Shown here: in pieces, positions 1 through 64,000 of the stretch
How positions within the stretch are numbered: the first letter of the stretch is position 1
How the letters are laid out: each line of letters starts with the position of its first letter
IMG/VR virus record: IMGVR_UViG_3300020469_000008
Coordinates: 32,001 to 96,000 of that record
Direction: 5' to 3' (one strand)
From: a virus
Taxonomy: Duplodnaviria > Caudoviricetes
DNA: 64,000 bases
Program-made: the position numbers and the translations under genes
Notes under the pieces: generated by a model
The model's input: the letters and a program-made list of their open reading frames with translations, nothing else
The model's database searches: none
Told to the model about the DNA's origin: nothing

Positions 1-1
1 A

Positions 2-196
2 ACAGATAATGTTGAGGTAACGATTAAACAAGTAGAAAACGCTTGCGCATTCGTCAATACTTGCTCTGACGAAATGTTAGTTAATTTTATGAATATGATT
101 ATGGAAACAAAGAACCTTCCTACAATTAGAAAATTTCACAAACTCTTAAGTAGTAAAGTTGTAGAAGCAGTTAATGCGGCAAACACAATAACTTAA
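2..196 (+). CDS. 3' end of a gene that starts upstream of the window (possibly a MoxR-type AAA+ partner of the next gene)
   Basis: Open frame 2 from the window edge, TDNVEVTIKQVENACAFVNTC...AANTIT*, TAA at 194-196. The MoxR guess comes only from adjacency to a vWA gene. Confidence 0.55.
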   Translation, partial: TDNVEVTIKQVENACAFVNTCSDEMLVNFMNMIMETKNLPTIRKFHKLLSSKVVEAVNAANTIT

Positions 197-198
197 TT

Positions 199-227
199 GT
201 GCAACCGCTAAAACTATGCTATATAAT
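199..227 (+). promoter_or_regulatory. sigma70-like early promoter candidate
   Basis: GTGCAA-17 nt-TATAAT, then GGAGG RBS before ATG 250; shares the 12-mer ATGCTATATAAT with the promoter upstream of recA. Confidence 0.55.
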
Positions 228-249
228 ATAAACAACCACAGGAGGTTAT

Positions 250-1578
250 ATGAGTGAAGTATTGGAAAAAGTAGAAGAAGTTGAGTTAATGTCAAAAGAA
301 AGATTTGACAAAATTATGTTAAAATTCTTAATTGACGAACCGTTCTTCTCCGACATCATGCGCCATATTAGAAAGGAAATGACAAATATTATTCCTACAG
401 CAGGTGTTATGTGTCAAGATGACAATATTGTTATGTACTGGAATCCTAAGTTTGTTGCTAGCCTGACAGTTAAGAAGGTGTTTGGTTTACTTAAACACGA
501 ATGTTATCACTTGATATATCAACACTGTACATCCAGAAAGCAAGACCCACACTTGATGTGGAATATCGCTACAGACTTGGCAATTAATTGCACATTACTT
601 GAATCAGAACTACCTGACGGTGGTTTGGTACCAGGTAAACCCACTAAGCAGCCAGAAGATGTGTCACATTTACCAAAAGAGTTACTTGAGCAATCGCAAA
701 AAATGTCAGATTTTATTGAGTCTTTACCTTCGCATAAATCATCTGAGTGGTACATGGAAACTATCATGAACAATGATGAAATGCAAGAGGCAATAAACGA
801 CTGTATGGGACCCAAATCAATTATGGTTGGCAAACCTGGAGATGGCGATGGTGAAGGTCAAGCGGGAACATGTGCAGGTTTTGACTATCACTTCGACAAT
901 GAAGACATGTCCGAGGGTGACAAGGCACTAATTGATGCAAAAGTCAAAGATATCATTGAAAAAGCAGCAAAGCGAGCAGATAGAACAAATAGCTGGGGTT
1001 CAGTAAGTTCAGATGCAAGAGGCCAGATTCGCTCAATGATGTCCAAATCAATTGACTGGAAATCAGTTCTTCAGTACTTTTGTGGTACAAAACAACGTGC
1101 TAATCGTTCACGTAGTTTTAGAAAGATTAATCGAAAGTACCCATATATTCACCCCGGTCGAAAGACTAGTCATACTTCTAACATTGTAATCTACATTGAC
1201 CAGTCTGGATCTGTAGGTGATGATGACTTAGAATTGTTCTTCAGTGCACTAAATGACTTGGCTAGTCGCGTAACCTTTACAATCTTTCACTTTGACACTT
1301 CAGTCGATGAAAATAGCAAGCATATTTGGCGAAAGCGCAAAAAGATTGATAAGGCTTACCGAACACGTGGTGGTGGAACTTGTTTTAACGCTGCTGAAGA
1401 CCACTTTCGAAAGGTAGCAGGTGAGTATGACGGTTATATTATTATGACTGATGGGTATGCACCTAAACCAAAAACTTGTATATCTAAAAGATGCTGGGTA
1501 TTATTACCAGGTATAAAACCATCATTTCAAATTGACAAAAGAGATACTGTTGTCTTGATGGAGCGAGATAAAAAATAG
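250..1578 (+). CDS. putative metallopeptidase + vWA-like domain protein (DUF2201-like)
   Basis: N-terminal HExxH (LKHECYH), acidic Gly-rich linker, C-terminal MIDAS-like YIDQSGSV, GGGTCF and IIMTDG. Confidence 0.8.
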   Translation: MSEVLEKVEEVELMSKERFDKIMLKFLIDEPFFSDIMRHIRKEMTNIIPTAGVMCQDDNIVMYWNPKFVASLTVKKVFGLLKHECYHLIYQHCTSRKQDPHLMWNIATDLAINCTLLESELPDGGLVPGKPTKQPEDVSHLPKELLEQSQKMSDFIESLPSHKSSEWYMETIMNNDEMQEAINDCMGPKSIMVGKPGDGDGEGQAGTCAGFDYHFDNEDMSEGDKALIDAKVKDIIEKAAKRADRTNSWGSVSSDARGQIRSMMSKSIDWKSVLQYFCGTKQRANRSRSFRKINRKYPYIHPGRKTSHTSNIVIYIDQSGSVGDDDLELFFSALNDLASRVTFTIFHFDTSVDENSKHIWRKRKKIDKAYRTRGGGTCFNAAEDHFRKVAGEYDGYIIMTDGYAPKPKTCISKRCWVLLPGIKPSFQIDKRDTVVLMERDKK

Positions 1579-1585
1579 GGGAAAT

Positions 1586-4500
1586 ATGAAGATATTGCAC
1601 ATTGCAGACGTCCACTGGCGAGGATTATCCAGACATCAAGAGTATGTACTTGCATTTAAAGATATGTTTAGACAAGCAAAAGAACTTGAACCTGACATAA
1701 TTTATGTGGGCGGTGATATCGTTCATTCTAAGACCCAAGGGATATCCCCAGAGTTAATTGAATGTTTGTGTTGGTGGTTTAATGGTCTAGCTGAGATAGC
1801 ACCAACACACGTTATTCTTGGGAATCACGACGGTTTAATTCTAAATAAGGATAGACAAGATGCAATTACACCGATTATTGAAGCATTGGATAACCCTAAT
1901 ATTTTCTTATACAAATATTCAGGAACATATGAGTTCGCGCCAGGATATGAATGGTGTGTTTTGTCGTGTTTCGATGAAGAAAACTTCCACAGAGCAAGAC
2001 CTAGCAAAGATAATATCAGTATTGCACTATATCATGGTGCTGTGAGGGGTAGTCTGACTGACGTAGATTGGCAGTTAGAAGGTGAATCTGACCTAGATTT
2101 GTTTAAATCATATGATTTTGCAATGTTAGGTGACATACACAAAAGACAGTTTTTGAATAAGAAGGGTACTATTGCATATAGTGGTTCAACGATCCAACAA
2201 AATTTTGGTGAAGATAGTGAAAAAGGTTTTCTTTTATGGGATATTCGATCTGCTGATGACTTTTCTGTAGAATTCTATGAAGTAGAAAATCAATACCACT
2301 TTGTGACTGTTGACTGGCAAGGTGATGTTCAAAAAACTGTTAATAAATGTCGGGAATATCCTAATCTTTCTCGTTTTCGAATTAGAGCAGACAATTACAT
2401 AAGTCAGACGGATGCTCGTCGATTACAAAAGATATTAACAAAACAAAAAGCTGCTACGGAAGTTGTTTTTAAAGTTGATTCCAAATTTGATTCTGATAAG
2501 ATAGAAACGTCGACGACGTCAGGTATGTCTATTGATTTAAGAAGTCCAGAAAAACACAAAGAGCTGTTAAGCGAGTATTATAAAAATAACATGCTGTTGC
2601 CTGATGATGTAAAAAAGCTTGATGACTTAGTTGATAGAAGTTTATCTGAAATAATACAAACAGATAGCGATTTACGTAATGTTAAGTGGGCAATCAACAG
2701 TTTAAAATTTGATAATTGTTTCTCATATACCGACAGCAATTACATTAATTTTGAGAATCTGCCTGGAATTACAGGTATTTTTGGAAGAAATGCGCGCGGC
2801 AAATCATCAATAATTGGTACGATAGCGTACGCGCTATTTAACACTTCTGACAGGGGCAGTATTAAAAATATCCACTTGATTAATACACGAAAAAATTCAT
2901 GCAAGGCACAACTGGATATATCAATTAATAATGTGCCATATCGTATCACCAGACAAACAGTAAAGAAGCAAACCAAGAAAAATCTGTGGGCACCCACTAC
3001 ACTTAAATTTTATCGTTTAGATAAAACAGGTGAGGTGATAGAAGATTTAACAGAAGAACAACGTCGTGAAACAGAGAAGATTATTCGAGGTATGATTGGT
3101 TCGTCAGAAGAGTTTTTAATGACATCGCTAGCGTCACAAGGCGATATGAATAATTTTATCAAAGAAAAGGCAACTGCGAGAAAGTCAATATTAGCAAATT
3201 TTCTTGACTTGACTGTTTTTGATGCTATGAATGAGTTTGCTAAAAAAGAATGTGCTTTATTAAAACAACAAGCATCAACAATCAACCGAGGTGACTGGGA
3301 TAAGCAAATCAGTATTAAGGAGAATAGCATTGAATCGATTAAATCGTCTATAACTACTGAAGAACAAAATATAGCAAAACTTAAAAAAGATTATGAAACA
3401 TATGTTAAAGAATTACACTCAAGTGCTGATGATGATTACATAAGCGAATCTGAAGTTGCGTCAGCAAAAACAAAGTGGTTAAAGAGTATACGTCAGGTGG
3501 AAAAAGCAGAAAAGCAACTTGACATATTAAAGGATGAAATATTTGATACTGAACAAAAAATAGAAAAAGTTGAGTTATTCTTGTCCAATTTTGATGTTGA
3601 AAAAATCAAAGAAAAAAGAGACGCGCAAAGAAAAATAACACAATTACTAAAAGATATGCAAAGTGACCTAAGAATTGAAAGAAAAGAATTGGACTCAATT
3701 GAGAAGTTAAGTAAAAAACTTACACCTTGTGATTGTTTCGAACACAAACCTAGTTGCAAGTATTTAAAAAAATCAAATGAAAGCAAGCAAAAGTTTAACA
3801 AGCAGCGAGATAAAGTAACAGCACTTAAAATAAAAGTGGATGATCTAAAGGTCGCATTTAAAAAGTTAGGAAAAGAAGATTATGATGAAAAGCTTGACAA
3901 ATATAATGCGATTGTCCAAAGAAAGTCACAATTAGTAACATCAATTACAGAAACAAGAATTAAAATTAACGGTTATGAAAAAGACATAGAAAATATCAGC
4001 CCACATGTTCCTGAATTTAGAACTACGTATGTTGACTTAAAAGAGAAGTTTGAAAGTCAAGACTCAAATGAAGGACAACTTCTTTTAGAGCGAAAAATCA
4101 AACAAACAAATAATGATATAAAGATAAGTGATAAGAGTAGAACATCATTAATCACAAATTTAGCAAAAGAAAAAGCTGAGAAGAATTTACTAGCAAAGCA
4201 AAAACGTGAATTTGAAAGAATAAGCAAATCATTGCGCGCTTACGACTTGTTTTTGCAAGCAACTTCGCATAAAGGTATACCTGTTCAAATTATCCACTCA
4301 ATGTTACCACAAATCAATGCTGAAATTTCAAAAATTCTTAAAGGTGTTGTGGGGTTCACAGTGGAACTAGAAGCAGATCTAGATAGTAATTCAATGGATA
4401 TATTTATTAATTACGGTGATAGTAAACGCATTGTTGAATTAGGTTCGGGTATGGAGAAGATGATGGCATCACTCGCAATCCGTGTTGCTTTAATTAATGT

Positions 4501-4717
4501 TTCTTCATTGCCAAAGACAAGCATGCTGATGATTGATGAAGGTTTTGGTGCATTAGATGAAACAAACTTAGAAGCTTGTGGTAAACTATTACAGTCACTT
4601 AAAAAGTGGTTTAAAAATATATTAGTAATATCGCATATCGATGCGATTAAAGATATCGTTGACAACAACATCGATATAATGAAGAAAGGTGTAGATTCAT
4701 ATGTTTATCAACCCTAA
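1586..4717 (+). CDS. fused Mre11/SbcD nuclease - Rad50/SbcC ATPase (T4 gp47+gp46-like)
   Basis: Metallophosphoesterase motifs HIADVH, GGDIVH, GNHD, GDIH; Walker A GRNARGKS; long coiled coil with central Cys cluster; GSGMEK signature; Walker B MLMIDEGFGALD; H-loop ISH. Confidence 0.9.
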   Translation: MKILHIADVHWRGLSRHQEYVLAFKDMFRQAKELEPDIIYVGGDIVHSKTQGISPELIECLCWWFNGLAEIAPTHVILGNHDGLILNKDRQDAITPIIEALDNPNIFLYKYSGTYEFAPGYEWCVLSCFDEENFHRARPSKDNISIALYHGAVRGSLTDVDWQLEGESDLDLFKSYDFAMLGDIHKRQFLNKKGTIAYSGSTIQQNFGEDSEKGFLLWDIRSADDFSVEFYEVENQYHFVTVDWQGDVQKTVNKCREYPNLSRFRIRADNYISQTDARRLQKILTKQKAATEVVFKVDSKFDSDKIETSTTSGMSIDLRSPEKHKELLSEYYKNNMLLPDDVKKLDDLVDRSLSEIIQTDSDLRNVKWAINSLKFDNCFSYTDSNYINFENLPGITGIFGRNARGKSSIIGTIAYALFNTSDRGSIKNIHLINTRKNSCKAQLDISINNVPYRITRQTVKKQTKKNLWAPTTLKFYRLDKTGEVIEDLTEEQRRETEKIIRGMIGSSEEFLMTSLASQGDMNNFIKEKATARKSILANFLDLTVFDAMNEFAKKECALLKQQASTINRGDWDKQISIKENSIESIKSSITTEEQNIAKLKKDYETYVKELHSSADDDYISESEVASAKTKWLKSIRQVEKAEKQLDILKDEIFDTEQKIEKVELFLSNFDVEKIKEKRDAQRKITQLLKDMQSDLRIERKELDSIEKLSKKLTPCDCFEHKPSCKYLKKSNESKQKFNKQRDKVTALKIKVDDLKVAFKKLGKEDYDEKLDKYNAIVQRKSQLVTSITETRIKINGYEKDIENISPHVPEFRTTYVDLKEKFESQDSNEGQLLLERKIKQTNNDIKISDKSRTSLITNLAKEKAEKNLLAKQKREFERISKSLRAYDLFLQATSHKGIPVQIIHSMLPQINAEISKILKGVVGFTVELEADLDSNSMDIFINYGDSKRIVELGSGMEKMMASLAIRVALINVSSLPKTSMLMIDEGFGALDETNLEACGKLLQSLKKWFKNILVISHIDAIKDIVDNNIDIMKKGVDSYVYQP

Positions 4718-4961
4718 AATAAAAGTTATCGGTGATTGTAAAAAAGAGAGATTTTATTGTGACATATGTCATTATCCCCTTTTGTCATCTGAAGACTTTG
4801 AAAAAGACAGCGAATACGATTGTTGTCACAAATGTTATTTGCAATTTGCTGAGTCACGCAGAGATGAGTGGAAAAATGGTTGGCGACCAAAAAAAGCAGT
4901 TGTGAATAGTTATATATCTATAAGACGTAAACTTTATAAGCAGTCTAGTAAGGAGAAATAA
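4701..4961 (+). CDS. small zinc-finger hypothetical protein
   Basis: CDIC and CHKC pairs; overlaps the upstream stop; RBS for the next gene at its 3' end. Confidence 0.65.
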   Translation: MFINPKIKVIGDCKKERFYCDICHYPLLSSEDFEKDSEYDCCHKCYLQFAESRRDEWKNGWRPKKAVVNSYISIRRKLYKQSSKEK

Positions 4962-4962
4962 A

Positions 4963-5421
4963 ATGGCATTAAGTTTTGAAGAAGTAAATGTGTTAGGAAA
5001 TTTAATTAATGACACGTATGGAAAACCCTCAACACAAACGGGTTACAATTCAACCGATCAAGGGGGTAATCCGAGGTACAGTGGTTACTCATCTGCTGGT
5101 CCCGGCTCAGTTAACTCAGTAGCAACTAAAGCTAGTCTTCAGGGAGAAAACCTTTGTGTTACTTCACTTTGCATTGTTAACTTAGGCCCCCACGGTCATC
5201 AACATCAAGTAATACAACAAACTGAAAATGAGTTAAATCAGCACATTAATGCGTATATGAAAGAGCTGAAGAAAAATTTTAAAAAGAAAGAATACGCGGG
5301 TCGTGCTTTAAAAGCAAAAGAAGATAAAAATAAAAGAACAACTGACGTTCAAATGATTAATCATTATGCTGAAACACGTCAAGCCTATATTTATAGAAGA
5401 GCTTATTTCGAGATTAATTGA
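4963..5421 (+). CDS. hypothetical protein directly upstream of terminase
   Basis: AAGGAG RBS; TGA overlaps the terminase ATG (TGATG). Confidence 0.7.
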   Translation: MALSFEEVNVLGNLINDTYGKPSTQTGYNSTDQGGNPRYSGYSSAGPGSVNSVATKASLQGENLCVTSLCIVNLGPHGHQHQVIQQTENELNQHINAYMKELKKNFKKKEYAGRALKAKEDKNKRTTDVQMINHYAETRQAYIYRRAYFEIN

Positions 5422-7046
5422 TGGCGCGCCTGAGTAAACAAGCACAAGTAAAAGAAATAATAAGGTGTGGTAAAGATCCAAACTATTTCTTTAAAAATTA
5501 CTTGAAGATACAACATCCTGTTAGGGGTTTGATACCGTTTCAAATGTACCCCTTTCAGGAAGAGTGTGTTGAAGAATTTAACGACCACAGATTTAACATT
5601 ATACTTAAGTCACGTCAGTTAGGAATATCAACGCTCACTGCTGCTTACTCAGTTTGGATGGCAATATTTAAAAAAGAAAAGAATATTCTTATTATTGCAA
5701 CAAAACTTAAAGTTGCTCAGAACTTTATCATCAAAGTAAAGACTATGATTCGTTCTTTACCAAAATGGTTGCTACTTCCAGAGATTGTATCCAACAACAA
5801 GCAAGAGATAATGTTCTCGCACGGTTCACAAATTAAAGCAATTCCAACTTCAGATGATGCCGGACGATCTGAGGCATTGTCACTTCTCATTATAGATGAG
5901 GCTGCTTTTGTTAGAAACTTTGACACGATTTGGACAGGTATCTATCCCACAATCTCAACGGGTGGTCGGGTCGTAATTTTGTCAACACCCAATGGAGTTG
6001 GAGGTCAATATCACAAACTATATACAGAAGCTGAAGCTGGTGTTAATGAGTTTAATCCTATTAAGCTCATGTGGGATGTGCATCCAGAACGCGGTGAAGA
6101 GTGGTTTAGTCAAGTAACAGCAAACTTATCTAAAAGACAAATAGCACAAGAATATTTGTGTGACTTTGCTATCTCTGGAGAAACGTACTTAGATACGAAT
6201 ACATTAGAATGGATCAGCAAGATTGTCGAAGCTCCGAAAATGAGAGAAGGCCCAGATAACAACGTTTGGATATGGAAGCAACCATTAACAGAACATGAGT
6301 ACGTTATATCTGCTGATGTATCTCGAGGTGATGCAAAAGACTTTTCTACTTTCCATATTATTGACGTTAATGAATCAGAGGTTGTTGCTGAGTATAAAGG
6401 AAAAATTCGTCCTGACACTTTTGCCGAACTCATTAATACGTACGGAATGAAGTACAATAAGGCTTTAGTATGTCCAGAAAACAATAGTTACGGATATGCA
6501 ACAATATTAAAGTTGCAAGAATTAAAGTATCCTCGACTGTATTACCGACGTAGAAAAGGCGCGTATATCGGCAATTACGTTCCACAACAAACGCCAGATG
6601 TAGCCGGTTTTAACACAAACGGAAAAACACGTGGGACAGTTTTGGCAAAGTTAGAAGAAGTTTTAAGAAATAAACAACTCGCAGTATACTCTAGTAGGTT
6701 TTATGAGGAATTGAAAGTGTTTGCTGTAGGTTCAGACGGTCGTGCTTCAGCACGTCGCGGTTACAATGATGATTTAGTCATGAGTTTGGCAATTGGGACG
6801 TGGTTGTTTGATGCATCAGCTGACTACAGTAAAAACTCAAAAGCTTTAAACGATGCAATGTTAAAAGCAATGTCTCGGAATGCTACGCCTTACGGTGACA
6901 CGCCTGAAGCTGTGACAGCACCAATCAGTATTTTTGGTAGAGGTAGTGTTTCAAGTCAAAATAGAGATACAGGGCCTAGAAAGAGTGAGTTTACAAGTAA
7001 AGCTAGGGATAAAATTAACATAAAAGACCATAAATGGTTGTTTTAG
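5421..7046 (+). CDS. terminase large subunit (T4 gp17-like)
   Basis: Q-motif YPFQ, Walker A LKSRQLGIST, Walker B LLIIDEAAF, STPNG, nuclease ISADVSRG and NDDLVMS. ATG at 5421 preferred over TTG 5418. Confidence 0.95.
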   Translation: MARLSKQAQVKEIIRCGKDPNYFFKNYLKIQHPVRGLIPFQMYPFQEECVEEFNDHRFNIILKSRQLGISTLTAAYSVWMAIFKKEKNILIIATKLKVAQNFIIKVKTMIRSLPKWLLLPEIVSNNKQEIMFSHGSQIKAIPTSDDAGRSEALSLLIIDEAAFVRNFDTIWTGIYPTISTGGRVVILSTPNGVGGQYHKLYTEAEAGVNEFNPIKLMWDVHPERGEEWFSQVTANLSKRQIAQEYLCDFAISGETYLDTNTLEWISKIVEAPKMREGPDNNVWIWKQPLTEHEYVISADVSRGDAKDFSTFHIIDVNESEVVAEYKGKIRPDTFAELINTYGMKYNKALVCPENNSYGYATILKLQELKYPRLYYRRRKGAYIGNYVPQQTPDVAGFNTNGKTRGTVLAKLEEVLRNKQLAVYSSRFYEELKVFAVGSDGRASARRGYNDDLVMSLAIGTWLFDASADYSKNSKALNDAMLKAMSRNATPYGDTPEAVTAPISIFGRGSVSSQNRDTGPRKSEFTSKARDKINIKDHKWLF

Positions 7047-7054
7047 GATGAAAA

Positions 7055-9022
7055 ATGGCAAATAATGACAGAAATTTATTTAAGCGCTTAACAAGGCTTT
7101 TTAGAAGTGGGCCAGTTGTCAAGCGTAATGTTTTAAGAAATGCAGACAAAAACTACACATCAACAGCGTTTGACCAGTTTAGAAAAAATCAGTCGCAAGT
7201 GTATAGTAATGCAATGTCTGCATATGGTACGTATGACAGAATGGCACGTTACTCTGATTTTTCAGAAATGGAATACACACCTGAGATTGCTAGTGCACTG
7301 GACATATACTCAGAAGAAGCAGTTTCTGCAGATGAAGCGGGTAAAACCTTACACATTTATTCAGATAATACAAAGATTAGACAAATACTTACTGAGCTAT
7401 TTTATGATACACTTAATGTTGAATTTAATATGTCTTCATGGGTGAGAAATCTAGTAAAATACGGTGATTGCTTTCTGTTTAATGATGTTCATCCTAAACA
7501 CGGTGTAATTAATTGCATGCCTTTGCCTATATCAGAAGTAGAAAGAGAAGAAGGTTTTGATCCTAACGATCCTATGGCAGTTCGTTTTAGATGGGTAACA
7601 CAGGGTAATCAGGTATTAGAAAACTGGCAAGTATCACATATGAGGCTTTTAGGAAACGATGCATTTTTACCTTACGGTTCTTCTATTTTGGAACCAGCAA
7701 GAAGAATATGGCGCCAGATGATTTTATTAGAAGACGCAATGATGGTGCACAGAATTGTTAGAGCACCTGATCGCCGTGTTTTTTACATTGATGTTGGTAA
7801 TGTACCTCCCGAAGAGGTTGCAAATTATATGGAACAAGCACAGTCATCGCTTAAACGTACTTCTATTGTTGACAAGAACAACGGTCGGGTTGATTTACGA
7901 TATAACCCACTTTCTGTTGATGAGGACTATTTTATTCCTGTTCGAGGTGGAGAAAGTGGGACAAAAATTGATGTTGTGGGTGGCCAGACAATTCAAGGTG
8001 AAACACAAGACGTAGAATATATTCAAAAGAAATTATTTGCTGCTCTTAAAATACCGAAAGCTTACTTGGGTTATGACGAGGGTTTAGGCGCCAAAGCAAC
8101 ACTATCACAAGAAGATATACGATTTAGTAGAACAATTGCCAGAATTCAAAGAACAATCTTATCAGAGATGAACAAGCTTGCAATTGTTCATCTATATTGT
8201 AACGGATTTAGCGATGAAGATCTACTAGACTTTAAATTAATGTTGTCAAATCCGTCGACAATTGCACAACAACAAAAATTAGAACTGTATAAGTCTAGAT
8301 TTGATGCTGCTGGTGCTGCCTTAGGTGTTTCTGGTGTTGTTGATAGAATTTGGGTGCAAAAAAACATACTAAGGTTTACAGACGAAGAAATCAAAGCAAT
8401 TCAAAGCGGTCTTCGTCAGGACAAAGTCTCTGACTTAGAAATTGAAGCCACACAGATAACAGCTCCTGAAGGGCCGGAAAATCCAGCAGCTGGTGCACCT
8501 CAATTTGACGGAGGAAACGTTGAACTTGGTGGTGGTGGTATTGATTTAGGTGCACTTTCTGAACAGCAGTCAATAGAGGATGATGAATTTCCAATTCGTG
8601 TTCAAAAATTAATTGAGCTCAATGTTGGTGCTTTAGAAGAAGAAGAAGATGATGATGACGATTTAAACAAAAGTAGCACTGATAATTCAAGCTCTTTAAG
8701 GACAGGTGTTAATCCGTCCTTAAAGACTAGACGCAGAGATGATCCTGTTGACGCCGGAATGAGCAAGTTAAATTATGATCTAAAAGCATCGATTAAAGCA
8801 CCAAAGGCACCTTCTGCTAAAGATTTGCTTGAGTCAGATGATGATTTTAATATTGAAGATTATCTAGACGAACAAATAGTTGTTAATGCAACAATGAATA
8901 ACACATTAAAGTCGACATTACAGCGTTTTGATAATACTTATGGTACGCAACAACGCAACGTTAAGAATTCCATTATAATTTCTGAGAACAATTCTTCAGG
9001 AGAGGACACAGATGAAACATAA
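7055..9022 (+). CDS. portal protein (T4 gp20-like) with long acidic C-terminal extension
   Basis: RIVRAPDRRVFYIDVGNVPP, EDYFIPVRG, DVEYIQKKLFAALKIPKAYL; directly follows terminase. Confidence 0.93.
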   Translation: MANNDRNLFKRLTRLFRSGPVVKRNVLRNADKNYTSTAFDQFRKNQSQVYSNAMSAYGTYDRMARYSDFSEMEYTPEIASALDIYSEEAVSADEAGKTLHIYSDNTKIRQILTELFYDTLNVEFNMSSWVRNLVKYGDCFLFNDVHPKHGVINCMPLPISEVEREEGFDPNDPMAVRFRWVTQGNQVLENWQVSHMRLLGNDAFLPYGSSILEPARRIWRQMILLEDAMMVHRIVRAPDRRVFYIDVGNVPPEEVANYMEQAQSSLKRTSIVDKNNGRVDLRYNPLSVDEDYFIPVRGGESGTKIDVVGGQTIQGETQDVEYIQKKLFAALKIPKAYLGYDEGLGAKATLSQEDIRFSRTIARIQRTILSEMNKLAIVHLYCNGFSDEDLLDFKLMLSNPSTIAQQQKLELYKSRFDAAGAALGVSGVVDRIWVQKNILRFTDEEIKAIQSGLRQDKVSDLEIEATQITAPEGPENPAAGAPQFDGGNVELGGGGIDLGALSEQQSIEDDEFPIRVQKLIELNVGALEEEEDDDDDLNKSSTDNSSSLRTGVNPSLKTRRRDDPVDAGMSKLNYDLKASIKAPKAPSAKDLLESDDDFNIEDYLDEQIVVNATMNNTLKSTLQRFDNTYGTQQRNVKNSIIISENNSSGEDTDET

Positions 9023-9851
9023 TAAAAAAAGAAACGTAGGTATTATATACGAGCTTTTATTAAATCATATTAGTACAAAGCTTCTGGAAGGGAAGAAAAG
9101 AGAAGCAAAAACTGCAACTAAATTAATTGAAAAGCACTTTAAAAAAGGCACAGAGCTTTACAAAGAATTTAGGCTTTTTAACGCGCTTGCGAAATCAGAT
9201 ATAACACAAACACATGTTGTTGCATCAATATTAAATGAGGCAAAAATTGCTAGCAGAAATCTTAACGAAAGACAGTTAGAACGTGAAAAATCATCGCTAC
9301 TTAAAGACATAAACTATAAAATTAATGAGAAAGATTTCTATTATAGAAGTATTGACAATTATCGCGATCTAGGTTTAGTTCAACTGACACTCAATGAGTG
9401 GCGCAAAGATGATAGAGATATTAAGCGTCTAGTCGACTTCGAAACACGATTGGGTGCATTAATGTTAAAAGAGAAGAATAAAGTAAATGAGCAAAAGTAT
9501 GATGCGTCTCACAGTGACAGATTGGTTTTAAAGATCATGACTGAAAAATTTAATAAACGTTACGGTGAAGAACTAACCAGAGATCAACAAAAAATTATTG
9601 AAGGTTATGTTTTCTTATCTGATAAGGAACCTGACAATTTAAAAAAGTTTTTTGAAACCAAAAAAGAAGAAGCTTTGAACAGTTTAGAAAACTTTGAAGA
9701 TATATCTGATAATCGTTACTTGTTATCAAAATTGGACGAAGTTCGAAAGAAAATTAATAATTTACCCTCTAATGACATTAACGATGCAAATGTTGTTAAG
9801 TTTTTGACTCTTACAAAGATGATAAATGAAATTAAAAAGGAGATATCATAA
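9012..9851 (+). CDS. conserved head-module hypothetical protein (between portal and protease)
   Basis: 279 aa helical ORF starting MKHNKKRNVGIIYELL; overlaps the portal end; GAGGA RBS. Confidence 0.7.
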   Translation: MKHNKKRNVGIIYELLLNHISTKLLEGKKREAKTATKLIEKHFKKGTELYKEFRLFNALAKSDITQTHVVASILNEAKIASRNLNERQLEREKSSLLKDINYKINEKDFYYRSIDNYRDLGLVQLTLNEWRKDDRDIKRLVDFETRLGALMLKEKNKVNEQKYDASHSDRLVLKIMTEKFNKRYGEELTRDQQKIIEGYVFLSDKEPDNLKKFFETKKEEALNSLENFEDISDNRYLLSKLDEVRKKINNLPSNDINDANVVKFLTLTKMINEIKKEIS

Positions 9852-9852
9852 T

Positions 9853-10455
9853 ATGTCTGCAGAATTAAATGTTTTAAGAGAATGGACACCTATTTCTTGT
9901 TCAAAGGAAATGTTAAAGGAATCCCGCGAGCAATATGGAAAAATAATGTTGACGGGAATCATCCAAAAAGCAAACACCTTAAATCAAAATGGGCGAGTAT
10001 ATCCTAAGCCGATTCTAGAAAGAGAAATAATGAATTACCAAAAGATGATTCGTGAAAATAGAGCGCTGGGAGAATGCGATCATCCTGATTCGTCTGTAGT
10101 TGAATTAAAAAATGTATCACATATTGTGAGAGAAGCTTACATGCAAGGTGATGATGTCTATGGTAAGATAGAGATACTAGACACTCCTAGCGGTAAAATT
10201 ATACAGTCTTTAATTGAAAGTGGCATTACGCTTGGTATTTCATCACGTGGCGTAGGCTCAACTGTATCACAGGGTGGTAATCAGGTTGTACAAGACGATT
10301 TCCAGTTAATTTGTTTTGATATGGTGTCTGAACCGTCAACTCCCGGTGCATTTATGCTAAAGGAGCACAAAGTTTTAAGAAAAGATTTAGATAAAATTTT
10401 TAACCAAACAGATAAAATCGATAGAATGTTTAATGAGATTCTGAGGTGGGAATGA
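9853..10455 (+). CDS. prohead core protein protease (T4 gp21-like)
   Basis: GIIQKANTLNQNGRVYP, ALGECDHP, NVSHIV, LGISSRGVGS, FDMVSEPSTPGAF; start placed at ATG 9853 after GGAG. Confidence 0.93.
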   Translation: MSAELNVLREWTPISCSKEMLKESREQYGKIMLTGIIQKANTLNQNGRVYPKPILEREIMNYQKMIRENRALGECDHPDSSVVELKNVSHIVREAYMQGDDVYGKIEILDTPSGKIIQSLIESGITLGISSRGVGSTVSQGGNQVVQDDFQLICFDMVSEPSTPGAFMLKEHKVLRKDLDKIFNQTDKIDRMFNEILRWE

Positions 10456-10982
10456 ATAGTAAAAGCAAGACAGCACTCAAAAATATTGTTAAAGAATGTT
10501 TAATTGAAATATTGGCAGAAGGTTTGGTAGGTAATAACAAAGCTACACTTAGAGAAGCGAGAGAGCTTCGTGGGACCATACAAGAGTCATATGAGAAAAA
10601 CGCGAGTCGAAGAATTGTTGAAACAAAATTCCAACAACCAACCCAAGTTACAAAATCGCGACAGACTGCACAACGAAGACCGTCATACTTAGATAGTATT
10701 AAGATGGGTGTTGATTCAGCTTCAGAAAGACAATCAAGCATGATTAAAAATACAGTTAAAAATTTAACCAATGATCCAGTTATGAGTGATATATTAGCTG
10801 ATACTGCTATGACAACCCTACAAGAACAGAAAGAGGGGTCTAGACCATCTGGTCCAAGCGTAATGGCAGGGGGAGATCAAGCAGCAAAAATTGTTGATCA
10901 ATCGTCACCTGACGAGTTGTTCGGGGGTCAAGCTAGTAAATGGGCTGATTTGGCATTTTCACCATCAATTAGAAAGGGATAA
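10452..10982 (+). CDS. hypothetical head-module protein
   Basis: ATGA overlap with protease; N-terminus KTALKNIVKECLIE resembles the shared leader; IxE/LxE sites. Confidence 0.7.
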   Translation: MNSKSKTALKNIVKECLIEILAEGLVGNNKATLREARELRGTIQESYEKNASRRIVETKFQQPTQVTKSRQTAQRRPSYLDSIKMGVDSASERQSSMIKNTVKNLTNDPVMSDILADTAMTTLQEQKEGSRPSGPSVMAGGDQAAKIVDQSSPDELFGGQASKWADLAFSPSIRKG

Positions 10983-11026
10983 ATTTCTTTTTAGTCGATA
11001 GTTATTGATGACCCCGGAGGTAGATT

Positions 11027-11239
11027 ATGCGTCGTATTATTAAGTTAACACCTGCAGCCATTCAAAGAATAATTGTAGAAGAAAAAGAAAAATTACAAGT
11101 TGAAAATAAGCAAAAGCTTTTAGAACAACTTAGACTACTTAAAAAGATTAAAAATAGACAAATTAATTCACTTAGTGAAGCCAAGCAGCTTCATAACATG
11201 AAGAAAAAATTAATTAAGTCGATTAAAGGTGAAAAGTAA
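11027..11239 (+). CDS. small basic protein with leader-like N-terminus
   Basis: GGAGG RBS; ATAGTTA 29 nt upstream; IKLTPAAIQRIIVEE. Confidence 0.7.
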   Translation: MRRIIKLTPAAIQRIIVEEKEKLQVENKQKLLEQLRLLKKIKNRQINSLSEAKQLHNMKKKLIKSIKGEK

Positions 11240-11736
11240 TGCCTGAACAAAGACAAACTATTGTAGAACCTTCAGCCGCGCCAACTAAAAGTAAAGGTGC
11301 AAGAAAAGATCTTAATGTTAGGTCTTCGTTCCCTAACTCACCAATTCACTCCGGTGAGCTCACTGACCAAGAAAGAAGAAAGCTTTTTCAAGAATTAGCC
11401 CTTGATGGTACTGTTACGGGCGGTCACGGAGTTAACTCATACAACAGAGACTTTAAAGATGCACCAGACTTAACACAGGTTGAAACAGGTGGCGGTGGTT
11501 TACCTGCATCACCTTTTGTTCCTAATCTTACATCTCCCGGTCCAGGTAGTGTTAACGCAGCAGATATGCCTGAATATAGTGGAGAATTACCGGATCCGGA
11601 GTTTAATGTTGAGTTTGGTAGCGGCCAAGGTGGTTTAGTTTCCCCATCAAAAACTTCTGCTGAACTAGCTAAACAAGGTACACTAGGTACTTATATTTCC
11701 GGTCGATCATATCAAGGTTCTGATGGGAAAGCGTAG
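11239..11736 (+). CDS. Pro/Gly-rich hypothetical virion protein
   Basis: TAATG coupling to the previous gene; located in the head module. Confidence 0.65.
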   Translation: MPEQRQTIVEPSAAPTKSKGARKDLNVRSSFPNSPIHSGELTDQERRKLFQELALDGTVTGGHGVNSYNRDFKDAPDLTQVETGGGGLPASPFVPNLTSPGPGSVNAADMPEYSGELPDPEFNVEFGSGQGGLVSPSKTSAELAKQGTLGTYISGRSYQGSDGKA

Positions 11737-12337
11737 TAATCTATACGAAATTTATTTCGGACCAATATCAAGAAAAGGTCATGGTTACGGTGTAGATGGA
11801 AATGCATCAAAAATATCACTTGGAAGCGAGTATCCTCTTGGAGGTAATTTTGGTATTTACGATGAACCTGATGTTTACGATGTCGAAGATGAAGAAGATA
11901 TTGATAACGCAGATATAATTTCCAAAGTAGACGGTCAAAAACCGTATGTTGACATTGGGCACAAAGGTAACAGGATGAGTAATTTTACCGGTGCATACAC
12001 AAATCTTGCAGAAGAAAAGCATACAACGACTGCTGTACAAGGTATATCACCAAATATGACATATCGCACTTCAAAAGGTGGGAAGGCTACAAAGACAGCA
12101 GGAAATCCAACATCGTATCCTAAAATATATCAACGGCCGAGAGTAGACATGACAGCCACACAATATGGTACGTCAAGGGCGCCGTTGCCCCGACACAATC
12201 AAATGGATGATAACCCAATATTTTCATTAGATGATTTATTAGATAAGCACGAAATGTCACTAGTCAAACACACTAATAACGTTAATAGAATAAGAAATAC
12301 AATAAATGAGATAAATGATAATTTTTATGATATTTAA
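11723..12337 (+). CDS. hypothetical protein (head module)
   Basis: 204 aa ORF filling the gap before the scaffold; acidic and basic patches. Confidence 0.65.
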   Translation: MGKRSNLYEIYFGPISRKGHGYGVDGNASKISLGSEYPLGGNFGIYDEPDVYDVEDEEDIDNADIISKVDGQKPYVDIGHKGNRMSNFTGAYTNLAEEKHTTTAVQGISPNMTYRTSKGGKATKTAGNPTSYPKIYQRPRVDMTATQYGTSRAPLPRHNQMDDNPIFSLDDLLDKHEMSLVKHTNNVNRIRNTINEINDNFYDI

Positions 12338-12348
12338 TAATCAGCTAA

Positions 12349-12355
12349 ATAATTA
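12349..12355 (+). promoter_or_regulatory. candidate late promoter core ATAATTA (scaffold-capsid operon)
   Basis: One of at least 12 ATANTTA copies lying 23-35 nt upstream of structural start codons. Confidence 0.45.
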
Positions 12356-12379
12356 AATGTAGAGCAAGAGGTTTATAAA

Positions 12380-13852
12380 ATGAGTAAACTATTCGAAGAA
12401 GCAATAGCAGATGCAAAAAAACTCAAAGAGGTTGCAGAAGAAAACGCAAAAAAAGCGATTCTAGAATCTGTAACACCTCAAATTAGAGAGTTTATCGAAG
12501 AACAATTATTAGAAGAAAACAAAGAGGAAACATACTCGTTAAAAGATGAGAATAAAGACGAAATGTTTGATACTCTTGAAGAAGAAGTTTATCTTGACGA
12601 GAGCGCTTTGGCGTCCTTAGTTGAGCTAATTGGTGAAGATAATTTAGATTCCCTAAATGAGTCTAAGTCACAAGAAGCACTTTTTAGTGCTGTAAAAGGT
12701 GCAGTTGCCACAATGGACGACGACCAACGTGAACAACTGTTAAATTTATCGCACAAATTAAATGAAAGTGCTAATCATTTATCTAAGACAGAAAAAGGAG
12801 AAAACATGTCTAAGAAATATTATGAAGTTGACCTTAGAGCACTGAGGGAAGCATTAGAAGAAGACGCATATGATCAAACTGATGAGACTATGCATGAAGA
12901 AGAAACTGATATGGCAGAAAAGGCAGATGATGAGTTAAAAGAACTTTACGAAGAATTTTCTGCTTTACTAGAACAAGACGAAGAACCAGAAGCTGATGTA
13001 GAAACCCCAGAAGCGGGTGCAGCAGCAGAAGGCGGAGAAGACATGATTGCAAAAGACGAAGTTGAAGATGCAATTCGTGCTCTTTTAGATGATTTAGCAT
13101 TAGATCTTGAAGACGAAGGCGCAGGAGCAGAAGGTGGAGCTGCTGAGGCTCCAGCCGGCGATGAGGCACCTGAATTTGATTTAGCTGCTGCTATGGGCGG
13201 TGGTGATGATGAAGAAACTTTAAACGAAGTATTTGAAGTTGATCCTCGTGTTTTACGTCAAGAATTAGGAAGAATTAGAAGAATGGTTGCTGAAGGTAAA
13301 GTTGATCACCACTTCGGTGGTAAAGGTGGCGGAAACGCTGGAGTCGACGGATCTTACGGTGGTAAAGGAAAACAAAACGCTGGCGTTAACGGCGCATTTG
13401 GTGGTGGTAAGGAAGGACAAGATGCTTTCACAAACCCACCCCAGATAAACAAACTTAACGAGGCAATTCGCCAACTGAGACGTCAAAATCGATCTCAGAA
13501 CGAGAAACTGAACAAATACAGAGGAGCTGTTAATTCTCTTCGTGAACAGTTGGAAGATCTCAATTTATTCAATGCAAAGCTTTTGTATGTTAACAAATTG
13601 TTGCAAAACAAAGGCCTGAATGAGAGTCAGAAGAAGTCTGTTATTAAGGCTTTGGATGAAGCACAATCTTTGACTGAAGCAAAATCTTTGTATAAGTCAC
13701 TAACTGAAACGTTTAGTCGTGGCGGTGAAAGAAAAACAATCTCAGAATCTCGTGTTCTTGGAAGTTCTTCTCGACCAACCACTTCTTCTCAGTCAAGCGC
13801 AACATCTAATAACGGTGAGTTAAGTAGATGGCAACGTTTGGCCGGTTTATAA
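12380..13852 (+). CDS. prohead scaffold/core protein (T4 gp22-like)
   Basis: Very acidic coiled coil starting MSKLFEEAIADAKKLKEVA, directly upstream of the MCP; many [LI]xE sites; C-terminal NAKLLYVNKLL...RWQRLAGL. Confidence 0.8.
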   Translation: MSKLFEEAIADAKKLKEVAEENAKKAILESVTPQIREFIEEQLLEENKEETYSLKDENKDEMFDTLEEEVYLDESALASLVELIGEDNLDSLNESKSQEALFSAVKGAVATMDDDQREQLLNLSHKLNESANHLSKTEKGENMSKKYYEVDLRALREALEEDAYDQTDETMHEEETDMAEKADDELKELYEEFSALLEQDEEPEADVETPEAGAAAEGGEDMIAKDEVEDAIRALLDDLALDLEDEGAGAEGGAAEAPAGDEAPEFDLAAAMGGGDDEETLNEVFEVDPRVLRQELGRIRRMVAEGKVDHHFGGKGGGNAGVDGSYGGKGKQNAGVNGAFGGGKEGQDAFTNPPQINKLNEAIRQLRRQNRSQNEKLNKYRGAVNSLREQLEDLNLFNAKLLYVNKLLQNKGLNESQKKSVIKALDEAQSLTEAKSLYKSLTETFSRGGERKTISESRVLGSSSRPTTSSQSSATSNNGELSRWQRLAGL

Positions 13853-13894
13853 AAATAAATAAGAACTCAAACTATTCAAAAAAGGAGAATTAAC

Positions 13895-15847
13895 ATGAGT
13901 AAGTCATTTACTTTGAATCAGTTGACTGAAGGTATCCGTGATCGTCACGTAGGCCAAGAAGCAACAAGAATTCAAGAAAAGTGGACCAGAACTGGTCTTC
14001 TTCGTGGTCTACAAAACCACGCTCGCGAAAACATGTCACGTTTACTTGAGAACCAAGCAGCTCAAGTACTTCGTGAAGCAAACACCTTAGGTGGCACATC
14101 TGGTGACGCTGGTCGTGTTGATGGATTTTCAAACATCGCATTCCCAATCGTTCGTCGTGTATTTGGTGGATTAGTTGCAAATGAATTGGTATCTATTCAG
14201 CCTATGTCTCTTCCAAGTGGACTCTTGTTCTACTTAGATTATACATACGGTTCTGATGTAGGTGGTGATGCAACTGCTTCAGGAAATGCATTGACAGCAA
14301 CTGGTGGATCAACTTATAATCAAGGTGATTCTATTTACAACAACCCAGGTGGAGCCGGTGTTCGTACTGGTTCTGACGCAACTGGTGGTCAATACGATCT
14401 AGTTGGTTCTGGTTACTCTAAAGTGCACGGTAATGTTGCATTTAGCGCAACTGGTAATGCTCTTAACGGTGCAATGGGTGGAGCTGCAAATCAATCTTTT
14501 ACAATTGCAGCAAATCTAACTACAAGTGGTGCTGATGGTAAACTACTTCATTTTGATCCACAACTTTCACGTGAAATCAGTGAAGGTACTAACAACTATC
14601 AAGTTCTTTTCCTCTCTGCTTCTCTCTTGCGCGAAGCTTCTGGAAGACAAAGAAGAGTTGATCCTACTTTGATTAAAGAAGTTGCTCTTTATTCTGAAAA
14701 CGGTACTAATGGACGAGGTCCCGGTAATTTAGTATCAGGACTGACTGTTCCTGGTAGTAACATTCAAGGTGGTAGCAACATTTGGAACGTTAGACGTCTT
14801 AATGAGCTAGGTACTTTGACACACAGTGCTGCTGGTACAACTTTCACTCCTGATCCTTTCGCATCAGTAAGTGCAACAGGAACTGTACTTAAGACAATCG
14901 TACAAGGTGCAGCTACTTCGATGGCAGCTGTCGATACAGGATTAAACTTGTCTGCTTCATTCCCAGTAGCTGATCAATTGTCTGAATCTGGAGACGCTGA
15001 TACTGGTTCTGTTGTGGTAATTCCATCATTCGAATCAAACTTTGCTTCTGAACCTACACCAGTAATTCCAGAAATTGATATCAAAATTGAGTCAATTGCT
15101 GTTACAGCTACAACTCGTAAGTTAAGAGCTCGTTGGTCACCAGAACTCGCACAAGATCTTAATGCTTATCACTCAATGGATGCTGAAGTTGAATTGACTC
15201 AAATCCTTTCTGAGCAAATCGCATTAGAAATTGATCGTGAAATTCTTAATGACCTTCTTGTTGAAGCGAAAGGTGCTAACTTCTTCTGGTCACGTGCTCC
15301 TGGTAAGTTCGTTAACAAGAGAAGTGGTGTTGCTGAAAACTTGGCGTCATCTCTTTCAACTGGACCACAATTTACTGGTACAGTTCGTGAGTGGTACGAA
15401 ACATTGGTTGAAACTATCATTGACGTTGCTAACGAAATCCATAGAAAGACTCTTCGTGGTTCTGCGAACTTTATCGTAGTTTCACCTGAAGTTGCTACTA
15501 TCTTCGAAGCTTCTGTATTGTACAAGCCAAGTGTTAAGATCGATGGTCAAGGTCAAGTTGCCTTAGGTAGCATTGGTGCTGAAGCTATTGGTTCTCTTTC
15601 TAACAGATTTACTGTTTACAAAGATCCTTACTTCCCACGCAACAAGATTCTTGTAGGATACAAAGGTGGTTCATATCTTGAGTCTGGATACGTCTATGCT
15701 CCATATGTACCGTTGATTGTAACTCCAACAATCTTCGCACCAGAAGACTTCACACCAAGAAAAGGTGTAATGACTCGTTACGGTAAGAAAATGGTTCGCG
15801 CCGACTTCTACGGAACAGTTACTTGCTTGGATATGGATATTATCTAA
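13895..15847 (+). CDS. major capsid protein (T4 gp23-like)
   Basis: AFPIVRRVFGGLVANELVSIQPMSLPSGLLFYLD, RKLRARWSPELAQDLNAYH, YAPYVPL, FTPRKGVMTRYG; followed by a strong terminator. Confidence 0.95.
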   Translation: MSKSFTLNQLTEGIRDRHVGQEATRIQEKWTRTGLLRGLQNHARENMSRLLENQAAQVLREANTLGGTSGDAGRVDGFSNIAFPIVRRVFGGLVANELVSIQPMSLPSGLLFYLDYTYGSDVGGDATASGNALTATGGSTYNQGDSIYNNPGGAGVRTGSDATGGQYDLVGSGYSKVHGNVAFSATGNALNGAMGGAANQSFTIAANLTTSGADGKLLHFDPQLSREISEGTNNYQVLFLSASLLREASGRQRRVDPTLIKEVALYSENGTNGRGPGNLVSGLTVPGSNIQGGSNIWNVRRLNELGTLTHSAAGTTFTPDPFASVSATGTVLKTIVQGAATSMAAVDTGLNLSASFPVADQLSESGDADTGSVVVIPSFESNFASEPTPVIPEIDIKIESIAVTATTRKLRARWSPELAQDLNAYHSMDAEVELTQILSEQIALEIDREILNDLLVEAKGANFFWSRAPGKFVNKRSGVAENLASSLSTGPQFTGTVREWYETLVETIIDVANEIHRKTLRGSANFIVVSPEVATIFEASVLYKPSVKIDGQGQVALGSIGAEAIGSLSNRFTVYKDPYFPRNKILVGYKGGSYLESGYVYAPYVPLIVTPTIFAPEDFTPRKGVMTRYGKKMVRADFYGTVTCLDMDII

Positions 15848-15873
15848 TCCAAACACCTTCTGGTGAATTTAAC

Positions 15874-15906
15874 AAGAGGCGTCTCCTTCGGGAGGCGTCT
15901 TTTTTT
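15874..15906 (+). terminator. intrinsic terminator after the major capsid gene
   Basis: AAGAGGCGTCTCC-TTCG-GGAGGCGTC stem (with G-U pairs), cUUCGg tetraloop, T-run. Confidence 0.85.
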
Positions 15907-15952
15907 ATGTAAACAGCAAAACTATAAGATATTTATAAAAGTACAAGAGGTA

Positions 15953-16270
15953 ATGATGAAAACCACAAGAAAGCAGCTACAAAAACTAATATTAGAGGCA
16001 ATGACAGGTATAGCATCGATGCCGTCAGCAGAAGGTGTTGATCAAATAGAAGAAAACCCAATTGTCAAAGATATTAATATTGAAATGATTGAGCAAATTT
16101 TAAATGAAGGCATGATAGCAATAGGTAATCAAGGTAATGACTACTATGCTGATACAAAAGCAATGATTGATAATGACAATACTATAATTCTTACTGCAGG
16201 ACCTCTAGATACACCATTTGCTGAAATAATAGTAAATTTTAAAGATTTAAGTCACATCACAAAAACTTAA
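15953..16270 (+). CDS. leader-bearing hypothetical protein (putative head internal protein)
   Basis: GAGG RBS; MMKTTRKQLQKLILEA; ATATTTA upstream. The track's longer start runs through the terminator. Confidence 0.7.
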   Translation: MMKTTRKQLQKLILEAMTGIASMPSAEGVDQIEENPIVKDINIEMIEQILNEGMIAIGNQGNDYYADTKAMIDNDNTIILTAGPLDTPFAEIIVNFKDLSHITKT

Positions 16271-16354
16271 AATTATTTTACATTACTTCTTGTTGGTATA
16301 GTGTATTACGTGCATATCGCACAATTCACACATTACATACACACAGGAGGGAAT

Positions 16355-16567
16355 ATGAGTGGAAATCCTTACAGCCTGCGAGCAGGTTTATTGTCACAAG
16401 CAGAAAGTATCTTATCACATAGATATCATTCAGAATACGAAAGAATTAGATGGTTATGTGACAGAAACTTAATCGATCCAAAGACAGTAACGTGGCCAGA
16501 ACCACCAAAGTCTGATGACATTATTGCTGAAGCAGAAAAATTGTATAAGTTTGTACAAACAAAGTAA
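16355..16567 (+). CDS. small hypothetical phage protein (NPYxLR...EAEKLYKFV type)
   Basis: AGGAGG RBS before ATG 16355; 70 aa. Confidence 0.7.
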   Translation: MSGNPYSLRAGLLSQAESILSHRYHSEYERIRWLCDRNLIDPKTVTWPEPPKSDDIIAEAEKLYKFVQTK

Positions 16568-16616
16568 GAAAAATCATTTCTATCTAAATAATTAGTAATG
16601 ATATAATGGAGTTATT

Positions 16617-17075
16617 ATGCGTCTAGATAGAAACAGACTAAGAAAATTAATCTTACAAGAAATGACCAGTGCGATGGAATATGGCTCACGTGGGGAAGAT
16701 TCTGGCACCCTTGTTCGACCCCCGGAGCGTAGTAAATTCAGCACAGGTACCGGACCTCTTGGCAGACAAGAGATGAAAATATCTCCTGAACAACTAAGAT
16801 TGCAACAACAAAGTTATAGGTCAAATTTTCTACCGGCAGAAGAAGTAAATCCTGAGTTTGTCAGGCTTGTTGATGAAGCATCAGACGCGATATATGAGTT
16901 AGCTGAATTTATTGGTGGAACCGGGATACGCCCAGAAGACTTTCCAAAGTTCTATGAAGCTTGGCATCCATGGGAATCAGTAATGTCAAAACTACGTAAT
17001 CAGTATGGCAATAAGGTTGATGTTGAACTTAATAGTATGCGAATGAACCCTGATAAGATCCCTGTTTTTGAGTAG
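16617..17075 (+). CDS. leader-bearing hypothetical protein (putative head internal protein)
   Basis: MRLDRNRLRKLILQE; GGAG RBS; ATAATTA at 16588. Confidence 0.7.
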   Translation: MRLDRNRLRKLILQEMTSAMEYGSRGEDSGTLVRPPERSKFSTGTGPLGRQEMKISPEQLRLQQQSYRSNFLPAEEVNPEFVRLVDEASDAIYELAEFIGGTGIRPEDFPKFYEAWHPWESVMSKLRNQYGNKVDVELNSMRMNPDKIPVFE

Positions 17076-17134
17076 TCATTAATAATTAATAACAAGCTTT
17101 GCAAATAGAGTATAGTTACTAATAGGAGGTAATT

Positions 17135-17791
17135 ATGCTCTTTTTATATTTTCTATTAACATTTGCAACTGGCCAGGAACCAGAAGTACCAGAAGTTACC
17201 GCAGATGAAACAATTGTTGTTGAGGCACATAGAGATTACGAGGTGTATGTTGCACCGACAGTTATGGATATTCAATCGACTGAGGTTGAAGCTGTAATGG
17301 CAAAGAAAACTGTTTTTAGTTATTCATCACGTTATGCCAACGGTGCAAAAGTTAAGAACGAAAGAGGTACAGGTTACGAAAACGTAACTATAAATCATAA
17401 AATAAAAGTATATGATGAAGACACAATAGAATATGTTTGGGACAACTGCAATTACAAACGTGAACCTAAGAAGTGTGCATATCAAAACAATCACATGTTA
17501 TTAGAAACAATTGTGACCGTTGATGATCATCAAATAGTTGTTAATATGATACTATACGATTCTGATTTGACTGTATTGGGATCGTCTGTTTATACAAGTG
17601 ATTCTAGGATTAGTTGGATTCGACAACAAGAAACAACAGTTATTCAACAACAAGGGATGATGGGTAGCCAAACAATGATTCATCAGCCCAAGGAAGAGTT
17701 ACCACTAAAATGGCTAATTCCTACAAATTTACTTGATAAACATATTTGGCAAGCTAGTGCGCTACTTTGGACAGGCGTAAGACTTAACTAA
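17135..17791 (+). CDS. exported protein with N-terminal signal peptide
   Basis: Short hydrophobic N-terminus MLFLYFLLTFATG then acidic QEPEVPEV; AGGAGG RBS. Confidence 0.7.
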   Translation: MLFLYFLLTFATGQEPEVPEVTADETIVVEAHRDYEVYVAPTVMDIQSTEVEAVMAKKTVFSYSSRYANGAKVKNERGTGYENVTINHKIKVYDEDTIEYVWDNCNYKREPKKCAYQNNHMLLETIVTVDDHQIVVNMILYDSDLTVLGSSVYTSDSRISWIRQQETTVIQQQGMMGSQTMIHQPKEELPLKWLIPTNLLDKHIWQASALLWTGVRLN

Positions 17792-18125
17792 TATATTTAC
17801 GCCAAGCGTGTCGCTTTCTTTTTGCTAAATAATCTTCGTCGTACATTTTGCGGTATGCTTCTTGTTCGAAAGGTATGTTCATGTAAGCTTCATCGTTGGT
17901 CATTCCTTTGACTTTACCTTTAAGCCAATACCATACATAGAGAATATAAAAGAATACCACCAGAAGTTCTTTCTGCTGTTCTATGTGTATTATTTCATGT
18001 CTAACAGTAACATCAGACATTTCATCTCTAGAAATAATAAAAGGAAAAAGAGTAATTGCACCAATATTAATAAATATTGAAAGATAAACAGGTAACTTGC
18101 TGTTTTGGATGATTATTGGTTTCAT
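17784..18125 (-). CDS. small membrane-associated HExxH protein (putative zinc metallopeptidase)
   Basis: AAAGGAG RBS on the minus strand; RHEIIH, hydrophobic segments, PFEQEAY. The only credible minus-strand gene. Confidence 0.75.
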   Translation of the reverse strand: MKPIIIQNSKLPVYLSIFINIGAITLFPFIISRDEMSDVTVRHEIIHIEQQKELLVVFFYILYVWYWLKGKVKGMTNDEAYMNIPFEQEAYRKMYDEDYLAKRKRHAWRKYIS

Positions 18126-18193
18126 AGATTTCTCCTTTAACTTTGATAAGTGACAGTATAATTATACATTGTCATACAAAAAATACGGAGGTT

Positions 18194-18397
18194 ATGATGC
18201 CAATAAAAAAGACAGCAGCAGAAGAATGTTGCGCAAAATGTGAAAAAGATGTTGCAGCACTCAGAAAAGAGATTGCTGCGCTTAGAAAAGAGCTTGCAAA
18301 GAAACCTGCAGGTGGTGCAGACCCACGAGTAGATGCGATTGTGCAGTTTTTAAAATCTAATTTTAACCAAAAAGCAGCAAAAGCAGGAATTAAATAA
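18194..18397 (+). CDS. small coiled-coil protein with CCAKC motif
   Basis: GGAGG RBS before ATG 18194; heptad repeat VAALRKEIAALRKEL. Confidence 0.7.
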   Translation: MMPIKKTAAEECCAKCEKDVAALRKEIAALRKELAKKPAGGADPRVDAIVQFLKSNFNQKAAKAGIK

Positions 18398-18490
18398 TAT
18401 ATATAAGCAGGCCCGGCACACAGCATAAAGGCGACCCCACCGTCGTGTCGGAATCTTGTGGACAAGTATCTCAAAATTAAGGAGGAAATT

Positions 18491-19000
18491 ATGCCAAAGG
18501 TAACATATACAAATTCGAAAGGATTGTTTCAAGAAACAGGTACAGCGGACGTTAATCTGTCCGGACAAGGAGCATTGTTCGGTCAGCTTTTAAAAATCAA
18601 GACTGTCACAGCCACAACAGTGTTGCGCGATACAGACTCAGGAAAAATTGTTTTAGTTAATCCAGCTGGGACCACACTACTTACATTACCAAGCGTGGCA
18701 AATACAGGATGGACTATCACAATAATTCTTACAGAAGACGCAGCTGGATCTGATCAAGGTATGGGACAAAAAGTTAATATTGACTTAGGTTCAGGCGCTA
18801 ACCTAGCCAATATCGGACAAATACACGAAGTCGATGGGGCCGCCGGCGATTACGCAGTAGCCAATGATGACTTTATTAATTTCTCAGCTAATGCTTCACC
18901 TGGTGACAGAGTCGATATATTTTCAGACGGATCTAGATGGCACATTTACGGTCTAGTAAAGGATGCTACAGAGGCTGTATTCAACACAGCAGCTGGATAA
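18491..19000 (+). CDS. putative capsid decoration/structural protein, paralog 1
   Basis: AAGGAGG RBS; MPKVTYTNSKGLFQE; 169 aa, same length as and colinear with the next gene. Confidence 0.7.
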   Translation: MPKVTYTNSKGLFQETGTADVNLSGQGALFGQLLKIKTVTATTVLRDTDSGKIVLVNPAGTTLLTLPSVANTGWTITIILTEDAAGSDQGMGQKVNIDLGSGANLANIGQIHEVDGAAGDYAVANDDFINFSANASPGDRVDIFSDGSRWHIYGLVKDATEAVFNTAAG

Positions 19001-19012
19001 TAGGAGATTAAC

Positions 19013-19522
19013 ATGCCAAAAGTAACGTATACAAGTTCGAAAGGATTATTTCAAGAAAGCGGAACTGGTGAAGTAAATTTATCAGGTCAGGGTGTTTTGT
19101 TCGGTCAATTAGCAAAAACTGAAGCAATTACTGCTACTACAGCGTTGGCGTCAACTGATACCGGTAAAATATTTTTTGTCGATCCAACAGCAGCAACATT
19201 AATTACTCTACCTGCGCTAGCCTCTTCTTTAAAAGGTTGGTATTGTCGATTTGTGCTCACGGAGAATGAGACAGGAAACGCACAAGCAATGGATGCAAAA
19301 GTTAATATTGACTTGGGCGCTGGAACAGCAAACGTCGGTCAACTTCATGAACTAGACGGCGGGGCTGGAGATTATTTGGTCTCCGGAGACGATTTTGTAA
19401 CATTCTCTGCCAATGCATCAGCAGGAGACAGAGTTGATATCTTTACAGACGGTAATAGATATTATGTTTACGGTTTTGTCAAAGAAATTGCTGAATGTAA
19501 TTTTCATACCGCAGCTAGATAA
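19013..19522 (+). CDS. putative capsid decoration/structural protein, paralog 2
   Basis: MPKVTYTSSKGLFQE; shares KVNIDLG, GQxHExDG, DDFxxFSANASxGDRVDIFxDG with paralog 1. Confidence 0.7.
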   Translation: MPKVTYTSSKGLFQESGTGEVNLSGQGVLFGQLAKTEAITATTALASTDTGKIFFVDPTAATLITLPALASSLKGWYCRFVLTENETGNAQAMDAKVNIDLGAGTANVGQLHELDGGAGDYLVSGDDFVTFSANASAGDRVDIFTDGNRYYVYGFVKEIAECNFHTAAR

Positions 19523-19542
19523 TATCTACATCCTCTATAACT

Positions 19543-19568
19543 AAAGGCACCATTTCGGTGCCTTTTTT
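19543..19568 (+). terminator. intrinsic terminator
   Basis: AAAGGCACC-ATTTC-GGTGCCTTT followed by a T-run. Confidence 0.85.
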
Positions 19569-19644
19569 ATTTTGTAACAAAGCAAAACTAGTGAGACCTT
19601 TGAGCTGTAATTGACCTACTTATACACATCTCTCGGAGATCGAT

Positions 19645-20061
19645 ATGAAGTTAGTTTTTGCTTTGTTTTGTTTAGTCGCAGGACATCTATTAGCGTGGTT
19701 GCAATTAAACGGTCCAATCTTCAATGACTGGTGGAAAGATAACATTTGGATAAGTGCACTATGTATTTCTCCAATGATTTTCTTTTTTAGCATGACATAC
19801 TGGAGTATCACTTACGAGTGGTTGCAAGCTGTGTGGTCAGTTAAATTTATCGCTTATGGCGTAAATATTGTAGTTTTTTCAATTTGTGCCTACTATTTTC
19901 TTGGTGAATCGTTATTTACTATTAGAAACGTTGTTAGTATCATATTTGCAACGTTAATGATTTTATCACAAGCATATTTACCAAAGACGAGTATATTCGG
20001 TGCCGGACAAGAAACCCCAGAGAATGTCGCTGTTAGCGATGGTGTTGATCATTCTGATTAG
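19645..20061 (+). CDS. four-helix integral membrane protein (DMT/SMR-like size and topology)
   Basis: About four hydrophobic segments; YYFLGESLFTIRNVVSIIFA resembles DMT C-termini; GGAG RBS. Confidence 0.6.
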   Translation: MKLVFALFCLVAGHLLAWLQLNGPIFNDWWKDNIWISALCISPMIFFFSMTYWSITYEWLQAVWSVKFIAYGVNIVVFSICAYYFLGESLFTIRNVVSIIFATLMILSQAYLPKTSIFGAGQETPENVAVSDGVDHSD

Positions 20062-20166
20062 CATTTGGTTAACTTATGAGTTTGTAAGGTATGATGTTCA
20101 ATGTTTCTTGAGAAAATACAAAATAAATAAGATAATTAGTAGTGTCTATAATAAAGGAGTAGAACT

Positions 20167-20463
20167 ATGTCATCAATTAATAGAGATAAAATCAGAAAAT
20201 TAATTTTAAAAGAGTTTAAAATGATGGGAATGGCTGATATGGGCCACGGCGGGATGAAGCCAATGGGAATGGTGCACACTGTTGATCACGGCCATGAAGC
20301 TAGTCACGGTCATTCTGTGATGAAATCAGCTAAAAGTTGTGTATCGCGCGAAGATTGCTGTGCTGCAATTATGTGTTTGGTTGAATGTTGCGAATGCCCA
20401 ATCACAAAGCAAGTAATTATGGAATGCTGCCAAGAAATCATGTCTGGTCAACACGATCATTAA
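20167..20463 (+). CDS. leader-bearing Met/His/Cys-rich protein
   Basis: MSSINRDKIRKLILKE; His-rich linker; DCCAAIMCLVECCECP...ECCQE. Confidence 0.7.
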   Translation: MSSINRDKIRKLILKEFKMMGMADMGHGGMKPMGMVHTVDHGHEASHGHSVMKSAKSCVSREDCCAAIMCLVECCECPITKQVIMECCQEIMSGQHDH

Positions 20464-21839
20464 TGAAAATTACTCGACGCCAGCTCCAAATGTTAATACA
20501 GGAGGAGATACGACAGGTGAAACCGGGTTGTTATAAAGTATACCCGAAGAAACCAAAGCGTGGCAAGAAGCGTCGTAAAGCATTATCTAAAAAGTGCAAG
20601 ACTAAGAAAGCAGCAAAGAAGCATTTGGCAGCTATTGAAATTAGTAAATCGATGCGTGAGGATGACAATCCTTGTTGGGATGGTCACAGGCCAGGTGCTC
20701 AAACCGGACAAAAAACAAAAATCGGAAAGAGTGGAAATCGCGTTGCAAATTGTGAAAAGATAAAAGAATCAATTCTTTTAGAGTCCAAATATGAACAACT
20801 CATATCACAATTACCTGGGTTGTCGTTAGTTGTTACTGAAGATATGCCGCGCGGGTTTGCATTAGATTTGCAATACGATGATTACATGATCGCATCTGCA
20901 GAGATAGTAGCTCTTTCTGTAAACCCAGGTGAACCATGTATTCCTGAGACAATGTCAGTTAGTACTATTTATACCTCGCCAGATTATCAGAATTTAGGGA
21001 TTGGTGAACTTTTACTTGATCTGATATTCTACTATGCTAGCACGTTAGACGGAGGAAAAGGACGAGGTATAACAACAGATTTGCGAGGTGGTAACACACC
21101 AATTATTAATTACATAATTCAAAGAGCATTACAAGATCCTGCATACTACAAGCAGACCACCAAAGCCGGTAATGACGAGATGGACTTTTTTGAAAAAACT
21201 AGCGACCCGGATGATGATTGCTACTCCGAATTCCTTGACGGTAAAGGTATATACTGGTTTATTAGTCAAGGTATGTCCGAAGAAGAAGCATTCGAAAAAG
21301 TTGAAATGACAGATGGAGATTTAGGCACGACTAGCTCTTGGCGAAAGAGAGGTATTGAATCTATAAAGCCTATATATGACATGCTCACACAAAGACAGGG
21401 TGCTGATGTACTTTATAGACCAGTCATTAGAAGTCGACAGTTCCAAGATGCTTATCGTAATACACCTACTCCTGAAGAAATACGTTCATTTCAAAGAGGT
21501 AAGAAACTAAAAGAACGCAAAGAACCAAGAAAAGGCACCGGTAAAAAACCAAAAGGTAGTACTAGGCGATTATATACCGATGAGAATCCCAAGGATACTG
21601 TCTCTGTTAAGTTTCGAACTAAGTCTGATATACAGGACACTTTATCAAAAAAAAGCTTTAAGAGTAAAGAACATAAGCGGCAGTCGCAGATAATTAATCT
21701 CATACATCAGCGCGTTCGTGTTGCTTACAAAAATGCAAAAGATCCTGCAACGAAAAAACGCTTAAAGCTTGCGTATGATTATGCTAAACAGAGAAAAGAA
21801 GCCAGTAAGCTTAAAACAAAAAAAATGAGGAAGAAATGA
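20463..21839 (+). CDS. leader-bearing multi-module protein with a GNAT-like domain
   Basis: TAATG coupling at 20463; MKITRRQLQMLIQEE; GNAT motif A-like IYTSPDYQNLGIGELLLDLIF; basic modules on both sides. Confidence 0.65.
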   Translation: MKITRRQLQMLIQEEIRQVKPGCYKVYPKKPKRGKKRRKALSKKCKTKKAAKKHLAAIEISKSMREDDNPCWDGHRPGAQTGQKTKIGKSGNRVANCEKIKESILLESKYEQLISQLPGLSLVVTEDMPRGFALDLQYDDYMIASAEIVALSVNPGEPCIPETMSVSTIYTSPDYQNLGIGELLLDLIFYYASTLDGGKGRGITTDLRGGNTPIINYIIQRALQDPAYYKQTTKAGNDEMDFFEKTSDPDDDCYSEFLDGKGIYWFISQGMSEEEAFEKVEMTDGDLGTTSSWRKRGIESIKPIYDMLTQRQGADVLYRPVIRSRQFQDAYRNTPTPEEIRSFQRGKKLKERKEPRKGTGKKPKGSTRRLYTDENPKDTVSVKFRTKSDIQDTLSKKSFKSKEHKRQSQIINLIHQRVRVAYKNAKDPATKKRLKLAYDYAKQRKEASKLKTKKMRKK

Positions 21840-22342
21840 AAATATCAAAAAAATACCTGAGAAGATTGATAAAAGAATCGATTAACGAGTCCAACTTACC
21901 TCCGGGAACAAGCCAATCAGATATCGATGATTATTATTATGATGGCGATGATGAGACTAGACAGACAGGATTATCAATTGAAATGGCTTTTTATGATCCT
22001 TCTCATCCTCTTTTCAGAGGCTCACCGACAGGTATGTACGGCGATATTGAATTTTCTGATTACGGTGCTGACAGTGCTGATGAGCTATCTGAAGAGCAAT
22101 ATCGAAAAATAGAAGCTGACGTTATGGCTATCGTAAATCATCCAGCATCTAGACTTGAAGCCAACGAAATATATGAAGCTTCGCAGGAATTTATCGATGC
22201 AATGCAAGGAAACAGTAGTAATACAGGCACGTACTTTTATCCTGTGTTCGAAGAGGATGATAGTTACGATGGCCCTGATGATTTTGATTATGATCCTTAT
22301 GAAACTGCAGGTAATTTTGGACCAGATATGTTTTCAAGGTAA
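21836..22342 (+). CDS. leader-bearing very acidic protein
   Basis: MKISKKYLRRLIKES; Asp/Tyr-rich body; ATGA overlap. Confidence 0.7.
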   Translation: MKISKKYLRRLIKESINESNLPPGTSQSDIDDYYYDGDDETRQTGLSIEMAFYDPSHPLFRGSPTGMYGDIEFSDYGADSADELSEEQYRKIEADVMAIVNHPASRLEANEIYEASQEFIDAMQGNSSNTGTYFYPVFEEDDSYDGPDDFDYDPYETAGNFGPDMFSR

Positions 22343-22351
22343 GCTTAAAAT

Positions 22352-23152
22352 ATGAAAGTTACACGACGTAAACTTAAAATGATTATTGAGTCTTTCCTTC
22401 ATGAAGAAAAGGAAAAACTTGAGAAAGATCACGGCAAAAAATATGTTTGCCCAAGCTGTGGTCATGTTCATGATTCTAAAGAAGATATTAATGCCCTCTG
22501 GTCAGGAAAAAAGTGTGTAAAGTGCGGTACAAAATTTGACCTAAAGACCGGTAAAGTTCCATCAGGTAAAGGCAAGGGGCAAAAGTGGGGAATTCATGCT
22601 AATACTAAAAGTGAGTCAAAATTAAGAATGCTTCGCGAAAAAAGACATCGTAGAAAAAGAAAACTAAGAGAAACTGCGAAAGAAACTGAATGTCCTACAG
22701 CGACAACAGACATTAGTGTTAACACAGCTAATCGCGACCGAGCTCGCAAACTTGACTGGATTATATACGGCCCTTTAAATGTAGAATTTCCGGGAAAGTA
22801 TTGGGAAAAGATATCAAAAAAGTGGGGAACAGACGTTGAAGCAGCAAAGAAGTCAAACTGTGGTGTTTGTGTTGCTTTTGATCGATCCCCGAAGATGGTT
22901 GATGAGTGCATACCTGCAATAACGTCTGAACCTGTTGCAGATGAGTTCGGTGTTTTAGGGTATTGCTGGATGCACCACTTTAAGTGTCACAGTGCAAGAA
23001 CATGTAACACTTGGGCAGCTGGTGGTCCGATTAAGACTGATGAAGCGTCAGGCGAATGGTTTGAACGTAATAAAGACGGTGCGTTAAAGAAAGATCCAAT
23101 CGATCCTAATATTTATAGGGACGATACTAATACTTCACAGGAGACAGAATGA
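22352..23152 (+). CDS. leader-bearing Cys-rich (zinc-binding) protein
   Basis: MKVTRRKLKMIIES; CPSC...CVKC ribbon; second domain CPTAT...YGP...NCGVCVAFD...GYCWMHHFKCHSARTC. Confidence 0.7.
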   Translation: MKVTRRKLKMIIESFLHEEKEKLEKDHGKKYVCPSCGHVHDSKEDINALWSGKKCVKCGTKFDLKTGKVPSGKGKGQKWGIHANTKSESKLRMLREKRHRRKRKLRETAKETECPTATTDISVNTANRDRARKLDWIIYGPLNVEFPGKYWEKISKKWGTDVEAAKKSNCGVCVAFDRSPKMVDECIPAITSEPVADEFGVLGYCWMHHFKCHSARTCNTWAAGGPIKTDEASGEWFERNKDGALKKDPIDPNIYRDDTNTSQETE

Positions 23153-24237
23153 AAATATCAAGAAGAAGAATTAGACAACTTATAAGAGAATCCCGCGAAG
23201 AACATATCCAGGGAATTAGAAGTAAACTAGTTAGATTAAATGACGAATTAGAAAACAGACAAGAGGCACTTGATGATTTAAACTATCAATCACAAAGTAT
23301 GATGGATTTTTATTCAGATGACCCATATGCTGGTAGAGATGAGATGATGGCCGGTGACCCGATTAGAGATCAAATATATGACATCGAAAACAAGATAACA
23401 TTGTTGCAAAATCAACTAGATGCTTTAGAAGCTGCTAATGGTGGCCCGGTAGGTCAACTACCAAGGGGTAGAATATTCGAAGAAGTTTCTGATCTGACTG
23501 ATGAAAAACAAAAAGAAATAGATGACGCAGTTGCTGATTATTTAGCCAAAGAAGGCGGAGCAGCATCTGAAGAGGGAACCGAAGATATTGTTCGTGACAA
23601 GGTTGATGGCATTGATGCAAAATCGTATCTTTCAAACAATGAAAGATTTAAGCAGCTAACAGTAAATAACGACCCAATGGACTATTATGATACAACTTTA
23701 ACTGAAGCTAGAGTCTTTATTAGAGAGAAATTAGAAAAAATTGGTTTTTACAAGAAGTACGGTTACGGATTAGATGATATACCAAACAAAACAAAAGCGC
23801 ATGACGATATCATAGGGCACACGTGACTGACCCACGTTAAGCGGAAGGATTCTGCTTTAAATGAAGTTGGTGAAGTTTTATGGCACAGCCTTGATGAAAG
23901 TGGTCACATATCTGTTTATGACGTCGAATGGTCAGACGGTACAATTGAAAGAGATATCCCAGCAATTTTATTAGAAAAAGTTAAAGATAGTAATGCTGTC
24001 GACGAGGTTCACGAGGCACACGGTGTAGACGGACATAGACTAGATTCTGCTATCGATGAGAGAAAGTACAAGAAAAAGAAAAAAACAAAGAAACGTAAAA
24101 AGAAAAAGCATAGTTTGTACCCATATGTGTTTGGGTTTGGCTATCACCACGATGCTGAAAATTATGATTATGATATCGGTGGTGATTATGGAGATTTTGG
24201 AGGCGGCTTCGGTGACGGAGGCGGTGGTGGAGAATGA
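23149..24237 (+). CDS. leader-bearing protein with in-frame TGA at 23824-23826; candidate selenoprotein (362 codons if read through)
   Basis: After the TGA the same frame stays open for 136 codons (LTHVKRKDSALNEVGEVLWHSLDESGHISVYDVEWSDGTIERDIP...GGGGGE) and ends in an ATGA overlap with ORF 24234; hairpin directly after the TGA. Confidence 0.65.
23837..23860 (+). promoter_or_regulatory. bacterial SECIS-like hairpin
   Basis: TTAAGCGGAA-GGA-TTCTGC(T)TTAA: 10 pairs, one bulged U, G-first apical loop; starts 10 nt after the in-frame UGA, loop 20 nt from the UGA. Confidence 0.55.
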
Positions 24238-24641
24238 AAATAGATAAAGATAGATTACGTAGAATTATAAGTGAAAGTATTGATGAAAATATGGGCACTG
24301 CGATGAAAATTAAAACAGATTTACTTTCAACTTATGATCGTTCGTATGTTTCACAAGCATATGAGCTGTGTGATGCATTAGGACTTGATTTTGCACAAAT
24401 GGTGAGAGAAATGTTAAGTCAAAAGATTGATAGTATAGATTTTCAGAATCACGTTCATGAATGGGTTAACGAGTTACTAGCAATTTTTCATACTGGTAAG
24501 GAAAACGACTTTTACATTGAAGATGAAAAATTCGAATCAGATGTTCAAATGGATTTTGCATTTAAAACTATCGCTGATATAACTAAAAATCTTGAAGATT
24601 ATTATGTCAATTTATTTGTAGCGATAGGTCAAGGTCGATAA
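24234..24641 (+). CDS. leader-bearing hypothetical protein
   Basis: MKIDKDRLRRIISES; GGTGGAG RBS lies inside the readthrough frame. Confidence 0.7.
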   Translation: MKIDKDRLRRIISESIDENMGTAMKIKTDLLSTYDRSYVSQAYELCDALGLDFAQMVREMLSQKIDSIDFQNHVHEWVNELLAIFHTGKENDFYIEDEKFESDVQMDFAFKTIADITKNLEDYYVNLFVAIGQGR

Positions 24642-24743
24642 AATAAACTAGAAAACTAGTTTTAAAGAAGATATATGTAATTGGTCCGTAAAGTTGTAGT
24701 TGAGTTAGCCTATATATTAATAGATACATAACGAGGTAATGAC

Positions 24744-25895
24744 GTGGCTATATTTGCGAACACAATATCCCCAACACCATTTGGCATATACGATAATGAG
24801 AACGATTTTCAGACTGATGCTAACAATATGGTCACATTTGTTAAGAGAAAACTAGGTGATGATGTTTTATCAGTTGAGCTAACAAAGAAGCAGATATGGG
24901 GTAACTTTGAGGAAGCAACACTAGAATATAGTGCAATTTTAAATCAGTACCAAGCAAAATCCCAGCTAGTCAATTTTTTAGGATTTGCCACTGGCAGTAT
25001 TATGAGTGGCAGCGAAGAAAAATATATTCGTGAAAACTTAGAATTTTTAAATCGATTCGCTGAACCCTATGCGATGGAAGCAGGTATCGGGGGCTCCTAT
25101 AACTCCTTATCCGGATCGATTCAACTTGAAGTTGGTCGTCAAGATTATAATCTATATACAGAGTTAAGTGGTGCAAACGGCGGTCTTTTTGATAATACAA
25201 AAGGGAAACTAAAGATTGATGAAGTTTTCCATTACAACCCCCAGGCAGCTTATAGATTTTTTGATACGACATCAGCGATAAACTATTTAAATAATGAGTT
25301 TAGTTTTGAATCATTTACACCTGAGACTGTTTTTTATATTTTGCCTGTCTATGAAGACTTGTTAAGAGGCGGCCAACTGGACCTTTCAAATCGTGTAAGG
25401 CGATCTAATTTTTCATACAAAATTATGGGTACAAATTTTAGAGTATTTCCGATACCTACGAGTGGAAAAAAACTATTCTTTAGAATAAGACAATATCCAG
25501 ACCCAACACAACCTTCTTACCGTGATGATACAATTCATGGCGTTTCAAACATGAATAATCTACCTTTTGGTAATGTGCAATACAACCGTATCAACAGTAT
25601 AGGTCGACAGTGGATCAGAAGTTACACTCTAGCTATTTCAATGGAACAACTAGGTTATATTAGGGGTAAGTTTGGAAGTATTCCTGTGCCTAATTCTGAT
25701 GTTACTTTAAATAGTTCTGACTTAATTAGTAACGGTAGAACAGATCGCGATGCGCTCAAAGAAAAGTTGAGAGAATTATTAGATTCTATGACTTACGACA
25801 AATTGATGGAGATACAATCGACAAGAGCTGAGCAGATTCAAAAACAATTAAAATATGTACCGGTACCAAACGGTAAAGCAATCTTTCTAGGATAA
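24744..25895 (+). CDS. neck/head-completion protein (T4 gp13-like)
   Basis: GTG start after GAGG; RKLGDDVLSVELTKKQI...EEA; first gene of the neck-tail cluster. Confidence 0.6.
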   Translation: MAIFANTISPTPFGIYDNENDFQTDANNMVTFVKRKLGDDVLSVELTKKQIWGNFEEATLEYSAILNQYQAKSQLVNFLGFATGSIMSGSEEKYIRENLEFLNRFAEPYAMEAGIGGSYNSLSGSIQLEVGRQDYNLYTELSGANGGLFDNTKGKLKIDEVFHYNPQAAYRFFDTTSAINYLNNEFSFESFTPETVFYILPVYEDLLRGGQLDLSNRVRRSNFSYKIMGTNFRVFPIPTSGKKLFFRIRQYPDPTQPSYRDDTIHGVSNMNNLPFGNVQYNRINSIGRQWIRSYTLAISMEQLGYIRGKFGSIPVPNSDVTLNSSDLISNGRTDRDALKEKLRELLDSMTYDKLMEIQSTRAEQIQKQLKYVPVPNGKAIFLG

Positions 25896-25899
25896 TACA

Positions 25900-26562
25900 A
25901 TGGCTCGATTATTTATAACACCCAGAGAAATGAACTTTATTAATGACATTGCAAAAGAAGTTATTAAAGATGTTGTGGGTCAAAAAATCTATCTTTTTCA
26001 AATATCTGAAGTTAAATCAAAAGTACATGATGTATATGAGGAAAGCCCAGATAAAGTTTTTGAATCACCAATTGAACTTGATTGCTTAGTAAAATACAAT
26101 GCACAAGAAATTAAAACTGATAGGTTTGGATCCGAAGAATACTATACAATTGAAGCTTATATTCAATCACGTGATTTGCTTGATAAGGGGATAGAAATAC
26201 TCGAAGGTGATTTCTTTTCTTACGGTAGTACATTCTTTGAAATTATTAAAGCACCTTTAACACAAACGATATTTGGTCAAATAGAACATAAAAGATTTAT
26301 AACGATATCCGGAAGACAATCCAGGAAAGAACAGTTTCTGTCTAAAGTATTTGGGCCAACGTCAGAAGAATATTTAGACAGTGATGCTGTTCAAGATACA
26401 TTTGTTCAACAGCGAGGATTTTCAGAAAACAAGCTTGGAAAAACAGGCGATGTAAGAGACTTGCAAAAGAACGGTGTGCTTGACTCACCGATAACCGGTC
26501 CAAAAGAAGTGTCTTCTAAGGGTGATACTACAGATGCAGGATCTTCTTTTTATGACGAGTAA
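25900..26562 (+). CDS. neck/head-closure protein (T4 gp14-like)
   Basis: VVGQKIYLF, ESPIELDCLVKY, EGDFFSYG; synteny between neck and tail-completion genes. Confidence 0.55.
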   Translation: MARLFITPREMNFINDIAKEVIKDVVGQKIYLFQISEVKSKVHDVYEESPDKVFESPIELDCLVKYNAQEIKTDRFGSEEYYTIEAYIQSRDLLDKGIEILEGDFFSYGSTFFEIIKAPLTQTIFGQIEHKRFITISGRQSRKEQFLSKVFGPTSEEYLDSDAVQDTFVQQRGFSENKLGKTGDVRDLQKNGVLDSPITGPKEVSSKGDTTDAGSSFYDE

Positions 26563-26565
26563 AAT

Positions 26566-27768
26566 ATGAGTAAAAAACAAATAGACCCTAAGCGAGTTAT
26601 TATAAAAGATTTTGATGGTAACAATGTACCTGAAGATTTTGATTTTCCATCAATTGGTATAGAAAATATTGATAGAGCTGTCTTTGACTTGTTTAACGAT
26701 GTACTTAGATTTCAGGTGACTAGTAAAGGCGTTGCAAAAAATGTACCAGTTATATTTGCTACTGGTGAAAGATTTGCACTCACTAGAAGAAAAAACCCAA
26801 TTAGAGACCGAAATAATACAAATATTTTACCCTTGATATCAATTGTTCGTGAAAATATTGACATTGGTGCAAGTCAAGGTGGAAAAGGTACAGCAATATC
26901 GTTTAGAGCACAACCAAATTATGTTGTTAAAAAGAAGCTTTCATCAAAAGATCGACAGTTTCAGAACTTATTAAACAAACAAGGTTTAAAAAATCAAGAT
27001 AATGTGGCAACAAACCAAAATTTTGTTGATACTGGTAACTCATTAATAGCACAACCTGGAAAGAAAGCAACAAGGCGCGAGAAAAATAATCTTAGTTTTT
27101 CTAAAGGTGCACAAATTAATTTAAAACCAGAAATTAACACGAACATATATGAAATCATACAAGTACCTTATCCTTACTTTGTAGCATTAAGTTATAATAT
27201 TACATTTTGGTGCCAATATATGCAACAAGGCAATCAGATGATTGAATATTTGTTAAATAAAATAGATGTGCCAGGCGGCGAATTTGCAATGCAAACAAAA
27301 GAAGGGTTTGAATTGGTCGCTTTTATTGGTGATAATATAACATTTAATAATAATTTTGACAGCATGTCTGACGATGAAAGAATTATTAAATACAACTTTT
27401 CATTAACAGTCCCGGGCTATATCTTAAATTCAAAACTTCCGGGATTGGCAAATCAAATGAGAAGTTACACGTCTGCACCAATGATCGATTTTTCATACAA
27501 CAGTGTAAATGCAAAGGTTTCATTAGATTTTCAACCAGACTCTGAACAACAAGAATTAGAAAAACATGTTTTATCTGACGTCACAAATAAAGAAGAAAGT
27601 GAATTAAGACGTGGTGAAAGCAACGAAACAATAGAAGCTTTTGTTACTAACCCTTTTTCTAATGAAGATGACACAGAATTTTTAAGAATAACTAATTCTA
27701 ACAAACGTACAGGTGAAACTGTTGTTTCAGCAAGAATTATAAAGGAAATTGATCGTCAATACGAATAA
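26566..27768 (+). CDS. tail completion/sheath terminator (T4 gp15-like)
   Basis: VPVIFATGERF, LPLISIVR, PYPYFVALSYNITFWC; directly precedes the sheath. Confidence 0.55.
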   Translation: MSKKQIDPKRVIIKDFDGNNVPEDFDFPSIGIENIDRAVFDLFNDVLRFQVTSKGVAKNVPVIFATGERFALTRRKNPIRDRNNTNILPLISIVRENIDIGASQGGKGTAISFRAQPNYVVKKKLSSKDRQFQNLLNKQGLKNQDNVATNQNFVDTGNSLIAQPGKKATRREKNNLSFSKGAQINLKPEINTNIYEIIQVPYPYFVALSYNITFWCQYMQQGNQMIEYLLNKIDVPGGEFAMQTKEGFELVAFIGDNITFNNNFDSMSDDERIIKYNFSLTVPGYILNSKLPGLANQMRSYTSAPMIDFSYNSVNAKVSLDFQPDSEQQELEKHVLSDVTNKEESELRRGESNETIEAFVTNPFSNEDDTEFLRITNSNKRTGETVVSARIIKEIDRQYE

Positions 27769-27797
27769 TTAAAATAGGATATTACAAGTACAAATGA

Positions 27798-27804
27798 ATA
27801 CTTA
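27798..27804 (+). promoter_or_regulatory. candidate late promoter core ATACTTA (tail sheath 1)
   Basis: ATANTTA 31 nt upstream of ATG 27829. Confidence 0.45.
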
Positions 27805-27828
27805 TATTGGTAAGTTTAGGAGAGATTA

Positions 27829-30800
27829 ATGGCAGAGCAAACATTTAGATCTCCGGGTTTTTTCGAACGTGAGATTGATTTAACTCAGAGAACAGTAGAA
27901 ATCGAAGGTGTACCTGCAGGGATTATTGGGACTGCCGCCCAAGGTCCAGCATTTGTTCCTGTCACACTAGGATCATTTGTTGATTTTGAAAGGAAATTCG
28001 GTTCACTTGATAAAGATAAGTTTGGACCGTACGCGGTAAGAGAATGGTTAAAAAATAGGACAGCTGTCACTTACATCAGAGTTTTAGGTGCTGGTGCTGC
28101 AAATTCAACAGGCGATATTAACAATACGCTTACAAAAGGAATTGTGAAGAATGCTGGTTTTTTAATAAAAGGTACAAAGGTCAATTCAAGAGACGGAACA
28201 GACGCGCGTCACGAGGGCAGTATACAATTTATTGTTGCTTCTCACGATGTTAACGAAAACGAAGTTGCGGGTTATCCTTTATTCACTGATAGTGATTCTT
28301 TTGATACATCAACATCAATAAGAATAGTAAGAGGTATGCTTTTCACAGCAACCGGATCCAGATTTCAAGTTTTGGATCACGACAAATTCTACAGCGCTGT
28401 AAACGCATCTGATGATTTAGCAAAAATTAAACAATACGCAGGTGTTACAACTGACGGTACTTTTAAACTGGTTTTGTCAAGTGCTATTGGTGCTAATTTT
28501 GGTAATGACGAAGGAAATGCAGGAATCAGAATATATACAGCCTCATTAAATCCTACTAGTAATCATTACGTTGGTAAGTTTTTAAATAAAAATCCAGATA
28601 AGTTTGGATCACAGCAACATTTGTTTTATGCAGACTTTGCTGTAGAAGATGAGCTAGCACGTGTTACATACAATGCGTCAAAAGGAACAGTGGGTATTGT
28701 ATCCGGGTCTGCACGAACAAGCGGAAATAGTGGCGATTCGGCCTTGAGCTTTAGAGACGCTTTTGGTAGATTTGATACGCGATACAAAACAGCAAGAACT
28801 ACATCATTTATTTCGCAGCCTTACGGCCTTAGAGAATATGACTTGTTTCATTTTGAATCACTTGATGATGGTGCTGTAGGTAACAAAAGAGTCAAAATAT
28901 CAATTTCAAACATTAAAAGATCTACCAATAAAAGGACAGACTTCGGGTCGTTTACAGTTTTAGTTAGAGATTATAATGATACTGACACAGACATGCGAAT
29001 ACTTGAGCAGTTTCCTCTTTGCACATTAAATCCGAAAGACGAGAACTATGTAGCAAACAAAATTGGTGACATGAAAGTTTTCTACAATTTTGACGCAGAG
29101 ACTGAATCTGAAAGAAGACTTAACGTCGAAGGTAAAAGACCTAACCGGTCTCAGTATGTAAGAATTGTGATGCACAAAGATGTTGAAGAGTTTTTGATTC
29201 CTGAAAACACATTACCTTTTGGCTTTAGAGGTATGCCACTATTAAAAACAAATGATAGTTTGACAGATAGTGACAGCGCACTAGCGGGAGGCTCTAGAAC
29301 AGTTGGTGGTCGTCATAGACTTTCACTATTAACCGGTTCTTCAGGTGTCGCAGGTGAAGACTTAGTACAGTCTATCTTACCACCCGTACCATTTAGATTT
29401 AAAACTACAAGAGGTGCTGTGGCGAGAGCTACAAATCCAGGATTTACCGGTCAACCCGGAGCACTTGAACTTAGCGATAACAGATACTTCTGGGGTGTTA
29501 AGCTCGAAAAATTAGCGCTCACAGGTACTGTTGGTGACGCAATATTACAGTCTAATGCTTCATCAACAAAGAATCCACTTGTAGAAAGTTATAGTAAATT
29601 TTTAGGAATATCAAAGTTAGATACACTACTCACCGGATCAGCCGCTGATGTGTTTAACAATAATAAATTTAGTTTGTCAAAAGTAGCATTATTTAATCAG
29701 ATTGCAACAACATCGACAATTGAAGCTTCTATAGCAAGCGCAATAACAGGTTCAGCAAATGATCATATGAAAGAAGCAGCATACTTAAGAAATGGTGTTA
29801 ATGAAACAAAGAACTATACTATACTCGATGACAATGGAAGTATTCAAAGGGTGACATTTGCAACTCTTGCAGCATCAAGAAACGCTAAATATTTTAATCG
29901 ATTTATAGATTATGCTAAATTTACTAACATAATGTATGGTGGTTTTGACGGTCTAAATATTTTAGATTCTGACAACCGCTTAATGAATGACAGGGCATCA
30001 TCAGTTGACGCTCAAGGGAAAGCAAATAAAAGTAATGGTACATTTACGCACGAAAATCTAAACGCAGTGTCAAGTCCTGGAACTGGAAAAGATAATAACA
30101 TAGTTAATTCATATAGAACTGCAGCAAGAATCATTACTGATCCTTTTGCGTCAAGAGTTAATATTGTGTCAATACCTGGCATTAGAGAACCTTTTGTTAC
30201 AGACTTTGTGTCAGATCTTACACGTGATTATAGTAAAGCGATTTATTTGATGGAATTACCTTCTTATGACGATAATAGTAATCGAATTTACGGTACACAA
30301 AGACCAAGCGTTCGCGAAACTGTTGAAGTTTTTGATGCACGTGCAATTGATAATAGCTATGTAGCGACATACTTTCCAGATGTGGCGTTTAACGATGAAG
30401 TAAACAGACAAATTGTTGATCTGCCGGCTTCGATCGCTGCTTTAAAAGCATTAGGGTATAACGATACTATCGCTTATCCTTGGTTTGCACCTGCAGGATT
30501 TAACAGGGGTGCTTTAGGTAATGTTGTGAATACAAAAGTTAGACTAAATGCAGAAGACAGGAACATTCTTTACGAATCAAGAATTAATCCAATTGCAAAC
30601 TTTCCTAACGGCGGGTTTGTTATTTTTGGTCAAAAGACACTGCAACAAGATAGATCAGCACTGGATAGAGTTAACGTAAGAAGAATGTTACTTGAAGTGA
30701 AAAGAATCGTATCAAACATCGCAAACAACTTAATTTTTGAACAAAACACACCGCAAACTCGTGCAAGATTTGTTGCAGAAGTAACACCACAACTCGCAAC

Positions 30801-30978
30801 AATACAAATTCAGCAAGGTATCGACCAATTTAAAGTTGTTATGGATAGTAGCAACAACACTGATTTAGATATCGAACAGAATAGATTAAATGGTAGAATT
30901 GTTTTAGTTCCGACACGAGCTGTAGAATTTATTGCAATTGATTTCATTATTACGAATTCAGGTGTAAGTTTCGAATAA
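27829..30978 (+). CDS. tail sheath protein 1 (T4 gp18-like)
   Basis: SPGFFEREIDLT, GPAFVP, PWFAPAGFNRG, FGQKTLQ, LDRVNVRRML, EFIAIDF. Confidence 0.92.
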   Translation: MAEQTFRSPGFFEREIDLTQRTVEIEGVPAGIIGTAAQGPAFVPVTLGSFVDFERKFGSLDKDKFGPYAVREWLKNRTAVTYIRVLGAGAANSTGDINNTLTKGIVKNAGFLIKGTKVNSRDGTDARHEGSIQFIVASHDVNENEVAGYPLFTDSDSFDTSTSIRIVRGMLFTATGSRFQVLDHDKFYSAVNASDDLAKIKQYAGVTTDGTFKLVLSSAIGANFGNDEGNAGIRIYTASLNPTSNHYVGKFLNKNPDKFGSQQHLFYADFAVEDELARVTYNASKGTVGIVSGSARTSGNSGDSALSFRDAFGRFDTRYKTARTTSFISQPYGLREYDLFHFESLDDGAVGNKRVKISISNIKRSTNKRTDFGSFTVLVRDYNDTDTDMRILEQFPLCTLNPKDENYVANKIGDMKVFYNFDAETESERRLNVEGKRPNRSQYVRIVMHKDVEEFLIPENTLPFGFRGMPLLKTNDSLTDSDSALAGGSRTVGGRHRLSLLTGSSGVAGEDLVQSILPPVPFRFKTTRGAVARATNPGFTGQPGALELSDNRYFWGVKLEKLALTGTVGDAILQSNASSTKNPLVESYSKFLGISKLDTLLTGSAADVFNNNKFSLSKVALFNQIATTSTIEASIASAITGSANDHMKEAAYLRNGVNETKNYTILDDNGSIQRVTFATLAASRNAKYFNRFIDYAKFTNIMYGGFDGLNILDSDNRLMNDRASSVDAQGKANKSNGTFTHENLNAVSSPGTGKDNNIVNSYRTAARIITDPFASRVNIVSIPGIREPFVTDFVSDLTRDYSKAIYLMELPSYDDNSNRIYGTQRPSVRETVEVFDARAIDNSYVATYFPDVAFNDEVNRQIVDLPASIAALKALGYNDTIAYPWFAPAGFNRGALGNVVNTKVRLNAEDRNILYESRINPIANFPNGGFVIFGQKTLQQDRSALDRVNVRRMLLEVKRIVSNIANNLIFEQNTPQTRARFVAEVTPQLATIQIQQGIDQFKVVMDSSNNTDLDIEQNRLNGRIVLVPTRAVEFIAIDFIITNSGVSFE

Positions 30979-31000
30979 TTAAGATAAACGGAGAAATTTT

Positions 31001-33994
31001 ATGGCAGAAATAACATTTAAGTCAGCAGGAGTAAAAACTAGAGAAATTGACTTGTCACAACCGTCAAGGTTAGGACCGGTCGGTATTCCTGCAGGTATTA
31101 TTGGAACCGCACTTGAAGGTCCCGCTTTTGTACCACTTACTTTTGCAAATTATAATGATTTCATTACCACATATGGTGCTTCTGATGGTGAAAAATTTGG
31201 ACCTATAGCTGTAAGTCAGTGGCTTAAAAATGCACAAGCTGTGACATACATGAGAGTATTAGGATCCGGTGATGGGAAACAAAGAAATACAAACGGTACT
31301 GTTACAAACGCTGGATTTACAGTTGGAAATAGAATTGTTCAAGAAAGTGGCATAATAGGCGACAATGCACATGCAAAATCTGGTGTTGGTGCTGTTGAAG
31401 GTAGAACTTATTTTCTTGGTTGCTTTATGTCTGAGTCTAATGGCTCGACAATATTTAGTGACGCAGGAATTCAAGTTTCTGGGCAAAATAAAGCAGCACC
31501 TATTTTAAGAGGCGTTCTATTAGCACCAAGTGGTGTAGTTTTACATTTAAGTGCGTCAAGGACTCTAAACGGAAGCCAGGCACCACTTAAAACAAACACT
31601 GCCACATCTGCAGATAATGTAATAGTGGGTAGAGAAGGATCGATTACCGGTTCCTTGAATCTTGCAACGCAAGAGTTTGTTTTATTAATGAACGGATACA
31701 GTAATTCTGATGTTAGCAAAAAGACACATATAACAGCGTCATTTGATATGACATCACCAAATTACTTTGCAAATATTTTAAATACAAATCCTTTTAAAAT
31801 TGAAGAAGAAGGCCACTTACTGTATGGTCATTATGACATATATCCTGATTTAGCATCTGTTACTGGTAGCGGTGCACTAGCTGGAGGTGTTTATTCTAAT
31901 CCAGAAAAAACAAAAGAAGATATTGCATTGTTGTTAACATCATCTTTAGCTAGGAACGTAGGATCATCGACTATACCTAATTACGAAGACTTTGTAGATA
32001 GATTTTCTCACGCTGCATCGCCTTTTGTTATATCACAAAATTTTGCAGGAACTCCTAAAAATCTATTTAGAATTCATATGTTGTCTGCAGGTTCTGGTGT
32101 CGCAAATAAATTTAAGTTTTCAATTGAGAATATAAGAAAATCATCATCAACAAAAAATCTTTACGGTACTTTCGATCTACTTGTCAGGAGTTTTAGTGAT
32201 ACTGACGAAGAGCCAAGAGTAATCGAATCGTTCAGAGGCTTAAGTTTAGATCCAACTTCAGATCGATATATTGCAAGAGTTATTGGTGATCAAAACATAC
32301 AATACAATTTTGATGTTGCTGAAACAAGTCAAAAACTAATTGTTGAAGGTAATCACCCAGTTAGATCTAGGTTTATTCGGGTTGCGATTGCTAATGACGT
32401 TTCAACAGGTATTGAAGAAGCTACCGCTTTACCTATGGGTTTTAGAGGCCCTAATCACTTAGTAACAAGTGGTTCTTTACTTTCTAATGAAGTTGACAAT
32501 GCTTATGTCACGTCAACATCAGTACAATCTATAACCGAACCACCAATACCTTATAGAAAGACAGTTTCAGTAGGTACAGGTATACAGAAAAAATCAGACA
32601 GTCGATTATTTTGGGGAGTTAATACTGTAAGACAAACAAGTGCAACTCAACCAAACTTAGCTAGTTTGTTCAATAGATCTTTTAACACGTATTCAAAACA
32701 TTTTCCTACGCATAGAACTGATCAACCTAATTTTTCTGTCGGTAATAACCCAGGCACAGCTGATGCTGGAGGGGCCATTCTAGATTGTGACAGATTTAAT
32801 AATAATAAGTTTAGTTTAGAAAATATTCTTGTTCGAACAGGATCTGATGGTTTAGCTGATCCGGAACATTGGCTTAGCGCTTCATTTCTAAGAAGAAACA
32901 GTACTGTTGGTGACATTAATCACGTCACAAAAGTAAGAGGTTTTTCTGTTGACGATTTAGGTAAAGTAGCTAATATTAAGTTTGCTAAATTTACTTTCTT
33001 TGCACAAGGTGGTTCTGACGGTGTTAATATTTTCGATGAAGAAAAAAGCAAATTGTCAAACACAGCTGTTAAAAGAGAAATGGATGATTCATCATCATCA
33101 GGTGTAAATGACAATACAGTTGCTGCATATAGAAAAGCATTAAGTGTAATGAACTCCAAAGCTGACGTTGATATACAGGTACTCGCAGTACCGGGTATTA
33201 GACATGCATCAGTAACAGATTTTGCAATACAAAAAACTGAAGATCGTTTTGATGCAATCTACATTATGGACATTGAAGAGAGAGATCAAGTTAATACTGT
33301 TATAACTTCGTCTATACAAAAACCACATGTTTCAAACACAGTGACATCTTTTAAAAATAGAGCACTTGATACTTCATTTGCAGCTGCATACTTTCCAGAT
33401 GTTGTTGTGACTGATCCTTCTACACAAACATTAGTTCAAGTTCCACCATCAGTTGCAGTCTTAGGCGCTTACTCTTTAAACGATAGAGTTGCTCATCCTT
33501 GGTTTGCACCAGCTGGATTTACAAGAGGCGCGTTAAACACAGTTGAAATGCCTTCTGTAAAGTTAAATCGCACAAACCTTGATGATTTGTATGAAGCTGA
33601 TATAAATCCAATTGCAGAATTCCCAGGTGTTGGTATCACTATCTGGGGACAAAAAACACTGCAAGCTGACAATTCTGCACTAGATAGAATCAATGTTAGA
33701 AGACTTTTAATTGATGTTCGTAGAAAAATTAGAAATATTGCAAATTCACTTCTATTTGAACCTAATAGAGAAGAGACACTTGAGAGGTTTACGTCATTAG
33801 TTAACCCAATTCTACAAAGAATTCAAGAACAAAGTGGTGTTGATAGATTCAAGGCAGTGATTGACACATCAACGACAACACAGGCTGATGTAGAAAATAA
33901 CACTATTCGTGGTAAGATATTCTTACAACCTACACGTTCCGTTGAGTTTGTAGCACTAGATTTTGTAGTAACAAATGCTGGTTCAAATATTTAG
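31001..33994 (+). CDS. tail sheath protein 2 (T4 gp18-like)
   Basis: SAGVKTREIDLS, GPAFVP, PWFAPAGFTRG, WGQKTLQ, LDRINVRRLL, EFVALDF. Confidence 0.92.
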   Translation: MAEITFKSAGVKTREIDLSQPSRLGPVGIPAGIIGTALEGPAFVPLTFANYNDFITTYGASDGEKFGPIAVSQWLKNAQAVTYMRVLGSGDGKQRNTNGTVTNAGFTVGNRIVQESGIIGDNAHAKSGVGAVEGRTYFLGCFMSESNGSTIFSDAGIQVSGQNKAAPILRGVLLAPSGVVLHLSASRTLNGSQAPLKTNTATSADNVIVGREGSITGSLNLATQEFVLLMNGYSNSDVSKKTHITASFDMTSPNYFANILNTNPFKIEEEGHLLYGHYDIYPDLASVTGSGALAGGVYSNPEKTKEDIALLLTSSLARNVGSSTIPNYEDFVDRFSHAASPFVISQNFAGTPKNLFRIHMLSAGSGVANKFKFSIENIRKSSSTKNLYGTFDLLVRSFSDTDEEPRVIESFRGLSLDPTSDRYIARVIGDQNIQYNFDVAETSQKLIVEGNHPVRSRFIRVAIANDVSTGIEEATALPMGFRGPNHLVTSGSLLSNEVDNAYVTSTSVQSITEPPIPYRKTVSVGTGIQKKSDSRLFWGVNTVRQTSATQPNLASLFNRSFNTYSKHFPTHRTDQPNFSVGNNPGTADAGGAILDCDRFNNNKFSLENILVRTGSDGLADPEHWLSASFLRRNSTVGDINHVTKVRGFSVDDLGKVANIKFAKFTFFAQGGSDGVNIFDEEKSKLSNTAVKREMDDSSSSGVNDNTVAAYRKALSVMNSKADVDIQVLAVPGIRHASVTDFAIQKTEDRFDAIYIMDIEERDQVNTVITSSIQKPHVSNTVTSFKNRALDTSFAAAYFPDVVVTDPSTQTLVQVPPSVAVLGAYSLNDRVAHPWFAPAGFTRGALNTVEMPSVKLNRTNLDDLYEADINPIAEFPGVGITIWGQKTLQADNSALDRINVRRLLIDVRRKIRNIANSLLFEPNREETLERFTSLVNPILQRIQEQSGVDRFKAVIDTSTTTQADVENNTIRGKIFLQPTRSVEFVALDFVVTNAGSNI

Positions 33995-34029
33995 TGAATA
34001 GATATATAGTATAGATTAAGGAGATTAAA

Positions 34030-34521
34030 ATGGCAGAAACACTAGCAGTCACGGACATGTTACCAAATAAGTTTGAGCCGAAAAGAGGTTATCGATGGGT
34101 TTTAGCAATTGAAGGTATTGACTCGTTCTTAGTAACATCAACAAAACGCCCGGACGTATCGATGGGGACACAGGAAATAAAATTTATCAACAGCTATCGC
34201 ATGATATCAGACGGTAAGATTAAGTGGGGTAGCATTAGCGTCGACTTACATGATCCTATCGCACCATCTGGTGCACAGCAAGTAATGGAGTGGATTAGAA
34301 CACACTATGAGTCTGTTTCTGGCCGTGCAGGTTACGCTGATTTTTATAAGCGTGATATTCAGCTAAAAATGTTAGACCCAATCGGTACTGTTGTAGAATT
34401 ATGGGACATCAAAGGCGCAATCATTGCTAGTGCAAACTTTGGAAGCTTAAGTTATGATGGAACTGATTTAATGAAGATTAGTCTTACACTAGAAGTTGAC
34501 AATTGTGTTATGCAATTCTAA
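34030..34521 (+). CDS. tail tube protein (T4 gp19-like)
   Basis: 163 aa after the sheaths; FEPKRGYRW, DPIAPSGAQQVMEWIR, YKRDIQLKMLDPIG. Confidence 0.85.
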   Translation: MAETLAVTDMLPNKFEPKRGYRWVLAIEGIDSFLVTSTKRPDVSMGTQEIKFINSYRMISDGKIKWGSISVDLHDPIAPSGAQQVMEWIRTHYESVSGRAGYADFYKRDIQLKMLDPIGTVVELWDIKGAIIASANFGSLSYDGTDLMKISLTLEVDNCVMQF

Positions 34522-34530
34522 TTAATTATA

Positions 34531-34559
34531 TTAACAACGAACAAAGACTCCTGTACAAT
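34531..34559 (+). promoter_or_regulatory. sigma70-like promoter embedded in a terminator
   Basis: TTAACA-17 nt-TACAAT. Confidence 0.45.
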
Positions 34560-34577
34560 ATACAGGAGTTTTTTTTT
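34547..34577 (+). terminator. intrinsic terminator after tail tube
   Basis: ACTCCTGTA-CAATA-TACAGGAGT perfect 9 bp stem followed by a T-run. Confidence 0.75.
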
Positions 34578-34587
34578 GGAGAAATTT

Positions 34588-35388
34588 ATGGACAAAAATA
34601 TACCAACAACAAATGTAATGAAAGATACTTTTGGGTGGGAAGTACCACAAGAACTAGTACCAATACCTTCTGAAGGTAAAATATACGACCCGAACAGTAC
34701 ATTGTATGGTAAGAAAACAGTTCAAATCAAGGCAATGACTGCAAAGGAAGAAGATATTCTTACTAGTCAAGCTTTTTTAAAAGAAGGTACTGTAATTGAA
34801 AATCTTATTAAGTCTTGTCTAATTGACGATACTTTTGACGTCAATGATCTAATTAATGGCGACAGAAATGCGATACTAGTTTCAGTTAGAATAACTGGGT
34901 ATGGAGGAGAGTACGCTGTCGTTCACGGGTGTGCTAAATGTTCTTCAAAAAATAATGTTGATGTTGATTTAGGTTCTTTAGCGATTAAAAGATTACAAAT
35001 TGAACCGGTTGAAGAAGGCAAAAATTTATTTATTTATGAACTACCTGTGACAAAAAAGAATGTTGTATTTAAGTTTTTGACAGGTAAAGATGAGAAAGAT
35101 GAAGAAGTAAGAGTTAAAAGAATGGAAGCTCTTAACATTCAACAAGATAATTCAGTTACAAGATATTTGGAACAAATAATTGTTTCTGTTGATGGTGTTA
35201 CAGACAAAAATAAGATTCATCATTTTGTTAAAAATATGCCTGCATTAGATTCAAGAAAATTAAGGATGTATTCTAAAAGTCAAGAACCAGGTATTGACAT
35301 GTCTTGGAAATACAATTGTGAAAGTTGTGGCCAGTCAAATGAGTTCACAGTCCCAATAACCCCAGAGTTTTTTTGGCCCAGTACATAG
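34588..35388 (+). CDS. tail/baseplate assembly chaperone (T4 gp26-like)
   Basis: VPIPSEG, IKAMTAKEEDIL, GDRNAILVSVRITGYG, two CxxC pairs, ends EFFWPST; between tube and tape measure. Confidence 0.7.
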   Translation: MDKNIPTTNVMKDTFGWEVPQELVPIPSEGKIYDPNSTLYGKKTVQIKAMTAKEEDILTSQAFLKEGTVIENLIKSCLIDDTFDVNDLINGDRNAILVSVRITGYGGEYAVVHGCAKCSSKNNVDVDLGSLAIKRLQIEPVEEGKNLFIYELPVTKKNVVFKFLTGKDEKDEEVRVKRMEALNIQQDNSVTRYLEQIIVSVDGVTDKNKIHHFVKNMPALDSRKLRMYSKSQEPGIDMSWKYNCESCGQSNEFTVPITPEFFWPST

Positions 35389-35632
35389 TTGGAGAGAATC
35401 AATCCTAGAGGAATTTTTCGCCCTCCAACTCCACCTCAATATGTCTTACTCAGAGGTGCACCGATTACCAATACGTTATCGGCGCTGGTTCCTGCGTAGA
35501 TTGACGCGACACTTTGCGGAAAAGAATAAAATACACGAAGAAGCAGTTTCTAAATCAACGTCATCAAGAAGCAGTGAAGATCTAGACAACTTCAACAAGT
35601 TTCAGAGTCAAGTTAACAAGAAGTTTTCTTAG
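35369..35632 (+). CDS. frameshift-accessed C-terminal extension of the tail chaperone (GT-like)
   Basis: +1 frame open from the T7 run: FFGPVHSWRESILEEFFALQLHLNMSYSEVHRLPIRYRRWFL...; no clear RBS before internal ATG 35441. Confidence 0.55.
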   Translation, partial: FFGPVHSWRESILEEFFALQLHLNMSYSEVHRLPIRYRRWFLRRLTRHFAEKNKIHEEAVSKSTSSRSSEDLDNFNKFQSQVNKKFS

Positions 35633-35660
35633 TAGATATTTATTATGTTGAGGTGTAAAT

Positions 35661-37616
35661 ATGGCGACTGGTGATAATACGGTATTAGGCGAAGTAACTT
35701 TAGGTGACTTTAAAGCTGCTGTGAAAGAAGCTGTAAAAAGCGGAGTGTCAGCAGGTGGTACAACATCAGATTCATCTGATATCTCTACTGATTTTGACTC
35801 AGATTCTCCGAGCTCCGAAGACAATGAACAGGAAAGAGCTGATAAAATTGCGGGTTACAAGAACCAGTTTTCAGCAATACTTGCAGATGCCGGCGTTGCG
35901 ACAGACGATTTTATTGGAAGAACTGGTAAAACACTTAGTCAATTTGCTGAAGAAATGTACGATTATCAGTTAAAAAGAGCTAATGCTAATAAAAAAGAGC
36001 TTGAATACATTTATAACGCAAGAAAAGAGATTGGTGGTATATCTATAATTCCTGATGAGCAAGGACAAATCGCAGAAGGCATTACCAAAAAAGTAATTGA
36101 TCAAGCTGAAGCAATGTTTCTCCGCGGTACTGATGCTTATGAGTCAACCGTTAAGTTCCAAGGTGCCCTAGCTAATTTTAAAGTAAGCGATCTCTTTGAA
36201 AATGCTGAAGAGATGATGGGTGCATACACAGAGTTAATGGGTCGATTTGTGACAGACATGCCTGGGATGGCAGCAAAACTAACAGACGATATGGCAGAAA
36301 CTTTTTTAGGCTTTCAAAAATCTCTTTCACTTTCTGAACAAGACATGTCTGATATTATAAAAAGACAATATGCGTTTACAGGTGAGGCTAATGCTGATGT
36401 ATTAGGCCAGATCGCTAATGTATCTAAAGAACTAGCTGATCAAGTCGGAACTGGTGCAAACAAGCTTAAGAAAGAAATTGTGGCAATTATTACAGATGTC
36501 GATAGATTTGGTAACATTGGTGTAGATGCTGCTGGTAGAATCTCTGCTGCTTTGGCACAAACCGGTGTGGATTTTAACTCGTTTGTAAGACTTACAGACC
36601 AATTTATGAGATTTGATACAGCAGCTGATAAAATGGGTGAGTTGTCTGCATTATTCGGTATTCAGATGGATGCAATGGAAATGACTTACTTGGCTAACGA
36701 AGATCAAGAAGAGTTTCTATTTAGAATGCGCGAAGAAATTATGGATTCTGGAGTTGATGTTGAAAATATGTCAAATGCACGTGCCAGAGCTCTTGCTGGA
36801 CAATTAAATATGAACGTTTCACAAATGAAAATGTTTTTACGTGAAGGCGAGATGGCGGTTGATCAAGCGCAAATGGAAGCAACTACTGATGCAACTGCAG
36901 ATATGGACGGATTGACAACAGCCGCACAGAATTTTGGTGATGTTTTTGCTAGCTCTGCAAAGGATGCCACAACAGCTTTTAAAGAAGCCATAATTCCTTC
37001 AATTATGGCGTCAAAAGCAGGTCTACTGGAAGCTCACAAGGCAACAGCAGAACTCGGCAAAGAAATGAGATCATTTGACTTTGATGAAGAAGCAACTGAA
37101 GCTATGCAAAAATCAATCCAGGCTGCGACTGAAGTTAGAGTTGGCGCAATAAATGCACAGACTGAAGCGACGATTGTAATGATGAATAAATTAAACAAAT
37201 TTGCATCTGAAGGTGTTGTACTTGCAGGAAAAGCTATTAAAGCTGGTGCTAATTTTGGAAAAGACGGTATTTACACAGGTCTGTCTATGACACAAGGTTT
37301 AGGTGGTGATGCAGTTAGGGTAGGGCAAGGTAGAGAAGTCACCGGTGAGACAGAAGCGTTAAATAAAGCCTCAATGGCTAAGGTGGAACAGGATGCAGAA
37401 TTAGTAGCAGCAATGAAAACAGTTGCTGCGGGTGAAGAACTACGTATAAAACAAGGTCAAGAAGGAAAATATGGATTTGATCAGGACGCACTAAAGCAAA
37501 TATCGGAAGTACCTATCACGATTCAAATTGACATTGACGGCGACAAAGTGGCTGAAAAGACAGCTCAAGTCTACAGAAGAAATGGAAAAGAGTTAGTTGT
37601 AGTTCCTGTTAAATAA
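35661..37616 (+). CDS. tape-measure-like protein
   Basis: Ala/Met/Gln-rich helical 651 aa protein between chaperone and baseplate; ATATTTA upstream. Confidence 0.6.
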   Translation: MATGDNTVLGEVTLGDFKAAVKEAVKSGVSAGGTTSDSSDISTDFDSDSPSSEDNEQERADKIAGYKNQFSAILADAGVATDDFIGRTGKTLSQFAEEMYDYQLKRANANKKELEYIYNARKEIGGISIIPDEQGQIAEGITKKVIDQAEAMFLRGTDAYESTVKFQGALANFKVSDLFENAEEMMGAYTELMGRFVTDMPGMAAKLTDDMAETFLGFQKSLSLSEQDMSDIIKRQYAFTGEANADVLGQIANVSKELADQVGTGANKLKKEIVAIITDVDRFGNIGVDAAGRISAALAQTGVDFNSFVRLTDQFMRFDTAADKMGELSALFGIQMDAMEMTYLANEDQEEFLFRMREEIMDSGVDVENMSNARARALAGQLNMNVSQMKMFLREGEMAVDQAQMEATTDATADMDGLTTAAQNFGDVFASSAKDATTAFKEAIIPSIMASKAGLLEAHKATAELGKEMRSFDFDEEATEAMQKSIQAATEVRVGAINAQTEATIVMMNKLNKFASEGVVLAGKAIKAGANFGKDGIYTGLSMTQGLGGDAVRVGQGREVTGETEALNKASMAKVEQDAELVAAMKTVAAGEELRIKQGQEGKYGFDQDALKQISEVPITIQIDIDGDKVAEKTAQVYRRNGKELVVVPVK

Positions 37617-37629
37617 ATGAGGTTTAAAG

Positions 37630-37842
37630 ATGAATAATACACACCAAACAATTAAAGATGAAATATACAGTTATATTACACAATTAGAATTAACCCCACA
37701 AGAACTTGATCATATCGATACTTATGTAAAAGATCTGCTGGTTTTTCTTGAACCTATAATAAACACTCAAGAAGCTGTAGTAAGTCAGCAAGAATCGTTT
37801 ACACAACTTAAAAAAATGATTTTAGACAATTTAGGAGTATAA
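37630..37842 (+). CDS. small hypothetical protein
   Basis: GAGG RBS; 70 aa; tightly packed. Confidence 0.6.
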   Translation: MNNTHQTIKDEIYSYITQLELTPQELDHIDTYVKDLLVFLEPIINTQEAVVSQQESFTQLKKMILDNLGV

Positions 37843-37843
37843 A

Positions 37844-40800
37844 TTGGCCAGAGAAACACTCAAAGACTTTTTAAACTCAAAAGGGCATGCAACAGACTCA
37901 ATATCATATGTGCAAAAAGAGTCACCTGATGGTTTGGGTGTTGATCCAGGCACTGGTGAAGAATTAGTAGACTTAGTGAATTCAGCAAAAGGTTTACTAG
38001 GCGATTACTTAAAATTTTTAGTAGATAATTCATCTAACGATTTTAAATTAAAAGGTGGAAATGAAAAGGCTTCATCTAGCAAAAGAGGCGACGATCTAGT
38101 TCTAGCAGATTTGCAAGGCGCAGACAATGTTTTTGTCGAGCAAGGTACAGTACTCAAAGCAAAATTAAATGAAAATAGTAATAGTGGTAAATTTGATTCA
38201 TCTGGTACTGATCTAAACACACTTGTAGACAAGGTGGGTAAAAACTTTAGTAATCATAACAAGTTGAAAGAAATACAAGGTAGAGAACGCAGCGTACATG
38301 GCAGCACATTAACTAATGCTAATGGTGATGAAAATGACATTGTTCAAGCTACGCAAAAAATGTTTTTAGCAAACAATCGTTTTGCAAATGTTGGAAATCC
38401 TAATAAACAATCTTTCACTGTTAAACCACAATCGATTGAACAATTTGAGAAAGATGAAAAAACTAATAATTCAGGTACATTAAACTTACAAAGAAAGTTT
38501 GGTGTATATGATCAAAATAGTCAAGGCATCACAAGCATAGAAAAAATAAAACAAATTGGTGCTTCACTATTACTTAAATCTTCTGGGTTTTCATATGGTT
38601 CAACACCTGGCAACACCGAAGAAACTTATGAATTTTTGGATGGGATCAATGAGGAATCAGCAAAAAACTTTGATTTAAATGCTGGTTTTTCAAAACTTAA
38701 CTTTAGTAACATACGTGCTAAAAATGCAAAGGGGTTTCCCGACAATAATGCAGGAACATCAATTAGAAGCGACCGCGGTGAATTTGTATCCTTAGGCTCA
38801 GAAGGGTTTGATGATAACGCTAATAGTAAAACAACGTTTGGAAGCACCTATAACACTGGTTTTAGGTTTCAAGGCAATACTATTAAATTACACAAAATAC
38901 AAGCTGCGATATCTATGATCGCACTTAAAAATGTTGGTAGCAGATTTTGGAGTAGTTTCATAGAAAAGCTTAGACAAGAAGACAGGGTGGATTTAACTGC
39001 GTCAACAGAATCATTCGTGAAGGAAAACACAAAAGGTGATGTTTTAACATACATGTTGGGTAAATCTAGACAACTTGGCTCACTTCAAATAGACAACTTT
39101 ATTTTTGGTTCATTATTAACAAATACAACATATCCTTACGGTGACGCAGTTGATCGAGGTTTGGAAATATTATTTGGAAATTCTGATCGTGACGACCCAG
39201 AAAAAGTTGCAGAACAAAGTATAATATCACAGGCTCCTGGGTTTTGGCTAGCGATTAGTAGATCTGTACTTAAATCTTTTGATGATATATATCAAAAGTA
39301 TAGTGGTGAAGATTTAAATCAAGGATTGTCAACAAAAGAGTTGTTTTCAATATACAAAGATATGATTGAATCGAATCGATTTATCAGATTTTTTAACGTC
39401 TTAGCTGTGATGGGCGACATTAGCTTGTCATCTACTGATGGTGTAAAAAACAATATTGGTGATAAAAACTTTAAAAGAGCAAGGGACGTCGATGCAATAC
39501 CTGACACCCTCTCGATACCCGGTAAATCTAGAAAAAAAGATGGATTTAACAAGAACGAGCTTTCCTGGGGGAGTAATACAACACCATCAATGTACATATT
39601 ACCAGCAAACATTATAAGAGCAGCTAGCTTACTTAACAATACAGTTGAAGGTGAAAATCCGGCACGAGGAATGTTAGGTTCTAAGTTATCTTCTAGTACT
39701 TATATGGGAATTGACGTCGATGGTTCTTTTAATAGAATACCTAATGAAGTAGTAAAGATTTTAGAAGATAAACTTGATTCAGAATATGTTCCTTTTTATA
39801 TTCAGGATTTAAGAACAAATGAAATTATTTCTTTTCACGCATTTTTAGACTCACTATCAGATACTATAACACCCACATTTAATGGTGTTTCTGCGTACGG
39901 CCGAGCTGATGCTGTTCAAATATATCAAAGTACAACTAGGTCTTTGCAAGTTGGTTTTACGCTTTTTGCAACTAACAGAGAAGATTTTGACGCAATGTGG
40001 TATAAAATAAACAAATTTGTTACTTTGTTATACCCACAATATACACCTGGTTCTATGGTTTCTAACGGTGAAGGATCAAAGTTTTATCAACCATTTAGTC
40101 AAGTAGTCGGCGCGTCACCAATAGTTCGTCTTAGGATTGGTGATGTAATAAAATCAAACTATTCTAGATTTGGATTAGCCCGGGCTTTTGGTATCGGAGA
40201 CGATAATGTTAATGCAAAACTAAACCAAACACCAACACTTGGGTCTTTAGTATCTAGTGTTGATGCATTGAGTAACGTATATAATGTACTTACAGATTCT
40301 ATAATTAAAGTTTGGTTAAGTTCTTTTGGATCTCCGCACTCTGTCGTTAATCTTGCATCAGGCGCAGTACCTACAGGCTCAAGTGGTCTAGCTAAAATGC
40401 TCAAGTCAAGCGTGACGTCAGGTGTGATAAGCGCAGCCGCTGGGATTTTGGTAAATGGTTTTGCAAACCCTCTTGCAGTGGATAACATTATACTACAACT
40501 AACAGACCCCAATCAACAGATAGGCGGTAACGATCAGACATCTAAACTGTTATCGTATTTAGATGAGTCAGCACTGACTACTGGTTATGCTGCTGGAACG
40601 GTTGAAGGCGTGGAAGCTTTTACGCTTCGACAAATGATATTAAAACCAAACGTAGTAAATGGATATTTTTGTGCTGAAACTGGTAAAAAATATTTACTGC
40701 CAAGGCGTATAAAAGTAAGAGTTATGAAAAAAGGACCAATGTCTAATCTTTCAGAAATTGCAGGTTTACCTAACATAATAGGTTACTTGGTTAAGGTTGT

Positions 40801-41416
40801 TGATCCTGCAGCACCTATTGAATTATCCAACCAGGGTTCTGAACAACATTTAGTTGTTAGACATTCAGATATTTTGCCAGACCCAAAAGAGTTGTTTAAT
40901 AATTCAGTGATCGGTGCAGCTCTATTCGCGTCAGATCCAATCGCAGCTGCAGCTGATGTTGGTTTAAATCAACTTATGAACGATTACACACTAAATAGCG
41001 GAATACCTAACGAAATTAATGATTTTATAAGATCACAGTATCTTCGTGATGATGCGTTGTTTATGAGACCTGAGTTAAACCCATACGTTAGAGCTATGGA
41101 AACGACAAAAGGTCGCGGTTTGGCAGGTGTAATAAAAGGAATTACTTTTAACTGGCTAGACAATTTTCCTTGGGAAGTTGATTATAATGCTCGTGCGCCA
41201 ATGGGTGTAAAAATATCCTTTGGTTTTGATGTTATTCATGATCTTCCGCCAGGATTAGATCATAGCGGTTACAATAAAGCACCACTTTATAACGTTGGCG
41301 AAATAATGAGAAACTTATCAGGTGACGTATACGAAGACAATGGTAAGTCTGCAGAGCTTAATTACAGAAAAGAAGGTGGTAAAGCGTCACGTGTTAAAGG
41401 TCAAAATAACGGCTAG
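37844..41416 (+). CDS. large baseplate/tail-tube-initiator protein (gp48/gp54-like domain)
   Basis: TTG start after AGGAG; PFYIQDLRTNEIISFHAFLDSLSD...YGRADAVQIYQSTTR...PIVRLRIGD; C-terminal APMGVKISFGFDVIH. Confidence 0.55.
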   Translation: MARETLKDFLNSKGHATDSISYVQKESPDGLGVDPGTGEELVDLVNSAKGLLGDYLKFLVDNSSNDFKLKGGNEKASSSKRGDDLVLADLQGADNVFVEQGTVLKAKLNENSNSGKFDSSGTDLNTLVDKVGKNFSNHNKLKEIQGRERSVHGSTLTNANGDENDIVQATQKMFLANNRFANVGNPNKQSFTVKPQSIEQFEKDEKTNNSGTLNLQRKFGVYDQNSQGITSIEKIKQIGASLLLKSSGFSYGSTPGNTEETYEFLDGINEESAKNFDLNAGFSKLNFSNIRAKNAKGFPDNNAGTSIRSDRGEFVSLGSEGFDDNANSKTTFGSTYNTGFRFQGNTIKLHKIQAAISMIALKNVGSRFWSSFIEKLRQEDRVDLTASTESFVKENTKGDVLTYMLGKSRQLGSLQIDNFIFGSLLTNTTYPYGDAVDRGLEILFGNSDRDDPEKVAEQSIISQAPGFWLAISRSVLKSFDDIYQKYSGEDLNQGLSTKELFSIYKDMIESNRFIRFFNVLAVMGDISLSSTDGVKNNIGDKNFKRARDVDAIPDTLSIPGKSRKKDGFNKNELSWGSNTTPSMYILPANIIRAASLLNNTVEGENPARGMLGSKLSSSTYMGIDVDGSFNRIPNEVVKILEDKLDSEYVPFYIQDLRTNEIISFHAFLDSLSDTITPTFNGVSAYGRADAVQIYQSTTRSLQVGFTLFATNREDFDAMWYKINKFVTLLYPQYTPGSMVSNGEGSKFYQPFSQVVGASPIVRLRIGDVIKSNYSRFGLARAFGIGDDNVNAKLNQTPTLGSLVSSVDALSNVYNVLTDSIIKVWLSSFGSPHSVVNLASGAVPTGSSGLAKMLKSSVTSGVISAAAGILVNGFANPLAVDNIILQLTDPNQQIGGNDQTSKLLSYLDESALTTGYAAGTVEGVEAFTLRQMILKPNVVNGYFCAETGKKYLLPRRIKVRVMKKGPMSNLSEIAGLPNIIGYLVKVVDPAAPIELSNQGSEQHLVVRHSDILPDPKELFNNSVIGAALFASDPIAAAADVGLNQLMNDYTLNSGIPNEINDFIRSQYLRDDALFMRPELNPYVRAMETTKGRGLAGVIKGITFNWLDNFPWEVDYNARAPMGVKISFGFDVIHDLPPGLDHSGYNKAPLYNVGEIMRNLSGDVYEDNGKSAELNYRKEGGKASRVKGQNNG

Positions 41417-41425
41417 GAGATTTAA

Positions 41426-41731
41426 ATGGCACTATCAAGATACTCATTTGCAGTACAAAGAAAGGATTCTAATGATCAAAAAATTGTAAGTATTTCAGGT
41501 TCTTGCTATCAGATATATAACGCAATTGAGAATGGCACTTTAAGTTACAGTGTTCATGTTCTAGAACAAGGTGAAAGACTAGACTATCTTGCAGGAATTA
41601 ATTACGGTGATTCTAGCTTTTGGTGGATTCTAGCAGCAGCAAGCGGAATCGGTTACGCACTACAAGTACCACCAGGCACAATTATTAGAATACCAAACAG
41701 TATATCTGAAGTTTTTGGAGTAATTTTGTGA
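41426..41731 (+). CDS. LysM-like baseplate wedge protein (gp53/tail X-like)
   Basis: GERLDYLAGINYGDSSFWWILAAASGI, PPGTIIRIP. Confidence 0.75.
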   Translation: MALSRYSFAVQRKDSNDQKIVSISGSCYQIYNAIENGTLSYSVHVLEQGERLDYLAGINYGDSSFWWILAAASGIGYALQVPPGTIIRIPNSISEVFGVIL

Positions 41732-44700
41732 TTGGTAAAAGTAAGTTAGACTCAATTAGTAACTACAATTTAAGTTATGAAAATTTTCTAGAGGCTATTA
41801 ATGATTTTGATGGTTTTGTTTTAGGATCTTCATATAATGATATATTTTTATTTACAGAAGATCAAAAAATTAAAAAAGCATACACAGCTGCGTCTCAAGA
41901 AGTTAATGATGAAAAAGATCCAGCACTCGATAATTTTGTTAAAAATATTGCATCAAGAATTCTAGACAGAACAACCGGTACTTACTTTTTTAGTGACATG
42001 TTTAATGGCAACATGCACGATAGGTATTTTCCTTACATAACTAACTACGCTGCTGATAATAAATTAAACAATATTGGTGACTTTTTACATATATATCTAC
42101 CTGTGAAAGGATCGAATAGAAGCGGTATAAAAGCATTCAATAACAATGCGTTTGTTGATTGTGTACCAAGAGTTAAAATTAATAATGTTATCCAGCAATC
42201 TCACATGGGTGATCACATTTGTTACTTTACTGATACTAAACAAGTAAGAGTACTTTTGACAGGTAGCGATGGAAAAGCAGTATTTACTACAACTGCGCAA
42301 GGTAACAAAGTAGTCAAACAATACACACAAGATATATCTCCTAGCGGAGAACGCAAGCATCCAGAAATAAATAGAACCGAAGGTTCTAGACAAGGAGATA
42401 GATTTCATACACCTAACTTGTGTGCAATGGTTGTTAGACATCCAAAAGCCAGCTTATCAGGTCGAAATAAGTCACATTTGCCGATATTTTTTAACACAAT
42501 ATCGCCTATTGAGATGTCAAAATGTACTCCGTATATAAACATACAGATTTTATCACTAAACTACGGAAATAAAAAAAATAGAATTGGCAACTTAAATACT
42601 GTCTCCTATTTAAGATTTGTTCAAAATAAATCGTCAGGTGACTTTATACTATCAGATGATTCTAGTTTTGGTAAATTAGGGCCTGTTCAAAAATCCGAGT
42701 CAATAACTGACAAGTTAGTTCGCGAAAACGATTATGATTATAGTTTTATGGACGTTTTTGCGGCGCCACAAATGCTTAGTAACGCAAAAATAAACAAAGA
42801 AAATGGTAATCTACTAAGAAACGCAAACATTAATGACCCAGTCCTAGATCCAATTATGCCGTTTATGTCATTAAAAAATTTAAATGTTAACATAACAGGT
42901 GCTGGATATGGCATAATGTCTTCTAAAAGGGCATCCTTGTCACTTGTCTTACATGATAGATCTCGGTTAACAGATATAGCTCCTCTAGTAAGCAGTACAC
43001 AATTTGCTACTACAAAGATTATCGTTGAATATGGTTGGTCACACCCTGAAGGAGGAGTAGGCTCTGACAATGTAATTGGTAAATATTTAGATGGTATTAA
43101 AGATAGGTCTGTGTTTCAAGTTGTTGGATCTAAGTTTGATTTTGGTGATGGCGGCTCTGTAAACATTGATGTAGATTTAGCTGCTTATGGGTTTAGACAA
43201 ACTGAACGTGTGCATGCCGGGGCAGGACCAGAAGTTCCATTAAATTCGCTGCAAAACTTAATTGAAAAAGCGACAAGTGACTTGATTAAAGACTCAAAAA
43301 ATAGAAAAGAAGCTCCAGAGATAAGACAAGAAATCAAAATGAATTCTCGTTCAGCTAGATCAATTGAATCGATGATATCATGGGATGCTTACAGAGCAAT
43401 AGCAGTAGATCTTAAGAGTAACGATACAAAAAAAATACTTAACAATTTAGAGACTATACTTGCTGGTAAGACAGAGAGTGATGGTACTACGAGAACAGCA
43501 GGGCTCAGCGGAATATTGCAAAAAGAAAAAGAAAAAGTAAATGCTGTGAAAAGAGTTTTTGGTAAATTAGCAGAAATTGAGAGTGATGATAGTGTTGACG
43601 CATTTTTAGTGTCAACTGTTACAGGAGGGGAATCCATTATAGGGGATGAAGAAAGTGAAGATTCTTATACTGATCTTAAATCGGAATTTGTATCAGTAGG
43701 TAAACTAGTATCACAATTTGTGGGTCATCCGCTAGCAGCCACTGGTTTATATGATGAAGTTCAGCTTGTATTTTATCCCATAAACCATCACGCAGGTGGC
43801 GGAAGAGCGCACACTACTGCTAGTTTCCCGATTCAAAAATCGACTGTCGAATTAAAATTTTTAGAAGCGATAAAAAATAATTCACACATATCAACAAAGT
43901 CAGCATTTGCATTAATTGAAAAATTAATGAGAAATAAAAACGAACCGGCGTATGGTTTATCTGATTTACTGACCCAACAAAACAATATTGTTTCAGCAGA
44001 TGCAAACAGGGTACGTGCGGTAGTAAAATCAAGATTAGAAGAAGGTCGATTAGAAGATCTTAATATAGTCGGAAAAGACGCTGAATTAATTGCAAAAATA
44101 ACACAGACTGAAACAGTCAGTGCAGACGATTTTAACGGCTGGCTCTCAAACGAAACTGCGGTTAATGATATAAATGTAAAAGCACAAGAAATAGTAACAA
44201 AATTAAAAGAAACTCAAGCTGAGATAGCAGCAGAAGAAGCAAAAAATCCTCCAAACAATACAACATTAATTGTGCTTAGAACTCGCGAAGTGATGCAAAG
44301 AGGTGAACTAAAAGCTCAAGAGCAAGCTTTGACATTAGCGCAGTATAGAAGTAAAAGATATAACGAAATTGTAAAAACAGTTAGAAAGCAAATTTCAATT
44401 GAAACTTCTACCAACATTACTGAAAGATGTCGTCAAATTTATGATAGTGATGGATTAAAAGAACTTTACCCAGCAGAAAGCAAATTTATTCGTCCAAACT
44501 TAGCAATGAATTTTGAAGTTTTAGATGTAATTAGCCCACCTGATTATTCTAAAAAAGAAACTTCATACAACGGATTAATTGAAAATAAGCAAATATTAAG
44601 GATACATGTTTATGATGAAGAAGCATTGCCAGACCCATCCAAATACGCAGTTTTAAATTCTCTAATAGAAGGTACTGGTAATAAGATGATATCTGGTAAA

Positions 44701-45192
44701 AATTATGAAAAAGTACAAAGCTATTTTAAAGGTCTTAACTTTAACGACGTCAAACAAATTGTTAAAAGATCATATCCTACTATTATATACGGTGCTGCAA
44801 ATTCAACAATTAAAACATTAAGTGTTTCATCAAACACTAGTGGTGAAATGGCAAATGTACTAATGGTTGAAGCTTACGGTAACCTTAAAAAGGGACAAGT
44901 TGAAGGTTTTAACGCTGAGAATGAATTTGATAGTATAGTAATGTTTCCTAACACCGTTTCAATATCAATGCTAGGCATGCCTATGATTGGTAGAGGTAAC
45001 AGTATTTTTATTGACTTTGGGACAAATACTAGTGTTGATAACATATATACTGTGAAGTCAATATCACATTCTATTGGTGCAGGTAATTTTACTAGCACTG
45101 TATCAGTTGTACCATCAAATATGGGTGCTATATCTAACTTTAAAGAAAAGTTATCACAATCAATTAGTAAAATTAGAGAAAATTTAGATTAA
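41728..45192 (+). CDS. large baseplate hub protein (gp27-like, tentative)
   Basis: GTGA overlap; TKIIVEYGWSHP; C-terminal GMPMIGRGNSIFIDF...IYTVKSISHSIGAGNFTSTV typical of hub folds. Confidence 0.55.
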   Translation: MIGKSKLDSISNYNLSYENFLEAINDFDGFVLGSSYNDIFLFTEDQKIKKAYTAASQEVNDEKDPALDNFVKNIASRILDRTTGTYFFSDMFNGNMHDRYFPYITNYAADNKLNNIGDFLHIYLPVKGSNRSGIKAFNNNAFVDCVPRVKINNVIQQSHMGDHICYFTDTKQVRVLLTGSDGKAVFTTTAQGNKVVKQYTQDISPSGERKHPEINRTEGSRQGDRFHTPNLCAMVVRHPKASLSGRNKSHLPIFFNTISPIEMSKCTPYINIQILSLNYGNKKNRIGNLNTVSYLRFVQNKSSGDFILSDDSSFGKLGPVQKSESITDKLVRENDYDYSFMDVFAAPQMLSNAKINKENGNLLRNANINDPVLDPIMPFMSLKNLNVNITGAGYGIMSSKRASLSLVLHDRSRLTDIAPLVSSTQFATTKIIVEYGWSHPEGGVGSDNVIGKYLDGIKDRSVFQVVGSKFDFGDGGSVNIDVDLAAYGFRQTERVHAGAGPEVPLNSLQNLIEKATSDLIKDSKNRKEAPEIRQEIKMNSRSARSIESMISWDAYRAIAVDLKSNDTKKILNNLETILAGKTESDGTTRTAGLSGILQKEKEKVNAVKRVFGKLAEIESDDSVDAFLVSTVTGGESIIGDEESEDSYTDLKSEFVSVGKLVSQFVGHPLAATGLYDEVQLVFYPINHHAGGGRAHTTASFPIQKSTVELKFLEAIKNNSHISTKSAFALIEKLMRNKNEPAYGLSDLLTQQNNIVSADANRVRAVVKSRLEEGRLEDLNIVGKDAELIAKITQTETVSADDFNGWLSNETAVNDINVKAQEIVTKLKETQAEIAAEEAKNPPNNTTLIVLRTREVMQRGELKAQEQALTLAQYRSKRYNEIVKTVRKQISIETSTNITERCRQIYDSDGLKELYPAESKFIRPNLAMNFEVLDVISPPDYSKKETSYNGLIENKQILRIHVYDEEALPDPSKYAVLNSLIEGTGNKMISGKNYEKVQSYFKGLNFNDVKQIVKRSYPTIIYGAANSTIKTLSVSSNTSGEMANVLMVEAYGNLKKGQVEGFNAENEFDSIVMFPNTVSISMLGMPMIGRGNSIFIDFGTNTSVDNIYTVKSISHSIGAGNFTSTVSVVPSNMGAISNFKEKLSQSISKIRENLD

Positions 45193-45234
45193 TTAGTTTT
45201 TGTAAATTTAACTCTGGGTTTGTATTAATTAACT

Positions 45235-46305
45235 ATGAATTCCTTAATAAAACAAAAACAAATCGGTACAGTTATTTTAGATAGATCCTGGTCACTAACT
45301 GGTGACCAGTGTAAATTTAAATTAAGTAAATCAGATCTAGTACTTAATATTTCAACATTATCTAATATAAGAATTTTGTCTGACTTAGATAAGATAAAGT
45401 CTGTAAGCGAATATTATTATAGTATGTTCTCAACACTAAATTTTAGTGGAAGTATAGTATATAAAGAAATGTTAGGAAGAAAAAAATCTTTAGAATATTT
45501 AGAATACTTAAAAAGTAACATTGACAGTACAAATAAAATGATCACATCATACCATACAGATGTATTTAATATTAGAAAACAGTGCTATAAGAATTTAAGT
45601 AAAGTAGAATTAGAAGGTGTGGAGTTAGAGACTCCCTTTTACGATCACAGTGGTGTTACAGGAAGAACAAGTATTAAAAAAGGGTTTAATTTCTTAACTT
45701 TAAAAAAAGAGAAAAGGTCACTTATAAAACCAGTAAATAAAAACATGTGTTTAGTTGAAGTTGATTTTAAATCTTGTGAACCATTCTTCTATCTTAAATC
45801 TATTGGGCTTGAGATATCTGGTAATGACGTATATACTTGGTTGTGTAATAAGTACAATATATCCATATCAAATAGAGATAATATTAAAAGAGGCATATTA
45901 TCAATGATTTATGGTGCAAATGAAAATACAACTGCAAGGTTTATGAAAGTTCCTGTTAAAAAAATAAAAGAAATTAAAAATGACCTTAAGTTAGAAGAAC
46001 TAGAAACTAACTTACGTAATGAGTTTGATAATAACGATTTTTTCCTTAACTATTATGGAAGACCAATAACAAGTGATAACAATGTTGTAAATTACTACAT
46101 TCAATCTTCTGCTGTTGATTTTTGTTCTCTGGCTTTTGACAATTTTTGTAAATTAAATAATCTAAAACCTAGTTATTTCATACACGATAGTATGACATTC
46201 CAATGCGAAAAGAATAAACTTGATAGTATTATTAAGGTAAAAGAAATTTATGAACCGTATTCTAAAATAAATATTCCTGTGGAATTTAATGTCATTTATC
46301 GATAA
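45235..46305 (+). CDS. stand-alone family A DNA polymerase-like domain
   Basis: TGRTS, motif A EVDFKSCE, motif B RDNIKRGILSMIYGA, NYYIQSSA, motif C FIHDS; only 356 aa. Confidence 0.75.
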   Translation: MNSLIKQKQIGTVILDRSWSLTGDQCKFKLSKSDLVLNISTLSNIRILSDLDKIKSVSEYYYSMFSTLNFSGSIVYKEMLGRKKSLEYLEYLKSNIDSTNKMITSYHTDVFNIRKQCYKNLSKVELEGVELETPFYDHSGVTGRTSIKKGFNFLTLKKEKRSLIKPVNKNMCLVEVDFKSCEPFFYLKSIGLEISGNDVYTWLCNKYNISISNRDNIKRGILSMIYGANENTTARFMKVPVKKIKEIKNDLKLEELETNLRNEFDNNDFFLNYYGRPITSDNNVVNYYIQSSAVDFCSLAFDNFCKLNNLKPSYFIHDSMTFQCEKNKLDSIIKVKEIYEPYSKINIPVEFNVIYR

Positions 46306-46313
46306 TTAGATAT

Positions 46314-46904
46314 ATGAAACATTTAAAAGAATTAGGTATCGGATCGTTCCGACCAGGAACAACAGTAAATGGAAAACATCTCGCTCCTACCGGTCATGGG
46401 AGTCCGAGAAGTGATGCAGACAGTCACCATTCAAGAATGAGTCAGCGCCATTATCCACTTGACTATTTTGAAGAATATGATGAAGATGAAGATATAATAT
46501 TAGACTGTCGTATTTATCGAGATGGAAAGTTTCAGTTACTAGAAACATTAAAAGCTTTGGATGAATTTACAAATTACGCTGATAAATACGCGCAAATGGC
46601 ACAAAAAATAAACGATAAAACATTTGCACGAAACAATAAAACAAGAAATCTTGATACACTTGAAGATAAAATAAACCAAAACGAAAACATGAAAGAGTTG
46701 GATGAAGATCCTATTGAAGAATTTTCTGGTGCAGCAGCTGGAGGTGGTGGTCCTGCAGTACCTTTAGGGTACACAGCAAAAGGTAAACCTGAAACGCGAG
46801 CACAACGAAGAAAAAGACAAAAATTTAATATCACGAAGTCTTATCCTTATACAAAGCTTGCAAAACCACCTAGATCTAGAAAAAATAAGAAAAAAACAAA
46901 ATAA
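46314..46904 (+). CDS. hypothetical protein (possibly virion-associated)
   Basis: IEEFSGAAAGGGGP, basic C-terminus, ATAATTA immediately upstream. Confidence 0.6.
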   Translation: MKHLKELGIGSFRPGTTVNGKHLAPTGHGSPRSDADSHHSRMSQRHYPLDYFEEYDEDEDIILDCRIYRDGKFQLLETLKALDEFTNYADKYAQMAQKINDKTFARNNKTRNLDTLEDKINQNENMKELDEDPIEEFSGAAAGGGGPAVPLGYTAKGKPETRAQRRKRQKFNITKSYPYTKLAKPPRSRKNKKKTK

Positions 46905-46998
46905 TTTGATAAATTTTCTTCTATCTTGTTAGTATTAATTGTTCAACAAATCATTTAGATTTTGGACATTATAAGTTAAACATTAAAAAGGAGAAAAC

Positions 46999-47775
46999 AT
47001 GGCACTAGATTTTGATGCTATTAAACGAAAACTTGAAAGACTTAGTGGTAACACCACTTCTAGAAACGTAATGTGGAAGCCAGAAGAAGGGCAAGAATAT
47101 GAAGTTCGACTTCTTTCATTCCCAGATAATGACGGTCAACCATTCAAAGAATTGATGTTCTATTACAACATCCCTGGACAACGTGGATTATTGGCACCAA
47201 GCCAGTTCGGTAAACGTGACCCAATTCAAGAGTTGATTGATAAATTGCGCAGCGAAGGAACAAAAGAAAGCTATGAAATGGCAAAGAAGTTGTATCCAAA
47301 AATGCGCGTTTACGCACCTGTGATTGTTCGTGGCGAAGAATCTGAAGGTGTTAGAATATGGTCATTTGGTAAACTGGTATATCAAGCATTGCTTTCATTG
47401 ATGATGGATGAAGACTATGGTGATATCACAGACCTAAAAACAGGAACTGATGTAAAGGTAAAATGTACAAAGCCACCTGGTCAACAGTGGGCAAAGACAG
47501 AAGTATTACCTAAGCGCAAATCTTCACCGCTTTCAAAAGATGGGAAACAAGCAAAAGAATGGATCACAAACATTCCAGATATTAACAACATTTTTCAAAC
47601 TAAGTCATATGACGAGTTGAGTAACATTATTAATAACTGGCTTAATAGTGATGAAGTTGAAAGCGAAGGTTCTGACTGGTCTGCTAGCAAGCAAACTTCA
47701 AACAGTAAATCAGATGATAGTAGCGACACATCATACTCTAACTTAGATGATGCTTTCTCTGACTTAATGAGTTAA
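46999..47775 (+). CDS. single-stranded DNA-binding protein (gp32-like)
   Basis: WKPEEG, VRLLSFP, GVRIWSFGK, DITDLKTGTD, acidic tail ending DDAFSDLMS; AAGGAG RBS. Confidence 0.8.
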   Translation: MALDFDAIKRKLERLSGNTTSRNVMWKPEEGQEYEVRLLSFPDNDGQPFKELMFYYNIPGQRGLLAPSQFGKRDPIQELIDKLRSEGTKESYEMAKKLYPKMRVYAPVIVRGEESEGVRIWSFGKLVYQALLSLMMDEDYGDITDLKTGTDVKVKCTKPPGQQWAKTEVLPKRKSSPLSKDGKQAKEWITNIPDINNIFQTKSYDELSNIINNWLNSDEVESEGSDWSASKQTSNSKSDDSSDTSYSNLDDAFSDLMS

Positions 47776-47800
47776 CATAAATTAAAAATGTAGTTTTTTG

Positions 47801-47826
47801 ACCCGGACGAATGTCCGGGTTTTTTT
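47801..47826 (+). terminator. intrinsic terminator after SSB
   Basis: ACCCGGAC-GAAT-GTCCGGGT followed by a T-run. Confidence 0.85.
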
Positions 47827-47866
47827 GTTGTTAGTTGAATATATATAGTCATATACGAGGTTAATA

Positions 47867-48523
47867 GTGAATAACAATATTTTAGATTATCGAATTAAAC
47901 GAAATAATAGATATCAGCTACTTGAAACAGTCGAAAATATATCTAATGATCATGTATTGTTGGAGGGTGGTTCTATTGTTGGAAGTCAAATCCATAGAAT
48001 AGTAACAACCGGATTAATGGCACTCCTAGATGACGCCACAGGTGAATTATCAGGTATGATTGCTGTCTTGCCTTTACTTTATAAGAATGTTTATGAAATA
48101 CATACTTCTAACAAGGCAGTAGAAAGATTTTTGCAGGGTGATGCTGTTAATGTTGATACAGTACAATTAAAAGAATTGCGTCAAGATTTAATCAAAGATG
48201 TTTCTGATATTGTTAACGCAATAGTTCTCGCATTACCTATACCTATTATAGATGCAGCTGGGATTGCTTTCTTTAACATGTTAGAAGGTTTTATCATTGG
48301 AAAAGGCTCAGCTAGCTTTTTAAACTTAGTTGATGGTTTCCAGGATTCAAATCCTACATTATCTAAAATATTAGAAATTATAGCATATCCTTTTGGTGGC
48401 AATGTGATATACAAAGGATTGAGGAATATATCAATGATTAATGACATTATTGATATCGATATGCAAAAAAAAGATGGAAAAACAATTACTGAACGTTGGG
48501 AAGTTTTATCAGGAATTAATTGA
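47867..48523 (+). CDS. hypothetical protein
   Basis: GTG start after GAGG; LLETVE/LLEGG N-terminal sites; hydrophobic helices. Confidence 0.6.
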   Translation: MNNNILDYRIKRNNRYQLLETVENISNDHVLLEGGSIVGSQIHRIVTTGLMALLDDATGELSGMIAVLPLLYKNVYEIHTSNKAVERFLQGDAVNVDTVQLKELRQDLIKDVSDIVNAIVLALPIPIIDAAGIAFFNMLEGFIIGKGSASFLNLVDGFQDSNPTLSKILEIIAYPFGGNVIYKGLRNISMINDIIDIDMQKKDGKTITERWEVLSGIN

Positions 48524-48548
48524 AAAATCTTAATATATGCTATATAAT
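48520..48548 (+). promoter_or_regulatory. sigma70-like promoter for the recA-helicase-RNR operon
   Basis: TTGAAA-17 nt-TATAAT; AAGGAG RBS follows. Confidence 0.7.
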
Positions 48549-48569
48549 CTACTAACAAAGGAGTAGTTA

Positions 48570-49715
48570 ATGGCAAAAGAAGATTTTACATCCCAACTTA
48601 TTAAATCACTTAATAAAGATTACAAAACAAAAGTCGCATATAATTTATCAGAGGATGAAAGTCCTACACAAGTCAAACGTTGGATATCAACAGGATCTAA
48701 GTTGTTGGATTACATTTGTGCAAACCAACCTGATGGTGGTTTTCCAGAAGGAAGAATTGTAGAAATATTTGGCCCACCATCTATTGGTAAATCACATATC
48801 GCAACACAAATTGCAAGAAGTACCCAAAGTATGGGAGGTATTGCAGTTTATATTGATACGGAAAATGCAACTAGCATTGAAAATCTTGGAAACTTAGGTG
48901 TTGATGTGTCACAGCGATTTGTTTATGTTGATACACACTGTACTGAGCATGTACTGGACTTAGCAGAAAAAACAATTTTAAAAGCGAAAGCTCTTGATAA
49001 AGATGTACCTGTTGTAATTATATGGGATAGCGTTGCCGCTTCTTCCCCTAAAGCTGAACTGTTAGGTGACTATGACAAAGAAAGTATCGGATTACAAGCA
49101 CGTGCAATCTCCAAAGGTATGCGTAAAATAACTGGTGTTATAGGCCAAACTAACAGTTTGCTAGTTTGCTTAAACCAGATCCGTACAAAAGTAGGCGTCA
49201 TGTATGGTGATCCTGATACGACACCTGGAGGTAAAGCGATACCATTTCATTCCTCTATCAGAATTAAACTGGGAGCCGGCCAACAAATTAAAGATGGTGA
49301 CGATGTTATTGGTATTCATGTTTGGGCAAAAACTGTTAAAAATAAAGTGGCACCACCATTTAGAAAGGTAGACTTCCAAATTCATTTTGGAAAAGGTATT
49401 GTTGAACATGAAGAAATGTTTGACTTACTAAGAAAACACGGGATTGTGACTCATGAAGATAGGAGCTACCAAGTCTCAGGGACAGGCGGTTGGAAAACTA
49501 TTGAAATGTTCGATGAAAATGGTACACTATTAGATTCTAAAAAGTTTAGAAAGACAGAGTTTGATGAAATTATGACAGATGAATTTTGGGGACCTATTGT
49601 TGATGGAATACTAAAAGATGCAATGATAAAAAAGATGGGTACATCAGATGGCGTCGACATCGATGCAGATTCATATGAGGAGATACGATCACTAGCAGAT
49701 GAACTGGATATGTAA
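48570..49715 (+). CDS. recA: RecA/UvsX-like recombinase
   Basis: ISTGSKLLD, Walker A GPPSIGKS, YIDTE, IIWDSVAA, NQIR, TPGGKAIPFHSSIRIKL. Confidence 0.93.
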   Translation: MAKEDFTSQLIKSLNKDYKTKVAYNLSEDESPTQVKRWISTGSKLLDYICANQPDGGFPEGRIVEIFGPPSIGKSHIATQIARSTQSMGGIAVYIDTENATSIENLGNLGVDVSQRFVYVDTHCTEHVLDLAEKTILKAKALDKDVPVVIIWDSVAASSPKAELLGDYDKESIGLQARAISKGMRKITGVIGQTNSLLVCLNQIRTKVGVMYGDPDTTPGGKAIPFHSSIRIKLGAGQQIKDGDDVIGIHVWAKTVKNKVAPPFRKVDFQIHFGKGIVEHEEMFDLLRKHGIVTHEDRSYQVSGTGGWKTIEMFDENGTLLDSKKFRKTEFDEIMTDEFWGPIVDGILKDAMIKKMGTSDGVDIDADSYEEIRSLADELDM

Positions 49716-50692
49716 TGGTAAAAAATAGAGTACTGATATTTGATGCATTGAATGTTTTTATGCGTCATTATATTGCACATCCAGCAATGTCAGATAATGG
49801 TGAACAGATAGGTGGTATTATTGGTTTTTACTATAATGTAGTCAATCTTATTGAAAAGTGCAAACCAGAAAGTGTTATTGTAATCTGGGAAGGTGGCGGT
49901 TCGAAAAGAAAAAGAGATTTATACCCGGATTATAAGAATGGCGGACGTCCAGCAAAAATGAATCGTTATTATGAAAAAGAAGAAATACCTGATACTTTGG
50001 AAAATAGGAATTTTCAAATAAGAACATTAATAGGGATATTATCAAATCTACCAATTTGTCAAGTTTATATAGAAGATGCTGAAGCGGATGATGCGATAGG
50101 TTACATTTGTAAATACAAACTAAAGCGAAAAAACAAAGTCATAGTTTCAGGTGATCATGATTTTTATCAATTAATTGACGAGGATTGCATCATATATTCT
50201 CCAAACTCAAAGTCATTTATTAATACCGATAAAGTTATAGAGAAGTACGGTGTTCATCCTCATAACTTCTGCTTAGCAAAATCAGTGGTAGGCGATAAAT
50301 CAGACAACATTCCAGGTGTTTCTGGCGTAGGTTATAAAAAATTAGCAAAAGATTTTTCAGAATTATTTCTTAATAAAGACTTTGACAATAACATGATAGA
50401 TTTCTTTACAAGTAACGACGTTAAACACAGTGAACACCCAAAGAAGAAGATATATAAATCTATTAAAGATAGTGAGAAATTAATTGAGCGTAACATTAAA
50501 TTGGTCAGGTTGGATGTAGATAACTTAGTACATATGCAAACAAAAACAATTGATGAAAGTATTGAAAATTTTAAGCCGACGTGGAATAATCTAAAAGCAA
50601 TTAAACATTTAAACGAAAACAATATAAAGAATATAGATTTTTTACGGCACGGATATTTGCTACGAACTCTAACTCAAGGAAAATTATGGTGA
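49715..50692 (+). CDS. 5'-3' exonuclease/flap endonuclease (T4 RNase H-like)
   Basis: LIFDALN, YKNGGR, EADDAIG, SGDHDFYQL, GDKSDNIPGVSGVG. Confidence 0.9.
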   Translation: MVKNRVLIFDALNVFMRHYIAHPAMSDNGEQIGGIIGFYYNVVNLIEKCKPESVIVIWEGGGSKRKRDLYPDYKNGGRPAKMNRYYEKEEIPDTLENRNFQIRTLIGILSNLPICQVYIEDAEADDAIGYICKYKLKRKNKVIVSGDHDFYQLIDEDCIIYSPNSKSFINTDKVIEKYGVHPHNFCLAKSVVGDKSDNIPGVSGVGYKKLAKDFSELFLNKDFDNNMIDFFTSNDVKHSEHPKKKIYKSIKDSEKLIERNIKLVRLDVDNLVHMQTKTIDESIENFKPTWNNLKAIKHLNENNIKNIDFLRHGYLLRTLTQGKLW

Positions 50693-52065
50693 TGGAAAAC
50701 CCAAACTACTTCTCAAAATATGGCAAAGATTTTCAAGAAAAAATATTTCAAGCACTTCTAAATGACCACGAATGGGCATCACAAATGATGGAAGTGATGA
50801 AGTATGACTATTTTGAATTAAAATATTTGCAATTTTTGTGTGACAGATTTTTTAGTTTCTACTCTAAATACAGAAACTTCCCAACAATGCAACTACTTGT
50901 TTCAATTATACGTGATGAGTTAACAGCAGGTGATGACATTATTTTAAGAGAACAAGTTATAGAATACTTGACTCGTATGAAATCATCACCAAACTTAGGG
51001 GACTTAAAATTTGTAAAAGATAAAACACTTGACTTTTGTAAAAAACAAACGTTACAGCAAGCACTTGAAGAAAGTGTAAAAGCAATTAAGCAAGAAAATT
51101 ACGAAGACGTTTTAAACATTATGAAGGACGCTGTCTTCAAAGGAAACACATCTACTTTAGGTCATAATTTCTTTGAAGATCATGAAGCAAGATTTCAGCA
51201 AATTGATCGAGCAACATGTCCAACTGGTATCAAACATTTGGATCAAAAAGATGTTTTAAAAGGTGGTTTAGGAAGAGGAGAAATAGGTGTTGTTGTTGCG
51301 AATACAGGTGTGGGAAAATCACATTATCTCGTTGCTATGGGTGCTGAGGCATTACGTAGGGGAAAAAATGTTGTACATTACACTTTTGAGTTAACTGAGA
51401 CAGCAGTTGGTATAAGATACGATAGTAACTTATGTAATGTCCCATCATCAAATGTAGTAGATAATAAGGAGACAATTCTTAAAACTTATGAGGAAAATGA
51501 TTTCGGTAACTTGATAATTAAGCAATATCCCACCGGTGGCGCTAGCATCATAACTATTCGAAATCATCTAGATAAACTCATGATGAAAGATTTTAAACCT
51601 AGTTTGCTCGTCATCGATTATGCAGATATTATGCGATCTACACGAACTTATGATTCACTAAGACACGAACTTAAATTAGTATACGAAGAACTCAGGAACC
51701 TTGCAATGGAAATGAACATTCCTATCTGGACAGCATCTCAAGCTAATCGCGATTCTGCAAAATCAGAAATTGTAGGATTAGAAAATATGTCAGAAGCATA
51801 CGGGAAAGCAATGGTGGCAGATGTTGTCGTTTCTCTTTCAAGAAAGCCTATGGAAAAATCAACTGGTGCCGGTCGTCTTTTTGTGGCCAAAAATCGTGCA
51901 GGTCGTGATGGATTAATGTTCCCAATTAGAATTGATTGCTCAATGTCAAAAATTGAAGTATTGGATGATGTTCGTGAAATGTCAATTGTAGACGCAATCG
52001 AGCGAGACAATGCCGGAACAAAAAACATGTTAAAGTCAAAATGGAAAGAAATCACAGGAAAATAG
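50686..52065 (+). CDS. DnaB-like replicative helicase (gp41-like)
   Basis: Walker A ANTGVGKS, TFEL, VIDYAD, WTASQANR, AKNRAG. Confidence 0.9.
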   Translation: MVMENPNYFSKYGKDFQEKIFQALLNDHEWASQMMEVMKYDYFELKYLQFLCDRFFSFYSKYRNFPTMQLLVSIIRDELTAGDDIILREQVIEYLTRMKSSPNLGDLKFVKDKTLDFCKKQTLQQALEESVKAIKQENYEDVLNIMKDAVFKGNTSTLGHNFFEDHEARFQQIDRATCPTGIKHLDQKDVLKGGLGRGEIGVVVANTGVGKSHYLVAMGAEALRRGKNVVHYTFELTETAVGIRYDSNLCNVPSSNVVDNKETILKTYEENDFGNLIIKQYPTGGASIITIRNHLDKLMMKDFKPSLLVIDYADIMRSTRTYDSLRHELKLVYEELRNLAMEMNIPIWTASQANRDSAKSEIVGLENMSEAYGKAMVADVVVSLSRKPMEKSTGAGRLFVAKNRAGRDGLMFPIRIDCSMSKIEVLDDVREMSIVDAIERDNAGTKNMLKSKWKEITGK

Positions 52066-52073
52066 GAGAATTA

Positions 52074-54551
52074 ATGTACACTTACGACGAGGTTTTTAAA
52101 GCCAGCATAGAGTATTTTGGTGGTGATGAATTAGCTGCTAGTGTTTTTGCAGGAAAGTATGCACTGCAAGATTCAGAAGGCAATTATATTGAATTGACAC
52201 CTGACGATATGCACGCAAGATTAGCATCTGAGTTTTCAGGTATTGAATCACAATATATAAACTCAATGCACTATGAAGAAATATATGAGTTATTTAAAGA
52301 ATTTAAATATATAATACCCCAGGGTTCACCTATGAGTGGTATTGGTAATGAAGCAAAAATACAGTCTTTGTCAAACTGTTTTGTTATTGAATCGCCAGCT
52401 GACTCTTATGCAGGTATTCTTAAGACTGACCAAGAGCAAGTTCAGATCATGAAGCGTCGTGGTGGTGTAGGATTTGATATATCTACAATCAGACCAAAAG
52501 GCATGATTACTTCTAATGCTGCTAAAACAACAGACGGCATTGAAGTCTTTCTTGACAGGTTTAGTAATAGCTGTCGAGAAGTTGCGCAAGGTGGTAGACG
52601 AGGTGCTTTAATGTTATCTGTGTCTGTCCATCACCCACAAGTAATGGACTTCATCAGAATTAAAAGAGACTTGACACGCGTCACAGGTGCTAATATCTCT
52701 GTAAGAGTAACTGATGAGTTTATGGATGCAGTAAAAAGAGATATTACATATCACCAAAGATGGCCTGTTAATTCTGATGACCCGGAAGTTCAAGACTATG
52801 TTAATGCAAGAGAAGTTTGGAATGCTTTAATTGAAGGTGCACATTCGTCAGCAGAGCCTGGTGTGCTTTTTTGGGACACGGCAACCCGCATGACTCCGTC
52901 TGATGCTTATACTGAAGAAGGTTTTGGTTCCGTGTCAACTAATCCTTGTGGTGAGATTATCTTATCTCCTTATGATTCTTGTCGATTAATGCTTGTTAAC
53001 CTCACATCTTTCGTCAAAGACGCTTGGACATCTAACGCAAAATTTGACTTTGGTCACTTTAGAGTTATCTCTAGAAAAGCACAACGATTAATGGATGACA
53101 TGATCGATTTAGAAGTAGAACAAATTGATAAGATATTAAACAAGATTGATAACGACCCAGAGTCAGAATCAGTTAAATATTATGAGAGAAATTTATGGCA
53201 AACAATTAGAGACGTTGCACTCAAAGGTCGACGTACAGGTTTGGGAATCACGGGTTTAGGTGACGCTATTGCAATGTTAGGACAGACTTATGGATCTGAT
53301 GAGAGTATTAAAACAACTGAACAAATATACAAATGGTTATCTTTAGCATCTTATGAAGAGTCAATCCAATTAGCAAAAGAACGAGGAAGTTTTCCAATTT
53401 GGGATATAGAAAAAGAGAAAGACCATCCTTTTATAGAAAGAGTAGTGTCAGAGCTAGTTACACCTGTCCAAGAAGATTATAGAAAGTATGGCCGCCGTAA
53501 CATAGCAAATACAACTACAGCGCCTGCAGGTTCTGTTTCTTGTCTCACACAAACCACATCTGGTATTGAACCTGCATTTATGCTTCATTACACACGACGC
53601 AAAAAAGCACAAAATGGTGAAGAAGTAATGTTTGTTGATGAGTTGGGAGATGAATGGACAGAATTTACTGTTTATCATCACGCTTTTAAGCAATGGTTAG
53701 ATACTCAAGAAGGTCGCCCATGGGTTGATCCGGAACATGCTGTGGCCGAGAGCCCTTATGCGGGATCAACTGCCAATGAAATCGACTGGCGCGCAAAGGT
53801 AAAACTTCAGTCAGTTGCACAAAAGTGGATCTGTCATGCTATTTCTAATACTACAAATCTGCCTGCTGAGATTGATGTGGAAACTGTGAAAGATATTTAT
53901 ATGATGGGTTGGGAATTAGGCTGTAAAGGGGTAACAGTTTATCGCGATGGATCACGAAGTGGAGTACTGGTTGCGACAGATGAGAAAAAAGAAGATAAAG
54001 TAGCAATTGTTGAAAGAGATGCACCAAAAAGACCTGAAGAGTTAGAATGTGACATTTATCACACATCAATAAAGGGGCAAAAATGGGCTGTTTTAATAGG
54101 GTTACTTGACGGTAAGCCGTACGAGGTCATAGGAGGTTCTGCAGATCAAATAGAGATACCTTCTAAATTCCGTAATGGTAAATTATATAAGCGAACATTT
54201 AAAACAAGAAACAGTAAATATGATCTTACAATAGGTGAAGGTGATAATCAACTAGTTGTTAAAGATGTAGTATCTATCTTTGATAATCCTAATCACGCAG
54301 GTTATACAAGAGTAATATCAACATCACTTCGTCATGGTGTACCAGTTCAATATCTTGTTGAGCAGATGCAGAAAGATAAAGAAATGGATATGTTTAGTTT
54401 TAGTAAGGTTATTTCTAGATGTCTTAAAAACTACATTATTAATGGCACTGAAGTAGATAGAACATGTCCTGAGTGCGGTGCTGAAGGAAGTTTAGTTTAT
54501 CAAGAGGGGTGCGTTACATGCAAATCTTGCGGCGCTGGAAAATGTGGTTAA
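52074..54551 (+). CDS. nrdJ: class II (adenosylcobalamin-dependent) ribonucleotide reductase
   Basis: SNCFV, RRGGVG, ANISV, TNPCGEI, TAPAGS, GCKGVTVYRDGSR, C-terminal CPECG...EGCVTCKSCG; no small-subunit gene adjacent; AGGAG RBS before ATG 52074. Confidence 0.85.
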   Translation: MYTYDEVFKASIEYFGGDELAASVFAGKYALQDSEGNYIELTPDDMHARLASEFSGIESQYINSMHYEEIYELFKEFKYIIPQGSPMSGIGNEAKIQSLSNCFVIESPADSYAGILKTDQEQVQIMKRRGGVGFDISTIRPKGMITSNAAKTTDGIEVFLDRFSNSCREVAQGGRRGALMLSVSVHHPQVMDFIRIKRDLTRVTGANISVRVTDEFMDAVKRDITYHQRWPVNSDDPEVQDYVNAREVWNALIEGAHSSAEPGVLFWDTATRMTPSDAYTEEGFGSVSTNPCGEIILSPYDSCRLMLVNLTSFVKDAWTSNAKFDFGHFRVISRKAQRLMDDMIDLEVEQIDKILNKIDNDPESESVKYYERNLWQTIRDVALKGRRTGLGITGLGDAIAMLGQTYGSDESIKTTEQIYKWLSLASYEESIQLAKERGSFPIWDIEKEKDHPFIERVVSELVTPVQEDYRKYGRRNIANTTTAPAGSVSCLTQTTSGIEPAFMLHYTRRKKAQNGEEVMFVDELGDEWTEFTVYHHAFKQWLDTQEGRPWVDPEHAVAESPYAGSTANEIDWRAKVKLQSVAQKWICHAISNTTNLPAEIDVETVKDIYMMGWELGCKGVTVYRDGSRSGVLVATDEKKEDKVAIVERDAPKRPEELECDIYHTSIKGQKWAVLIGLLDGKPYEVIGGSADQIEIPSKFRNGKLYKRTFKTRNSKYDLTIGEGDNQLVVKDVVSIFDNPNHAGYTRVISTSLRHGVPVQYLVEQMQKDKEMDMFSFSKVISRCLKNYIINGTEVDRTCPECGAEGSLVYQEGCVTCKSCGAGKCG

Positions 54552-54598
54552 CTAAAATATGCCCATGTTGTGAATGTGATCCTTGTGATTGTCATTAA
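54542..54598 (+). CDS. 18-aa Cys-rich peptide MWLTKICPCCECDPCDCH
   Basis: ATG overlaps the last RNR codons; 6 Cys in 11 residues; ends just before the terminator. Weak RBS. Confidence 0.4.
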   Translation: MWLTKICPCCECDPCDCH

Positions 54599-54630
54599 AA
54601 AAAAGGGGGGAGCAATCCCCTTTTTTCTTT
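54599..54630 (+). terminator. intrinsic terminator after RNR
   Basis: GGGGA-GCAA-TCCCC stem with GNRA loop, A-run before and T-run after. Confidence 0.8.
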
Positions 54631-54658
54631 AATAGTTATATGAGATAGGAGACTAGTC

Positions 54659-54733
54659 ATGATGATTAAACGAAAAAATCTTTTGTTGATAATTGAGAAG
54701 TTAAAAGTTTCATATCTGCGACAGAACACGTAG
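54659..54733 (+). CDS. 24-aa mini-ORF resembling the shared leader (MMIKRKNLLLIIEKLKVSYLRQNT)
   Basis: ATAGTTA at 54632 and AGGAG RBS precede it. Confidence 0.35.
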   Translation: MMIKRKNLLLIIEKLKVSYLRQNT

Positions 54734-54839
54734 AACAAATGATGGCGTAAGGCCTAGCCTAAATTAAACGTGTGAGATAATTTATAGTTATATAGTTAGT
54801 CTTTTTTGAGTATAATCTAAATTAAACAGGAAGGTAAAT

Positions 54840-55442
54840 ATGCTTTGGAAATATAATGTTGCCCCAGAGGTAAAAGAGCTTGAGTTGCATCACAACCCAG
54901 TAATTATCACAGTAAATAAGTTTGATGAAGATTCAGCAAAAGAATTTAGAACAAAAGTTGCCATGGCACACAACACAGGTCAAAAAATTATTCCTGTTGT
55001 GATTGATTCATATGGCGGGCAAGTTTATTCTTTAATGTCAATGATATCTACAATTAAAAATTCTGAATTACCAATTGCAACTATTGTAGAAGGAAAAGCA
55101 ATGAGTTGTGGCGCAATTTTACTTTCTTTTGGCACTGAAGGATACAGATTTGTAGACAAAGATTCAACAATAATGATTCACGATGTCTCATCTGGCCAGT
55201 TAGGTAAAGTTGAAGAAGTTGTTGCAAGCGCAAAAGAAACTGAAAGATTAAATGAAATCGTCTACAAAATGATGGCTCAAAATTGTGGTAAAAAGGACGA
55301 TTATTTTTTAAGACTTGTTGATAAGAAAAAACATGCAGACTGGTTTCTTGATGCGAAAGAATGTGTTAAACACAATTTGGCAAATCACATTAGAGTCCCT
55401 AAAATTAGTGTTAATGTGGATGTTACTATCGAATTCGAATAA
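54840..55442 (+). CDS. clpP: ClpP-like serine protease
   Basis: IDSYGGQV, catalytic Ser in AMSCGA, His in MIHD, Asp in DWFLDAKE. Confidence 0.85.
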   Translation: MLWKYNVAPEVKELELHHNPVIITVNKFDEDSAKEFRTKVAMAHNTGQKIIPVVIDSYGGQVYSLMSMISTIKNSELPIATIVEGKAMSCGAILLSFGTEGYRFVDKDSTIMIHDVSSGQLGKVEEVVASAKETERLNEIVYKMMAQNCGKKDDYFLRLVDKKKHADWFLDAKECVKHNLANHIRVPKISVNVDVTIEFE

Positions 55443-55472
55443 TTAAGAATATAAAAATAGGGAGGCTTGAAA

Positions 55473-55895
55473 ATGAAAAAAATTAATAGAGATGAATTGC
55501 GTAAATTGATTAATGAATCAATGAGTATCTTGTCGCGACAGGACGCAGAAGTTGATGCATTTATCGATAAAATTGAAAGAATATCAAATGGTAATGCAGA
55601 ACACCCAATGGTAATAACTGATACAATTGTCAGCATGAATCCTGCAACGAGTATGGGAAGTTACTTGTTAGATTATATTCGCGCGCTACCTAGTATGGCA
55701 GATCAATACCCGATTTATCGACAAAGAGCACAGCGTATCAAAGATGTTTTGCTAGCTTTTTTGTTCGCTCTAAATGATCGACACGGCCCACTTGCAGATG
55801 AAAAGACAGCCGCGAATACACCGTATGCACTTGACTTTGTTAAAAAAGCTCTCAGTGTTTTAAAATCAATTGATTACAATCCGAGATACAATTGA
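55473..55895 (+). CDS. leader-bearing hypothetical protein outside the main array
   Basis: MKKINRDELRKLINES; GGAGG RBS; ATAATTA at 55439. Confidence 0.7.
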   Translation: MKKINRDELRKLINESMSILSRQDAEVDAFIDKIERISNGNAEHPMVITDTIVSMNPATSMGSYLLDYIRALPSMADQYPIYRQRAQRIKDVLLAFLFALNDRHGPLADEKTAANTPYALDFVKKALSVLKSIDYNPRYN

Positions 55896-55923
55896 TTATA
55901 CGCAATAATACTTGGAGAATTAA

Positions 55924-56382
55924 ATGAAGGACGCACTATTAAGTTATATTGGTTGTACAAAAGGTTTGCATACGTGGTTCCACGCAGCACACCAAGTTAC
56001 AAAAGGTCCAGGGTTTGCCGGCGATCACGTAAACTTGTATGGTGAAATTTATAATGGAATATCGGAAGATTTTGATAAGTTAGTTGAAAAATCAATTATG
56101 ATCGCAGACACAGAAAATGTGGCATGCCCGATGATGATTACAGAAATATCAGCAAAAGTACTTTCTCAATATGAGTCCCCTGTTAACAGGGGCGGAGACG
56201 CTATAGCTGCAATTGGTTTAGAATACATGCGCAATCACATCGCAAATTTAACTGAATTATATCGAATACTTGAGTCTGGTGGCGCATTGTCGTTAGGGGT
56301 GGATGATTATCTCGCGGCCGCAGCCAATCAATACGAAGGATACGCGTATCTATTAACACAGCGTGTCAAAAGAGGAATATAG
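55924..56382 (+). CDS. Dps/ferritin-like protein
   Basis: HxxH..GPGFAGDHVNLYGEIY...DKLVE matches the Dps-type H/D/E ferroxidase pattern; 152 aa. Confidence 0.65.
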   Translation: MKDALLSYIGCTKGLHTWFHAAHQVTKGPGFAGDHVNLYGEIYNGISEDFDKLVEKSIMIADTENVACPMMITEISAKVLSQYESPVNRGGDAIAAIGLEYMRNHIANLTELYRILESGGALSLGVDDYLAAAANQYEGYAYLLTQRVKRGI

Positions 56383-57275
56383 TGGATAAAATATTTTATA
56401 ACGAGAGTTCAGCTGCAAAGTTAGGCTGGACTCCGGAGTGGTTTGGTTGTAGAGAGTTTGATGAAGATTTAGTTGACGCAATTAAAGTGTGGCAGAAAGA
56501 TAATGGTCTGAAAGCAGACGGTTTGTGTGGGCCAGGAACACATAGGAGGATATTTACTGAACGACAAAGTGAAATAGATGACTATGAACCTGATTTAGTT
56601 AAAGACAAAGAGGAATCGTTCATAGTTCATCATGGAAATTTTATTCCAATTAATTGGCCTAAAGTTGTACTTTGGTCTGAAGACAATGGATTGAAATTAA
56701 CAAAAGGTTACACGCCATACTTTGAACCTCGTGAAATTAAAACATTTGTTAATCATTGGGATGTTTGTTTAAATAGTAAAACTTGCGCAAGAGTTTTAGA
56801 AAAGAGAGGAATATCCGTTCATTTTTGCATAGATAACGGTGGAACAATATATCAGCTTCTCGATACAAATCACGCTGCTTGGCATGCTGGAAGCAAAAAA
56901 CACAACCACAGTTCAATAGGCGTTGAAATATCAAATGCTTATAGTTTAAAATACCAAAGTTGGTATAAAAAGAACGGTTTCGGTGAGCGTCCAGTTATTA
57001 GTGGGGAAACTGTTCACGGTAGTTCTATGAAAGATTTTACTGGTTTTTATGATGTGCAGCTTGAAGCACTCAAAGCTTTGTGGCATGCCGTTCACGAAGG
57101 AATTGGCGTGCCGTTAAAATGTCCTACTGACAAGGAAGGGAAAACTTTAAAAGCAGTCTCTACATCAGTAGCTTCAAACAGATTTAAAGGTTTTGTAAGT
57201 CATTATCATATAACACGCAGAAAAATTGATTGTGCAGGTTTGGATATACAATCAATGTTAGACAGTATGAAGTAA
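56382..57275 (+). CDS. endolysin: peptidoglycan-binding domain + N-acetylmuramoyl-L-alanine amidase (Amidase_2)
   Basis: WQKDNGLKADGLCGPGT; VNHWD, SVHFCID, AWHAG, SIGVEI, SHYHI..KIDC. Confidence 0.85.
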   Translation: MDKIFYNESSAAKLGWTPEWFGCREFDEDLVDAIKVWQKDNGLKADGLCGPGTHRRIFTERQSEIDDYEPDLVKDKEESFIVHHGNFIPINWPKVVLWSEDNGLKLTKGYTPYFEPREIKTFVNHWDVCLNSKTCARVLEKRGISVHFCIDNGGTIYQLLDTNHAAWHAGSKKHNHSSIGVEISNAYSLKYQSWYKKNGFGERPVISGETVHGSSMKDFTGFYDVQLEALKALWHAVHEGIGVPLKCPTDKEGKTLKAVSTSVASNRFKGFVSHYHITRRKIDCAGLDIQSMLDSMK

Positions 57276-57380
57276 ATTAAAAAAGAATTTACTTTTTTCG
57301 TGGAATAAATATATTTATATGTTTAAGAGATTATTCTCTTGTGTATTTAGTTTAGTTTTGTTTTAGTTTGAGTATAGTTA

Positions 57381-60300
57381 ATGACAGCCTTAAGAGTAAA
57401 CGAGTCTTCTGGCTCGGCCGGGTCAATACAGGTTGCCGACGGTTTCGGCGGTTTTTTATCGGGAAGTTTAACAGCCGGCCCTAACATAACTATATCAAAT
57501 GATGGAAGCGGAAGCTTTGCAATTACTGCAAGTTTAGATGCAGGAACAGCTATTGGTGAAGCTGAGGATGGAACTTATGAAGACGGTCTTTTTACTGATT
57601 TTGTAATAGATACACCCATTGGTACTGCTGTAGACAGGTTTAACGAGGTACTTAAGGCCCTCGCACCTTCACCTGCGCCAGGTTTAGATGATATAAATTC
57701 ACTACAATCCGGTACAAATTTATTTCTTTCTTTTGGGAGTTCAAATGATCAATCATCTGCTAGCCCTGCTTATGTAAGTGTTGCAGGAACAGCTGGAGTC
57801 GCTGCTGCTGTAGATGTTAATGGTGCTTATAATATAACAACAAGTAGTAACAATATTAGGTTAGGCGCTTTTGACGGCGACACACATATAAGCGGAGTTT
57901 TAAATGCTGATGTTACTGCTAACAGCCAAGGAAATAACGTCCAAAATTTTCCTGCTTTTTCGTTTGGTGATTCCGAAGTAGGGGTACTAAGACTAAATGT
58001 TAACGGCACGACAATTAAAGAAATAGACTTAACAGTGGCACAAATCGGTAGCGGTACATCAGGCTTAGGAACTGGTTCACACTTAGATGCAAGCGGATCA
58101 GGATTTAATTTATTTTCGCAACCCACAACCGGAACATTTTCAAATGGAAACGCATTTAATTCTTTTCAACACAGGACAGGACAGTTTGTTATCGCATCAG
58201 GTAGTCAAAGACGTGGCTGGAATTATGCGCGTGTTCAGCACGTAAAAAGTGGATCGACTAGCACTACAAATTATTTAGAATGGGTAAATGACGACAATAA
58301 TGACAGTCTAGCTGCTGCAGGAAACTCTATTGCATTTGAAGGCAGCGGAAGTGTACACCTTTCGGGTGTAAAATATTTTAGAAGTGGTAGCGGAACGTAT
58401 AAAGCCCGAGTAACAAATGCTTATAAGCTAGTCTATGACAATAATAATATTACTTTCACCACTAATAACAACGCACTAGAATCTTCAAGTCCTAGTTTTT
58501 CAATATCTGCACAGTCCAAACCTACAATAGGCGCTGGAGAAGATCATACAAAAGTACTTCATATTACTGGTTCTGGAACAATTTCAGCAAATTACTTTTT
58601 GAGTGGCGCGTTAACAGGATCTATAAACGTTACACACCCATTTAAATCGAACCTATCTTCAGCAGGATCTTCAGTGACATCAGGTATTTTAATGTACAAC
58701 CTGACAAATAATTCAACGTCACTCGTAGAAAACTTTAGAAGAGAGAATTTTAGAATTATAAGTGGTGCATACGATACACAAGCATCTCTCGTCGACAATT
58801 CTAATGTTTGGGACAGTACAAGACACATGACAGCGTCAAATGGAGCACACACAAACGGTCTTCAATTCTATAATACCAGACTGTATTCTCCCACAAACAC
58901 ACTTAGATCTGGTGACTTCCGTTCAACTTCAGATGGTGGTAAATTAGATAATGCTCCAAGTAACAATCCTAACTACTCAGGACAATCTGGCCTAAGGACA
59001 TTCTATCGTTGGTTTAAAAACGAAACCGGTTCTGACAAACAAGACTTTTCTATAGCAATTAACGGTGTAGGTTCAACAATTGTATCAGCAGCTACTGCAC
59101 TAAATAGTGGTAGAATAAGAGTTTTTGTTAAATTTCCAAGTGATGGTACTAGATCTACCGGGTGGTTAGATTTAGCATCCGAGTTTGTACTTGATTCTTA
59201 CGCCGATAATGATGGGGCACATACAGCAAACGGTAGTCTAAGTTTTGATAGTACACTTAACGCTACAAATATAGTAACACTGGGAACTGTAAGTGTAGGT
59301 AATAACGAATACATCGGCGTTAGAGTTGAATCGGATGCTGGATGGACTGGATATATTGATAGTATAACAGTTTCGTTTGGCGCAGGTACAGGAACAATAA
59401 CGCCAATACCTGACTTAGATGATATTGACTGTGACGATGACGGAATAGACTCAAATTTATCATTTGGTGTTTCTAAATCTATAACAGGTTATTCAAACGT
59501 AGGCAGTTCTGCAGGTTTAGGCTCAGCTGTAGATATTAATGGACTGTATAAGACAGATTCTAATTCCAACAATCTAAGGCGATCAGTATTTGCCTTTGAC
59601 AGAATAGTTGAGGGTAGACTCAACGAAGATGTGTCAGCTAATTCACCTGATTTTGTAGCAAACGCATTCTCAGACGCAAATAGTGGTTCTTTGGTATTAG
59701 AAGTCAACGGTGTTGATTTACATTCAGTTGAACTAACCGGTTCATTTAACTTGGTTGGGTCAGGAGAGCCTGGAATTGATGACGGCACAGGTGGAACATC
59801 TTTCACAAATAGTAGTGGATTTTTTGATTTAAGTGTTTGGAGACCAGCGGAGTTTGATAATGAAGTACCTCACTTTCTAGAAATACAGAGAACTGGAAAA
59901 TATCGAGTGCATACAAATGCACAAAGAAAAGGTTGGAATTACGCAAGGGTCAAGCATGTAGGGACGTGGGGCATAAGAACTACAAATTACGTTGAATGGG
60001 TTAATGACGATGATAACAATGGTTTAAGTATCGCTAACTTAACGCTAAAACCATTTAAGTCTGACACACTATTTCATCAAAGCGGTGTAAAATACTTTAT
60101 ACAACCGAGTGGTAGTTTAGAGGTGCAGATTAACAATCTTTACAGAAATGTTTACTCTGACAGTAATTCTGCTATTAGTTTTAATAATCTTAATAATGCG
60201 TCAGGTGTAAAGATAATACAGTCTGGTAGCGGACTAACTTCTACAAAAACAACTACTTCATCAACAGCAACACTTCAAAATCTTGCAACAACTACTAATT

Positions 60301-61196
60301 CAGAACAACAGCCTAGTCACGTTTCTGGATCACTACGTTTTTCTTTAACTGGATCCCTAAGTGGTTCTTATGCAAATTATACAAAACACTCAACTACAGG
60401 ATCTCTAGTTTTTGATCATCCTTTAAAAAGTAACTTGGATACACATAATACACTTGTCATGACATCGTCAGTCTTACTTGTTTACTCTTCAAGTGACACA
60501 TCAAATACAAATACATTAGAGAACTTCACAGGAGAGTTATTTAGAATTCAAAGCGGAAGTTACACCACACAGAATAGTGTTACAGATGTACTTAATAACT
60601 GGTCATCTACGGGATCATTAAACGATAATATTGGATTTCCCGGGTATTACACAGGGCTTATGCAGTTTGACACAAGACTAATAAGTCCGTTAGACGGAGG
60701 AAATACTGGTGATTTTAGAAATTACTCAGAAGGAGGTATTTTTGAAGGACCTGATTCAAATGTAAATTATAGCAGTTTAGGCATTGCAACAAGAGAATAT
60801 TATAGAGCATTTTTAAATCCTACAACTAATGATTTAGCAAGAATAACAGTATCATTAGCAGGCGATGCATCATTGGTCGGTAAGACAGGAGCAAACCAAG
60901 CGACCTTAGGTGCAAATAAAAATATATTTGTAGAAGTCAGAATACCAGGAAAAACAGCTTTTCTTGACTTAGGCAAGCCTTCAGCCGGCGCAGGAAATAT
61001 AAGCGCAGGTGATGGATGTTTATTTGGTGATTTAAATGGCACAATATCCAAAGCCGGCACATCAAATGTAATTACATTTAATGGCCAAACAGTTGATGGC
61101 ACATCCTCAGGAGCAGAATATTTTGTTATAAAGATTTCTGCGCATAAGGATTGGACTGGCTTTTTAAATTCAATTAATGTGACCTGGAGCGGATAA
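57381..61196 (+). CDS. large Ser/Gly/Asn-rich virion protein made of two tandem ~590 aa repeats
   Basis: Two copies each of LDDI, GWNYARV.H, TTNY[LV]EWVNDD, SGVKYF and WTG[YF].[DN]SI.V. Confidence 0.7.
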   Translation: MTALRVNESSGSAGSIQVADGFGGFLSGSLTAGPNITISNDGSGSFAITASLDAGTAIGEAEDGTYEDGLFTDFVIDTPIGTAVDRFNEVLKALAPSPAPGLDDINSLQSGTNLFLSFGSSNDQSSASPAYVSVAGTAGVAAAVDVNGAYNITTSSNNIRLGAFDGDTHISGVLNADVTANSQGNNVQNFPAFSFGDSEVGVLRLNVNGTTIKEIDLTVAQIGSGTSGLGTGSHLDASGSGFNLFSQPTTGTFSNGNAFNSFQHRTGQFVIASGSQRRGWNYARVQHVKSGSTSTTNYLEWVNDDNNDSLAAAGNSIAFEGSGSVHLSGVKYFRSGSGTYKARVTNAYKLVYDNNNITFTTNNNALESSSPSFSISAQSKPTIGAGEDHTKVLHITGSGTISANYFLSGALTGSINVTHPFKSNLSSAGSSVTSGILMYNLTNNSTSLVENFRRENFRIISGAYDTQASLVDNSNVWDSTRHMTASNGAHTNGLQFYNTRLYSPTNTLRSGDFRSTSDGGKLDNAPSNNPNYSGQSGLRTFYRWFKNETGSDKQDFSIAINGVGSTIVSAATALNSGRIRVFVKFPSDGTRSTGWLDLASEFVLDSYADNDGAHTANGSLSFDSTLNATNIVTLGTVSVGNNEYIGVRVESDAGWTGYIDSITVSFGAGTGTITPIPDLDDIDCDDDGIDSNLSFGVSKSITGYSNVGSSAGLGSAVDINGLYKTDSNSNNLRRSVFAFDRIVEGRLNEDVSANSPDFVANAFSDANSGSLVLEVNGVDLHSVELTGSFNLVGSGEPGIDDGTGGTSFTNSSGFFDLSVWRPAEFDNEVPHFLEIQRTGKYRVHTNAQRKGWNYARVKHVGTWGIRTTNYVEWVNDDDNNGLSIANLTLKPFKSDTLFHQSGVKYFIQPSGSLEVQINNLYRNVYSDSNSAISFNNLNNASGVKIIQSGSGLTSTKTTTSSTATLQNLATTTNSEQQPSHVSGSLRFSLTGSLSGSYANYTKHSTTGSLVFDHPLKSNLDTHNTLVMTSSVLLVYSSSDTSNTNTLENFTGELFRIQSGSYTTQNSVTDVLNNWSSTGSLNDNIGFPGYYTGLMQFDTRLISPLDGGNTGDFRNYSEGGIFEGPDSNVNYSSLGIATREYYRAFLNPTTNDLARITVSLAGDASLVGKTGANQATLGANKNIFVEVRIPGKTAFLDLGKPSAGAGNISAGDGCLFGDLNGTISKAGTSNVITFNGQTVDGTSSGAEYFVIKISAHKDWTGFLNSINVTWSG

Positions 61197-62497
61197 TGGC
61201 AGGTAAGAGTAACACGTCCGCAACTTTCTTTGCACAGAAAAAATTACTGGGTAAAGCACATACATCTAATTTAAAAACTGATGGTGAAGAATTAATTGGC
61301 TCAAACATTCAGGCCAGTACTTCACTTTTATTTGGCCAAAGTGTTCCTGCAAATCCTGCACAAACACTATACTTGATGCAAAGTGCTTCGAATGGTTCAC
61401 CTGCGACGGTAGAATACATTCACTTTGCTTTAAACGCACTTACCGGTACAACATATGATGCGAATGAAACGAACCCAGACGGAGGCTCAGGTACAGATTC
61501 TGGAGAATCTTCACAAACATCAGGTGTGCATACTTATAAGTTTGTTTTTCGTTCAGATTATTCTTCAAATTCAAGTAATCCAAAGAAAGGAAATGGTAAT
61601 TTTAACGACAGCAAAATAGTTCATGAAACCTTAGGAAAGGTACAACTTGTACCACCTTTCTATTCTCAAACAGCTCCTAACCCTTATATTATAAAAATAT
61701 ATAAAGACGACGGTTCAGGAGGTATTGGGGACGAAATACCTCTACTTGACAATGTAGACTGGAACGTAGATTTTTACAACGGAATATTATTTCTCCAAGA
61801 TTTTAACTCATCAAAAATTCCTGCACACGCTAAAGCTTTTGCATACGTTGGCGATTTTGCTGATAAAGGATTTTTTGAAAACTCTCTTTCTGGGTCGCTC
61901 CAAAAGCTAACAGACGGATCATCATATCTCGTTGCAGGCAGTAATATTACAATTGCATCAGCCTCTAATGGGCAGATAACAATATCCTCCACCGGTGGTG
62001 GAGGTAGTGGTACACCAGGTGGAGCTAACACACAAATACAGTTTAACGATGGAGGCTCTTTTGCCGGTGATACAGATCTAACGTACGATAAAACAGCTAA
62101 TGCTCTCCAGTCTGCAGGATTTGTCACAGCTTCATTAGGTTTTTCCGGATCTTTAACAAATCTTGCTGATGGTACTTCTTTTATAAAGTCTAGTACTGGA
62201 ATAAATGTAGCAAGTGCGTCTAATGGAGCAATTACTTTAAAAGTCAATAAGGAAATGGTATTTAATGAATTGTGTGGTGGTAGTACCAATGGTTCGAACA
62301 CACTATTTACTCTCGCAAATACACCTTTTGCGTCAAATGAGATAAGTATATTTGTGAATGGATTACTCCAAACACCCCCAGCTTTAACAGACTTTCAAGA
62401 TTATTCAGTAACCGGTTCAAACATATTTTTTACAACCGGTTCGGTTCCAGACGAAGGGAGCGTAGTAATTGCCATGTATAACAAGGTTGTGACGTAA
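61196..62497 (+). CDS. tail fibre/baseplate-associated structural protein
   Basis: TAATG coupling; GTPGGANTQIQFNDGGSFAGD and NGSNTLFTL..P...IFVNGLLQ modules typical of tail appendages. Confidence 0.6.
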   Translation: MAGKSNTSATFFAQKKLLGKAHTSNLKTDGEELIGSNIQASTSLLFGQSVPANPAQTLYLMQSASNGSPATVEYIHFALNALTGTTYDANETNPDGGSGTDSGESSQTSGVHTYKFVFRSDYSSNSSNPKKGNGNFNDSKIVHETLGKVQLVPPFYSQTAPNPYIIKIYKDDGSGGIGDEIPLLDNVDWNVDFYNGILFLQDFNSSKIPAHAKAFAYVGDFADKGFFENSLSGSLQKLTDGSSYLVAGSNITIASASNGQITISSTGGGGSGTPGGANTQIQFNDGGSFAGDTDLTYDKTANALQSAGFVTASLGFSGSLTNLADGTSFIKSSTGINVASASNGAITLKVNKEMVFNELCGGSTNGSNTLFTLANTPFASNEISIFVNGLLQTPPALTDFQDYSVTGSNIFFTTGSVPDEGSVVIAMYNKVVT

Positions 62498-62724
62498 TGA
62501 GCGTTAAAAAGTTTATCACCGCAGATATAGCTATTGCAGCGTTTCTTATGATGAAAGGAATGAAATTAATTTCTGCAGCAAGAGAGCGCAACGGTAGGTT
62601 CCGATTTGAGTTCGCAGATCCTAACGATGAGGCTGATAAATTTGCTGTTGAATTTGTCAATTCGGAGTCAGCAAAATTTGATGCACACGTTAAAAATTTA
62701 AAAAATATTTTGTTCAAAAATTAA
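62497..62724 (+). CDS. small protein, DUF5659-like
   Basis: FITADIAIAAFLMMKG...FRFEF; 75 aa. Confidence 0.55.
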   Translation: MSVKKFITADIAIAAFLMMKGMKLISAARERNGRFRFEFADPNDEADKFAVEFVNSESAKFDAHVKNLKNILFKN

Positions 62725-62744
62725 AGATCAAAAAATTAAAGATC
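62716..62744 (+). repeat. tandem duplication of AAAAATTAAAGATC
   Basis: AAAAATTAAAGATC followed by AAAAAATTAAAGATC, spanning the stop of the upstream gene. Confidence 0.7.
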
Positions 62745-62885
62745 AAAAACCAAATTGGTAGATATATAACTTGGAAAACTCATAATAATTTAGGGTTAAG
62801 TATTTGAAGTTGTGTTTCGTTGTTAATAGTTATAGTTATAGTTAAAACATTCATTAAAAGCTATATTTAAAACAAGGAGAAAATA

Positions 62886-64000
62886 ATGGCTTCAAAAACA
62901 CAAATCAGACTGGGTCAAATTACAGGCTCATTCGGAGATAGAGAAGGTGGGATTATACAAACAAATGCCGCCTCGAGTGCTGCTAATTTAGCGGCGTATA
63001 CTGCTACATCTGGATCTTTTGTCGGCATCATGTCTGATATCGCATCTCAGCTGGTAAGAATTCACGGTGGCGATACTTTCGCCGGCGGTGCAACAAGTAC
63101 ATTAAAAGATATCGACGGTCACGCTCGTGTTACATACGCAAACGGTGCCGGCACTATTCTTGGTAGAGATGACGGAACAGAAATTCTTTCTGTTGCGGGT
63201 ACCGGTAATACATTAGGTCTTACAGGTTCATTTTTGCCAGAAGCAAACGGAACTCGTGACTTAGGTGGTTCATCATTACACTGGAGAACTTTGCATGTTG
63301 GACAAGTAGACGCTACAGGTGTTACGGGATCTTTGACAGATACTAGTATTGGTGCAAACCGCGTTGTTTTCGCTAACGCTGCAAACGCTCTAACAGGTGA
63401 TGCAAACCTTACTTTTGATGGAACAACACTTACGCTTGGTACATCACAAGACTTGACAGTTGGACGTAACGCAACTATTACTGGCAATTTAACAGTTAAT
63501 GGTACAACAACAACAGTTAACTCAACGACTGTTACAATTGATGATAGGTTCATCTTTCTAGCAGATGGCGCACAATCTACAAATACACCTGCTGGTATCG
63601 TTTTCTCATCTGGTTCGAACCAATCAGCTCGCCCGGACGTTTCATTCGCAAGAATTGGTAATGACCTTTGGGCACTTGGAACTGTTTCTTCACAAAGTGG
63701 TTCTGCTGCTAATTCAGTACCATCAAACTTTGATATCGGTTTCCGTGCACAAAAATTTGAATTAAAAACTGCGAACGATAACATAGCTCTTGCCACTTCA
63801 CTTGAAGGTACTGCTAATTCTTTAGAAATTACTTCAGGTGAATCTTTGGTTTTAGATTCTGGTAAGCACATTGACATAGACTTAGGTTCTTCTTCTAGAA
63901 ACCTTAGACTATATTCTGCAGAAAACGAGTTTGGTAAGTTTAACAGATCATCTAACGACTTAAGAATCTCTGGGTCGAAAGGAAATATCCAGCTTGACGC
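62886..64000 (+). CDS. tail fibre protein, 5' part (runs off the window; absent from the ORF track)
   Basis: AAGGAG RBS; MASKTQIRLGQITGSFGD...; GNLTVNGTTTTVNSTTVTIDDRFI beta-helix-type fibre motif; no stop before the window end. Confidence 0.8.
   Translation, partial: MASKTQIRLGQITGSFGDREGGIIQTNAASSAANLAAYTATSGSFVGIMSDIASQLVRIHGGDTFAGGATSTLKDIDGHARVTYANGAGTILGRDDGTEILSVAGTGNTLGLTGSFLPEANGTRDLGGSSLHWRTLHVGQVDATGVTGSLTDTSIGANRVVFANAANALTGDANLTFDGTTLTLGTSQDLTVGRNATITGNLTVNGTTTTVNSTTVTIDDRFIFLADGAQSTNTPAGIVFSSGSNQSARPDVSFARIGNDLWALGTVSSQSGSAANSVPSNFDIGFRAQKFELKTANDNIALATSLEGTANSLEITSGESLVLDSGKHIDIDLGSSSRNLRLYSAENEFGKFNRSSNDLRISGSKGNIQLD

Follow-up and report, generated by a model that had tools for sequence, protein, structure and literature searches.

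The window analysed here, a stretch of viral DNA of 64,000 nucleotides, contains a head module and nine open reading frames (ORFs) on the plus strand, all of which are headed by the same type of N-terminal leader peptide (Table 1). The leader follows the consensus MK[ILV][ST][RK][RK]xL[RK]x[LI]IxE and consists of 14 residues, with a range of 13 to 16. The eight ORFs that a first-pass annotation had placed between 15953 and 24641 are all present on the plus strand and start with the peptides given there. The array it described thus exists as a set of eight leader ORFs; however, it is not contiguous, as leader-less genes at 16301-20061 interrupt it, and most copies of the leader lie elsewhere. 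Two further genes had been named as carriers. Leader protein 9, which is encoded outside the head module amid replication and lysis genes and directly downstream of a gene of the ClpP family, proved to be a full member. The 11027 protein does contain a leader-like stretch, AAIQRIIVEE, at residues 10-19 (SVIKRIIAEE in the L005 orthologue), but the leader profile misses it in a scan of the whole genome, and it is a weak variant rather than a full member.

Table 1. Head genes and leader-bearing genes of the window. A slash marks the putative cleavage position; bits and E values of leader proteins refer to the leader profile.
Feature	Coordinates	Strand	Remarks
Prohead (head maturation) protease, gp21-type	9853..10455	+	phrog_207, E 3.7e-53
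Prohead-core-like protein	10446..10982	+	between protease and scaffold; no family match
Basic head-module protein	11027..11239	+	70 aa; partial leader AAIQRIIVE/E, residues 10-18
Scaffold protein, gp22 position, very acidic	12380..13852	+	directly upstream of capsid gene; no family match
Major capsid protein, gp23-like	13895..15847	+	phrog_138, E 2.6e-75
Leader protein 1	15956..16270	+	104 aa; MKTTRKQLQKLILE/A; 25.9 bits, E 1.1e-6; no family match
Leader protein 2	16617..17075	+	152 aa; MRLDRNRLRKLILQE/M; 21.5 bits; no family match
Leader protein 3	20167..20463	+	98 aa, Met/His/Cys-rich; MSSINRDKIRKLILKE/F; 23.5 bits
Leader protein 4	20463..21839	+	458 aa, mosaic; 24.4 bits
Leader protein 5	21836..22342	+	168 aa, very acidic; MKISKKYLRRLIKE/S; 23.5 bits
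Leader protein 6	22352..23152	+	266 aa; leader, zinc ribbon, Cys-rich domain; 20.4 bits
Leader protein 7	23149..23826	+	225 aa to TGA; 20.0 bits
Leader protein 8	24234..24641	+	135 aa; MKIDKDRLRRIISE/S; 24.0 bits
Leader protein 9	55473..55895	+	140 aa; MKKINRDELRKLINE/S; 26.3 bits

The protease encoded at 9853 had already been recognized as gp21-like, which is confirmed by its family match and by 30% identity to T4 gp21; the columns of the catalytic T4 residues His85 and Ser140 are conserved as H77 and S130/S131, and both columns are invariant in 26 homologues of the clade. By analogy with T4, it is presumed to be the enzyme that removes the leader. Potential sites of the type [LI]xE are enriched in head proteins encoded downstream of it: the core-like protein possesses 6 of them, compared to 1.5 expected from its composition, and its N-terminal part contains ALKNIVKE, LIE and ILAE, which are sites of the leader-like or [LI]xE type, the scaffold possesses 26 compared to 10.1 expected (2.6-fold), QIREFIE/E among them, and the capsid protein 14 compared to 4.9. 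The scaffold is presumed to serve both as docking surface and as substrate of the protease. In the capsid protein, VLRE61/A aligns with FLTE65/A of T4 gp23, and L59, E61 and A62 are invariant in the alignment; a maturation cut at LRE61/A is therefore predicted. When the protease, represented by an alignment of 26 rows, was co-folded with the N-terminal 40 residues of leader protein 5, the score was 0.01, the mark being 0.32, which speaks neither for nor against an interaction.

The bodies behind the leader were claimed to be unrelated to each other, and this holds. In an all-against-all BLASTP comparison with the first 18 residues removed, a single pair fell below 1e-3 (2e-5), which covers 21 residues directly behind the leader, and a few pairs were marginal; the only matches of the bodies in Pfam and PHROG were one to GNAT, which is weak, and one to a zinc ribbon. 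The former belongs to leader protein 4, in which the leader is followed by a basic module, a GNAT-like core and a basic C-terminal domain of around 100 amino acids. The lines of evidence for the GNAT assignment are weak but agree with each other (Pfam E 0.004, together with leads from an atlas), and the top Foldseek matches of the predicted fold in the PDB are nearly all GNAT proteins (E values of 1.9e-3 and above, none below 1e-3). The core of this protein is thus probably a GNAT-like acetyltransferase fused to basic modules, and its C-terminal domain is very widespread, with over 1,700 proteins in which it is joined to lysozyme, amidase or GNAT domains. The body of leader protein 5 has a net charge of -30. 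In leader protein 7, 136 codons are open behind the in-frame TGA, and the frame remains open to 24237.

Leader protein 6, whose leader is one residue shorter (..MIIE/S), matches phrog_9188 and a zinc ribbon, and has a Cys-rich domain, which is annotated as HiPIP-like in isolates; it is possibly an Fe-S protein. Its predicted fold is confident in two parts only, the leader helix and the zinc ribbon, the Cys-rich domain having a pLDDT below 50. This protein has 649 homologues, and in 109 of the 120 that were listed an N-terminal hydrophobic-hydrophobic-x-E motif occurs within 24 residues; homologues of the domain show many variants of the leader, including the T4-like KKYIAE/G. In phage DSL-LC01, the gene of one homologue adjoins the capsid protease gene, and on a 162-kb contig the neighbours of a homologue of the domain are without informative family matches.

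Distribution of the leader in the genome and in relatives

A profile was built from the nine leaders of the window and run against the entire genome of this uncultured T4-related phage, translated in all six frames (202,054 bp; 188,263 amino acids). It yielded 22 matches with E values from 4.8e-7 to 8.5e-3 and further ones down to 10 bits, whereas the next-best matches, below 8 bits, are internal fragments. Every match starts at an initiator methionine, the ORFs code for 98 to 463 amino acids, and all matches except one lie on the plus strand. Four divergent members were added, one of which has a GTG start, and the genome of 202 kb thereby comprises around 30 leader-bearing proteins. A motif [LIVM]-x-E is present at residues 11-18 in 26 of the 27 main copies (the copy at 155953 was left out of the set); as the [LI]xE ending helped to define the family, this count is partly circular and provides no independent support. 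Other endings are E-N in the main copy at 174633 and the divergent copy at 103511, and T-D in the divergent copy at 129014. The net charge of the leader ranges from +2 to +6, and its hydrophobic residues L8, L11 and I12 are spaced i, i+3, i+4. Residues behind the leader are acidic or polar, and the RR pair is missing from several copies; a Tat or Sec signal peptide was rejected, since there is no hydrophobic core behind RR and many copies lack RR.

A second array is located at 147.8-157.6 kb of the genome, where some neighbouring genes share nearly identical leader DNA. The 5' ends of the leader-coding DNA are A-rich, and it might thus be asked whether the N-terminus is shared merely because cassettes are shuffled at a conserved start region that serves for recombination, or because efficient initiation of translation is selected for, with a peptide that has no function of its own. 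The evident shuffling of domains would fit such an origin; however, all six leucine codons are in use both at Leu8 and at Leu11, and 41% of the codon pairs that specify an identical residue differ synonymously, which shows that selection acts on the peptide and that the leader is not a DNA repeat. Moreover, the hydrophobic and charged positions are maintained over 14 codons across phages whose capsid proteins are only 49-77% identical, which makes this explanation very improbable. Recombination at the leader is in any case compatible with capsid targeting and does not compete with it. The T4 late-promoter motif TATAAATA occurs in five forward and twelve reverse copies in the genome, with no sign that it drives the leader genes, and a full-text literature search for the leader strings and two module strings retrieved no relevant paper.

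A scan of relatives, which the first-pass annotation had proposed along with that of the genome, revealed at least 194 leader-tagged proteins on at least 120 IMG/VR stretches, in 152 sequence clusters as counted among 178 proteins. In the IMG/VR contigs the tagged proteins often stand in arrays, which have up to 10 members. Three contigs of 242-293 kb contain 8 to 15 strict matches each, all in forward orientation (0 in the reversed control), and each of them has genes for the protease (68-70% identity) and for the capsid protein (64%). Among relatives, the region that separates the capsid gene from the neck genes is a hypervariable slot. In related uncultured phages, orthologues of leader proteins with 29-61% identity retain variants of the leader, as do the orthologues of leader protein 3 in L007, L010, L039 and L040. 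In L039 and L040, the C-terminal domain of leader protein 4 exists as a separate leader-tagged protein, and in P0019 and P0021 an internal leader-like sequence, LEAIIREE, stands just ahead of the basic module, which in the genome studied here follows the N-terminal leader. The modular nature of the tag postulated earlier is thus borne out: the leader is a portable N-terminal module, behind which domains are shuffled. One tagged protein of the uncultured relatives is a pentapeptide-repeat protein.

Even in the closest isolates of the phage collection, the capsid protein is at most 49% identical. The strict pattern has no match in immuto, Mel-JY01, RM378, P-HM2 and LR756511; LR756508 has five matches with up to two mismatches. 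Of the four phages immuto, Mel-JY01, RM378 and P-HM2, three have an annotated T4-type core gene or a protease annotated as that of the prohead or capsid, and the lack of a match to the leader pattern in these more distant T4-like phages counts against a function in capsid targeting.

Similarity to capsid-targeting sequences and alternative explanations

Capsid-targeting sequences (CTS) of the T4 type are 10 to 20 residues long and are removed by gp21 (PMC5694885), and the internal proteins of T-even phages have been described as diverse defence proteins that have the CTS alone in common (PMC3012670). In the system described here, as in IPI, IPII, IPIII and Alt of T4, proteins that are otherwise unrelated have a short N-terminal peptide in common; this peptide begins with MK, ends with a hydrophobic residue followed by I-x-Glu and is succeeded by A, S or E. 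In addition, as in T4, a protease of the gp21 family is encoded, the capsid protein has a matching motif at the aligned cut, and the cargo genes occupy hypervariable slots. The leaders of T4 IPII and IPIII read MKTYQEFIAE/A, however, and beyond the first two and the last four positions there is no homology to MKITRRQLRKLIxE. The leader is either an analogue of the T4 CTS or so short and diverged that homology would not show. It also differs in being strongly basic and 14 residues long, whereas the T4 CTS has 10 residues and is slightly acidic, and around 30 genes are tagged here, compared to roughly four or five in T4. Tagged copies are dispersed across the genome, unlike in T4. A second parallel is provided by the giant phages phiKZ, 201phi2-1 and SPN3US, in which a gp21-related protease processes ejection or inner-body proteins at (S/A/G)-x-E and the propeptides were inferred to target the prohead (PMC5694885). 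As would apply here, many head-internal proteins are cut after Glu by a T4-related protease, but the propeptides of these phages are mostly longer than 100 residues, share no single consensus and have a small residue at P3 instead of Leu or Ile.

The explanation that we favour, with moderate confidence, is that the leader is a T4-type propeptide for capsid targeting, which would dock cargo on the scaffold and be removed after [LI]xE. Late in infection, the basic amphipathic leader helix would dock each cargo on the very acidic scaffold core during assembly of the prohead, and the prohead protease would then cut after the Glu of the leader, so that mature cargo is set free within the shell and, when the next host is infected, exits together with the DNA. 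Cargo genes would be swappable owing to the conserved DNA that codes for the leader and to the hypervariable slot between capsid and neck genes. It is by analogy with T4 that packaging, leader removal, injection and a role against host defences are all inferred, and two properties of the system count against capsid targeting: most copies of the leader are located outside the head module, and 18 of the 27 cargo bodies are acidic, whereas the internal proteins of T4 are basic and bind DNA.

Alternatively, the leader may be a propeptide for the prohead protease on head-internal assembly or core parts, i.e. auxiliary scaffolding, DNA-condensing or counter-ion proteins, which would be degraded or retained but not injected. 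Many bodies are indeed acidic and of low complexity, as are T4 gp67, gp68 and the internal peptides, and leader-like motifs occur in the 10446 and 11027 head-core proteins and in the scaffold. We nevertheless consider this unlikely. The cargo is very diverse and turns over fast, as seen from the number of clusters and the hypervariable slot, which fits accessory genes of an arms race better than assembly parts, and among the tagged proteins are some with a GNAT or AAA_33 kinase domain, both enzyme-like, or with a pentapeptide repeat.

Somewhat less likely still is that the leader addresses another partner, either as an N-terminal degron for a phage ClpP working with a host unfoldase, or as a handle for a chaperone or modifying enzyme. 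The ClpP-family gene upstream of leader protein 9 (PF00574, E 2.6e-24) and the presence of such a gene in all four leader-bearing genomes tested would agree with a degron. However, ClpP is also encoded by two phages without a match to the leader pattern (53% and 30% identity), and its co-occurrence is therefore not discriminating. A degron would also leave unexplained why the leader ends in a hydrophobic-[LI]-x-Glu motif, which matches the gp21 motif and the aligned capsid site. As for a modifying enzyme, a PF04055 search for a radical-SAM gene found no match in the phage's own genome, the record of which is estimated to be 70% complete, whereas 14 of 14 control genomes matched; this argues against a radical-SAM partner.

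Finally, the charge of the leader, the spacing of its hydrophobic residues and its helical conformation in the predicted fold of leader protein 6 are features expected of an uncleaved basic amphipathic helix, which might direct proteins to the membrane, the nucleoid or a replication factory, or bind DNA. Since such a role would account neither for the near-invariant terminal Glu nor for the leader-like sequences that occur internally where domains meet, we assign it a low probability.

Implications for uncultured T4-related phages

Injected phage proteins act first in infection, and anti-defence factors are among them, for instance T4 IPI, which is directed against GmrSD, and Alt. To our knowledge, virion proteomics is the only means of finding such proteins in any but a few model phages. 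The principle of T4-type capsid targeting is already known; this tag and its scale are new. In its widest form, which we put forward tentatively and regard as possible rather than probable, the leader would be an exchangeable address label used by a whole lineage, by which uncultured marine T4-related phages with genomes of 140-480 kb load and inject far more than 150 protein families, some of them as polyproteins cut at internal leader-like sites. The arsenal suggested in that case, which we hold just as tentatively, would consist almost entirely of proteins without known folds, and would include a probable GNAT acetyltransferase, a Cys-rich and possibly Fe-S protein, and a pentapeptide-repeat protein resembling DNA mimics.

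If the leader is indeed a capsid address, sequence alone would suffice to mark around 30 genes of this phage, and hundreds of families in marine metagenomes, as candidates for injected proteins, nearly all of which are dark matter. For the packaging of foreign proteins in a non-model phage lineage, the leader would offer a tag that already exists. The principle established for T4 would then extend from a few cargoes to a large share of the accessory genes of a genome.

Leader copies across the genome

Eight ORFs of the window (15956, 16617, 20167, 20463, 21836, 22352, 23149 and 24234) and a distant one, 55473, had been proposed in the first-pass annotation to share an N-terminal leader on otherwise unrelated bodies, and all nine indeed start with this peptide, MK(I/L)(T/S)(R/K)(R/K)xL(R/K)x(L/I)IxE; 11027, which had been counted as a further copy, carries only a partial variant. 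A profile was built from the nine leaders and run on the six-frame translation of the entire genome, a single record of 202,054 bp in which the window spans 32001-96000. This whole-genome scan, which had been suggested as a check, yielded 22 matches with E-values of 4.8e-7 to 8.5e-3 and others down to approximately 10 bits. Each match starts at the initiator methionine of an ORF of 98 to 463 aa, and all but one lie on the plus strand; weaker matches (below 8 bits) are internal fragments. Counting four more divergent copies, one of which has a GTG start, the genome contains around 30 tagged genes, and a second array is located at genome 147.8-157.6 kb, beyond the window. The bodies are unrelated as claimed: they show no mutual resemblance once the leader is removed, and the tagged proteins have almost no matches in Pfam and PHROGs. 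All six codons are used at each of the positions Leu8 and Leu11, and 41% of the leader codon pairs encoding the same residue differ synonymously; this codon usage shows that selection acts on the peptide and that the leader is not a DNA repeat.

Two further observations concern the tagged genes. The motif ATAATTAG(T) occurs in eight copies, all on the plus strand (window 16588, 20132 and 46302; genome 104704, 106283, 114611, 124820 and 136844). Seven of the eight lie approximately 5-30 nt ahead of an ORF start, four of these ORFs being leader genes, and the copy at genome 106283 forms the loop of a terminator-like hairpin; the motif may be a promoter or regulatory element. Leader gene 23149 ends at a TGA codon (23824-23826), behind which the frame stays open for 136 further codons (23824-24237), up to an ATGA at which it overlaps the following leader gene, 24234. 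No ATG, GTG or TTG is found within 96 codons past this TGA, and it is the sole case of such a stop in the 202-kb genome. Read-through or recoding, a recent nonsense mutation and a sequencing error are possible explanations.

Head genes and predicted cleavage sites

Features of the window discussed in the text
Feature	Position in window	Family match
Portal	7055-9022	phrog_213
Head maturation protease, gp21-type	9853-10455	phrog_207, E 3.7e-53
Small core-like proteins	10446 and 11027 (starts)	
Scaffold-position protein, very acidic	12380-13852	
Major capsid protein, 650 aa	13895-15847	phrog_138
Membrane-like protein, 113 aa (minus strand)	17784-18125	
MPKVTYT paralogues, 180 and 169 aa	18458-19000 and 19013-19522	
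C-terminal domain of 20463 protein	21468-21836	
Cys-rich domain of 22352 protein	22690-23149	
ClpP-family protein	54840-55442	PF00574, E 2.6e-24

The genes from the portal to the major capsid protein make up a head module of the T4 type. In phage T4, internal proteins carry a capsid targeting sequence (CTS), which is removed by the prohead protease gp21, and the diversity of these proteins among T-even phages is established (PMC3012670; PMC5694885). The presence of a gp21-like protease at 9853, also claimed at first pass, is supported by its phrog_207 match and by an alignment with T4 gp21 (30% identity), in which the His85 and Ser140 columns are conserved; both columns are invariant across 26 homologues of the clade. 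T4 gp23 loses its first 65 residues (PMC5694885), and in the gp23 record the motif FLTE terminates at residue 65. A predicted site of the window's capsid protein, VLRE61|A, shares the alignment column of this cut, with L, E and A invariant. The scaffold-position protein contains 26 sites of the type [LI]xE where its composition predicts 10.1; for the capsid protein the observed and expected counts are 14 and 4.9, and for the 10446 protein they are 6 and 1.5. The leader itself terminates in hydrophobic-[LI]-x-Glu, behind which comes E, A or S. With a net charge of +2 to +6 it is basic, the scaffold is strongly acidic, and most of the cargo bodies are acidic; the opposite charges of leader and scaffold suggest that the leader, as a short amphipathic helix, would dock electrostatically on the core.

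The capsid proteins of isolate and GenBank phages are distant in sequence from that of the window, the closest being those of an uncultured 484-kb phage (49%), Flavobacterium phage immuto (45%) and RM378 (41%); hundreds of uncultured relatives with 60-77% identity are present in IMG/VR. Two larger relatives encode two tandem capsid paralogues (G001, 139110-142962; G003, 176269-180147), both of which share 64% identity with the only copy in the window; no second copy adjoining the capsid gene was found within the 64-kb window. Downstream of the capsid gene lie two tandem paralogues that both begin with MPKVTYT and have no family hit; one copy is kept at the same position in most relatives examined, and they may be head decoration or other structural proteins. 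The sole minus-strand gene of the block encodes a membrane-like protein with an H-E-x-x-H motif (HEIIH), likewise without a family hit.

Putative cargo proteins and portability of the leader

Orthologues in related contigs retain leader variants at body identities of 29-61%. The 20463 protein is a mosaic of leader, basic module, central region and basic C-terminal domain, and its final 105 residues form a separate leader-tagged protein in two related contigs (L039 and L040). In two database homologues (P0019 and P0021), a leader-like LEAIIREE is internal and directly precedes the basic module that in the 20463 protein comes right after the N-terminal leader, which suggests that some proteins may undergo cleavage at more than one position. 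The central region is probably GNAT-like, as indicated by weak Pfam hits, atlas leads and a fold search whose best matches are nearly all GNAT enzymes (E ≥ 1.9e-3). The C-terminal domain (~100 aa), to which no Pfam family matched in a whole-protein scan, is an abundant marine-phage module: more than 1,700 metagenomic proteins contain it at 75-85% identity, joined to N-terminal parts as dissimilar as GH24 lysozyme with LysM, amidase and GNAT. A weaker copy is found in Pelagibacter phage HTVC033P.

For the 22352 protein, the zinc ribbon is modelled confidently and the Cys-rich domain poorly. Homologues of the latter in marine metagenomes number 649; in 109 of the 120 listed, an N-terminal hydrophobic-hydrophobic-x-E occurs within 24 residues, and their many leader variants include KKYIAE|G, which is near the T4 CTS. 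The domain has invariant Cys and His residues, and its distant copies from isolate phages bear the annotation high-potential iron-sulfur protein. One such homologue, in Actinomycetia phage DSL-LC01, is encoded directly ahead of the genes for the capsid maturation protease and the capsid.

Relatives and function of the leader

A degenerate DNA pattern detects the leader in at least 120 IMG/VR stretches. Scanning 80 of them gave 194 tagged proteins (median 110 aa), in arrays of as many as 10. Once duplicates and very short proteins are removed, 178 remain, which BLASTP groups into 152 clusters. Only a few of 114 cluster representatives match Pfam, among them a pentapeptide-repeat protein (E 3.9e-32) and an AAA_33 kinase-like protein. 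Strict leader matches number 8-15 in each of three contigs of 242-293 kb, all on the forward strand (none with a reversed control pattern); the three contigs all carry genes for the protease (68-70% identity) and for the capsid protein (64%). The content of the slot between capsid and neck genes varies among relatives. In the 484-kb phage LR756508, five less strict matches lie close to the head genes; immuto, Mel-JY01, RM378, P-HM2 and LR756511 have no match to the pattern.

Judged by circumstantial evidence from sequence, the best supported reading, and a reasonably probable one, is that the leader acts as a capsid-targeting peptide. T4 IPII and IPIII begin with MKTYQEFIAE|A and share with the leader only the MK start and the hydrophobic-I-x-E ending; a full-text literature search did not find the leader sequence. 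A less likely alternative is that the leader is a degron. A ClpP-family gene immediately precedes leader gene 55473, and ClpP and leader co-occur; two phages without a match to the leader pattern also carry the gene, so that the co-occurrence speaks neither for nor against a degron. A Tat or Sec signal is excluded by the sequences. Three large relatives conserve the ClpP-family gene at 69-74% identity, and LR756508, LR756511 and Mel-JY01 carry one too; no radical-SAM gene was found in this genome, whose record is estimated to be 70% complete.

As a capsid-targeting peptide, the leader would follow a principle known from T4, and what is notable here is the scale, together with the handle that the leader gives on candidate injected proteins. 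The cargoes may be injected and may have anti-defence roles.

Follow-up and report, generated by a model that had tools for sequence, protein, structure and literature searches.

A candidate head-cargo pro-protein with a GNAT-fold domain in the head-gene block of a giant T4-like marine phage

Between the genes for the major capsid protein and the neck protein of a T4-like virus lies an ORF whose product opens with a short leader that recurs on unrelated proteins of the same genome. What kind of protein does the ORF encode, and would its product stay in one piece? We consider it rather probable that its product is a pro-protein carried as head cargo by a distant marine relative of T4 and that this pro-protein is cut by a gp21-type protease.

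The locus and its shared leader

The ORF is located in a window of 64,000 nucleotides (the whole stretch of DNA analysed here), which is part of a viral record of 202 kb with 36.6% G+C and an estimated completeness of ~70%. The window encodes a T4-type portal protein (gp20; Pfam Portal_T4, E 4e-74), a gp21-type prohead protease, a gp23-family major capsid protein, a gp13-type neck protein, and two sheath-like proteins (Table 1). The Peptidase_S77 family is present in one copy in the genome. The closest capsid proteins of cultured phages, those of Microcystis phage Mel-JY01, Flavobacterium phage immuto, and Rhodothermus RM378, are only 34–45% identical. Judged by these genes and this distance, it is a remote and uncultured T4-like marine myovirus. 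The counterparts of the gp13-type protein in related loci match PF26809 (Phage_T4_gp13), and the gp13-type gene marks the downstream border of a variable cargo slot.

Table 1 Features of the locus (window coordinates; residues refer to the ORF translation; ↓, putative cut; masses and pI of pieces are predicted).
Feature	Residues	Coordinates	Strand	Remarks
Prohead protease, T4 gp21 type		9826..10455	+	Pfam Peptidase_S77, E 4.7e-28; phrog_207
Major capsid protein, gp23 family		13895..15847	+	Pfam Gp23, E 3.3e-77
Candidate pro-protein ORF		20463..21839	+	458 aa
Leader, MKITRRQLQMLIQE	1-14	20463..20504	+	Putative propeptide of capsid-targeting type; ends I-Q-E; 1.8 kDa
Module A	15-66	20505..20660	+	52 aa; 21 Lys/Arg; ends M-R-E; 6.1 kDa, pI 10.7
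YKVYPKK...AAKKHLAAIEISK	24-62
SMRE	63-66
Module B	67-102	20661..20768	+	Two bounding Cys (PCWDGH...NC); ends EKIKE; 3.9 kDa, pI 8.8
PCWDGH...RVANC	70-97
KIKE	99-102
SILLE	103-107	20769..20783	+	Second, tandem site I-L-L-E↓S
ILLE	104-107
Module C	108-351	20784..21515	+	GNAT-fold domain; ends K-L-K-E; ~28 kDa, pI 4.5
IYTSPDYQNLGIGELLL	169-185
GNAT motif A, Q176-N-L-G179-I-G181	176-181	20988..21005	+	Strand 4-helix 3 loop (model secondary structure)
KLKE	348-351
Module D with stop codon	352-458	21516..21839	+	RKEPRKGTGKKPKGS-RRLYTDENPKDTV...; 12.6 kDa, pI 10.7
RRLYTDENPKDTVSVKF	368-384
gp13-type neck protein		24744..25895	+	phrog_211

The ATG of the ORF at 20463 overlaps the stop codon of the upstream gene (TAATG), and its stop codon overlaps the start codon of the next gene (ATGA). 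An in-frame ATG at 20385 was considered as the start and rejected; it would overlap the upstream gene by 78 nt and has no backing from relatives. In favour of the start at 20463, the full leader (MKITRRQLQ or MRITRRQLQ) opens eight relatives, and a further two carry it with Cys at position 6. The gene call of the database itself (P0002) begins at Met10, and the leader is thereby truncated.

The leader is not confined to this ORF. A pattern search with M-K-I-[ST]-R-R-x-L-R-x-L-I-x-E finds it on at least nine ORFs of the window, with starts at 15956, 16617, 20167, 20463, 21836, 22352, 23149, 24234, and 55473, and on 22 ORFs across the genome. The bodies behind the leaders have no kinship to one another that is detectable with Pfam and PHROGs. 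Every leader ends in [LI][IL]xE, and the next residue is S, A, M, F, or E. The leader named in the initial annotation is borne out; it is a 14-residue stretch that unrelated ORFs share, always with this ending. The leader-tagged genes are densest between the capsid and neck genes, and others are found beyond the head block, among them genes at 100–157 kb of the genome. The genes that flank the ORF are themselves leader-tagged cargo, and neither matches an antitoxin family in Pfam or PHROGs.

The comparison of these leaders supports a propeptide of the T4 capsid-targeting (CTS) type. The T4 internal proteins IPI–IPIII and Alt likewise carry, in common among unrelated proteins, a short N-terminal propeptide that ends in hydrophobic-x-Glu, and a gp21-family protease is likewise encoded nearby. 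The leader sequence itself is unrelated and is not known to have any similarity to the T4 CTS. The T4 CTS propeptides are 10–20 residues long and are taken off by gp21 (PMC9026906, PMC5694885).

Separable modules and the sites at their junctions

A protein search over 5.8 billion proteins yields 1764 matches among the scored candidates, and ~270 metagenomic relatives were taken into the comparison of modules. The local alignments on the query form four sharp-edged blocks (residues 1–66, 68–100, 100–350, and ~350–458). The comparison divides the protein into the leader (1–14), module A (15–66), the Cys-bounded module B (67–102), the enzyme module C (108–351), and the basic module D (352–458). 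These borders were derived from the alignment end points of the relatives; they agree with the splits that had been named independently in the initial annotation, and all strings quoted there are found in the ORF translation.

The modules occur in many combinations. Orthologues with 64–77% identity have the architecture leader-A-B-C-D, and three orthologues (P0006, P0008, and P0013) are without module B (leader-A-C-D). Shorter forms are leader-C alone (P0024–P0034), in which the leader immediately precedes C, leader-A alone (P0252), leader-A-D (P0227), and leader-A-B-D (P0223–P0225). Module B also adjoins unrelated sequence, either as leader-B-unrelated body (P0265 and P0270) or in P0249. Module A is found ahead of other cargo in P0037 and P0127, and mid-protein with a leader-like stretch before it in P0018 and P0020, which read C-(leader-like stretch)-A-D. 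P0026 is composed of leader-C-LKE, a complete second leader, and another cargo, and P0039 of the leader, a HAD-like domain, A, B, and D.

In the position of C, between A and D or ahead of D, some relatives have a different enzyme: a LysM domain with a GH24 lysozyme (P0037 and P0042), an amidase (P0062), and an ordinary GNAT (P0091). In related phages, the slot between gp23 and gp13 holds A-LysM-GH24-D in one arrangement and a permuted C-A-D in another. The cargo gene set of T4 internal proteins also differs among related phages. In the genome analysed here, modules A–D are each present in a single copy. A tblastn search against 50,697 phage records leaves A, B, and C unmatched and matches D only, in Pelagibacter phage HTVC033P; PHROGs and NCBIfam give zero matches for any module.

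In the query, a hydrophobic-x-Glu tripeptide is positioned at each junction: I-Q-E (residues 12–14), M-R-E (64–66), I-K-E (100–102), L-L-E (105–107), and L-K-E (349–351). The total number of such tripeptides is unremarkable, as the whole protein contains six [LI]xE versus 4.0 ± 1.8 in shuffled sequences. Therefore, the argument rests on the placement of the sites at the junctions and on their conservation. The end of module A is [LIM]xE in 33 of 37 distinct contexts; at the end of module B, N-C is followed at constant spacing by I-x-E in 37 of 40. Ahead of module D, the tripeptide stands exactly 5 or 6 residues before GTGKKPKGS in 33% + 29% of 80 distinct contexts, compared with ~1% at offsets 12–27 in the same contexts, and when the unrelated upstream sequences are grouped into 48 clusters, 25 of these show the pattern. 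P0110, a stand-alone module D, starts with MSDPKKGTGKK, in register with the predicted mature N-terminus of the common form of module D (G/S/A-D-P-K-K). At the B–C junction, ILLE↓S rather than KIKE is the best match to the leader-end consensus of the genome, and stand-alone relatives read leader-LIKE↓S-ILLE↓S/T. Similar sequences are found in the major capsid protein, with V-L-R-E↓A (residues 58–61/62), and in the protease itself, with M-L-K-E near both of its ends.

The placement of [L/I/M]-x-E exactly at the borders of separable modules supports their reading as cut sites of the protease type, although the conserved tripeptides could be mere structural ends of the modules. The initial annotation had matched SMRE, KIKE, ILLE, and KLKE to gp21-type sites. 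The match holds as far as [L/I/M]-x-E at module borders is concerned; SMRE, with Met at P3, is non-canonical. The T4 protease is said, in a statement attributed to Black, Showe and Steven in 1994, to prefer Leu or Ile at P3. Two further [LI]xE lie inside the folded core of module C (IPE at 160 and IGE at 180), and these must escape cutting if protease processing holds.

Cleavage after Glu is common to the proteases of T4, phiKZ, and SPN3US, and adjacent sites of this kind can be redundant (PMC9026906, PMC5694885). In phiKZ, 201phi2-1, and SPN3US, a gp21 homologue processes many of the head proteins after Glu at multiple, redundant sites, as would be the case here, and ejection proteins are found inside the capsid (PMC5694885, PMC9026906). 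In contrast to the present leaders and sites, the P3 preference in those phages is for small residues (A/S/G-x-E) and the propeptides are long. In addition, PMC5694885 and PMC9026906 describe no beads-on-a-string of freely reshuffled small modules.

The GNAT-fold module

Module C is the enzyme candidate of the pro-protein. On the ORF, Pfam Acetyltransf_1 and Acetyltransf_7 match residues 136–195 below threshold (17.8–19.3 bits for the query, P0001, versus a cut-off of 20.7). A Pfam acetyltransferase match at E ≤ 0.1 is obtained for 10 of 28 close relatives, the best at 7.5e-5. A profile search of 1.84 billion representatives with module C retrieves 101 clusters, most of which are phage-like proteins of ~230 residues with a different leader, L-I-M-E-G-W-R-K-F-L-K-E. 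Three distant relatives that belong to these proteins exceed the Acetyltransf_1 threshold: P0127 (23.7), P0128 (21.6), and P0132 (26.9).

The AlphaFold2 model of module C, built from 90 sequences, has a pLDDT of 89.9 and a pTM of 0.88; it supersedes a mediocre first model from 28 sequences (pLDDT 65.7). In the model, a short helix is followed by four antiparallel strands, the Q176 loop, a long helix, a strand (G-I-T-T) with the invariant D206, a helix, a strand (Y-Y-K), a 58-residue insertion, a strand (T-T-S-S-W-R-K), and three helices. Like minimal GNATs, the model lacks the helices that normally separate strands 1 and 2. The strand 4-helix 3 loop is the pyrophosphate-binding loop of acetyl-CoA enzymes. 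Its residue Q176 is invariant in the 28 close relatives, and at least 90% of the 90 relatives have G179. C158 is also among the invariant residues of module C.

The top 50 PDB matches of the model by Foldseek and by exhaustive structural alignment are GNAT superfamily members only, with Foldseek E values from 2e-4 and structural alignment Z scores of 8.7–6.9 (Z 8.7 with an rmsd of 3.9–5.1 over 132–133 residues). Among them are the M. tuberculosis ICL2/Rv1916 GNAT domain, AtaT, NatD, Elp3, Naa80, and minimal GNATs, and SpeG, a spermidine acetyltransferase, is among the Foldseek matches. The identity to solved GNATs is 4–15% in the VIA-align list and up to 20% in Foldseek local alignments. The best ESM Atlas cluster is viral and has Acetyltransf_1 on 22% of its members; BFVD agrees with the GNAT assignment. 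A profile search of PDB sequences with module C gives chance-level matches only (Rab-23, E 0.5).

A Z score of 8–9 would by itself be middling evidence. Because the uniform match list, the motif, and the Pfam passes are taken together, we regard the modelled GNAT fold of residues ~110–300, with an intact acetyl-CoA loop motif, as secure. The GNAT-like core proposed in the initial annotation is thus recovered as a confident model, and the Q/RxxGxG loop that it named is present and conserved as Q176-N-L-G179-I-G181.

Module C has in common with the GNAT superfamily (minimal YjdJ, 5i0c, and At1g77540, 1xmt; tRNA-acetylating toxins AtaT and TacT) the core sheet, the strand 4-helix 3 Q-x-x-G-x-G loop, and the strand 5-helix 4 element. 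It differs in three extra C-terminal helices and in the 58-residue acidic insertion before the last strand, in which D241, D251, and C253 are invariant and D248 and D252 nearly so. The insertion is positioned where GNATs usually shape the acceptor site, and in the model this may point to a basic substrate. In module C, we found neither an invariant Tyr nor an invariant Glu of the classical catalytic type. The toxins AtaT (Z 8.4), 7byy (Z 7.8), and TacT3 (Z 7.6) score on a par with numerous other acetyltransferases in the match list, and no antitoxin-like neighbour of the kind that would be expected for TacT, AtaT, and KacT is seen beside the ORF.

T4 Alt offers a parallel as an enzyme carried in the head, which is proposed here from sequence. 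Alt has an ADP-ribosyltransferase fold, whereas module C has a GNAT fold, and the comparison is a functional analogy only. A full-text literature search that combined GNAT with ejection protein, bacteriophage, and virion found no paper; if the present reading is true, module C would exemplify a GNAT-fold enzyme carried as head cargo of the T4 type.

Release of the cargo and the alternatives

Packaging, cleavage, catalysis, ejection, and action on a target are what we infer for the pro-protein. The proposal of the initial annotation, an acetyltransferase freed by the prohead protease and injected to modify host targets, is supported in part, through the leader, the protease, the border sites, and the fold. 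The gp21-type serine protease would cut after Glu at [L/I/M]-x-E. The leader would be taken off after E14, and further cuts after E66, E102 and/or E107, and E351 would part the pieces. The products would be the small basic peptides A and B, an acidic GNAT-fold acyltransferase of 28 kDa, and the basic module D of 12.6 kDa (Table 1). The basic pieces would probably remain with the packaged DNA, and the enzyme would probably be expelled with the DNA at infection and then acylate some target. Such loading and cutting, which we consider the likeliest course, would extend the known system of T4 internal proteins and involve no new principle; unlike the T4 proteins, the present one combines several modules with internal sites in one ORF.

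In the chief alternative, the protein would lose nothing but its leader. It would then mature as one piece, in which the basic arms A, B, and D tether the GNAT to the packaged DNA, and the junction tripeptides would be relics of module assembly. The T4 proteins that are kept in the mature head lose terminal propeptides only (PMC9026906), the charges of the basic arms are balanced by the acidic core, and the two [LI]xE inside the fold need protection in any case, all of which is consistent with a protein that stays whole. Against this alternative, the tripeptide persists at junctions of three kinds and in dozens of unrelated contexts, whole copies of the leader are kept internally at junctions (P0018 and P0026), and each module is also found as a leader-tagged gene of its own. 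We consider the one-piece protein unlikely. A different question is where the enzyme acts. If it acted in the particle or on phage components, for example by acetylating Lys residues of the basic modules or polyamines, it could tune the condensation or release of the DNA. The flanking of the enzyme by two Lys-rich modules fits this idea, as does the acidic patch of the insertion (D241, D248, D251, and D252), which would suit basic substrates, and the presence of SpeG among the structural matches. But lysozyme or amidase stands between A and D in relatives, which speaks for independent cargo in the middle slot and not for a partner of A and D, and stand-alone leader-C genes have neither A nor D; in our estimation, action on phage components is quite improbable.

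It is less probable still, to the point that we give it very little weight, that the leader is not capsid-targeting at all and that the protein is a cytoplasmic one, with a role in anti-defence or take-over and an N-terminus shared for localisation, regulation, or recombination. The lack of known similarity between the leader and the T4 CTS and the leader-tagged genes at 100–157 kb would be accounted for. Against it stand the densest cluster of leader genes, which is located between the capsid and neck genes, the protease-type motif at the end of every leader, and the presence of both a T4-type protease and a cleavage site in the capsid protein. The cut head-cargo pro-protein is the reading that we favour. 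In a bolder form, which we put forward tentatively and regard as possible but doubtful, A, B, D, and swappable enzymes (this GNAT, lysozyme, amidase, HAD-like) would make up a combinatorial system of marine T4-like giant phages, joined in any order by head-protease sites, with the GNAT injected and D an abundant virion protein. Gene fusion and fission would be cost-free in such a system, since the protease would regenerate identical products; the acidic insertion of the GNAT would be a new substrate-binding element, and D, previously undescribed, would have either DNA or some conserved component of the host as its target. If the pieces are released in the capsid, the CTS/gp21 logic of T4 would be extended in ocean phages to a modular platform for the delivery of enzymes from several classes. 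The same reading, if true, would explain why gene callers (start at Met10) and domain databases (no Pfam or PHROG match) fail on such genes.

Module D would gain a functional handle from this reading as a common, conserved marine viral sequence without family, structure, or paper. It accounts for the bulk of the 1764 protein-search matches, and its mean identity is 76% across otherwise unrelated proteins. Searches of Pfam, PHROG, NCBIfam, and the PDB give no match for D, nor does a literature search with YTDENP, and a profile search of PDB sequences gives chance-level matches only (designed helical proteins, E 3.6). DUF5771 of giant viruses, suggested by the ESM Atlas (score 0.88), was not recovered by a Pfam scan at E ≤ 10 and was set aside. 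The module has 107 residues, 37 of which are Lys or Arg, and because of this basic composition our guess is that D might bind nucleic acid. In addition to P0110, D stands alone as the 96-residue gp40 of the Pelagibacter podophage HTVC033P, without a leader. A search for Peptidase_S77 is negative in the HTVC033P genome, while the same search is positive in the genome of the window. Therefore, module D is not tied to a T4-type protease.

Module D in otherwise unrelated phage proteins

Module D, a basic module of ~100 residues (GTGKKPKGS-RRLYTDENPKDTV...), is ~76% identical among marine phage proteins that are otherwise unrelated, and accounts for most of the 1764 matches to ORF 20463–21839. It has no match in Pfam, PHROG, NCBIfam, PDB, or the literature. 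Gp40 of the Pelagibacter podophage HTVC033P consists of module D alone.

Leaders of the putative cargo proteins

The leader MKI[ST]RRxLRxLIxE is common to an array of unrelated ORFs in the window and is carried by 22 ORFs genome-wide, with a second dense cluster of leader-tagged ORFs positioned outside the window, at ~147–157 kb of the genome. The public gene call P0002, which has the same sequence as the ORF at 20463, starts at Met10 and lacks most of the leader. The leader family would escape automated annotation.

A different shared leader, MxxKLIMEGWRKFLKE, is present on distant metagenomic members of the GNAT-fold family (P0128, P0130, P0132, P0148, and P0162). In addition, at least two further N-terminal types, MKLILENWNKFLNE and MKIKIKxx, occur on module D proteins. 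Taken together, these sequences suggest that the same cargo carries lineage-specific targeting tags.

The metagenomic relative P0026 contains, in one ORF, the leader, the GNAT-fold domain, and LKE, followed by a complete second leader (MKITRRQLKQIIKEE) and a body with a DDIIGHT end. The window gene 23149–23826 has the same DDIIGHT end right before its TGA. P0026 thus has the appearance of two adjoining cargo genes that fused naturally. At positions 23149–24237 of the window, the ORF stops at ...DDIIGHT with the TGA, and the next listed ORF runs from 24234.

Another metagenomic relative, the leader-tagged protein P0039, has the sequence FDFDDT ahead of A-like, B, and D modules; this is a DxDxT motif of the kind that HAD phosphatases typically carry. 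The HAD-like part of P0039 may represent another class of cargo enzyme.

Neighboring ORFs

Neither the 98-aa leader-tagged ORF nor the two paralogous ORFs have a family match. The paralogous pair is also present in two related loci (L004 and L005), and the pair of sheath-like proteins is likewise kept in related loci.

Coordinates of module D, the leader-tagged ORFs, and neighboring ORFs
Feature	Window position	Remark
Module D	21516–21836	Also at 6001–6291 of locus L001
Leader-tagged ORF starts besides 20463	15956, 16617, 20167, 21836, 22352, 23149, 24234, 55473	
Leader-tagged ORF, 98 aa	20167–20463	His/Met/Cys-rich; directly upstream of ORF 20463–21839
Two neighboring paralogous ORFs of 180 and 169 aa	18458–19000 and 19013–19522	Both start ...MPKVTYT.SKGLFQE.GT
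Tandem, very large sheath-like proteins, 1049 and 997 aa	27829–30978 and 31001–33994	Phage_sheath_1C domain in each

Follow-up and report, generated by a model that had tools for sequence, protein, structure and literature searches.

The closest described counterparts of the gene reported here are bacterial genes with a SECIS element inside the open reading frame, exemplified by E. coli fdhF and the bSECIS of Zhang and Gladyshev. Such genes combine a conserved in-frame UGA with a short hairpin about 11 to 13 nt downstream that has a G in its loop; their cysteine (Cys) homologues lack the hairpin, and the RNA constrains the amino acids encoded over it. In the bSECIS consensus, the apical loop lies 16 to 37 nt from the UGA and has a G among its two leading bases; the GGUC loop of the E. 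coli fdhF element starts at a distance of 22 nt, counted from the U of its UGA. Selenocysteine (Sec) recoding is well documented for cellular genes and for a handful of host-captured poxvirus genes, and a natural phage case would, to our knowledge, be new. The poxvirus selenoproteins, GPx homologues of molluscum contagiosum and fowlpox viruses, are captured host GPx genes with a eukaryotic SECIS.

Phages offer partial parallels. In Qbeta, UGA is decoded in the structural gene A1, which gives a C-terminally extended virion protein; this readthrough inserts tryptophan (Trp) at a low rate and is not known to involve a SECIS-like hairpin. The T4 internal proteins and Alt are capsid cargo that carry a capsid-targeting sequence and are cleaved by the gp21 prohead protease. 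Basilisk-like Bacillus phages have a predicted tRNA-Sec, reported as the first such phage gene, with no selenoprotein reported (PMC6145125). A full-text literature search found no natural phage-encoded selenoprotein. The GOS selenoproteome includes three hypothetical families in which phage is unnamed, and any of these may or may not equal the present one (PMC2398784).

The gene described here lies in a 64,000-nt stretch of viral DNA (IMGVR_UViG_3300020469_000008:32001-96000; here called the window, from whose first letter positions are counted). The source record is a 202,054-bp viral sequence with 36.6% GC that is rated about 70% complete. It carries T4-like genes for terminase, gp20 portal, gp21-type prohead protease, gp23 capsid, a gp15-like protein, and sheath, and the phage is a distant T4-like myovirus. 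The gene has the following layout.

23149..24237, + strand: whole candidate recoded gene, 362 codons plus stop, with an internal UGA at codon 226; one open frame on TGA readthrough
23824..23826, + strand: in-frame UGA, the proposed Sec codon; TGA at 155 of 155 loci, a Cys codon in four distant homologues, independent runs in agreement
24235..24237, + strand: true stop TGA, overlapping the ATG at 24234 of the downstream gene (ATGA)

Standard annotation closes the gene that begins at ATG 23149 at TGA 23824-23826, after 225 codons. Past this TGA, the same frame continues for 136 further sense codons, until TGA 24235-24237. The first in-frame ATG, GTG, or TTG in this stretch is the TTG at 24115, leaving it startless for about 97 codons. 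A sequence-only reading of the window had outlined this frame, from ATG 23149 through TGA 23824-23826 and 136 codons to the ATGA at 24234, and every element of it was confirmed on the sequence. Homologues likewise close with ...GGGE directly 5' of a TGA, which calls made under code 4 overrun (P0015 reads on as GGGEWK).

The UGA is conserved across relatives. In a set that pools TGA instances from IMG/VR and metagenome scans, with Cys forms and one further locus (L084) counted separately, every one of the 155 related loci, representing 99 unique sequences, had TGA at the column. These came from viral and marine metagenomes, comprised two subfamilies, and extended to about 30% protein identity. 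Neither TAA nor TAG occurred among the 155 instances, in which the six-residue motif around the codon had sixteen versions. In IMG/VR (67 loci), the main motif was present in 40 instances, all 40 with TGA. A metagenome scan returned 80 loci, and the codon was TGA in 80 of 80; since the scan pattern lay downstream of the column, this count is unbiased at the column. In the second, more distant subfamily (...L-x-H-K-U-M-K-E-G...GKVLWHSL...), all unique sequences that we examined likewise had TGA at this position. Searches of 50,697 phage records by tblastn and megablast gave zero matches, indicating that the module is absent from cultured phages.

When 5.8 billion proteins were searched, homologues either stopped exactly at ...IIGHT or continued as ...IIGHT-W-LTHVKRK.... 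We considered a Trp codon at this position and rejected it: every W form that was checked proved to be TGA under code 4, and the W appears in database homologues because gene callers applied that code. If the codon is Sec, such entries would reflect a systematic annotation error, the gene being truncated by code 11 and mistranslated with Trp by code 4.

The choice of code 4 by metagenome gene callers for several homologous contigs is also what could be said for genome-wide reading of TGA as sense, be it under code 4 or 25 or through a suppressor tRNA. Together with a nonsense mutation or a sequencing error at this position, we regard this explanation as extremely improbable. TGA terminated 36 of the 155 long plus-strand ORFs in the 202-kb genome, many as ATGA overlaps, and closes the candidate gene itself at its real end. 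Long in-frame continuations past a TGA were found in three ORFs only, and the continuation was startless in the candidate gene alone; the other two were considered as recoding and rejected, being plain next genes with their own starts. ARAGORN detected tRNA-Arg, tRNA-Gly, tRNA-Met, and tmRNA in the phage genome, and no UCA-anticodon (suppressor) tRNA was found in this approximately 70% complete genome by ARAGORN or by the Rfam tRNA-Sec model. A genome-wide code change is excluded, and the event at TGA 23824 is therefore site-specific. A scan of the whole 202 kb for a TGA followed by a hairpin and an open frame left the candidate gene as the sole credible site. As to the sequence itself, contigs of three independent DNA data sets cover TGA 23824 with zero differences, and 23817-24381 is matched unchanged by a contig assembled from RNA-seq data. 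Since the codon is kept in 99 unique sequences and in independent runs, an error or a recent mutation is excluded. The sequence-only reading had taken TGA for an ordinary stop elsewhere, which these counts uphold, and had called for a check of the TGA against reads, on which the independent DNA runs and the RNA-seq-library contig agree.

The frame downstream of the UGA is under protein-level selection and evolves as coding sequence. Codon-position variability was 0.66/0.30/1.17 in the region 3' of the hairpin described below and 0.89/0.48/1.39 upstream of the UGA. This likeness of the two patterns indicates that translation extends past the UGA. In addition, the small family members P0064, P0086, P0077, and P0042 and those of the second subfamily have only 25 to 45 residues before the UGA, often a leader plus a linker, which places the functional body of these proteins after it.

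Translation of the downstream region would also be expected if the UGA were a true stop and the module were made apart, by termination-reinitiation or from an unusual start, with the hairpin serving coupling or mRNA stability. The codon after TGA bears on this explanation. Among members of the second subfamily, 18 unique sequences have ATG at this place, and several others have GTG, ATA, or CTG; ATG directly after TGA makes a stop-start arrangement possible there, and tight stop-start overlaps are frequent in the phage genome. In the main family, however, the codon was CTG, CTA, CTT, TTA, GCG, GCT, TTT, or AGT, and in the window no start follows for 97 codons. Moreover, the His two residues upstream of the TGA is kept in both subfamilies and forms one motif with the uninterrupted Cys forms, and a leader peptide with no cargo next to a cargo with neither leader nor start makes little sense as two genes. 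We consider separate synthesis of the module very improbable.

Downstream of the UGA, the RNA can form a hairpin.

23839..23857, + strand: SECIS-like hairpin AAGCGGAA-GGA-UUCUGCUU, 19 nt, beginning 12 nt past the UGA; supported by covariation

Of 97 unique sequences, 87 had a perfectly paired stem of 6 bp or longer, with its onset 10 to 14 nt past the UGA. The stem measures 6 to 8 bp and the loop 3 to 5 nt, the loop starting about 19 to 21 nt past the UGA. Among the 87 hairpin-bearing sequences there were 23 distinct stem sequences, and in all 87 a G fell within the first two loop bases (loops GGA, GGG, AGUU, GUC, GGUCU, CGUGA, AGUC, and AGGGC). Stems at the same place in relatives include GGAAGAA/UUCUUCC, GGAGGAA/UUCCUCC, AAGCUGAA/UUCAGCUU, GUGGAA/UUCCAC, ACUUGGGG/CUCCAAGU, GUACAC/GUGUAC, AAAGCUG/CAGCUUU, and GUCUG/CAGAC. 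When 30 sequences were aligned without gaps, 90.5% of the cells were paired, versus 40 to 59% when the partner was slid by 1 to 3 columns. Compensatory changes on both sides occurred in 7 of the 8 pairs, and none of 500 shuffles reached the observed values. Resampling of synonymous codons with the phage's own usage produced such a hairpin in 1.9% of trials. Third codon positions were invariant in the stem codons and free to vary on either side. By these sequence comparisons, the hairpin covaries and is kept by selection on the RNA, which constrains the amino acids encoded over it as in the bacterial SECIS genes.

The family hairpin has both the loop position and the loop G of the bSECIS consensus given above, and we take its geometry to be that of the consensus and its spacing to be that of the fdhF element in E. 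coli. Scanning 23700-24000 against Rfam produced chance matches only, and no Rfam family fits the hairpin; bacterial SECIS elements are thinly covered by Rfam (bioRxiv 10.64898/2026.04.03.716425).

When 1.84 billion representatives were searched exhaustively with HMMER, distant homologues with a Cys in the UGA column were identified, namely GHSCATHV (P0100) and KHSCASHV (P0099), whose DNA reads TGC and TGT. Two further Cys forms, KHDCASHV (TGT) and KHKCASHV (TGC), came from IMG/VR. By locus, the Cys codon is TGT in L073 and L180 and TGC in L076 and L181. The hairpin was absent at the matching place in all four Cys-form DNAs. A Cys module of the form HxCATHV, which the sequence-only reading had named, is thus real but rare, and the proposal made there to look for Cys or TGA at the homologous column gave TGA mostly, the four distant Cys forms having TGT or TGC. 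The combination of UGA with a hairpin and Cys without one is the classical selenoprotein criterion, and the same pattern is seen in bacterial SECIS genes. Unlike in those genes, the Sec-type (TGA) forms here far outnumber the Cys forms.

Relatives without TGA at the column comprise four with Cys and one with Trp. The Trp form, L084, has TGG there with its hairpin intact (GGCUGAG-GGA-CUCAGCC). It was the sole return of a pattern scan of genome contigs that used W or C at the column and was blind to TGA forms. The contig has 50% GC and about 5x coverage and is binned in a metagenome-assembled genome, G001. G001, the only bacterial bin with a relative in it, contains selB, selD, and tRNA-Sec, and its own copy of the gene is the TGG form. 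The TGG of L084 fits a recent UGA-to-UGG change; Trp readthrough would fit too.

Conservation of the UGA by itself is compatible with Sec and with programmed readthrough alike. In the latter case, near-cognate tRNA-Trp would decode the UGA with some frequency, as happens in Qbeta A1, under stimulation by the hairpin, and the 225- and 362-residue products would occur at a fixed ratio. UGA is the leakiest stop, and the base 3' of it was C in 67 of the 99 unique sequences; the remainder had A (20), G (8), or T (4), so that all four letters occur, no leaky context is conserved, and context-driven leakiness is argued against. The intact hairpin beside TGG in L084, the lack of Sec machinery in the phage records and of a named host, and the still sizeable short form of the window gene are likewise in keeping with readthrough. 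However, the short form in many members would be a mere leader peptide of 25 to 45 residues, the hairpin-less homologues have Cys rather than Trp, and a conserved H-x-[U/C]-x-x-H fits a ligand or redox residue better than Trp. The hairpin also has the geometry of a SECIS, and we are not aware that stimulation of readthrough by a hairpin has been established for bacteria. The present gene resembles Qbeta A1 in the proposed decoding of UGA to extend a phage protein at its C terminus, and it differs in its obligatory covarying hairpin and in the Cys of its nonrecoded homologues. We consider programmed readthrough unlikely.

The geometry of the hairpin, the presence of Cys and not Trp in hairpin-less forms, the variable next base, and the His-flanked motif favor Sec. 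UGA codon 226 is probably read as Sec by way of a bacterial-type SECIS and host-made components. The gene would then yield one 362-residue protein with Sec at codon 226, and the 19-nt hairpin 12 nt past the UGA would serve as the SECIS. During infection, host SelB with Sec-tRNA(Sec) would bind this hairpin and deliver Sec to the ribosome, competing with release factor 2. Sec had been proposed from the window sequence at the outset, and the comparative tests support it through the retained TGA, the hairpin-less Cys forms, and the covarying hairpin. Close relatives that all had a sense codon, with an unconserved hairpin, had been named as evidence that would count against Sec; we saw the opposite, TGA at 155 of 155 loci and a hairpin that is kept.

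Searches for Sec machinery in the phage gave negative results. Neither tRNA-Sec nor selD was present in the phage record, which is about 70% complete, or in five related records, including one with a completeness rating of 100%. For selA and selB, the search covered the genome of the window alone, and neither gene was present there. The search of the rest of the genome that was suggested with the sequence-only reading therefore returned none of selA, selB, selD, and tRNA-Sec. Matches to the tRNA-Sec model in related phages were rejected, as they are tRNA-Leu(UAA). With no Sec genes in the phage records, the phage would rely wholly on host machinery. This lytic-type T4-like phage without sel genes of its own differs in that respect from the bacterial SECIS genes. 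It is also the reverse of the Basilisk-like phages, having a selenoprotein candidate and no tRNA-Sec.

The nearest cultured capsid proteins are those of a Flavobacterium phage (44.7% identity) and a Microcystis phage (34.5%), which are too distant for a host to be named from them. SAR11/Pelagibacter, a very abundant possible host, is reported to be without selC, and Actinomarina to have a complete Sec pathway (bioRxiv 10.64898/2026.04.03.716425). The full pathway in Actinomarina indicates that Sec-competent abundant marine hosts exist.

The proposed Sec lies at the start of a small domain, which is followed by a tail of unusual composition.

23818..23835, + strand: H-x-U-x-x-H motif (His224, proposed Sec226, His229), with conserved flanking His
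23833..23979, + strand: small SH3/Tudor-like beta-barrel predicted by AlphaFold2, with the pattern THV...WHSL...YDVEW.DG.IE..IP..LLE
24058..24234, + strand: Lys-rich stretch, then an aromatic/acidic/Gly-rich tail ending GGGGGE, from the translation

In a 24-sequence alignment that included the Cys forms, the His at -2 and the His at +3 were invariant. Across the 99 unique sequences, the His at -2 was always present, and position +3 was occupied by His in main-family members and by Glu in those of the second subfamily. Other residues invariant in the U and C forms are a G, the H of WHSL, a G, and a Y. From this conservation, H-x-U-x-x-H is a putative metal-binding or redox site; it differs from the CxxU, UxxC, or TxxU motifs of bacterial selenoproteins (PMC2398784).

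AlphaFold2 was run on residues 196-296, Cys being substituted for Sec, and gave a mean pLDDT of 61, with 73 to 83 in a five-stranded barrel. The barrel directly follows H-x-U-x-x-H in this model, in which the motif itself is of low confidence. Fold matches were to generic SH3 and Tudor domains and were weak (E of 0.005 or worse), and the ESM Atlas returned viral hypothetical clusters only. Searches of Pfam and PHROG with the whole protein and with both halves yielded no meaningful match, another difference from the bacterial SECIS genes. PF25184 was rejected as the family, since it was a sub-threshold, low-complexity match in the tail. In the proposed mechanism, Sec within H-x-U-x-x-H would sit at the entrance of the SH3/Tudor-like barrel, which bears more invariant His, and would form part of a metal or redox site.

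The N terminus of the protein and the gene content of the phage bear on where the product may act.

23149..23193, + strand: N-terminal leader MKISRRRIRQLIRES, putatively capsid targeting, common to neighboring genes
9826..10455, + strand: T4 gp21-type prohead core protease (context), PF03420 Peptidase_S77, E = 4.7e-28

Similar leaders open the ORFs at 20463, 21836, 22352, and 24234 and also the homologues. As with the T4 internal proteins and Alt, a short basic leader ending in Glu is found on otherwise unrelated proteins near the head genes, and the phage has a gp21-type protease gene. Both marks of T4-type capsid cargo, a shared leader and a gp21-type protease gene, are therefore present at the gene level. 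By analogy with the T4 internal proteins, they suggest capsid targeting, and we infer that the leader-bearing product would be packed into the capsid and processed there. Unlike the T4 proteins, to which it has no sequence similarity, this putative cargo has a UGA that is probably recoded.

Taken as a whole, we lean, by somewhat more than an even balance, toward a widespread marine T4-like phage group that encodes a phage-specific selenoprotein, uses host Sec machinery only, carries the product as injected or internal capsid cargo, and employs Sec as one of the ligands of a metal or redox site rich in His. The candidate differs from the poxvirus genes in being phage specific and not a captured host GPx gene. 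The family is abundant in marine viromes and has no known domain, and it would combine Sec in an unusual His-rich motif with probable virion cargo. If this reading is true, no natural family of bacteriophage selenoproteins would precede it. Phages could then depend on the host Sec system and would be limited to Sec-competent hosts, and the UGA-SECIS pair would be a sequence marker for host prediction. Selenium supply could influence phage fitness in the ocean, tying a trace element to phage biology.

The module is not confined to one protein architecture. Among the homologues, it is joined to diverse N-terminal parts, and the Lys-rich and Gly-rich tail recurs in P0003, P0006, P0012, P0013, and P0029. 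The barrel also occurs as tandem repeats in the giant metagenomic proteins P0026, P0082, and P0087.

In two sequencing runs that cover the locus, X3 and X9, the assembly unitigs of several co-occurring strains merge at the UGA-hairpin segment (window positions 23802-23909), where word depth is locally higher, and split again directly after about 23870. The convergence and renewed splitting of the unitigs, together with the raised word depth, fit the view that conservation among these strains is highest in the UGA-hairpin segment. Among the relatives, the sole example with TGG at the alignment column of the UGA was L084:3001-3201 (MAG contig CAYTDF010000118.1, genome bin G001). Despite the TGG, the hairpin GGCUGAG-GGA-CUCAGCC is still present in this locus. 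The 5.5-Mb bin that holds it contains selB and selD together on one contig, and tRNA-Sec is also present.

In the homologues P0014, P0018, and P0020 to P0023, the C-terminal piece ...EKIGFYKKYSYGLDDIPNKTKAHDDIIGHT-(UGA) is joined to very different N-terminal bodies, which include a conserved domain of approximately 250 residues (LLYGILIDEH...), a DUF192 domain, and a membrane-like segment. Because the same C-terminal piece sits on different N-terminal bodies, the proposed selenocysteine module looks like a shuffled cassette. A Tudor/SH3-like repeat, resembling the barrel downstream of the UGA, was also observed in 6 to 20 tandem copies in the giant metagenomic proteins P0026 (2515 aa), P0082 (1456 aa), and P0087 (543 aa).

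Public protein sets annotate the UGA-gene family wrongly in both directions. In metagenomes, the contigs with the UGA gene (L001 to L004, L079, and L080) were translated by gene callers under code 4, and code-4 calls also underlie many of the database sequences (P0003, P0015, P0064, and P0086). These calls render the UGA as tryptophan and read past true TGA stops, as at the end of P0015 (...GGGEWK). Under code 11, the UGA gene is instead cut off at ...IIGHT.

A common basic leader, MKI[ST]RRxLxxLIxE, opens a series of otherwise unrelated genes at window positions 15953-24641, and the same leader is found in homologues P0003 to P0023. Some homologues (P0008) contain a second, internal copy. The window also encodes the following prohead protease and capsid protein:

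9826-10455, gp21-type prohead protease gene
13895-15847, major capsid protein of 650 residues, best Gp23-domain match over residues 386-641

The position of the Gp23-domain match within the 650 residues implies that the capsid protein has a large N-terminal extension or insertion relative to T4 gp23.

Outside the window, ARAGORN predicted a phage-encoded, one-piece tmRNA in the same genome (G000:C1:151825-152161), with the tag ANNNNFYDVALAA. Approximately 29 kb from the tmRNA lie three tRNA genes:

180970-181794 of G000, tRNA-Arg(tct), tRNA-Gly(gcc), and tRNA-Met(cat)

What the first reader, a model, noticed from the sequence alone, without database searches (positions are those of the whole stretch)
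23149..24237. Candidate phage-encoded selenoprotein: in-frame UGA in an H-x-U-x-x-H motif
Seen: the track stops this gene at TGA 23824-23826, but the same frame continues for 136 sense codons (AHDDIIGHT*LTHVKRKDSALNEVGEVLWHSLDESGHISVYDVEWSDGTIERDIPAILLEKV...KYKKKKKTKKRKKKK...YDYDIGGDYGDFGGGFGDGGGGGE*). Its real stop overlaps the next start (ATGA at 24234), as in neighbouring coupled genes, and no in-frame ATG follows the TGA. From memory, not searched: T4-like marine phages carry a module of the form HxCATHV...HTLDExGxxxHYDVxFExGIExNVP, which would put the TGA exactly on a conserved Cys. TGA is an ordinary stop elsewhere in the window, so this is site-specific. Inference: UGA is decoded as selenocysteine by host SelB/tRNA-Sec, giving a His/Sec metal or redox site rather than the usual CxxU. 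The protein also has the putative capsid-targeting leader and IRE/LLE sites flanking the module, so a Sec module may be packaged in the virion. Selenoproteins are, to my knowledge, barely described in bacteriophages.
Basis: partly seen in the sequence, partly recalled or inferred. Interest (0 to 1): 0.95.

Follow-up and report, generated by a model that had tools for sequence, protein, structure and literature searches.

The report
Candidate selenoprotein in marine jumbo phages
A late gene of an uncultured marine T4-like jumbo phage has a UGA stop codon in its reading frame that is kept in every relative found, lies where distant relatives have cysteine, and is followed by a conserved RNA hairpin of the bacterial selenocysteine-insertion type. 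It is therefore most likely a natural phage-encoded selenoprotein, which the literature searched here does not describe.

Summary
ORF 23149-23826 ends at TGA 23824-26. The same frame stays open for 136 codons with no ATG, and ends at the ATGA overlap at 24234-37.

The TGA is not an error or a recent mutation:
- All 80 loci kept from the metagenome scan, and every viral-contig relative with the motif, carry TGA at this column. That is 74 distinct sequence contexts, at about 45-90% protein identity.
- Database homologues that show 'W' at this column were translated with genetic code 4. All eight checked have TGA.

More distant homologues carry a real Cys codon there. They include T4-like cyanophages.

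A hairpin of about 8 bp follows the TGA, and its loop starts 20 nt after the UGA in the window (18-20 nt across the family).
- It shows compensatory changes at 7 of 8 pairs.
- Synonymous variation is suppressed over it.
- Its loop sits within 2 nt of the position in the E. coli fdhF SECIS.
- It is absent from the Cys forms.

Codons downstream are under protein-level purifying selection. TGA is a normal stop elsewhere in the phage.

Best explanation (about 0.7): Sec is inserted by the host's SelB. The protein is probably a capsid-targeted internal protein with an SH3-like domain and an H-x-U-x-x-H arm.

Not shown: the host, its Sec machinery, and selenium incorporation.

The parts
23149..24237 (+). 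Full recoded gene: 362 codons, with UGA as codon 226, plus the terminal TGA
   Evidence: Translation. The start is an ATGA overlap with the upstream gene and is preceded by AGGAG.
23149..23190 (+). N-terminal leader MKISRRRIRQLIRE, a putative capsid-targeting sequence that ends in an L/I-x-E site
   Evidence: At least 22 ORFs of the phage record share the same leader. It is the family consensus. Its function is inferred.
23716..23727 (+). Internal F-I-R-E, a degenerate copy of the end of the leader just before the conserved module; putative protease site
   Evidence: In the homologues a leader-like K-x-L-R-x-L-I-x-E-E-L directly precedes the module (alignment; short forms such as P0027). Cleavage is inferred.
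23728..24051 (+). Conserved module that spans the UGA. It is the only well-conserved part of the family apart from the leader.
   Evidence: Alignment A1 has 87% mean column identity. The exhaustive profile search found 98 clusters.
23818..23835 (+). H-T-U-L-T-H motif (H-x-U-x-x-H)
   Evidence: The Cys forms read H-S-C-A-T-H, H-A-C-A-N-H and H-D-C-P-K-H.
23824..23826 (+). In-frame UGA, the proposed Sec codon
   Evidence: TGA at this column in all relatives examined.
23839..23857 (+). SECIS-like hairpin AAGCGGAA-GGA-UUCUGCUU. Its loop starts 20 nt after the UGA. A weaker lower stem extends it to about 23835-23863.
   Evidence: Folds. Covariation. Suppressed synonymous variation at codons +4 to +12. 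E. coli fdhF control.
23833..23979 (+). Predicted SH3/Tudor-like five-stranded beta barrel (residues 229-277)
   Evidence: AlphaFold2 model with pLDDT about 87-94 over this stretch. Weak Foldseek matches to SH3-like folds.
24010..24036 (+). His-rich stretch HEAHGVDGH. An H-x-H motif is found across the family, Cys forms included.
   Evidence: Alignments. The model has low confidence here.
24064..24108 (+). Poly-lysine tract KYKKKKKTKKRKKKK
   Evidence: Present in most family members.
24109..24234 (+). Tail rich in Gly, Asp and aromatic residues, ending GGGGGE. Some relatives lack it.
   Evidence: The sub-threshold Pfam YxzE match reflects composition only.
24235..24237 (+). True terminal TGA, in an ATGA overlap with the next leader-bearing gene (24234-24641)
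9826..10455 (+). Context: T4-type prohead core serine protease, the enzyme that would cut L/I-x-E sites
   Evidence: Pfam PF03420 Peptidase_S77, E = 4.7e-28.

Best explanation
Gene 23149-24237 encodes one 362-residue protein in which UGA at codon 226 is read as selenocysteine.

Proposed mechanism: the ribosome reaches the UGA. The mRNA hairpin at 23839-23857, whose stem starts 12 nt after the UGA and whose G-first loop starts 20 nt after it, acts as a bacterial-type SECIS. It recruits the host's SelB-GTP-Sec-tRNA(Sec), and Sec is inserted in competition with RF2. Termination instead would give a 225-residue product.

Shown here:
- The TGA is conserved.
- Distant homologues have Cys at the column.
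- The hairpin is conserved and shows covariation.
- The downstream frame is translated.
- The recoding is site-specific.

Inferred:
- The residue inserted is Sec, and the machinery is the host's.
- The protein is a late, capsid-targeted internal protein. Its MKI-x-RR-x-x-R-x-LI-x-E leader and the internal FIRE site would be cut by the T4-type prohead protease. That would release a fragment of about 170 residues: the H-x-U-x-x-H arm, an SH3-like barrel, an H-x-H stretch, a poly-Lys tract that could bind DNA, and an acidic Gly-rich tail.
- Sec and the conserved histidines form a metal-binding or redox-active site.
For: 1. TGA at the identical column in the window and in 4 viral contigs first found, at 52-86% identity. 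It is also in every motif-bearing locus of a wider viral scan and in 80 of 80 metagenome loci kept, out of 176 relatives detected.
2. Database homologues that show W at the column are TGA read by code 4. This held for P0014, P0007, P0010, P0074, P0117, P0054, P0103 and P0100.
3. Real Cys codons at the column in P0091, P0093 and P0107 (checked in the DNA), and C in the database sequences of P0095, P0101 and P0113, which no genetic code translates from TGA. Also in cyanophage S-B64 and Marine virus AG-345-E15.
4. Hairpin: 92.7% of cells paired against 78% in shuffles, and 7 of 8 pairs changed on both sides. None of 500 shuffles reached the observed values on any measure. Slid registers gave 42-61%. 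The changes include a synonymous CGG-to-AGG switch together with matching changes opposite. Distant members have unrelated stems at the same position.
5. Synonymous diversity is 0-0.26 at codons +4 to +12, against about 0.5-0.7 in the flanks.
6. Many downstream codons are invariant in amino acid but have high synonymous diversity, so the frame is translated.
7. In the E. coli fdhF control the loop starts 18 nt after the UGA with GGUC. In the phage it starts 20 nt after with GGA.
8. Hairpin stability at +9 to +38 averages -7.8 kcal/mol in the TGA forms (n = 31). In five Cys forms it is -0.1 to -5.4.
9. On a tree of the module all TGA forms lie on one side of a branch with 96/88 support, so one switch suffices.
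10. The family meets the published computational criteria for new selenoproteins: conserved TGA/Cys pairs, at least 2 Cys homologues, a SECIS-like stem-loop directly downstream, and at least 2 different TGA sequences (PMC1088965).
Against: - The host is unknown, so the presence of selA, selB, selC and selD could not be checked.
- None of these was found in the phage records held. tRNA-Sec, selA and selD were searched in G000 and 4-5 related records that are 28-77% complete. selB was searched in G000 only.
- The nearest cultured relatives by capsid protein infect Flavobacterium, Microcystis and Rhodothermus. From memory, these groups are not known for wide use of Sec.
- No Rfam family matched the region.
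- H-x-U-x-x-H is not a usual selenoprotein redox motif such as CxxU or UxxC.
- No Sec-to-Cys reversion was seen inside the TGA clade, although such reversions are common in cellular selenoprotein families.
- Sec insertion is inefficient in bacteria, which is awkward for a structural-module gene.
- The U lies in a part of the structure model with lower confidence.
Confidence: 0.7

Rival explanations
1. Programmed UGA read-through without SelB. The hairpin or the UGA-C context makes termination leaky, and a near-cognate tRNA (Trp or Cys) inserts a standard residue. This would give a fixed ratio of a short 225-residue and a long 362-residue product, as in the Q-beta A1 protein.
For: - Most family members have C directly after the UGA. 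From memory, UGA-C is a weak termination context in E. coli.
- No Sec machinery was found in the phage records.
- No reversion to Cys inside the clade, which would fit selection for the stop itself.
- Conserved in-frame stops with read-through are reported as widespread in bacteria (PMC7918605, listed; abstract only).
Against: - No TGG was seen at the column in more than 100 sequences, although it is one mutation away.
- The distant homologues have Cys, never Trp.
- The hairpin matches the SECIS position and has a G-first loop.
- In short family members the truncated product would be only about 48 residues, mostly leader (P0027). The part upstream of the module is poorly conserved.
- To my knowledge, hairpin-stimulated read-through has not been described in bacteria.
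Confidence: 0.15
2. Two separate polypeptides. Translation ends at UGA 226, and the downstream module is made by re-initiation or coupling at a non-canonical start.
For: Neighbouring genes in this phage are tightly coupled through ATGA overlaps. Gene callers split the gene at the TGA: about 20 database clusters end in ...IIGHT.
Against: - No ATG, GTG or TTG in frame for 96 codons after the TGA.
- The codon after the TGA varies (CTG, CTA, CTT, TTA, GCN), so no start is conserved.
- Amino-acid conservation runs unbroken across the stop.
- The Cys forms are single continuous ORFs.
Confidence: 0.06
3. Global or late-phase reassignment of the stop codon (TGA as a sense codon, code 4-like), driven by a phage suppressor tRNA in the unsequenced 30% of the genome.
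For: Public gene callers chose code 4 for many of these contigs. The record is only about 70% complete.
Against: - TGA ends 31 of 138 long plus-strand ORFs, including both neighbours of this gene.
- Under code 4 the products gain spurious tails such as ...GGGEWK.
- Only one coding-strand TGA in 202 kb has a long extension without a start codon.
- The phage tRNAs found are Arg, Gly, Met, Leu, Lys, Asn and Thr.
Confidence: 0.03
4. Artefact or pseudogene: an assembly error or a recent nonsense mutation.
For: None found.
Against: The same TGA occurs in 74 distinct contexts from many independent samples and assemblers. The downstream codons are under purifying selection.
Confidence: 0.01

Closest known systems
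Bacterial selenoprotein genes with an in-ORF SECIS (type case: E. coli fdhF, formate dehydrogenase H)
   Same: An in-frame UGA is followed directly by a coding-region stem-loop whose small apical loop starts with G. The loop starts 18 nt after the UGA in fdhF and 20 nt after it here. Homologues have Cys at the column.
   Different: The gene is carried by a virus, which has no Sec machinery of its own in the parts held. The protein family is unrelated. The motif is H-x-U-x-x-H on an SH3-like domain, not a molybdopterin or thiol-redox site. The loop is GGA/GGG (possibly A-GGR-U) rather than GGUC, and the stem lacks fdhF's bulged U.
Selenoprotein families predicted from marine metagenomes (Sargasso Sea and GOS surveys; PMC1088965, PMC2398784)
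   Same: The same kind of evidence supports it: conserved TGA/Cys pairs plus a SECIS-like hairpin with a loop G. It comes from the same habitat.
   Different: The family's motifs are absent from the supplementary sequence files of the GOS paper as held; one of those files is cut. GOS_A and GOS_B are other proteins. Those surveys assign their families to cellular microbes and do not mention phages.
Cys-containing homologues in T4-like cyanophages (for example Synechococcus phage S-B64 hypothetical protein AWD90116.1) and Marine virus AG-345-E15
   Same: The same module: H-D-C..., then an x-H-x-[LM] strand, Y-D-[IV], E-N-V-P, and an H-x-H stretch.
   Different: They have a real TGT codon, no hairpin at the matching position, different flanking regions and no MKITRRQL leader. 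The cyanophage protein is 570 residues long.
Poxvirus glutathione peroxidases (molluscum contagiosum GPx1, fowlpox GPx4), the viral selenoproteins described so far (PMC1802603)
   Same: A virus-encoded selenoprotein that depends on the host's Sec machinery. Fowlpox also has its SECIS inside the ORF.
   Different: Those are eukaryotic viruses with eukaryotic SECIS elements, and the genes were captured from the host and have a known function. Here the virus is a phage, the SECIS is of the bacterial type, and no cellular homologue was found.
T4 internal proteins (IPI-III, Alt) with a capsid-targeting sequence cut by the gp21 prohead protease
   Same: A short N-terminal leader that ends in L/I-x-E. 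The gene lies in the late head/neck region, and a gp21-type (S77) protease gene is nearby.
   Different: The leader sequence differs from T4's (from memory). At least 22 genes carry it here. Packaging and cleavage are untested.
Q-beta A1 read-through protein (UGA read as Trp)
   Same: A phage gene with a leaky UGA that would give a C-terminally extended minor product.
   Different: Here the homologues have Cys at the column, and a SECIS-like hairpin is conserved. Neither is a feature of Q-beta (from memory).

Membership tests
Bacterial-type selenoprotein gene (UGA + SECIS) | The in-frame UGA is conserved among homologues | tested here: met
   TGA in 80 of 80 metagenome loci, in all motif-bearing viral contigs, and in 8 of 8 database proteins with 'W' that were checked.
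Bacterial-type selenoprotein gene (UGA + SECIS) | Cys at the aligned column in other homologues (Sec/Cys pair; at least 2 Cys homologues) | tested here: met
   P0091, P0093, P0095, P0101, P0107 and P0113; the TGY codon was verified for three of them. Also cyanophage S-B64 and AG-345-E15.
Bacterial-type selenoprotein gene (UGA + SECIS) | A stem-loop directly downstream of the UGA, with a small apical loop that contains G, at a SECIS-like distance | tested here: met
   The loop starts 20 nt after the UGA in the window (18-20 nt across the family), against 18 nt in fdhF. Covariation at 7 of 8 pairs, reached by none of 500 shuffles. Loops are GGA, GGG, GUU, AGUU and CGUGA. The numerical limits of the published consensus are recalled from memory only.
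Bacterial-type selenoprotein gene (UGA + SECIS) | The frame downstream of the UGA is translated (purifying selection on the protein) | tested here: met
   Many invariant residues with synonymous diversity of 0.5-0.8. The extension has no start codon.
Bacterial-type selenoprotein gene (UGA + SECIS) | Sec machinery (selA, selB, selC, selD) is available in the cell where the gene is expressed | tested here: inconclusive
   Not found in the incomplete phage records G000-G005. The host could not be identified.
Bacterial-type selenoprotein gene (UGA + SECIS) | Selenium is incorporated at the UGA position | not testable with these tools
   Needs 75Se labelling or mass spectrometry.
Rfam RNA families (all 4227 models, any SECIS families included) | A covariance-model match | tested here: not met
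   No SECIS family appeared among matches up to E = 10 over 23700-24000. From memory, the curated SECIS models do not represent short in-ORF bacterial elements well, so this weighs little.
Phages with a reassigned stop codon (code 4 or 15) | The stop codon is used as a sense codon in many genes and is rare as a terminator | tested here: not met
   TGA ends 31 of 138 long plus-strand ORFs. Only one start-less in-frame TGA on the coding strand in 202 kb.
T4-type capsid-targeted internal proteins | An N-terminal targeting leader with an L/I-x-E cleavage site, and a gp21-type prohead protease in the genome | tested here: met
   The leader MKISRRRIRQLIRE is shared by at least 22 ORFs. Peptidase_S77 lies at 9826-10455. 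These are sequence features only.
T4-type capsid-targeted internal proteins | The protein is present in the capsid and is processed by the protease | not testable with these tools
   Needs virion proteomics.
SH3/Tudor-like small beta barrels | A five-stranded barrel with a significant structural match | tested here: inconclusive
   The model has five strands with pLDDT about 90. The best Foldseek hits are YorP, Pex13 SH3, PetP and Tudor domains at E >= 0.09. No PDB relative by sequence.

The most novel reading that the evidence does not exclude
A widespread clade of marine T4-like jumbo phages makes a true selenoprotein using the host's SelB pathway and packages it in the capsid as an ejected internal protein. 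Sec would act together with conserved histidines as a metal or redox centre. This would be the first natural phage selenoprotein. It would tie the production of a virion protein, and perhaps infectivity and host range, to the host's Sec trait and to the selenium supply in the sea.
Probability: 0.5. Interest if true: 0.9.

Novelty: new variant of a known kind. Interest (0 to 1): 0.85.

Why it matters
- Recoding of UGA to selenocysteine is known in cells and in a few poxviruses. Five full-text searches of the held library and the selenoproteome papers checked for phage or virus terms turned up no natural phage selenoprotein.
- If this one is real, phages can carry working bacterial-type SECIS elements and use a specialised host translation pathway.
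- Making this virion protein, and possibly infectivity, would then depend on the host's Sec trait and on a trace element.
- A new selenoprotein family with an unusual H-x-U-x-x-H site on an SH3-like domain would be added.
- There is also a practical lesson. Public gene callers either cut this gene at the TGA or switch whole contigs to code 4, which writes a false Trp and false C-terminal tails into protein databases.
- The claim can be tested directly with a reporter in selB+ and selB- strains.

Tried and rejected
- **Family searches.** Pfam and PHROGs scans of the full and split products gave nothing above threshold. The YxzE hit is compositional.
- **GenBank phages.** tblastn of the read-through protein against 50,697 phage records found no match.
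- **Rfam.** An E-value scan gave only chance hits.
- **'W' at the column.** I first read this as evidence for Trp. I rejected it because all eight proteins checked have TGA in the DNA and were translated by code 4.
- **Sub-threshold tRNA-Sec hits.** The best hits in two related phage records proved to be tRNA-Leu(taa), and the third a tRNA-Arg(tct).
- **Two other long extensions after a TGA in the phage.** Both are ordinary adjacent genes in the same frame.
- **Bacterial genomes.** A scan for the module found none.
- **Host inference.** A scan with the phage's sugar epimerase/dehydratase found nothing. ESM Atlas neighbours were spread over many phyla. The host remains unknown.
- **Structure.** Foldseek against the PDB gave only weak SH3-like matches. 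A PDB sequence profile search gave none.
- **GOS families.** GOS_A and GOS_B were considered as the same family and rejected on sequence.
- **First wide alignment.** It was too diverse for the locus finder and was replaced by a closer one.
- **Complex prediction.** Not attempted, because no binding claim is made.
Full report
**1. Observation**

The window lies at bases 32001-96000 of a 202-kb IMG/VR virus record that is estimated to be 70% complete.

- The ORF at 23149-23826 stops at TGA 23824-26.
- The same frame runs on for 136 sense codons, with no Met, to TGA 24235-37. That stop forms an ATGA overlap with the next gene.
- The first common start codon in frame after the internal TGA is TTG at 24115.
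- The residues around the stop read H-T-U-L-T-H.

**2. TGA is otherwise a normal stop**

- In the whole record, TGA ends 31 of 138 long plus-strand ORFs. Both neighbours of this gene are among them.
- Among TGA-terminated ORFs, only three have a read-through extension longer than 50 codons.
- Two of those are ordinary adjacent genes in the same frame, with a start codon 1-2 codons after the stop.
- A scan of every in-frame TGA in the record singles out this site on the coding strand. It has 231 open codons before it and 136 after it. No start codon follows for 97 codons, and the hairpin energy is -8.3 kcal/mol.
- A global reassignment of TGA is therefore rejected.

**3. The TGA is conserved**

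- Four viral contigs at 52-86% protein identity have TGA at exactly this column.
- A wider scan of viral contigs gave 33 loci. Every locus that contains the motif has TGA.
- The metagenome scan detected 176 relatives. All 80 that were kept have TGA.
- Together these make 74 distinct 48-nt contexts.
- The protein databases hold 16 full-length homologues that show W at the column. This looked like evidence for Trp.
- It is not. The DNA of every one I looked up has TGA, and the product matches only if TGA is read as W. These were P0014, P0007, P0010, P0074, P0117, P0054, P0103 and P0100.
- These contigs were called with genetic code 4. That also explains spurious C-terminal ends such as ...GGGEWK, where the true terminal TGA was read through.
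- About twenty further database clusters are N-terminal fragments that end in ...IIGHT.
- Sequencing error and recent nonsense mutation are excluded.

**4. The column is Cys in distant homologues**

An exhaustive profile search of 1.84 billion cluster representatives found 98 clusters.

- Several that span the column have a real Cys: H-S-C-A-S-H-V (P0091), G-H-S-C-A-T-H-V (P0093), H-S-C-A-T-H-A (P0101), G-H-A-C-A-N-H-V (P0107) and H-D-C-P-K-H-V (P0095, P0113).
- Their DNA translates under the standard code with TGY at the column.
- The Cys form also occurs in cultured T4-like cyanophages (S-B64, S-H35, S-RIM4, ACG-2014a, S-MbCM100) and in Marine virus AG-345-E15.
- On a maximum-likelihood tree of the module, all TGA forms lie on one side of a branch with 96/88 support and all Cys forms on the other. 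One switch therefore suffices, and the TGA has been kept over deep divergence.
- Caveat on the tree: for some rows the TGA label rests on the W pattern, not on a DNA look-up.

**5. A SECIS-like hairpin**

- In the window, the 21 nt GTTAAGCGGAAGGATTCTGCT are identical in the five first sequences, synonymous sites included.
- They fold as AAGCGGAA-GGA-UUCUGCUU.
- Across the family the stem sequence changes but the pairing and the position do not. Variants include CGGAAGAA-GGG-UUCUUCC, GGAGGAA-GGG-UUCCUCC and AAGAGGAA-GGG-UUCCUCUU.
- Distant members have unrelated stems at the same place: AGUGGAA-GUU-UUCCGCU, ACUUGGGG-GGA-CUCCAAGU, AAGAUUCA-GGA-UGAAUCUU, AAAGCUG-AGUU-CAGCUUU and GUACAC-CGUGA-GUGUAC.
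- Counted on 31 distinct sequences, 92.7% of cells pair, against 78% in shuffles.
- Seven of the 8 pairs show changes on both sides, and none of 500 shuffles reaches the observed values on any measure.
- Sliding the partner strand drops pairing to 42-61%.
- Some compensations use synonymous codon switches (Arg CGG to AGG, Ser TCT to TCC) together with an Ala-to-Ser replacement opposite. This points to selection on the RNA.
- Synonymous diversity falls to 0-0.26 at codons +4 to +12, against about 0.5-0.7 on both sides.
- As a control I folded the experimentally established SECIS of E. coli fdhF, taken from the K-12 record. Its GGUC loop starts 18 nt after the UGA. The phage GGA loop starts 20 nt after.
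- The five Cys-form genes examined have no comparable hairpin at the matching place. Their energies are -0.1 to -5.4 kcal/mol, against a mean of -7.8 for 31 TGA forms.
- Rfam has no matching family.

**6. The downstream frame is translated**

- Many residues after the TGA are invariant in 28 core sequences while their codons vary freely. Examples are G+15, V+17, H+20, S+21, Y+31 and D+32, with synonymous diversity of 0.35-0.79.
- Conservation runs unbroken across the stop.
- There is no conserved start. The codon after the TGA is CTG, CTA, CTT, TTA or GCN.

**7. What the protein is**

- The phage is a distant T4-like myovirus.
- Its major capsid protein is closest to those of Microcystis phage Mel-JY01 (34.5%), Flavobacterium phage immuto (44.7%), Rhodothermus phage RM378 and uncultured huge phages.
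- The window carries a T4-type terminase, a gp20-type portal, an S77 prohead protease, a gp13-like neck protein and the tail sheath.
- The gene sits just upstream of the gp13-like gene, as it does in related contigs.
- It begins with MKISRRRIRQLIRE.
- At least 22 ORFs of the record start with the same leader, and five of them sit around this gene.
- Together with the S77 protease, this supports the idea of a capsid-targeting leader cut at L/I-x-E. The idea is not proven.
- Upstream of the module the family is very variable in length and sequence. In many members a second leader-like K-x-L-R-x-L-I-x-E-E-L directly precedes the module. In this gene it is degenerate, as FIRE-KLEK. In the shortest members the N-terminal leader itself abuts the module.
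- The mature product is thus probably the module.
- AlphaFold2, run with 36 sequences, predicts a five-stranded SH3/Tudor-like barrel for residues 229-277 with pLDDT about 90. The H-x-U-x-x-H arm before it has lower confidence.
- Foldseek finds only weak SH3-like matches, and the PDB has no sequence relative.
- Residues conserved across both Sec and Cys forms suggest a metal or redox site. They are His-2, Cys/Sec, mostly His+3, the His of W-H-S-L and an H-x-H after the barrel. This is inference.
- No homologue was found in 185,579 bacterial and archaeal species genomes.

**8. What is missing**

- The host is unknown. My attempts to infer it failed.
- The phage records held carry no tRNA-Sec, selA or selD; selB was searched in G000 only. 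They are 28-77% complete.
- Sec insertion would therefore have to rely on the host.
- The hosts of the Cys forms that are known are marine Synechococcus.
- As a small consistency hint only, the selA family gave no hit in the Synechococcus elongatus control genome.

**9. Comparison and novelty**

- The family meets the criteria used to declare new selenoprotein families in marine metagenomes (PMC1088965).
- It is not among the new GOS families whose sequences are held.
- The viral selenoproteins described are poxvirus glutathione peroxidases with eukaryotic SECIS elements (PMC1802603).
- Full-text searches found no report of a natural phage selenoprotein.
- A 2026 review of prokaryotic selenoproteomes does not mention phages.

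**10. Verdict**

- The feature is real and under strong selection.
- Selenocysteine insertion through a bacterial-type SECIS is the best explanation, at about 0.7.
- The main rival is hairpin-associated read-through without SelB, at about 0.15.
- The decisive tests are a selB- and selenium-dependent reporter assay, mass spectrometry of residue 226, and identification of the host.

Noticed in passing
G000:C1:151825-152161 (locus L075:3825-4161; outside the window): The phage record carries a one-piece tmRNA gene with tag peptide ANNNNFYDVALAA. It also carries tRNA-Arg(tct), tRNA-Gly(gcc) and tRNA-Met(cat) at 180970-181794.
   Followed up: no
window 15956, 16617, 20463, 21836, 22352, 23149, 24234; 15 more sites elsewhere in G000: At least 22 ORFs begin with nearly the same leader, MKITRRQLRKLI-x-E. 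They look like a very large set of putative capsid-targeted proteins that would be processed by the S77 prohead protease at 9826-10455.
   Followed up: partly
L006:6001-6681, L009:4001-4795, L010:2640-3401 and other database entries (P0003-P0018): Public gene calls for many contigs of this phage group use code 4 (TGA = Trp). This writes a false W at the recoded site and false tails such as ...GGGEWK where true terminal TGAs are read through.
   Followed up: yes
P0032 (2515 aa) and P0079 (543 aa): The SH3-like part of the module (profile positions about 53-95), without the H-x-U arm, is repeated 20 times in one giant protein and 7 times in another.
   Followed up: no
window 22352-23152: The upstream neighbour also carries the leader and has an FmdB-like CxxC...CxxC zinc ribbon (PHROG match). 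The GOS survey lists an FmdB-family selenoprotein with CxxU, but this copy has Cys.
   Followed up: no
L003:3355-3600, L004 and L005 (relatives); window 24064-24108: Some relatives stop right after K-Y-K-K and lack the poly-Lys tract and the Gly/Asp-rich tail. The A-rich tract that encodes the lysines could be prone to slippage.
   Followed up: no
G000:C1:104813-148403 (loci L072-L074): Genes in the phage record that look like cellular genes: ThyX, two NAD-dependent sugar epimerase/dehydratases, a GroEL-type chaperonin (532 aa), a PAS-domain histidine kinase, a YkuD-type L,D-transpeptidase and an ATP-dependent DNA ligase.
   Followed up: no
L050:1201-1314 (IMGVR_UViG_3300030099_008323); P0108, P0115: Stand-alone versions of the downstream domain start at MREGRLSS... 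or MKEGKLSS... They lack the H-x-U arm and so have no TGA.
   Followed up: no
window 13895-15847: The major capsid protein is 650 aa. The match to the T4-type head protein covers only residues 319-633, so it has a long N-terminal extension of unknown nature.
   Followed up: no
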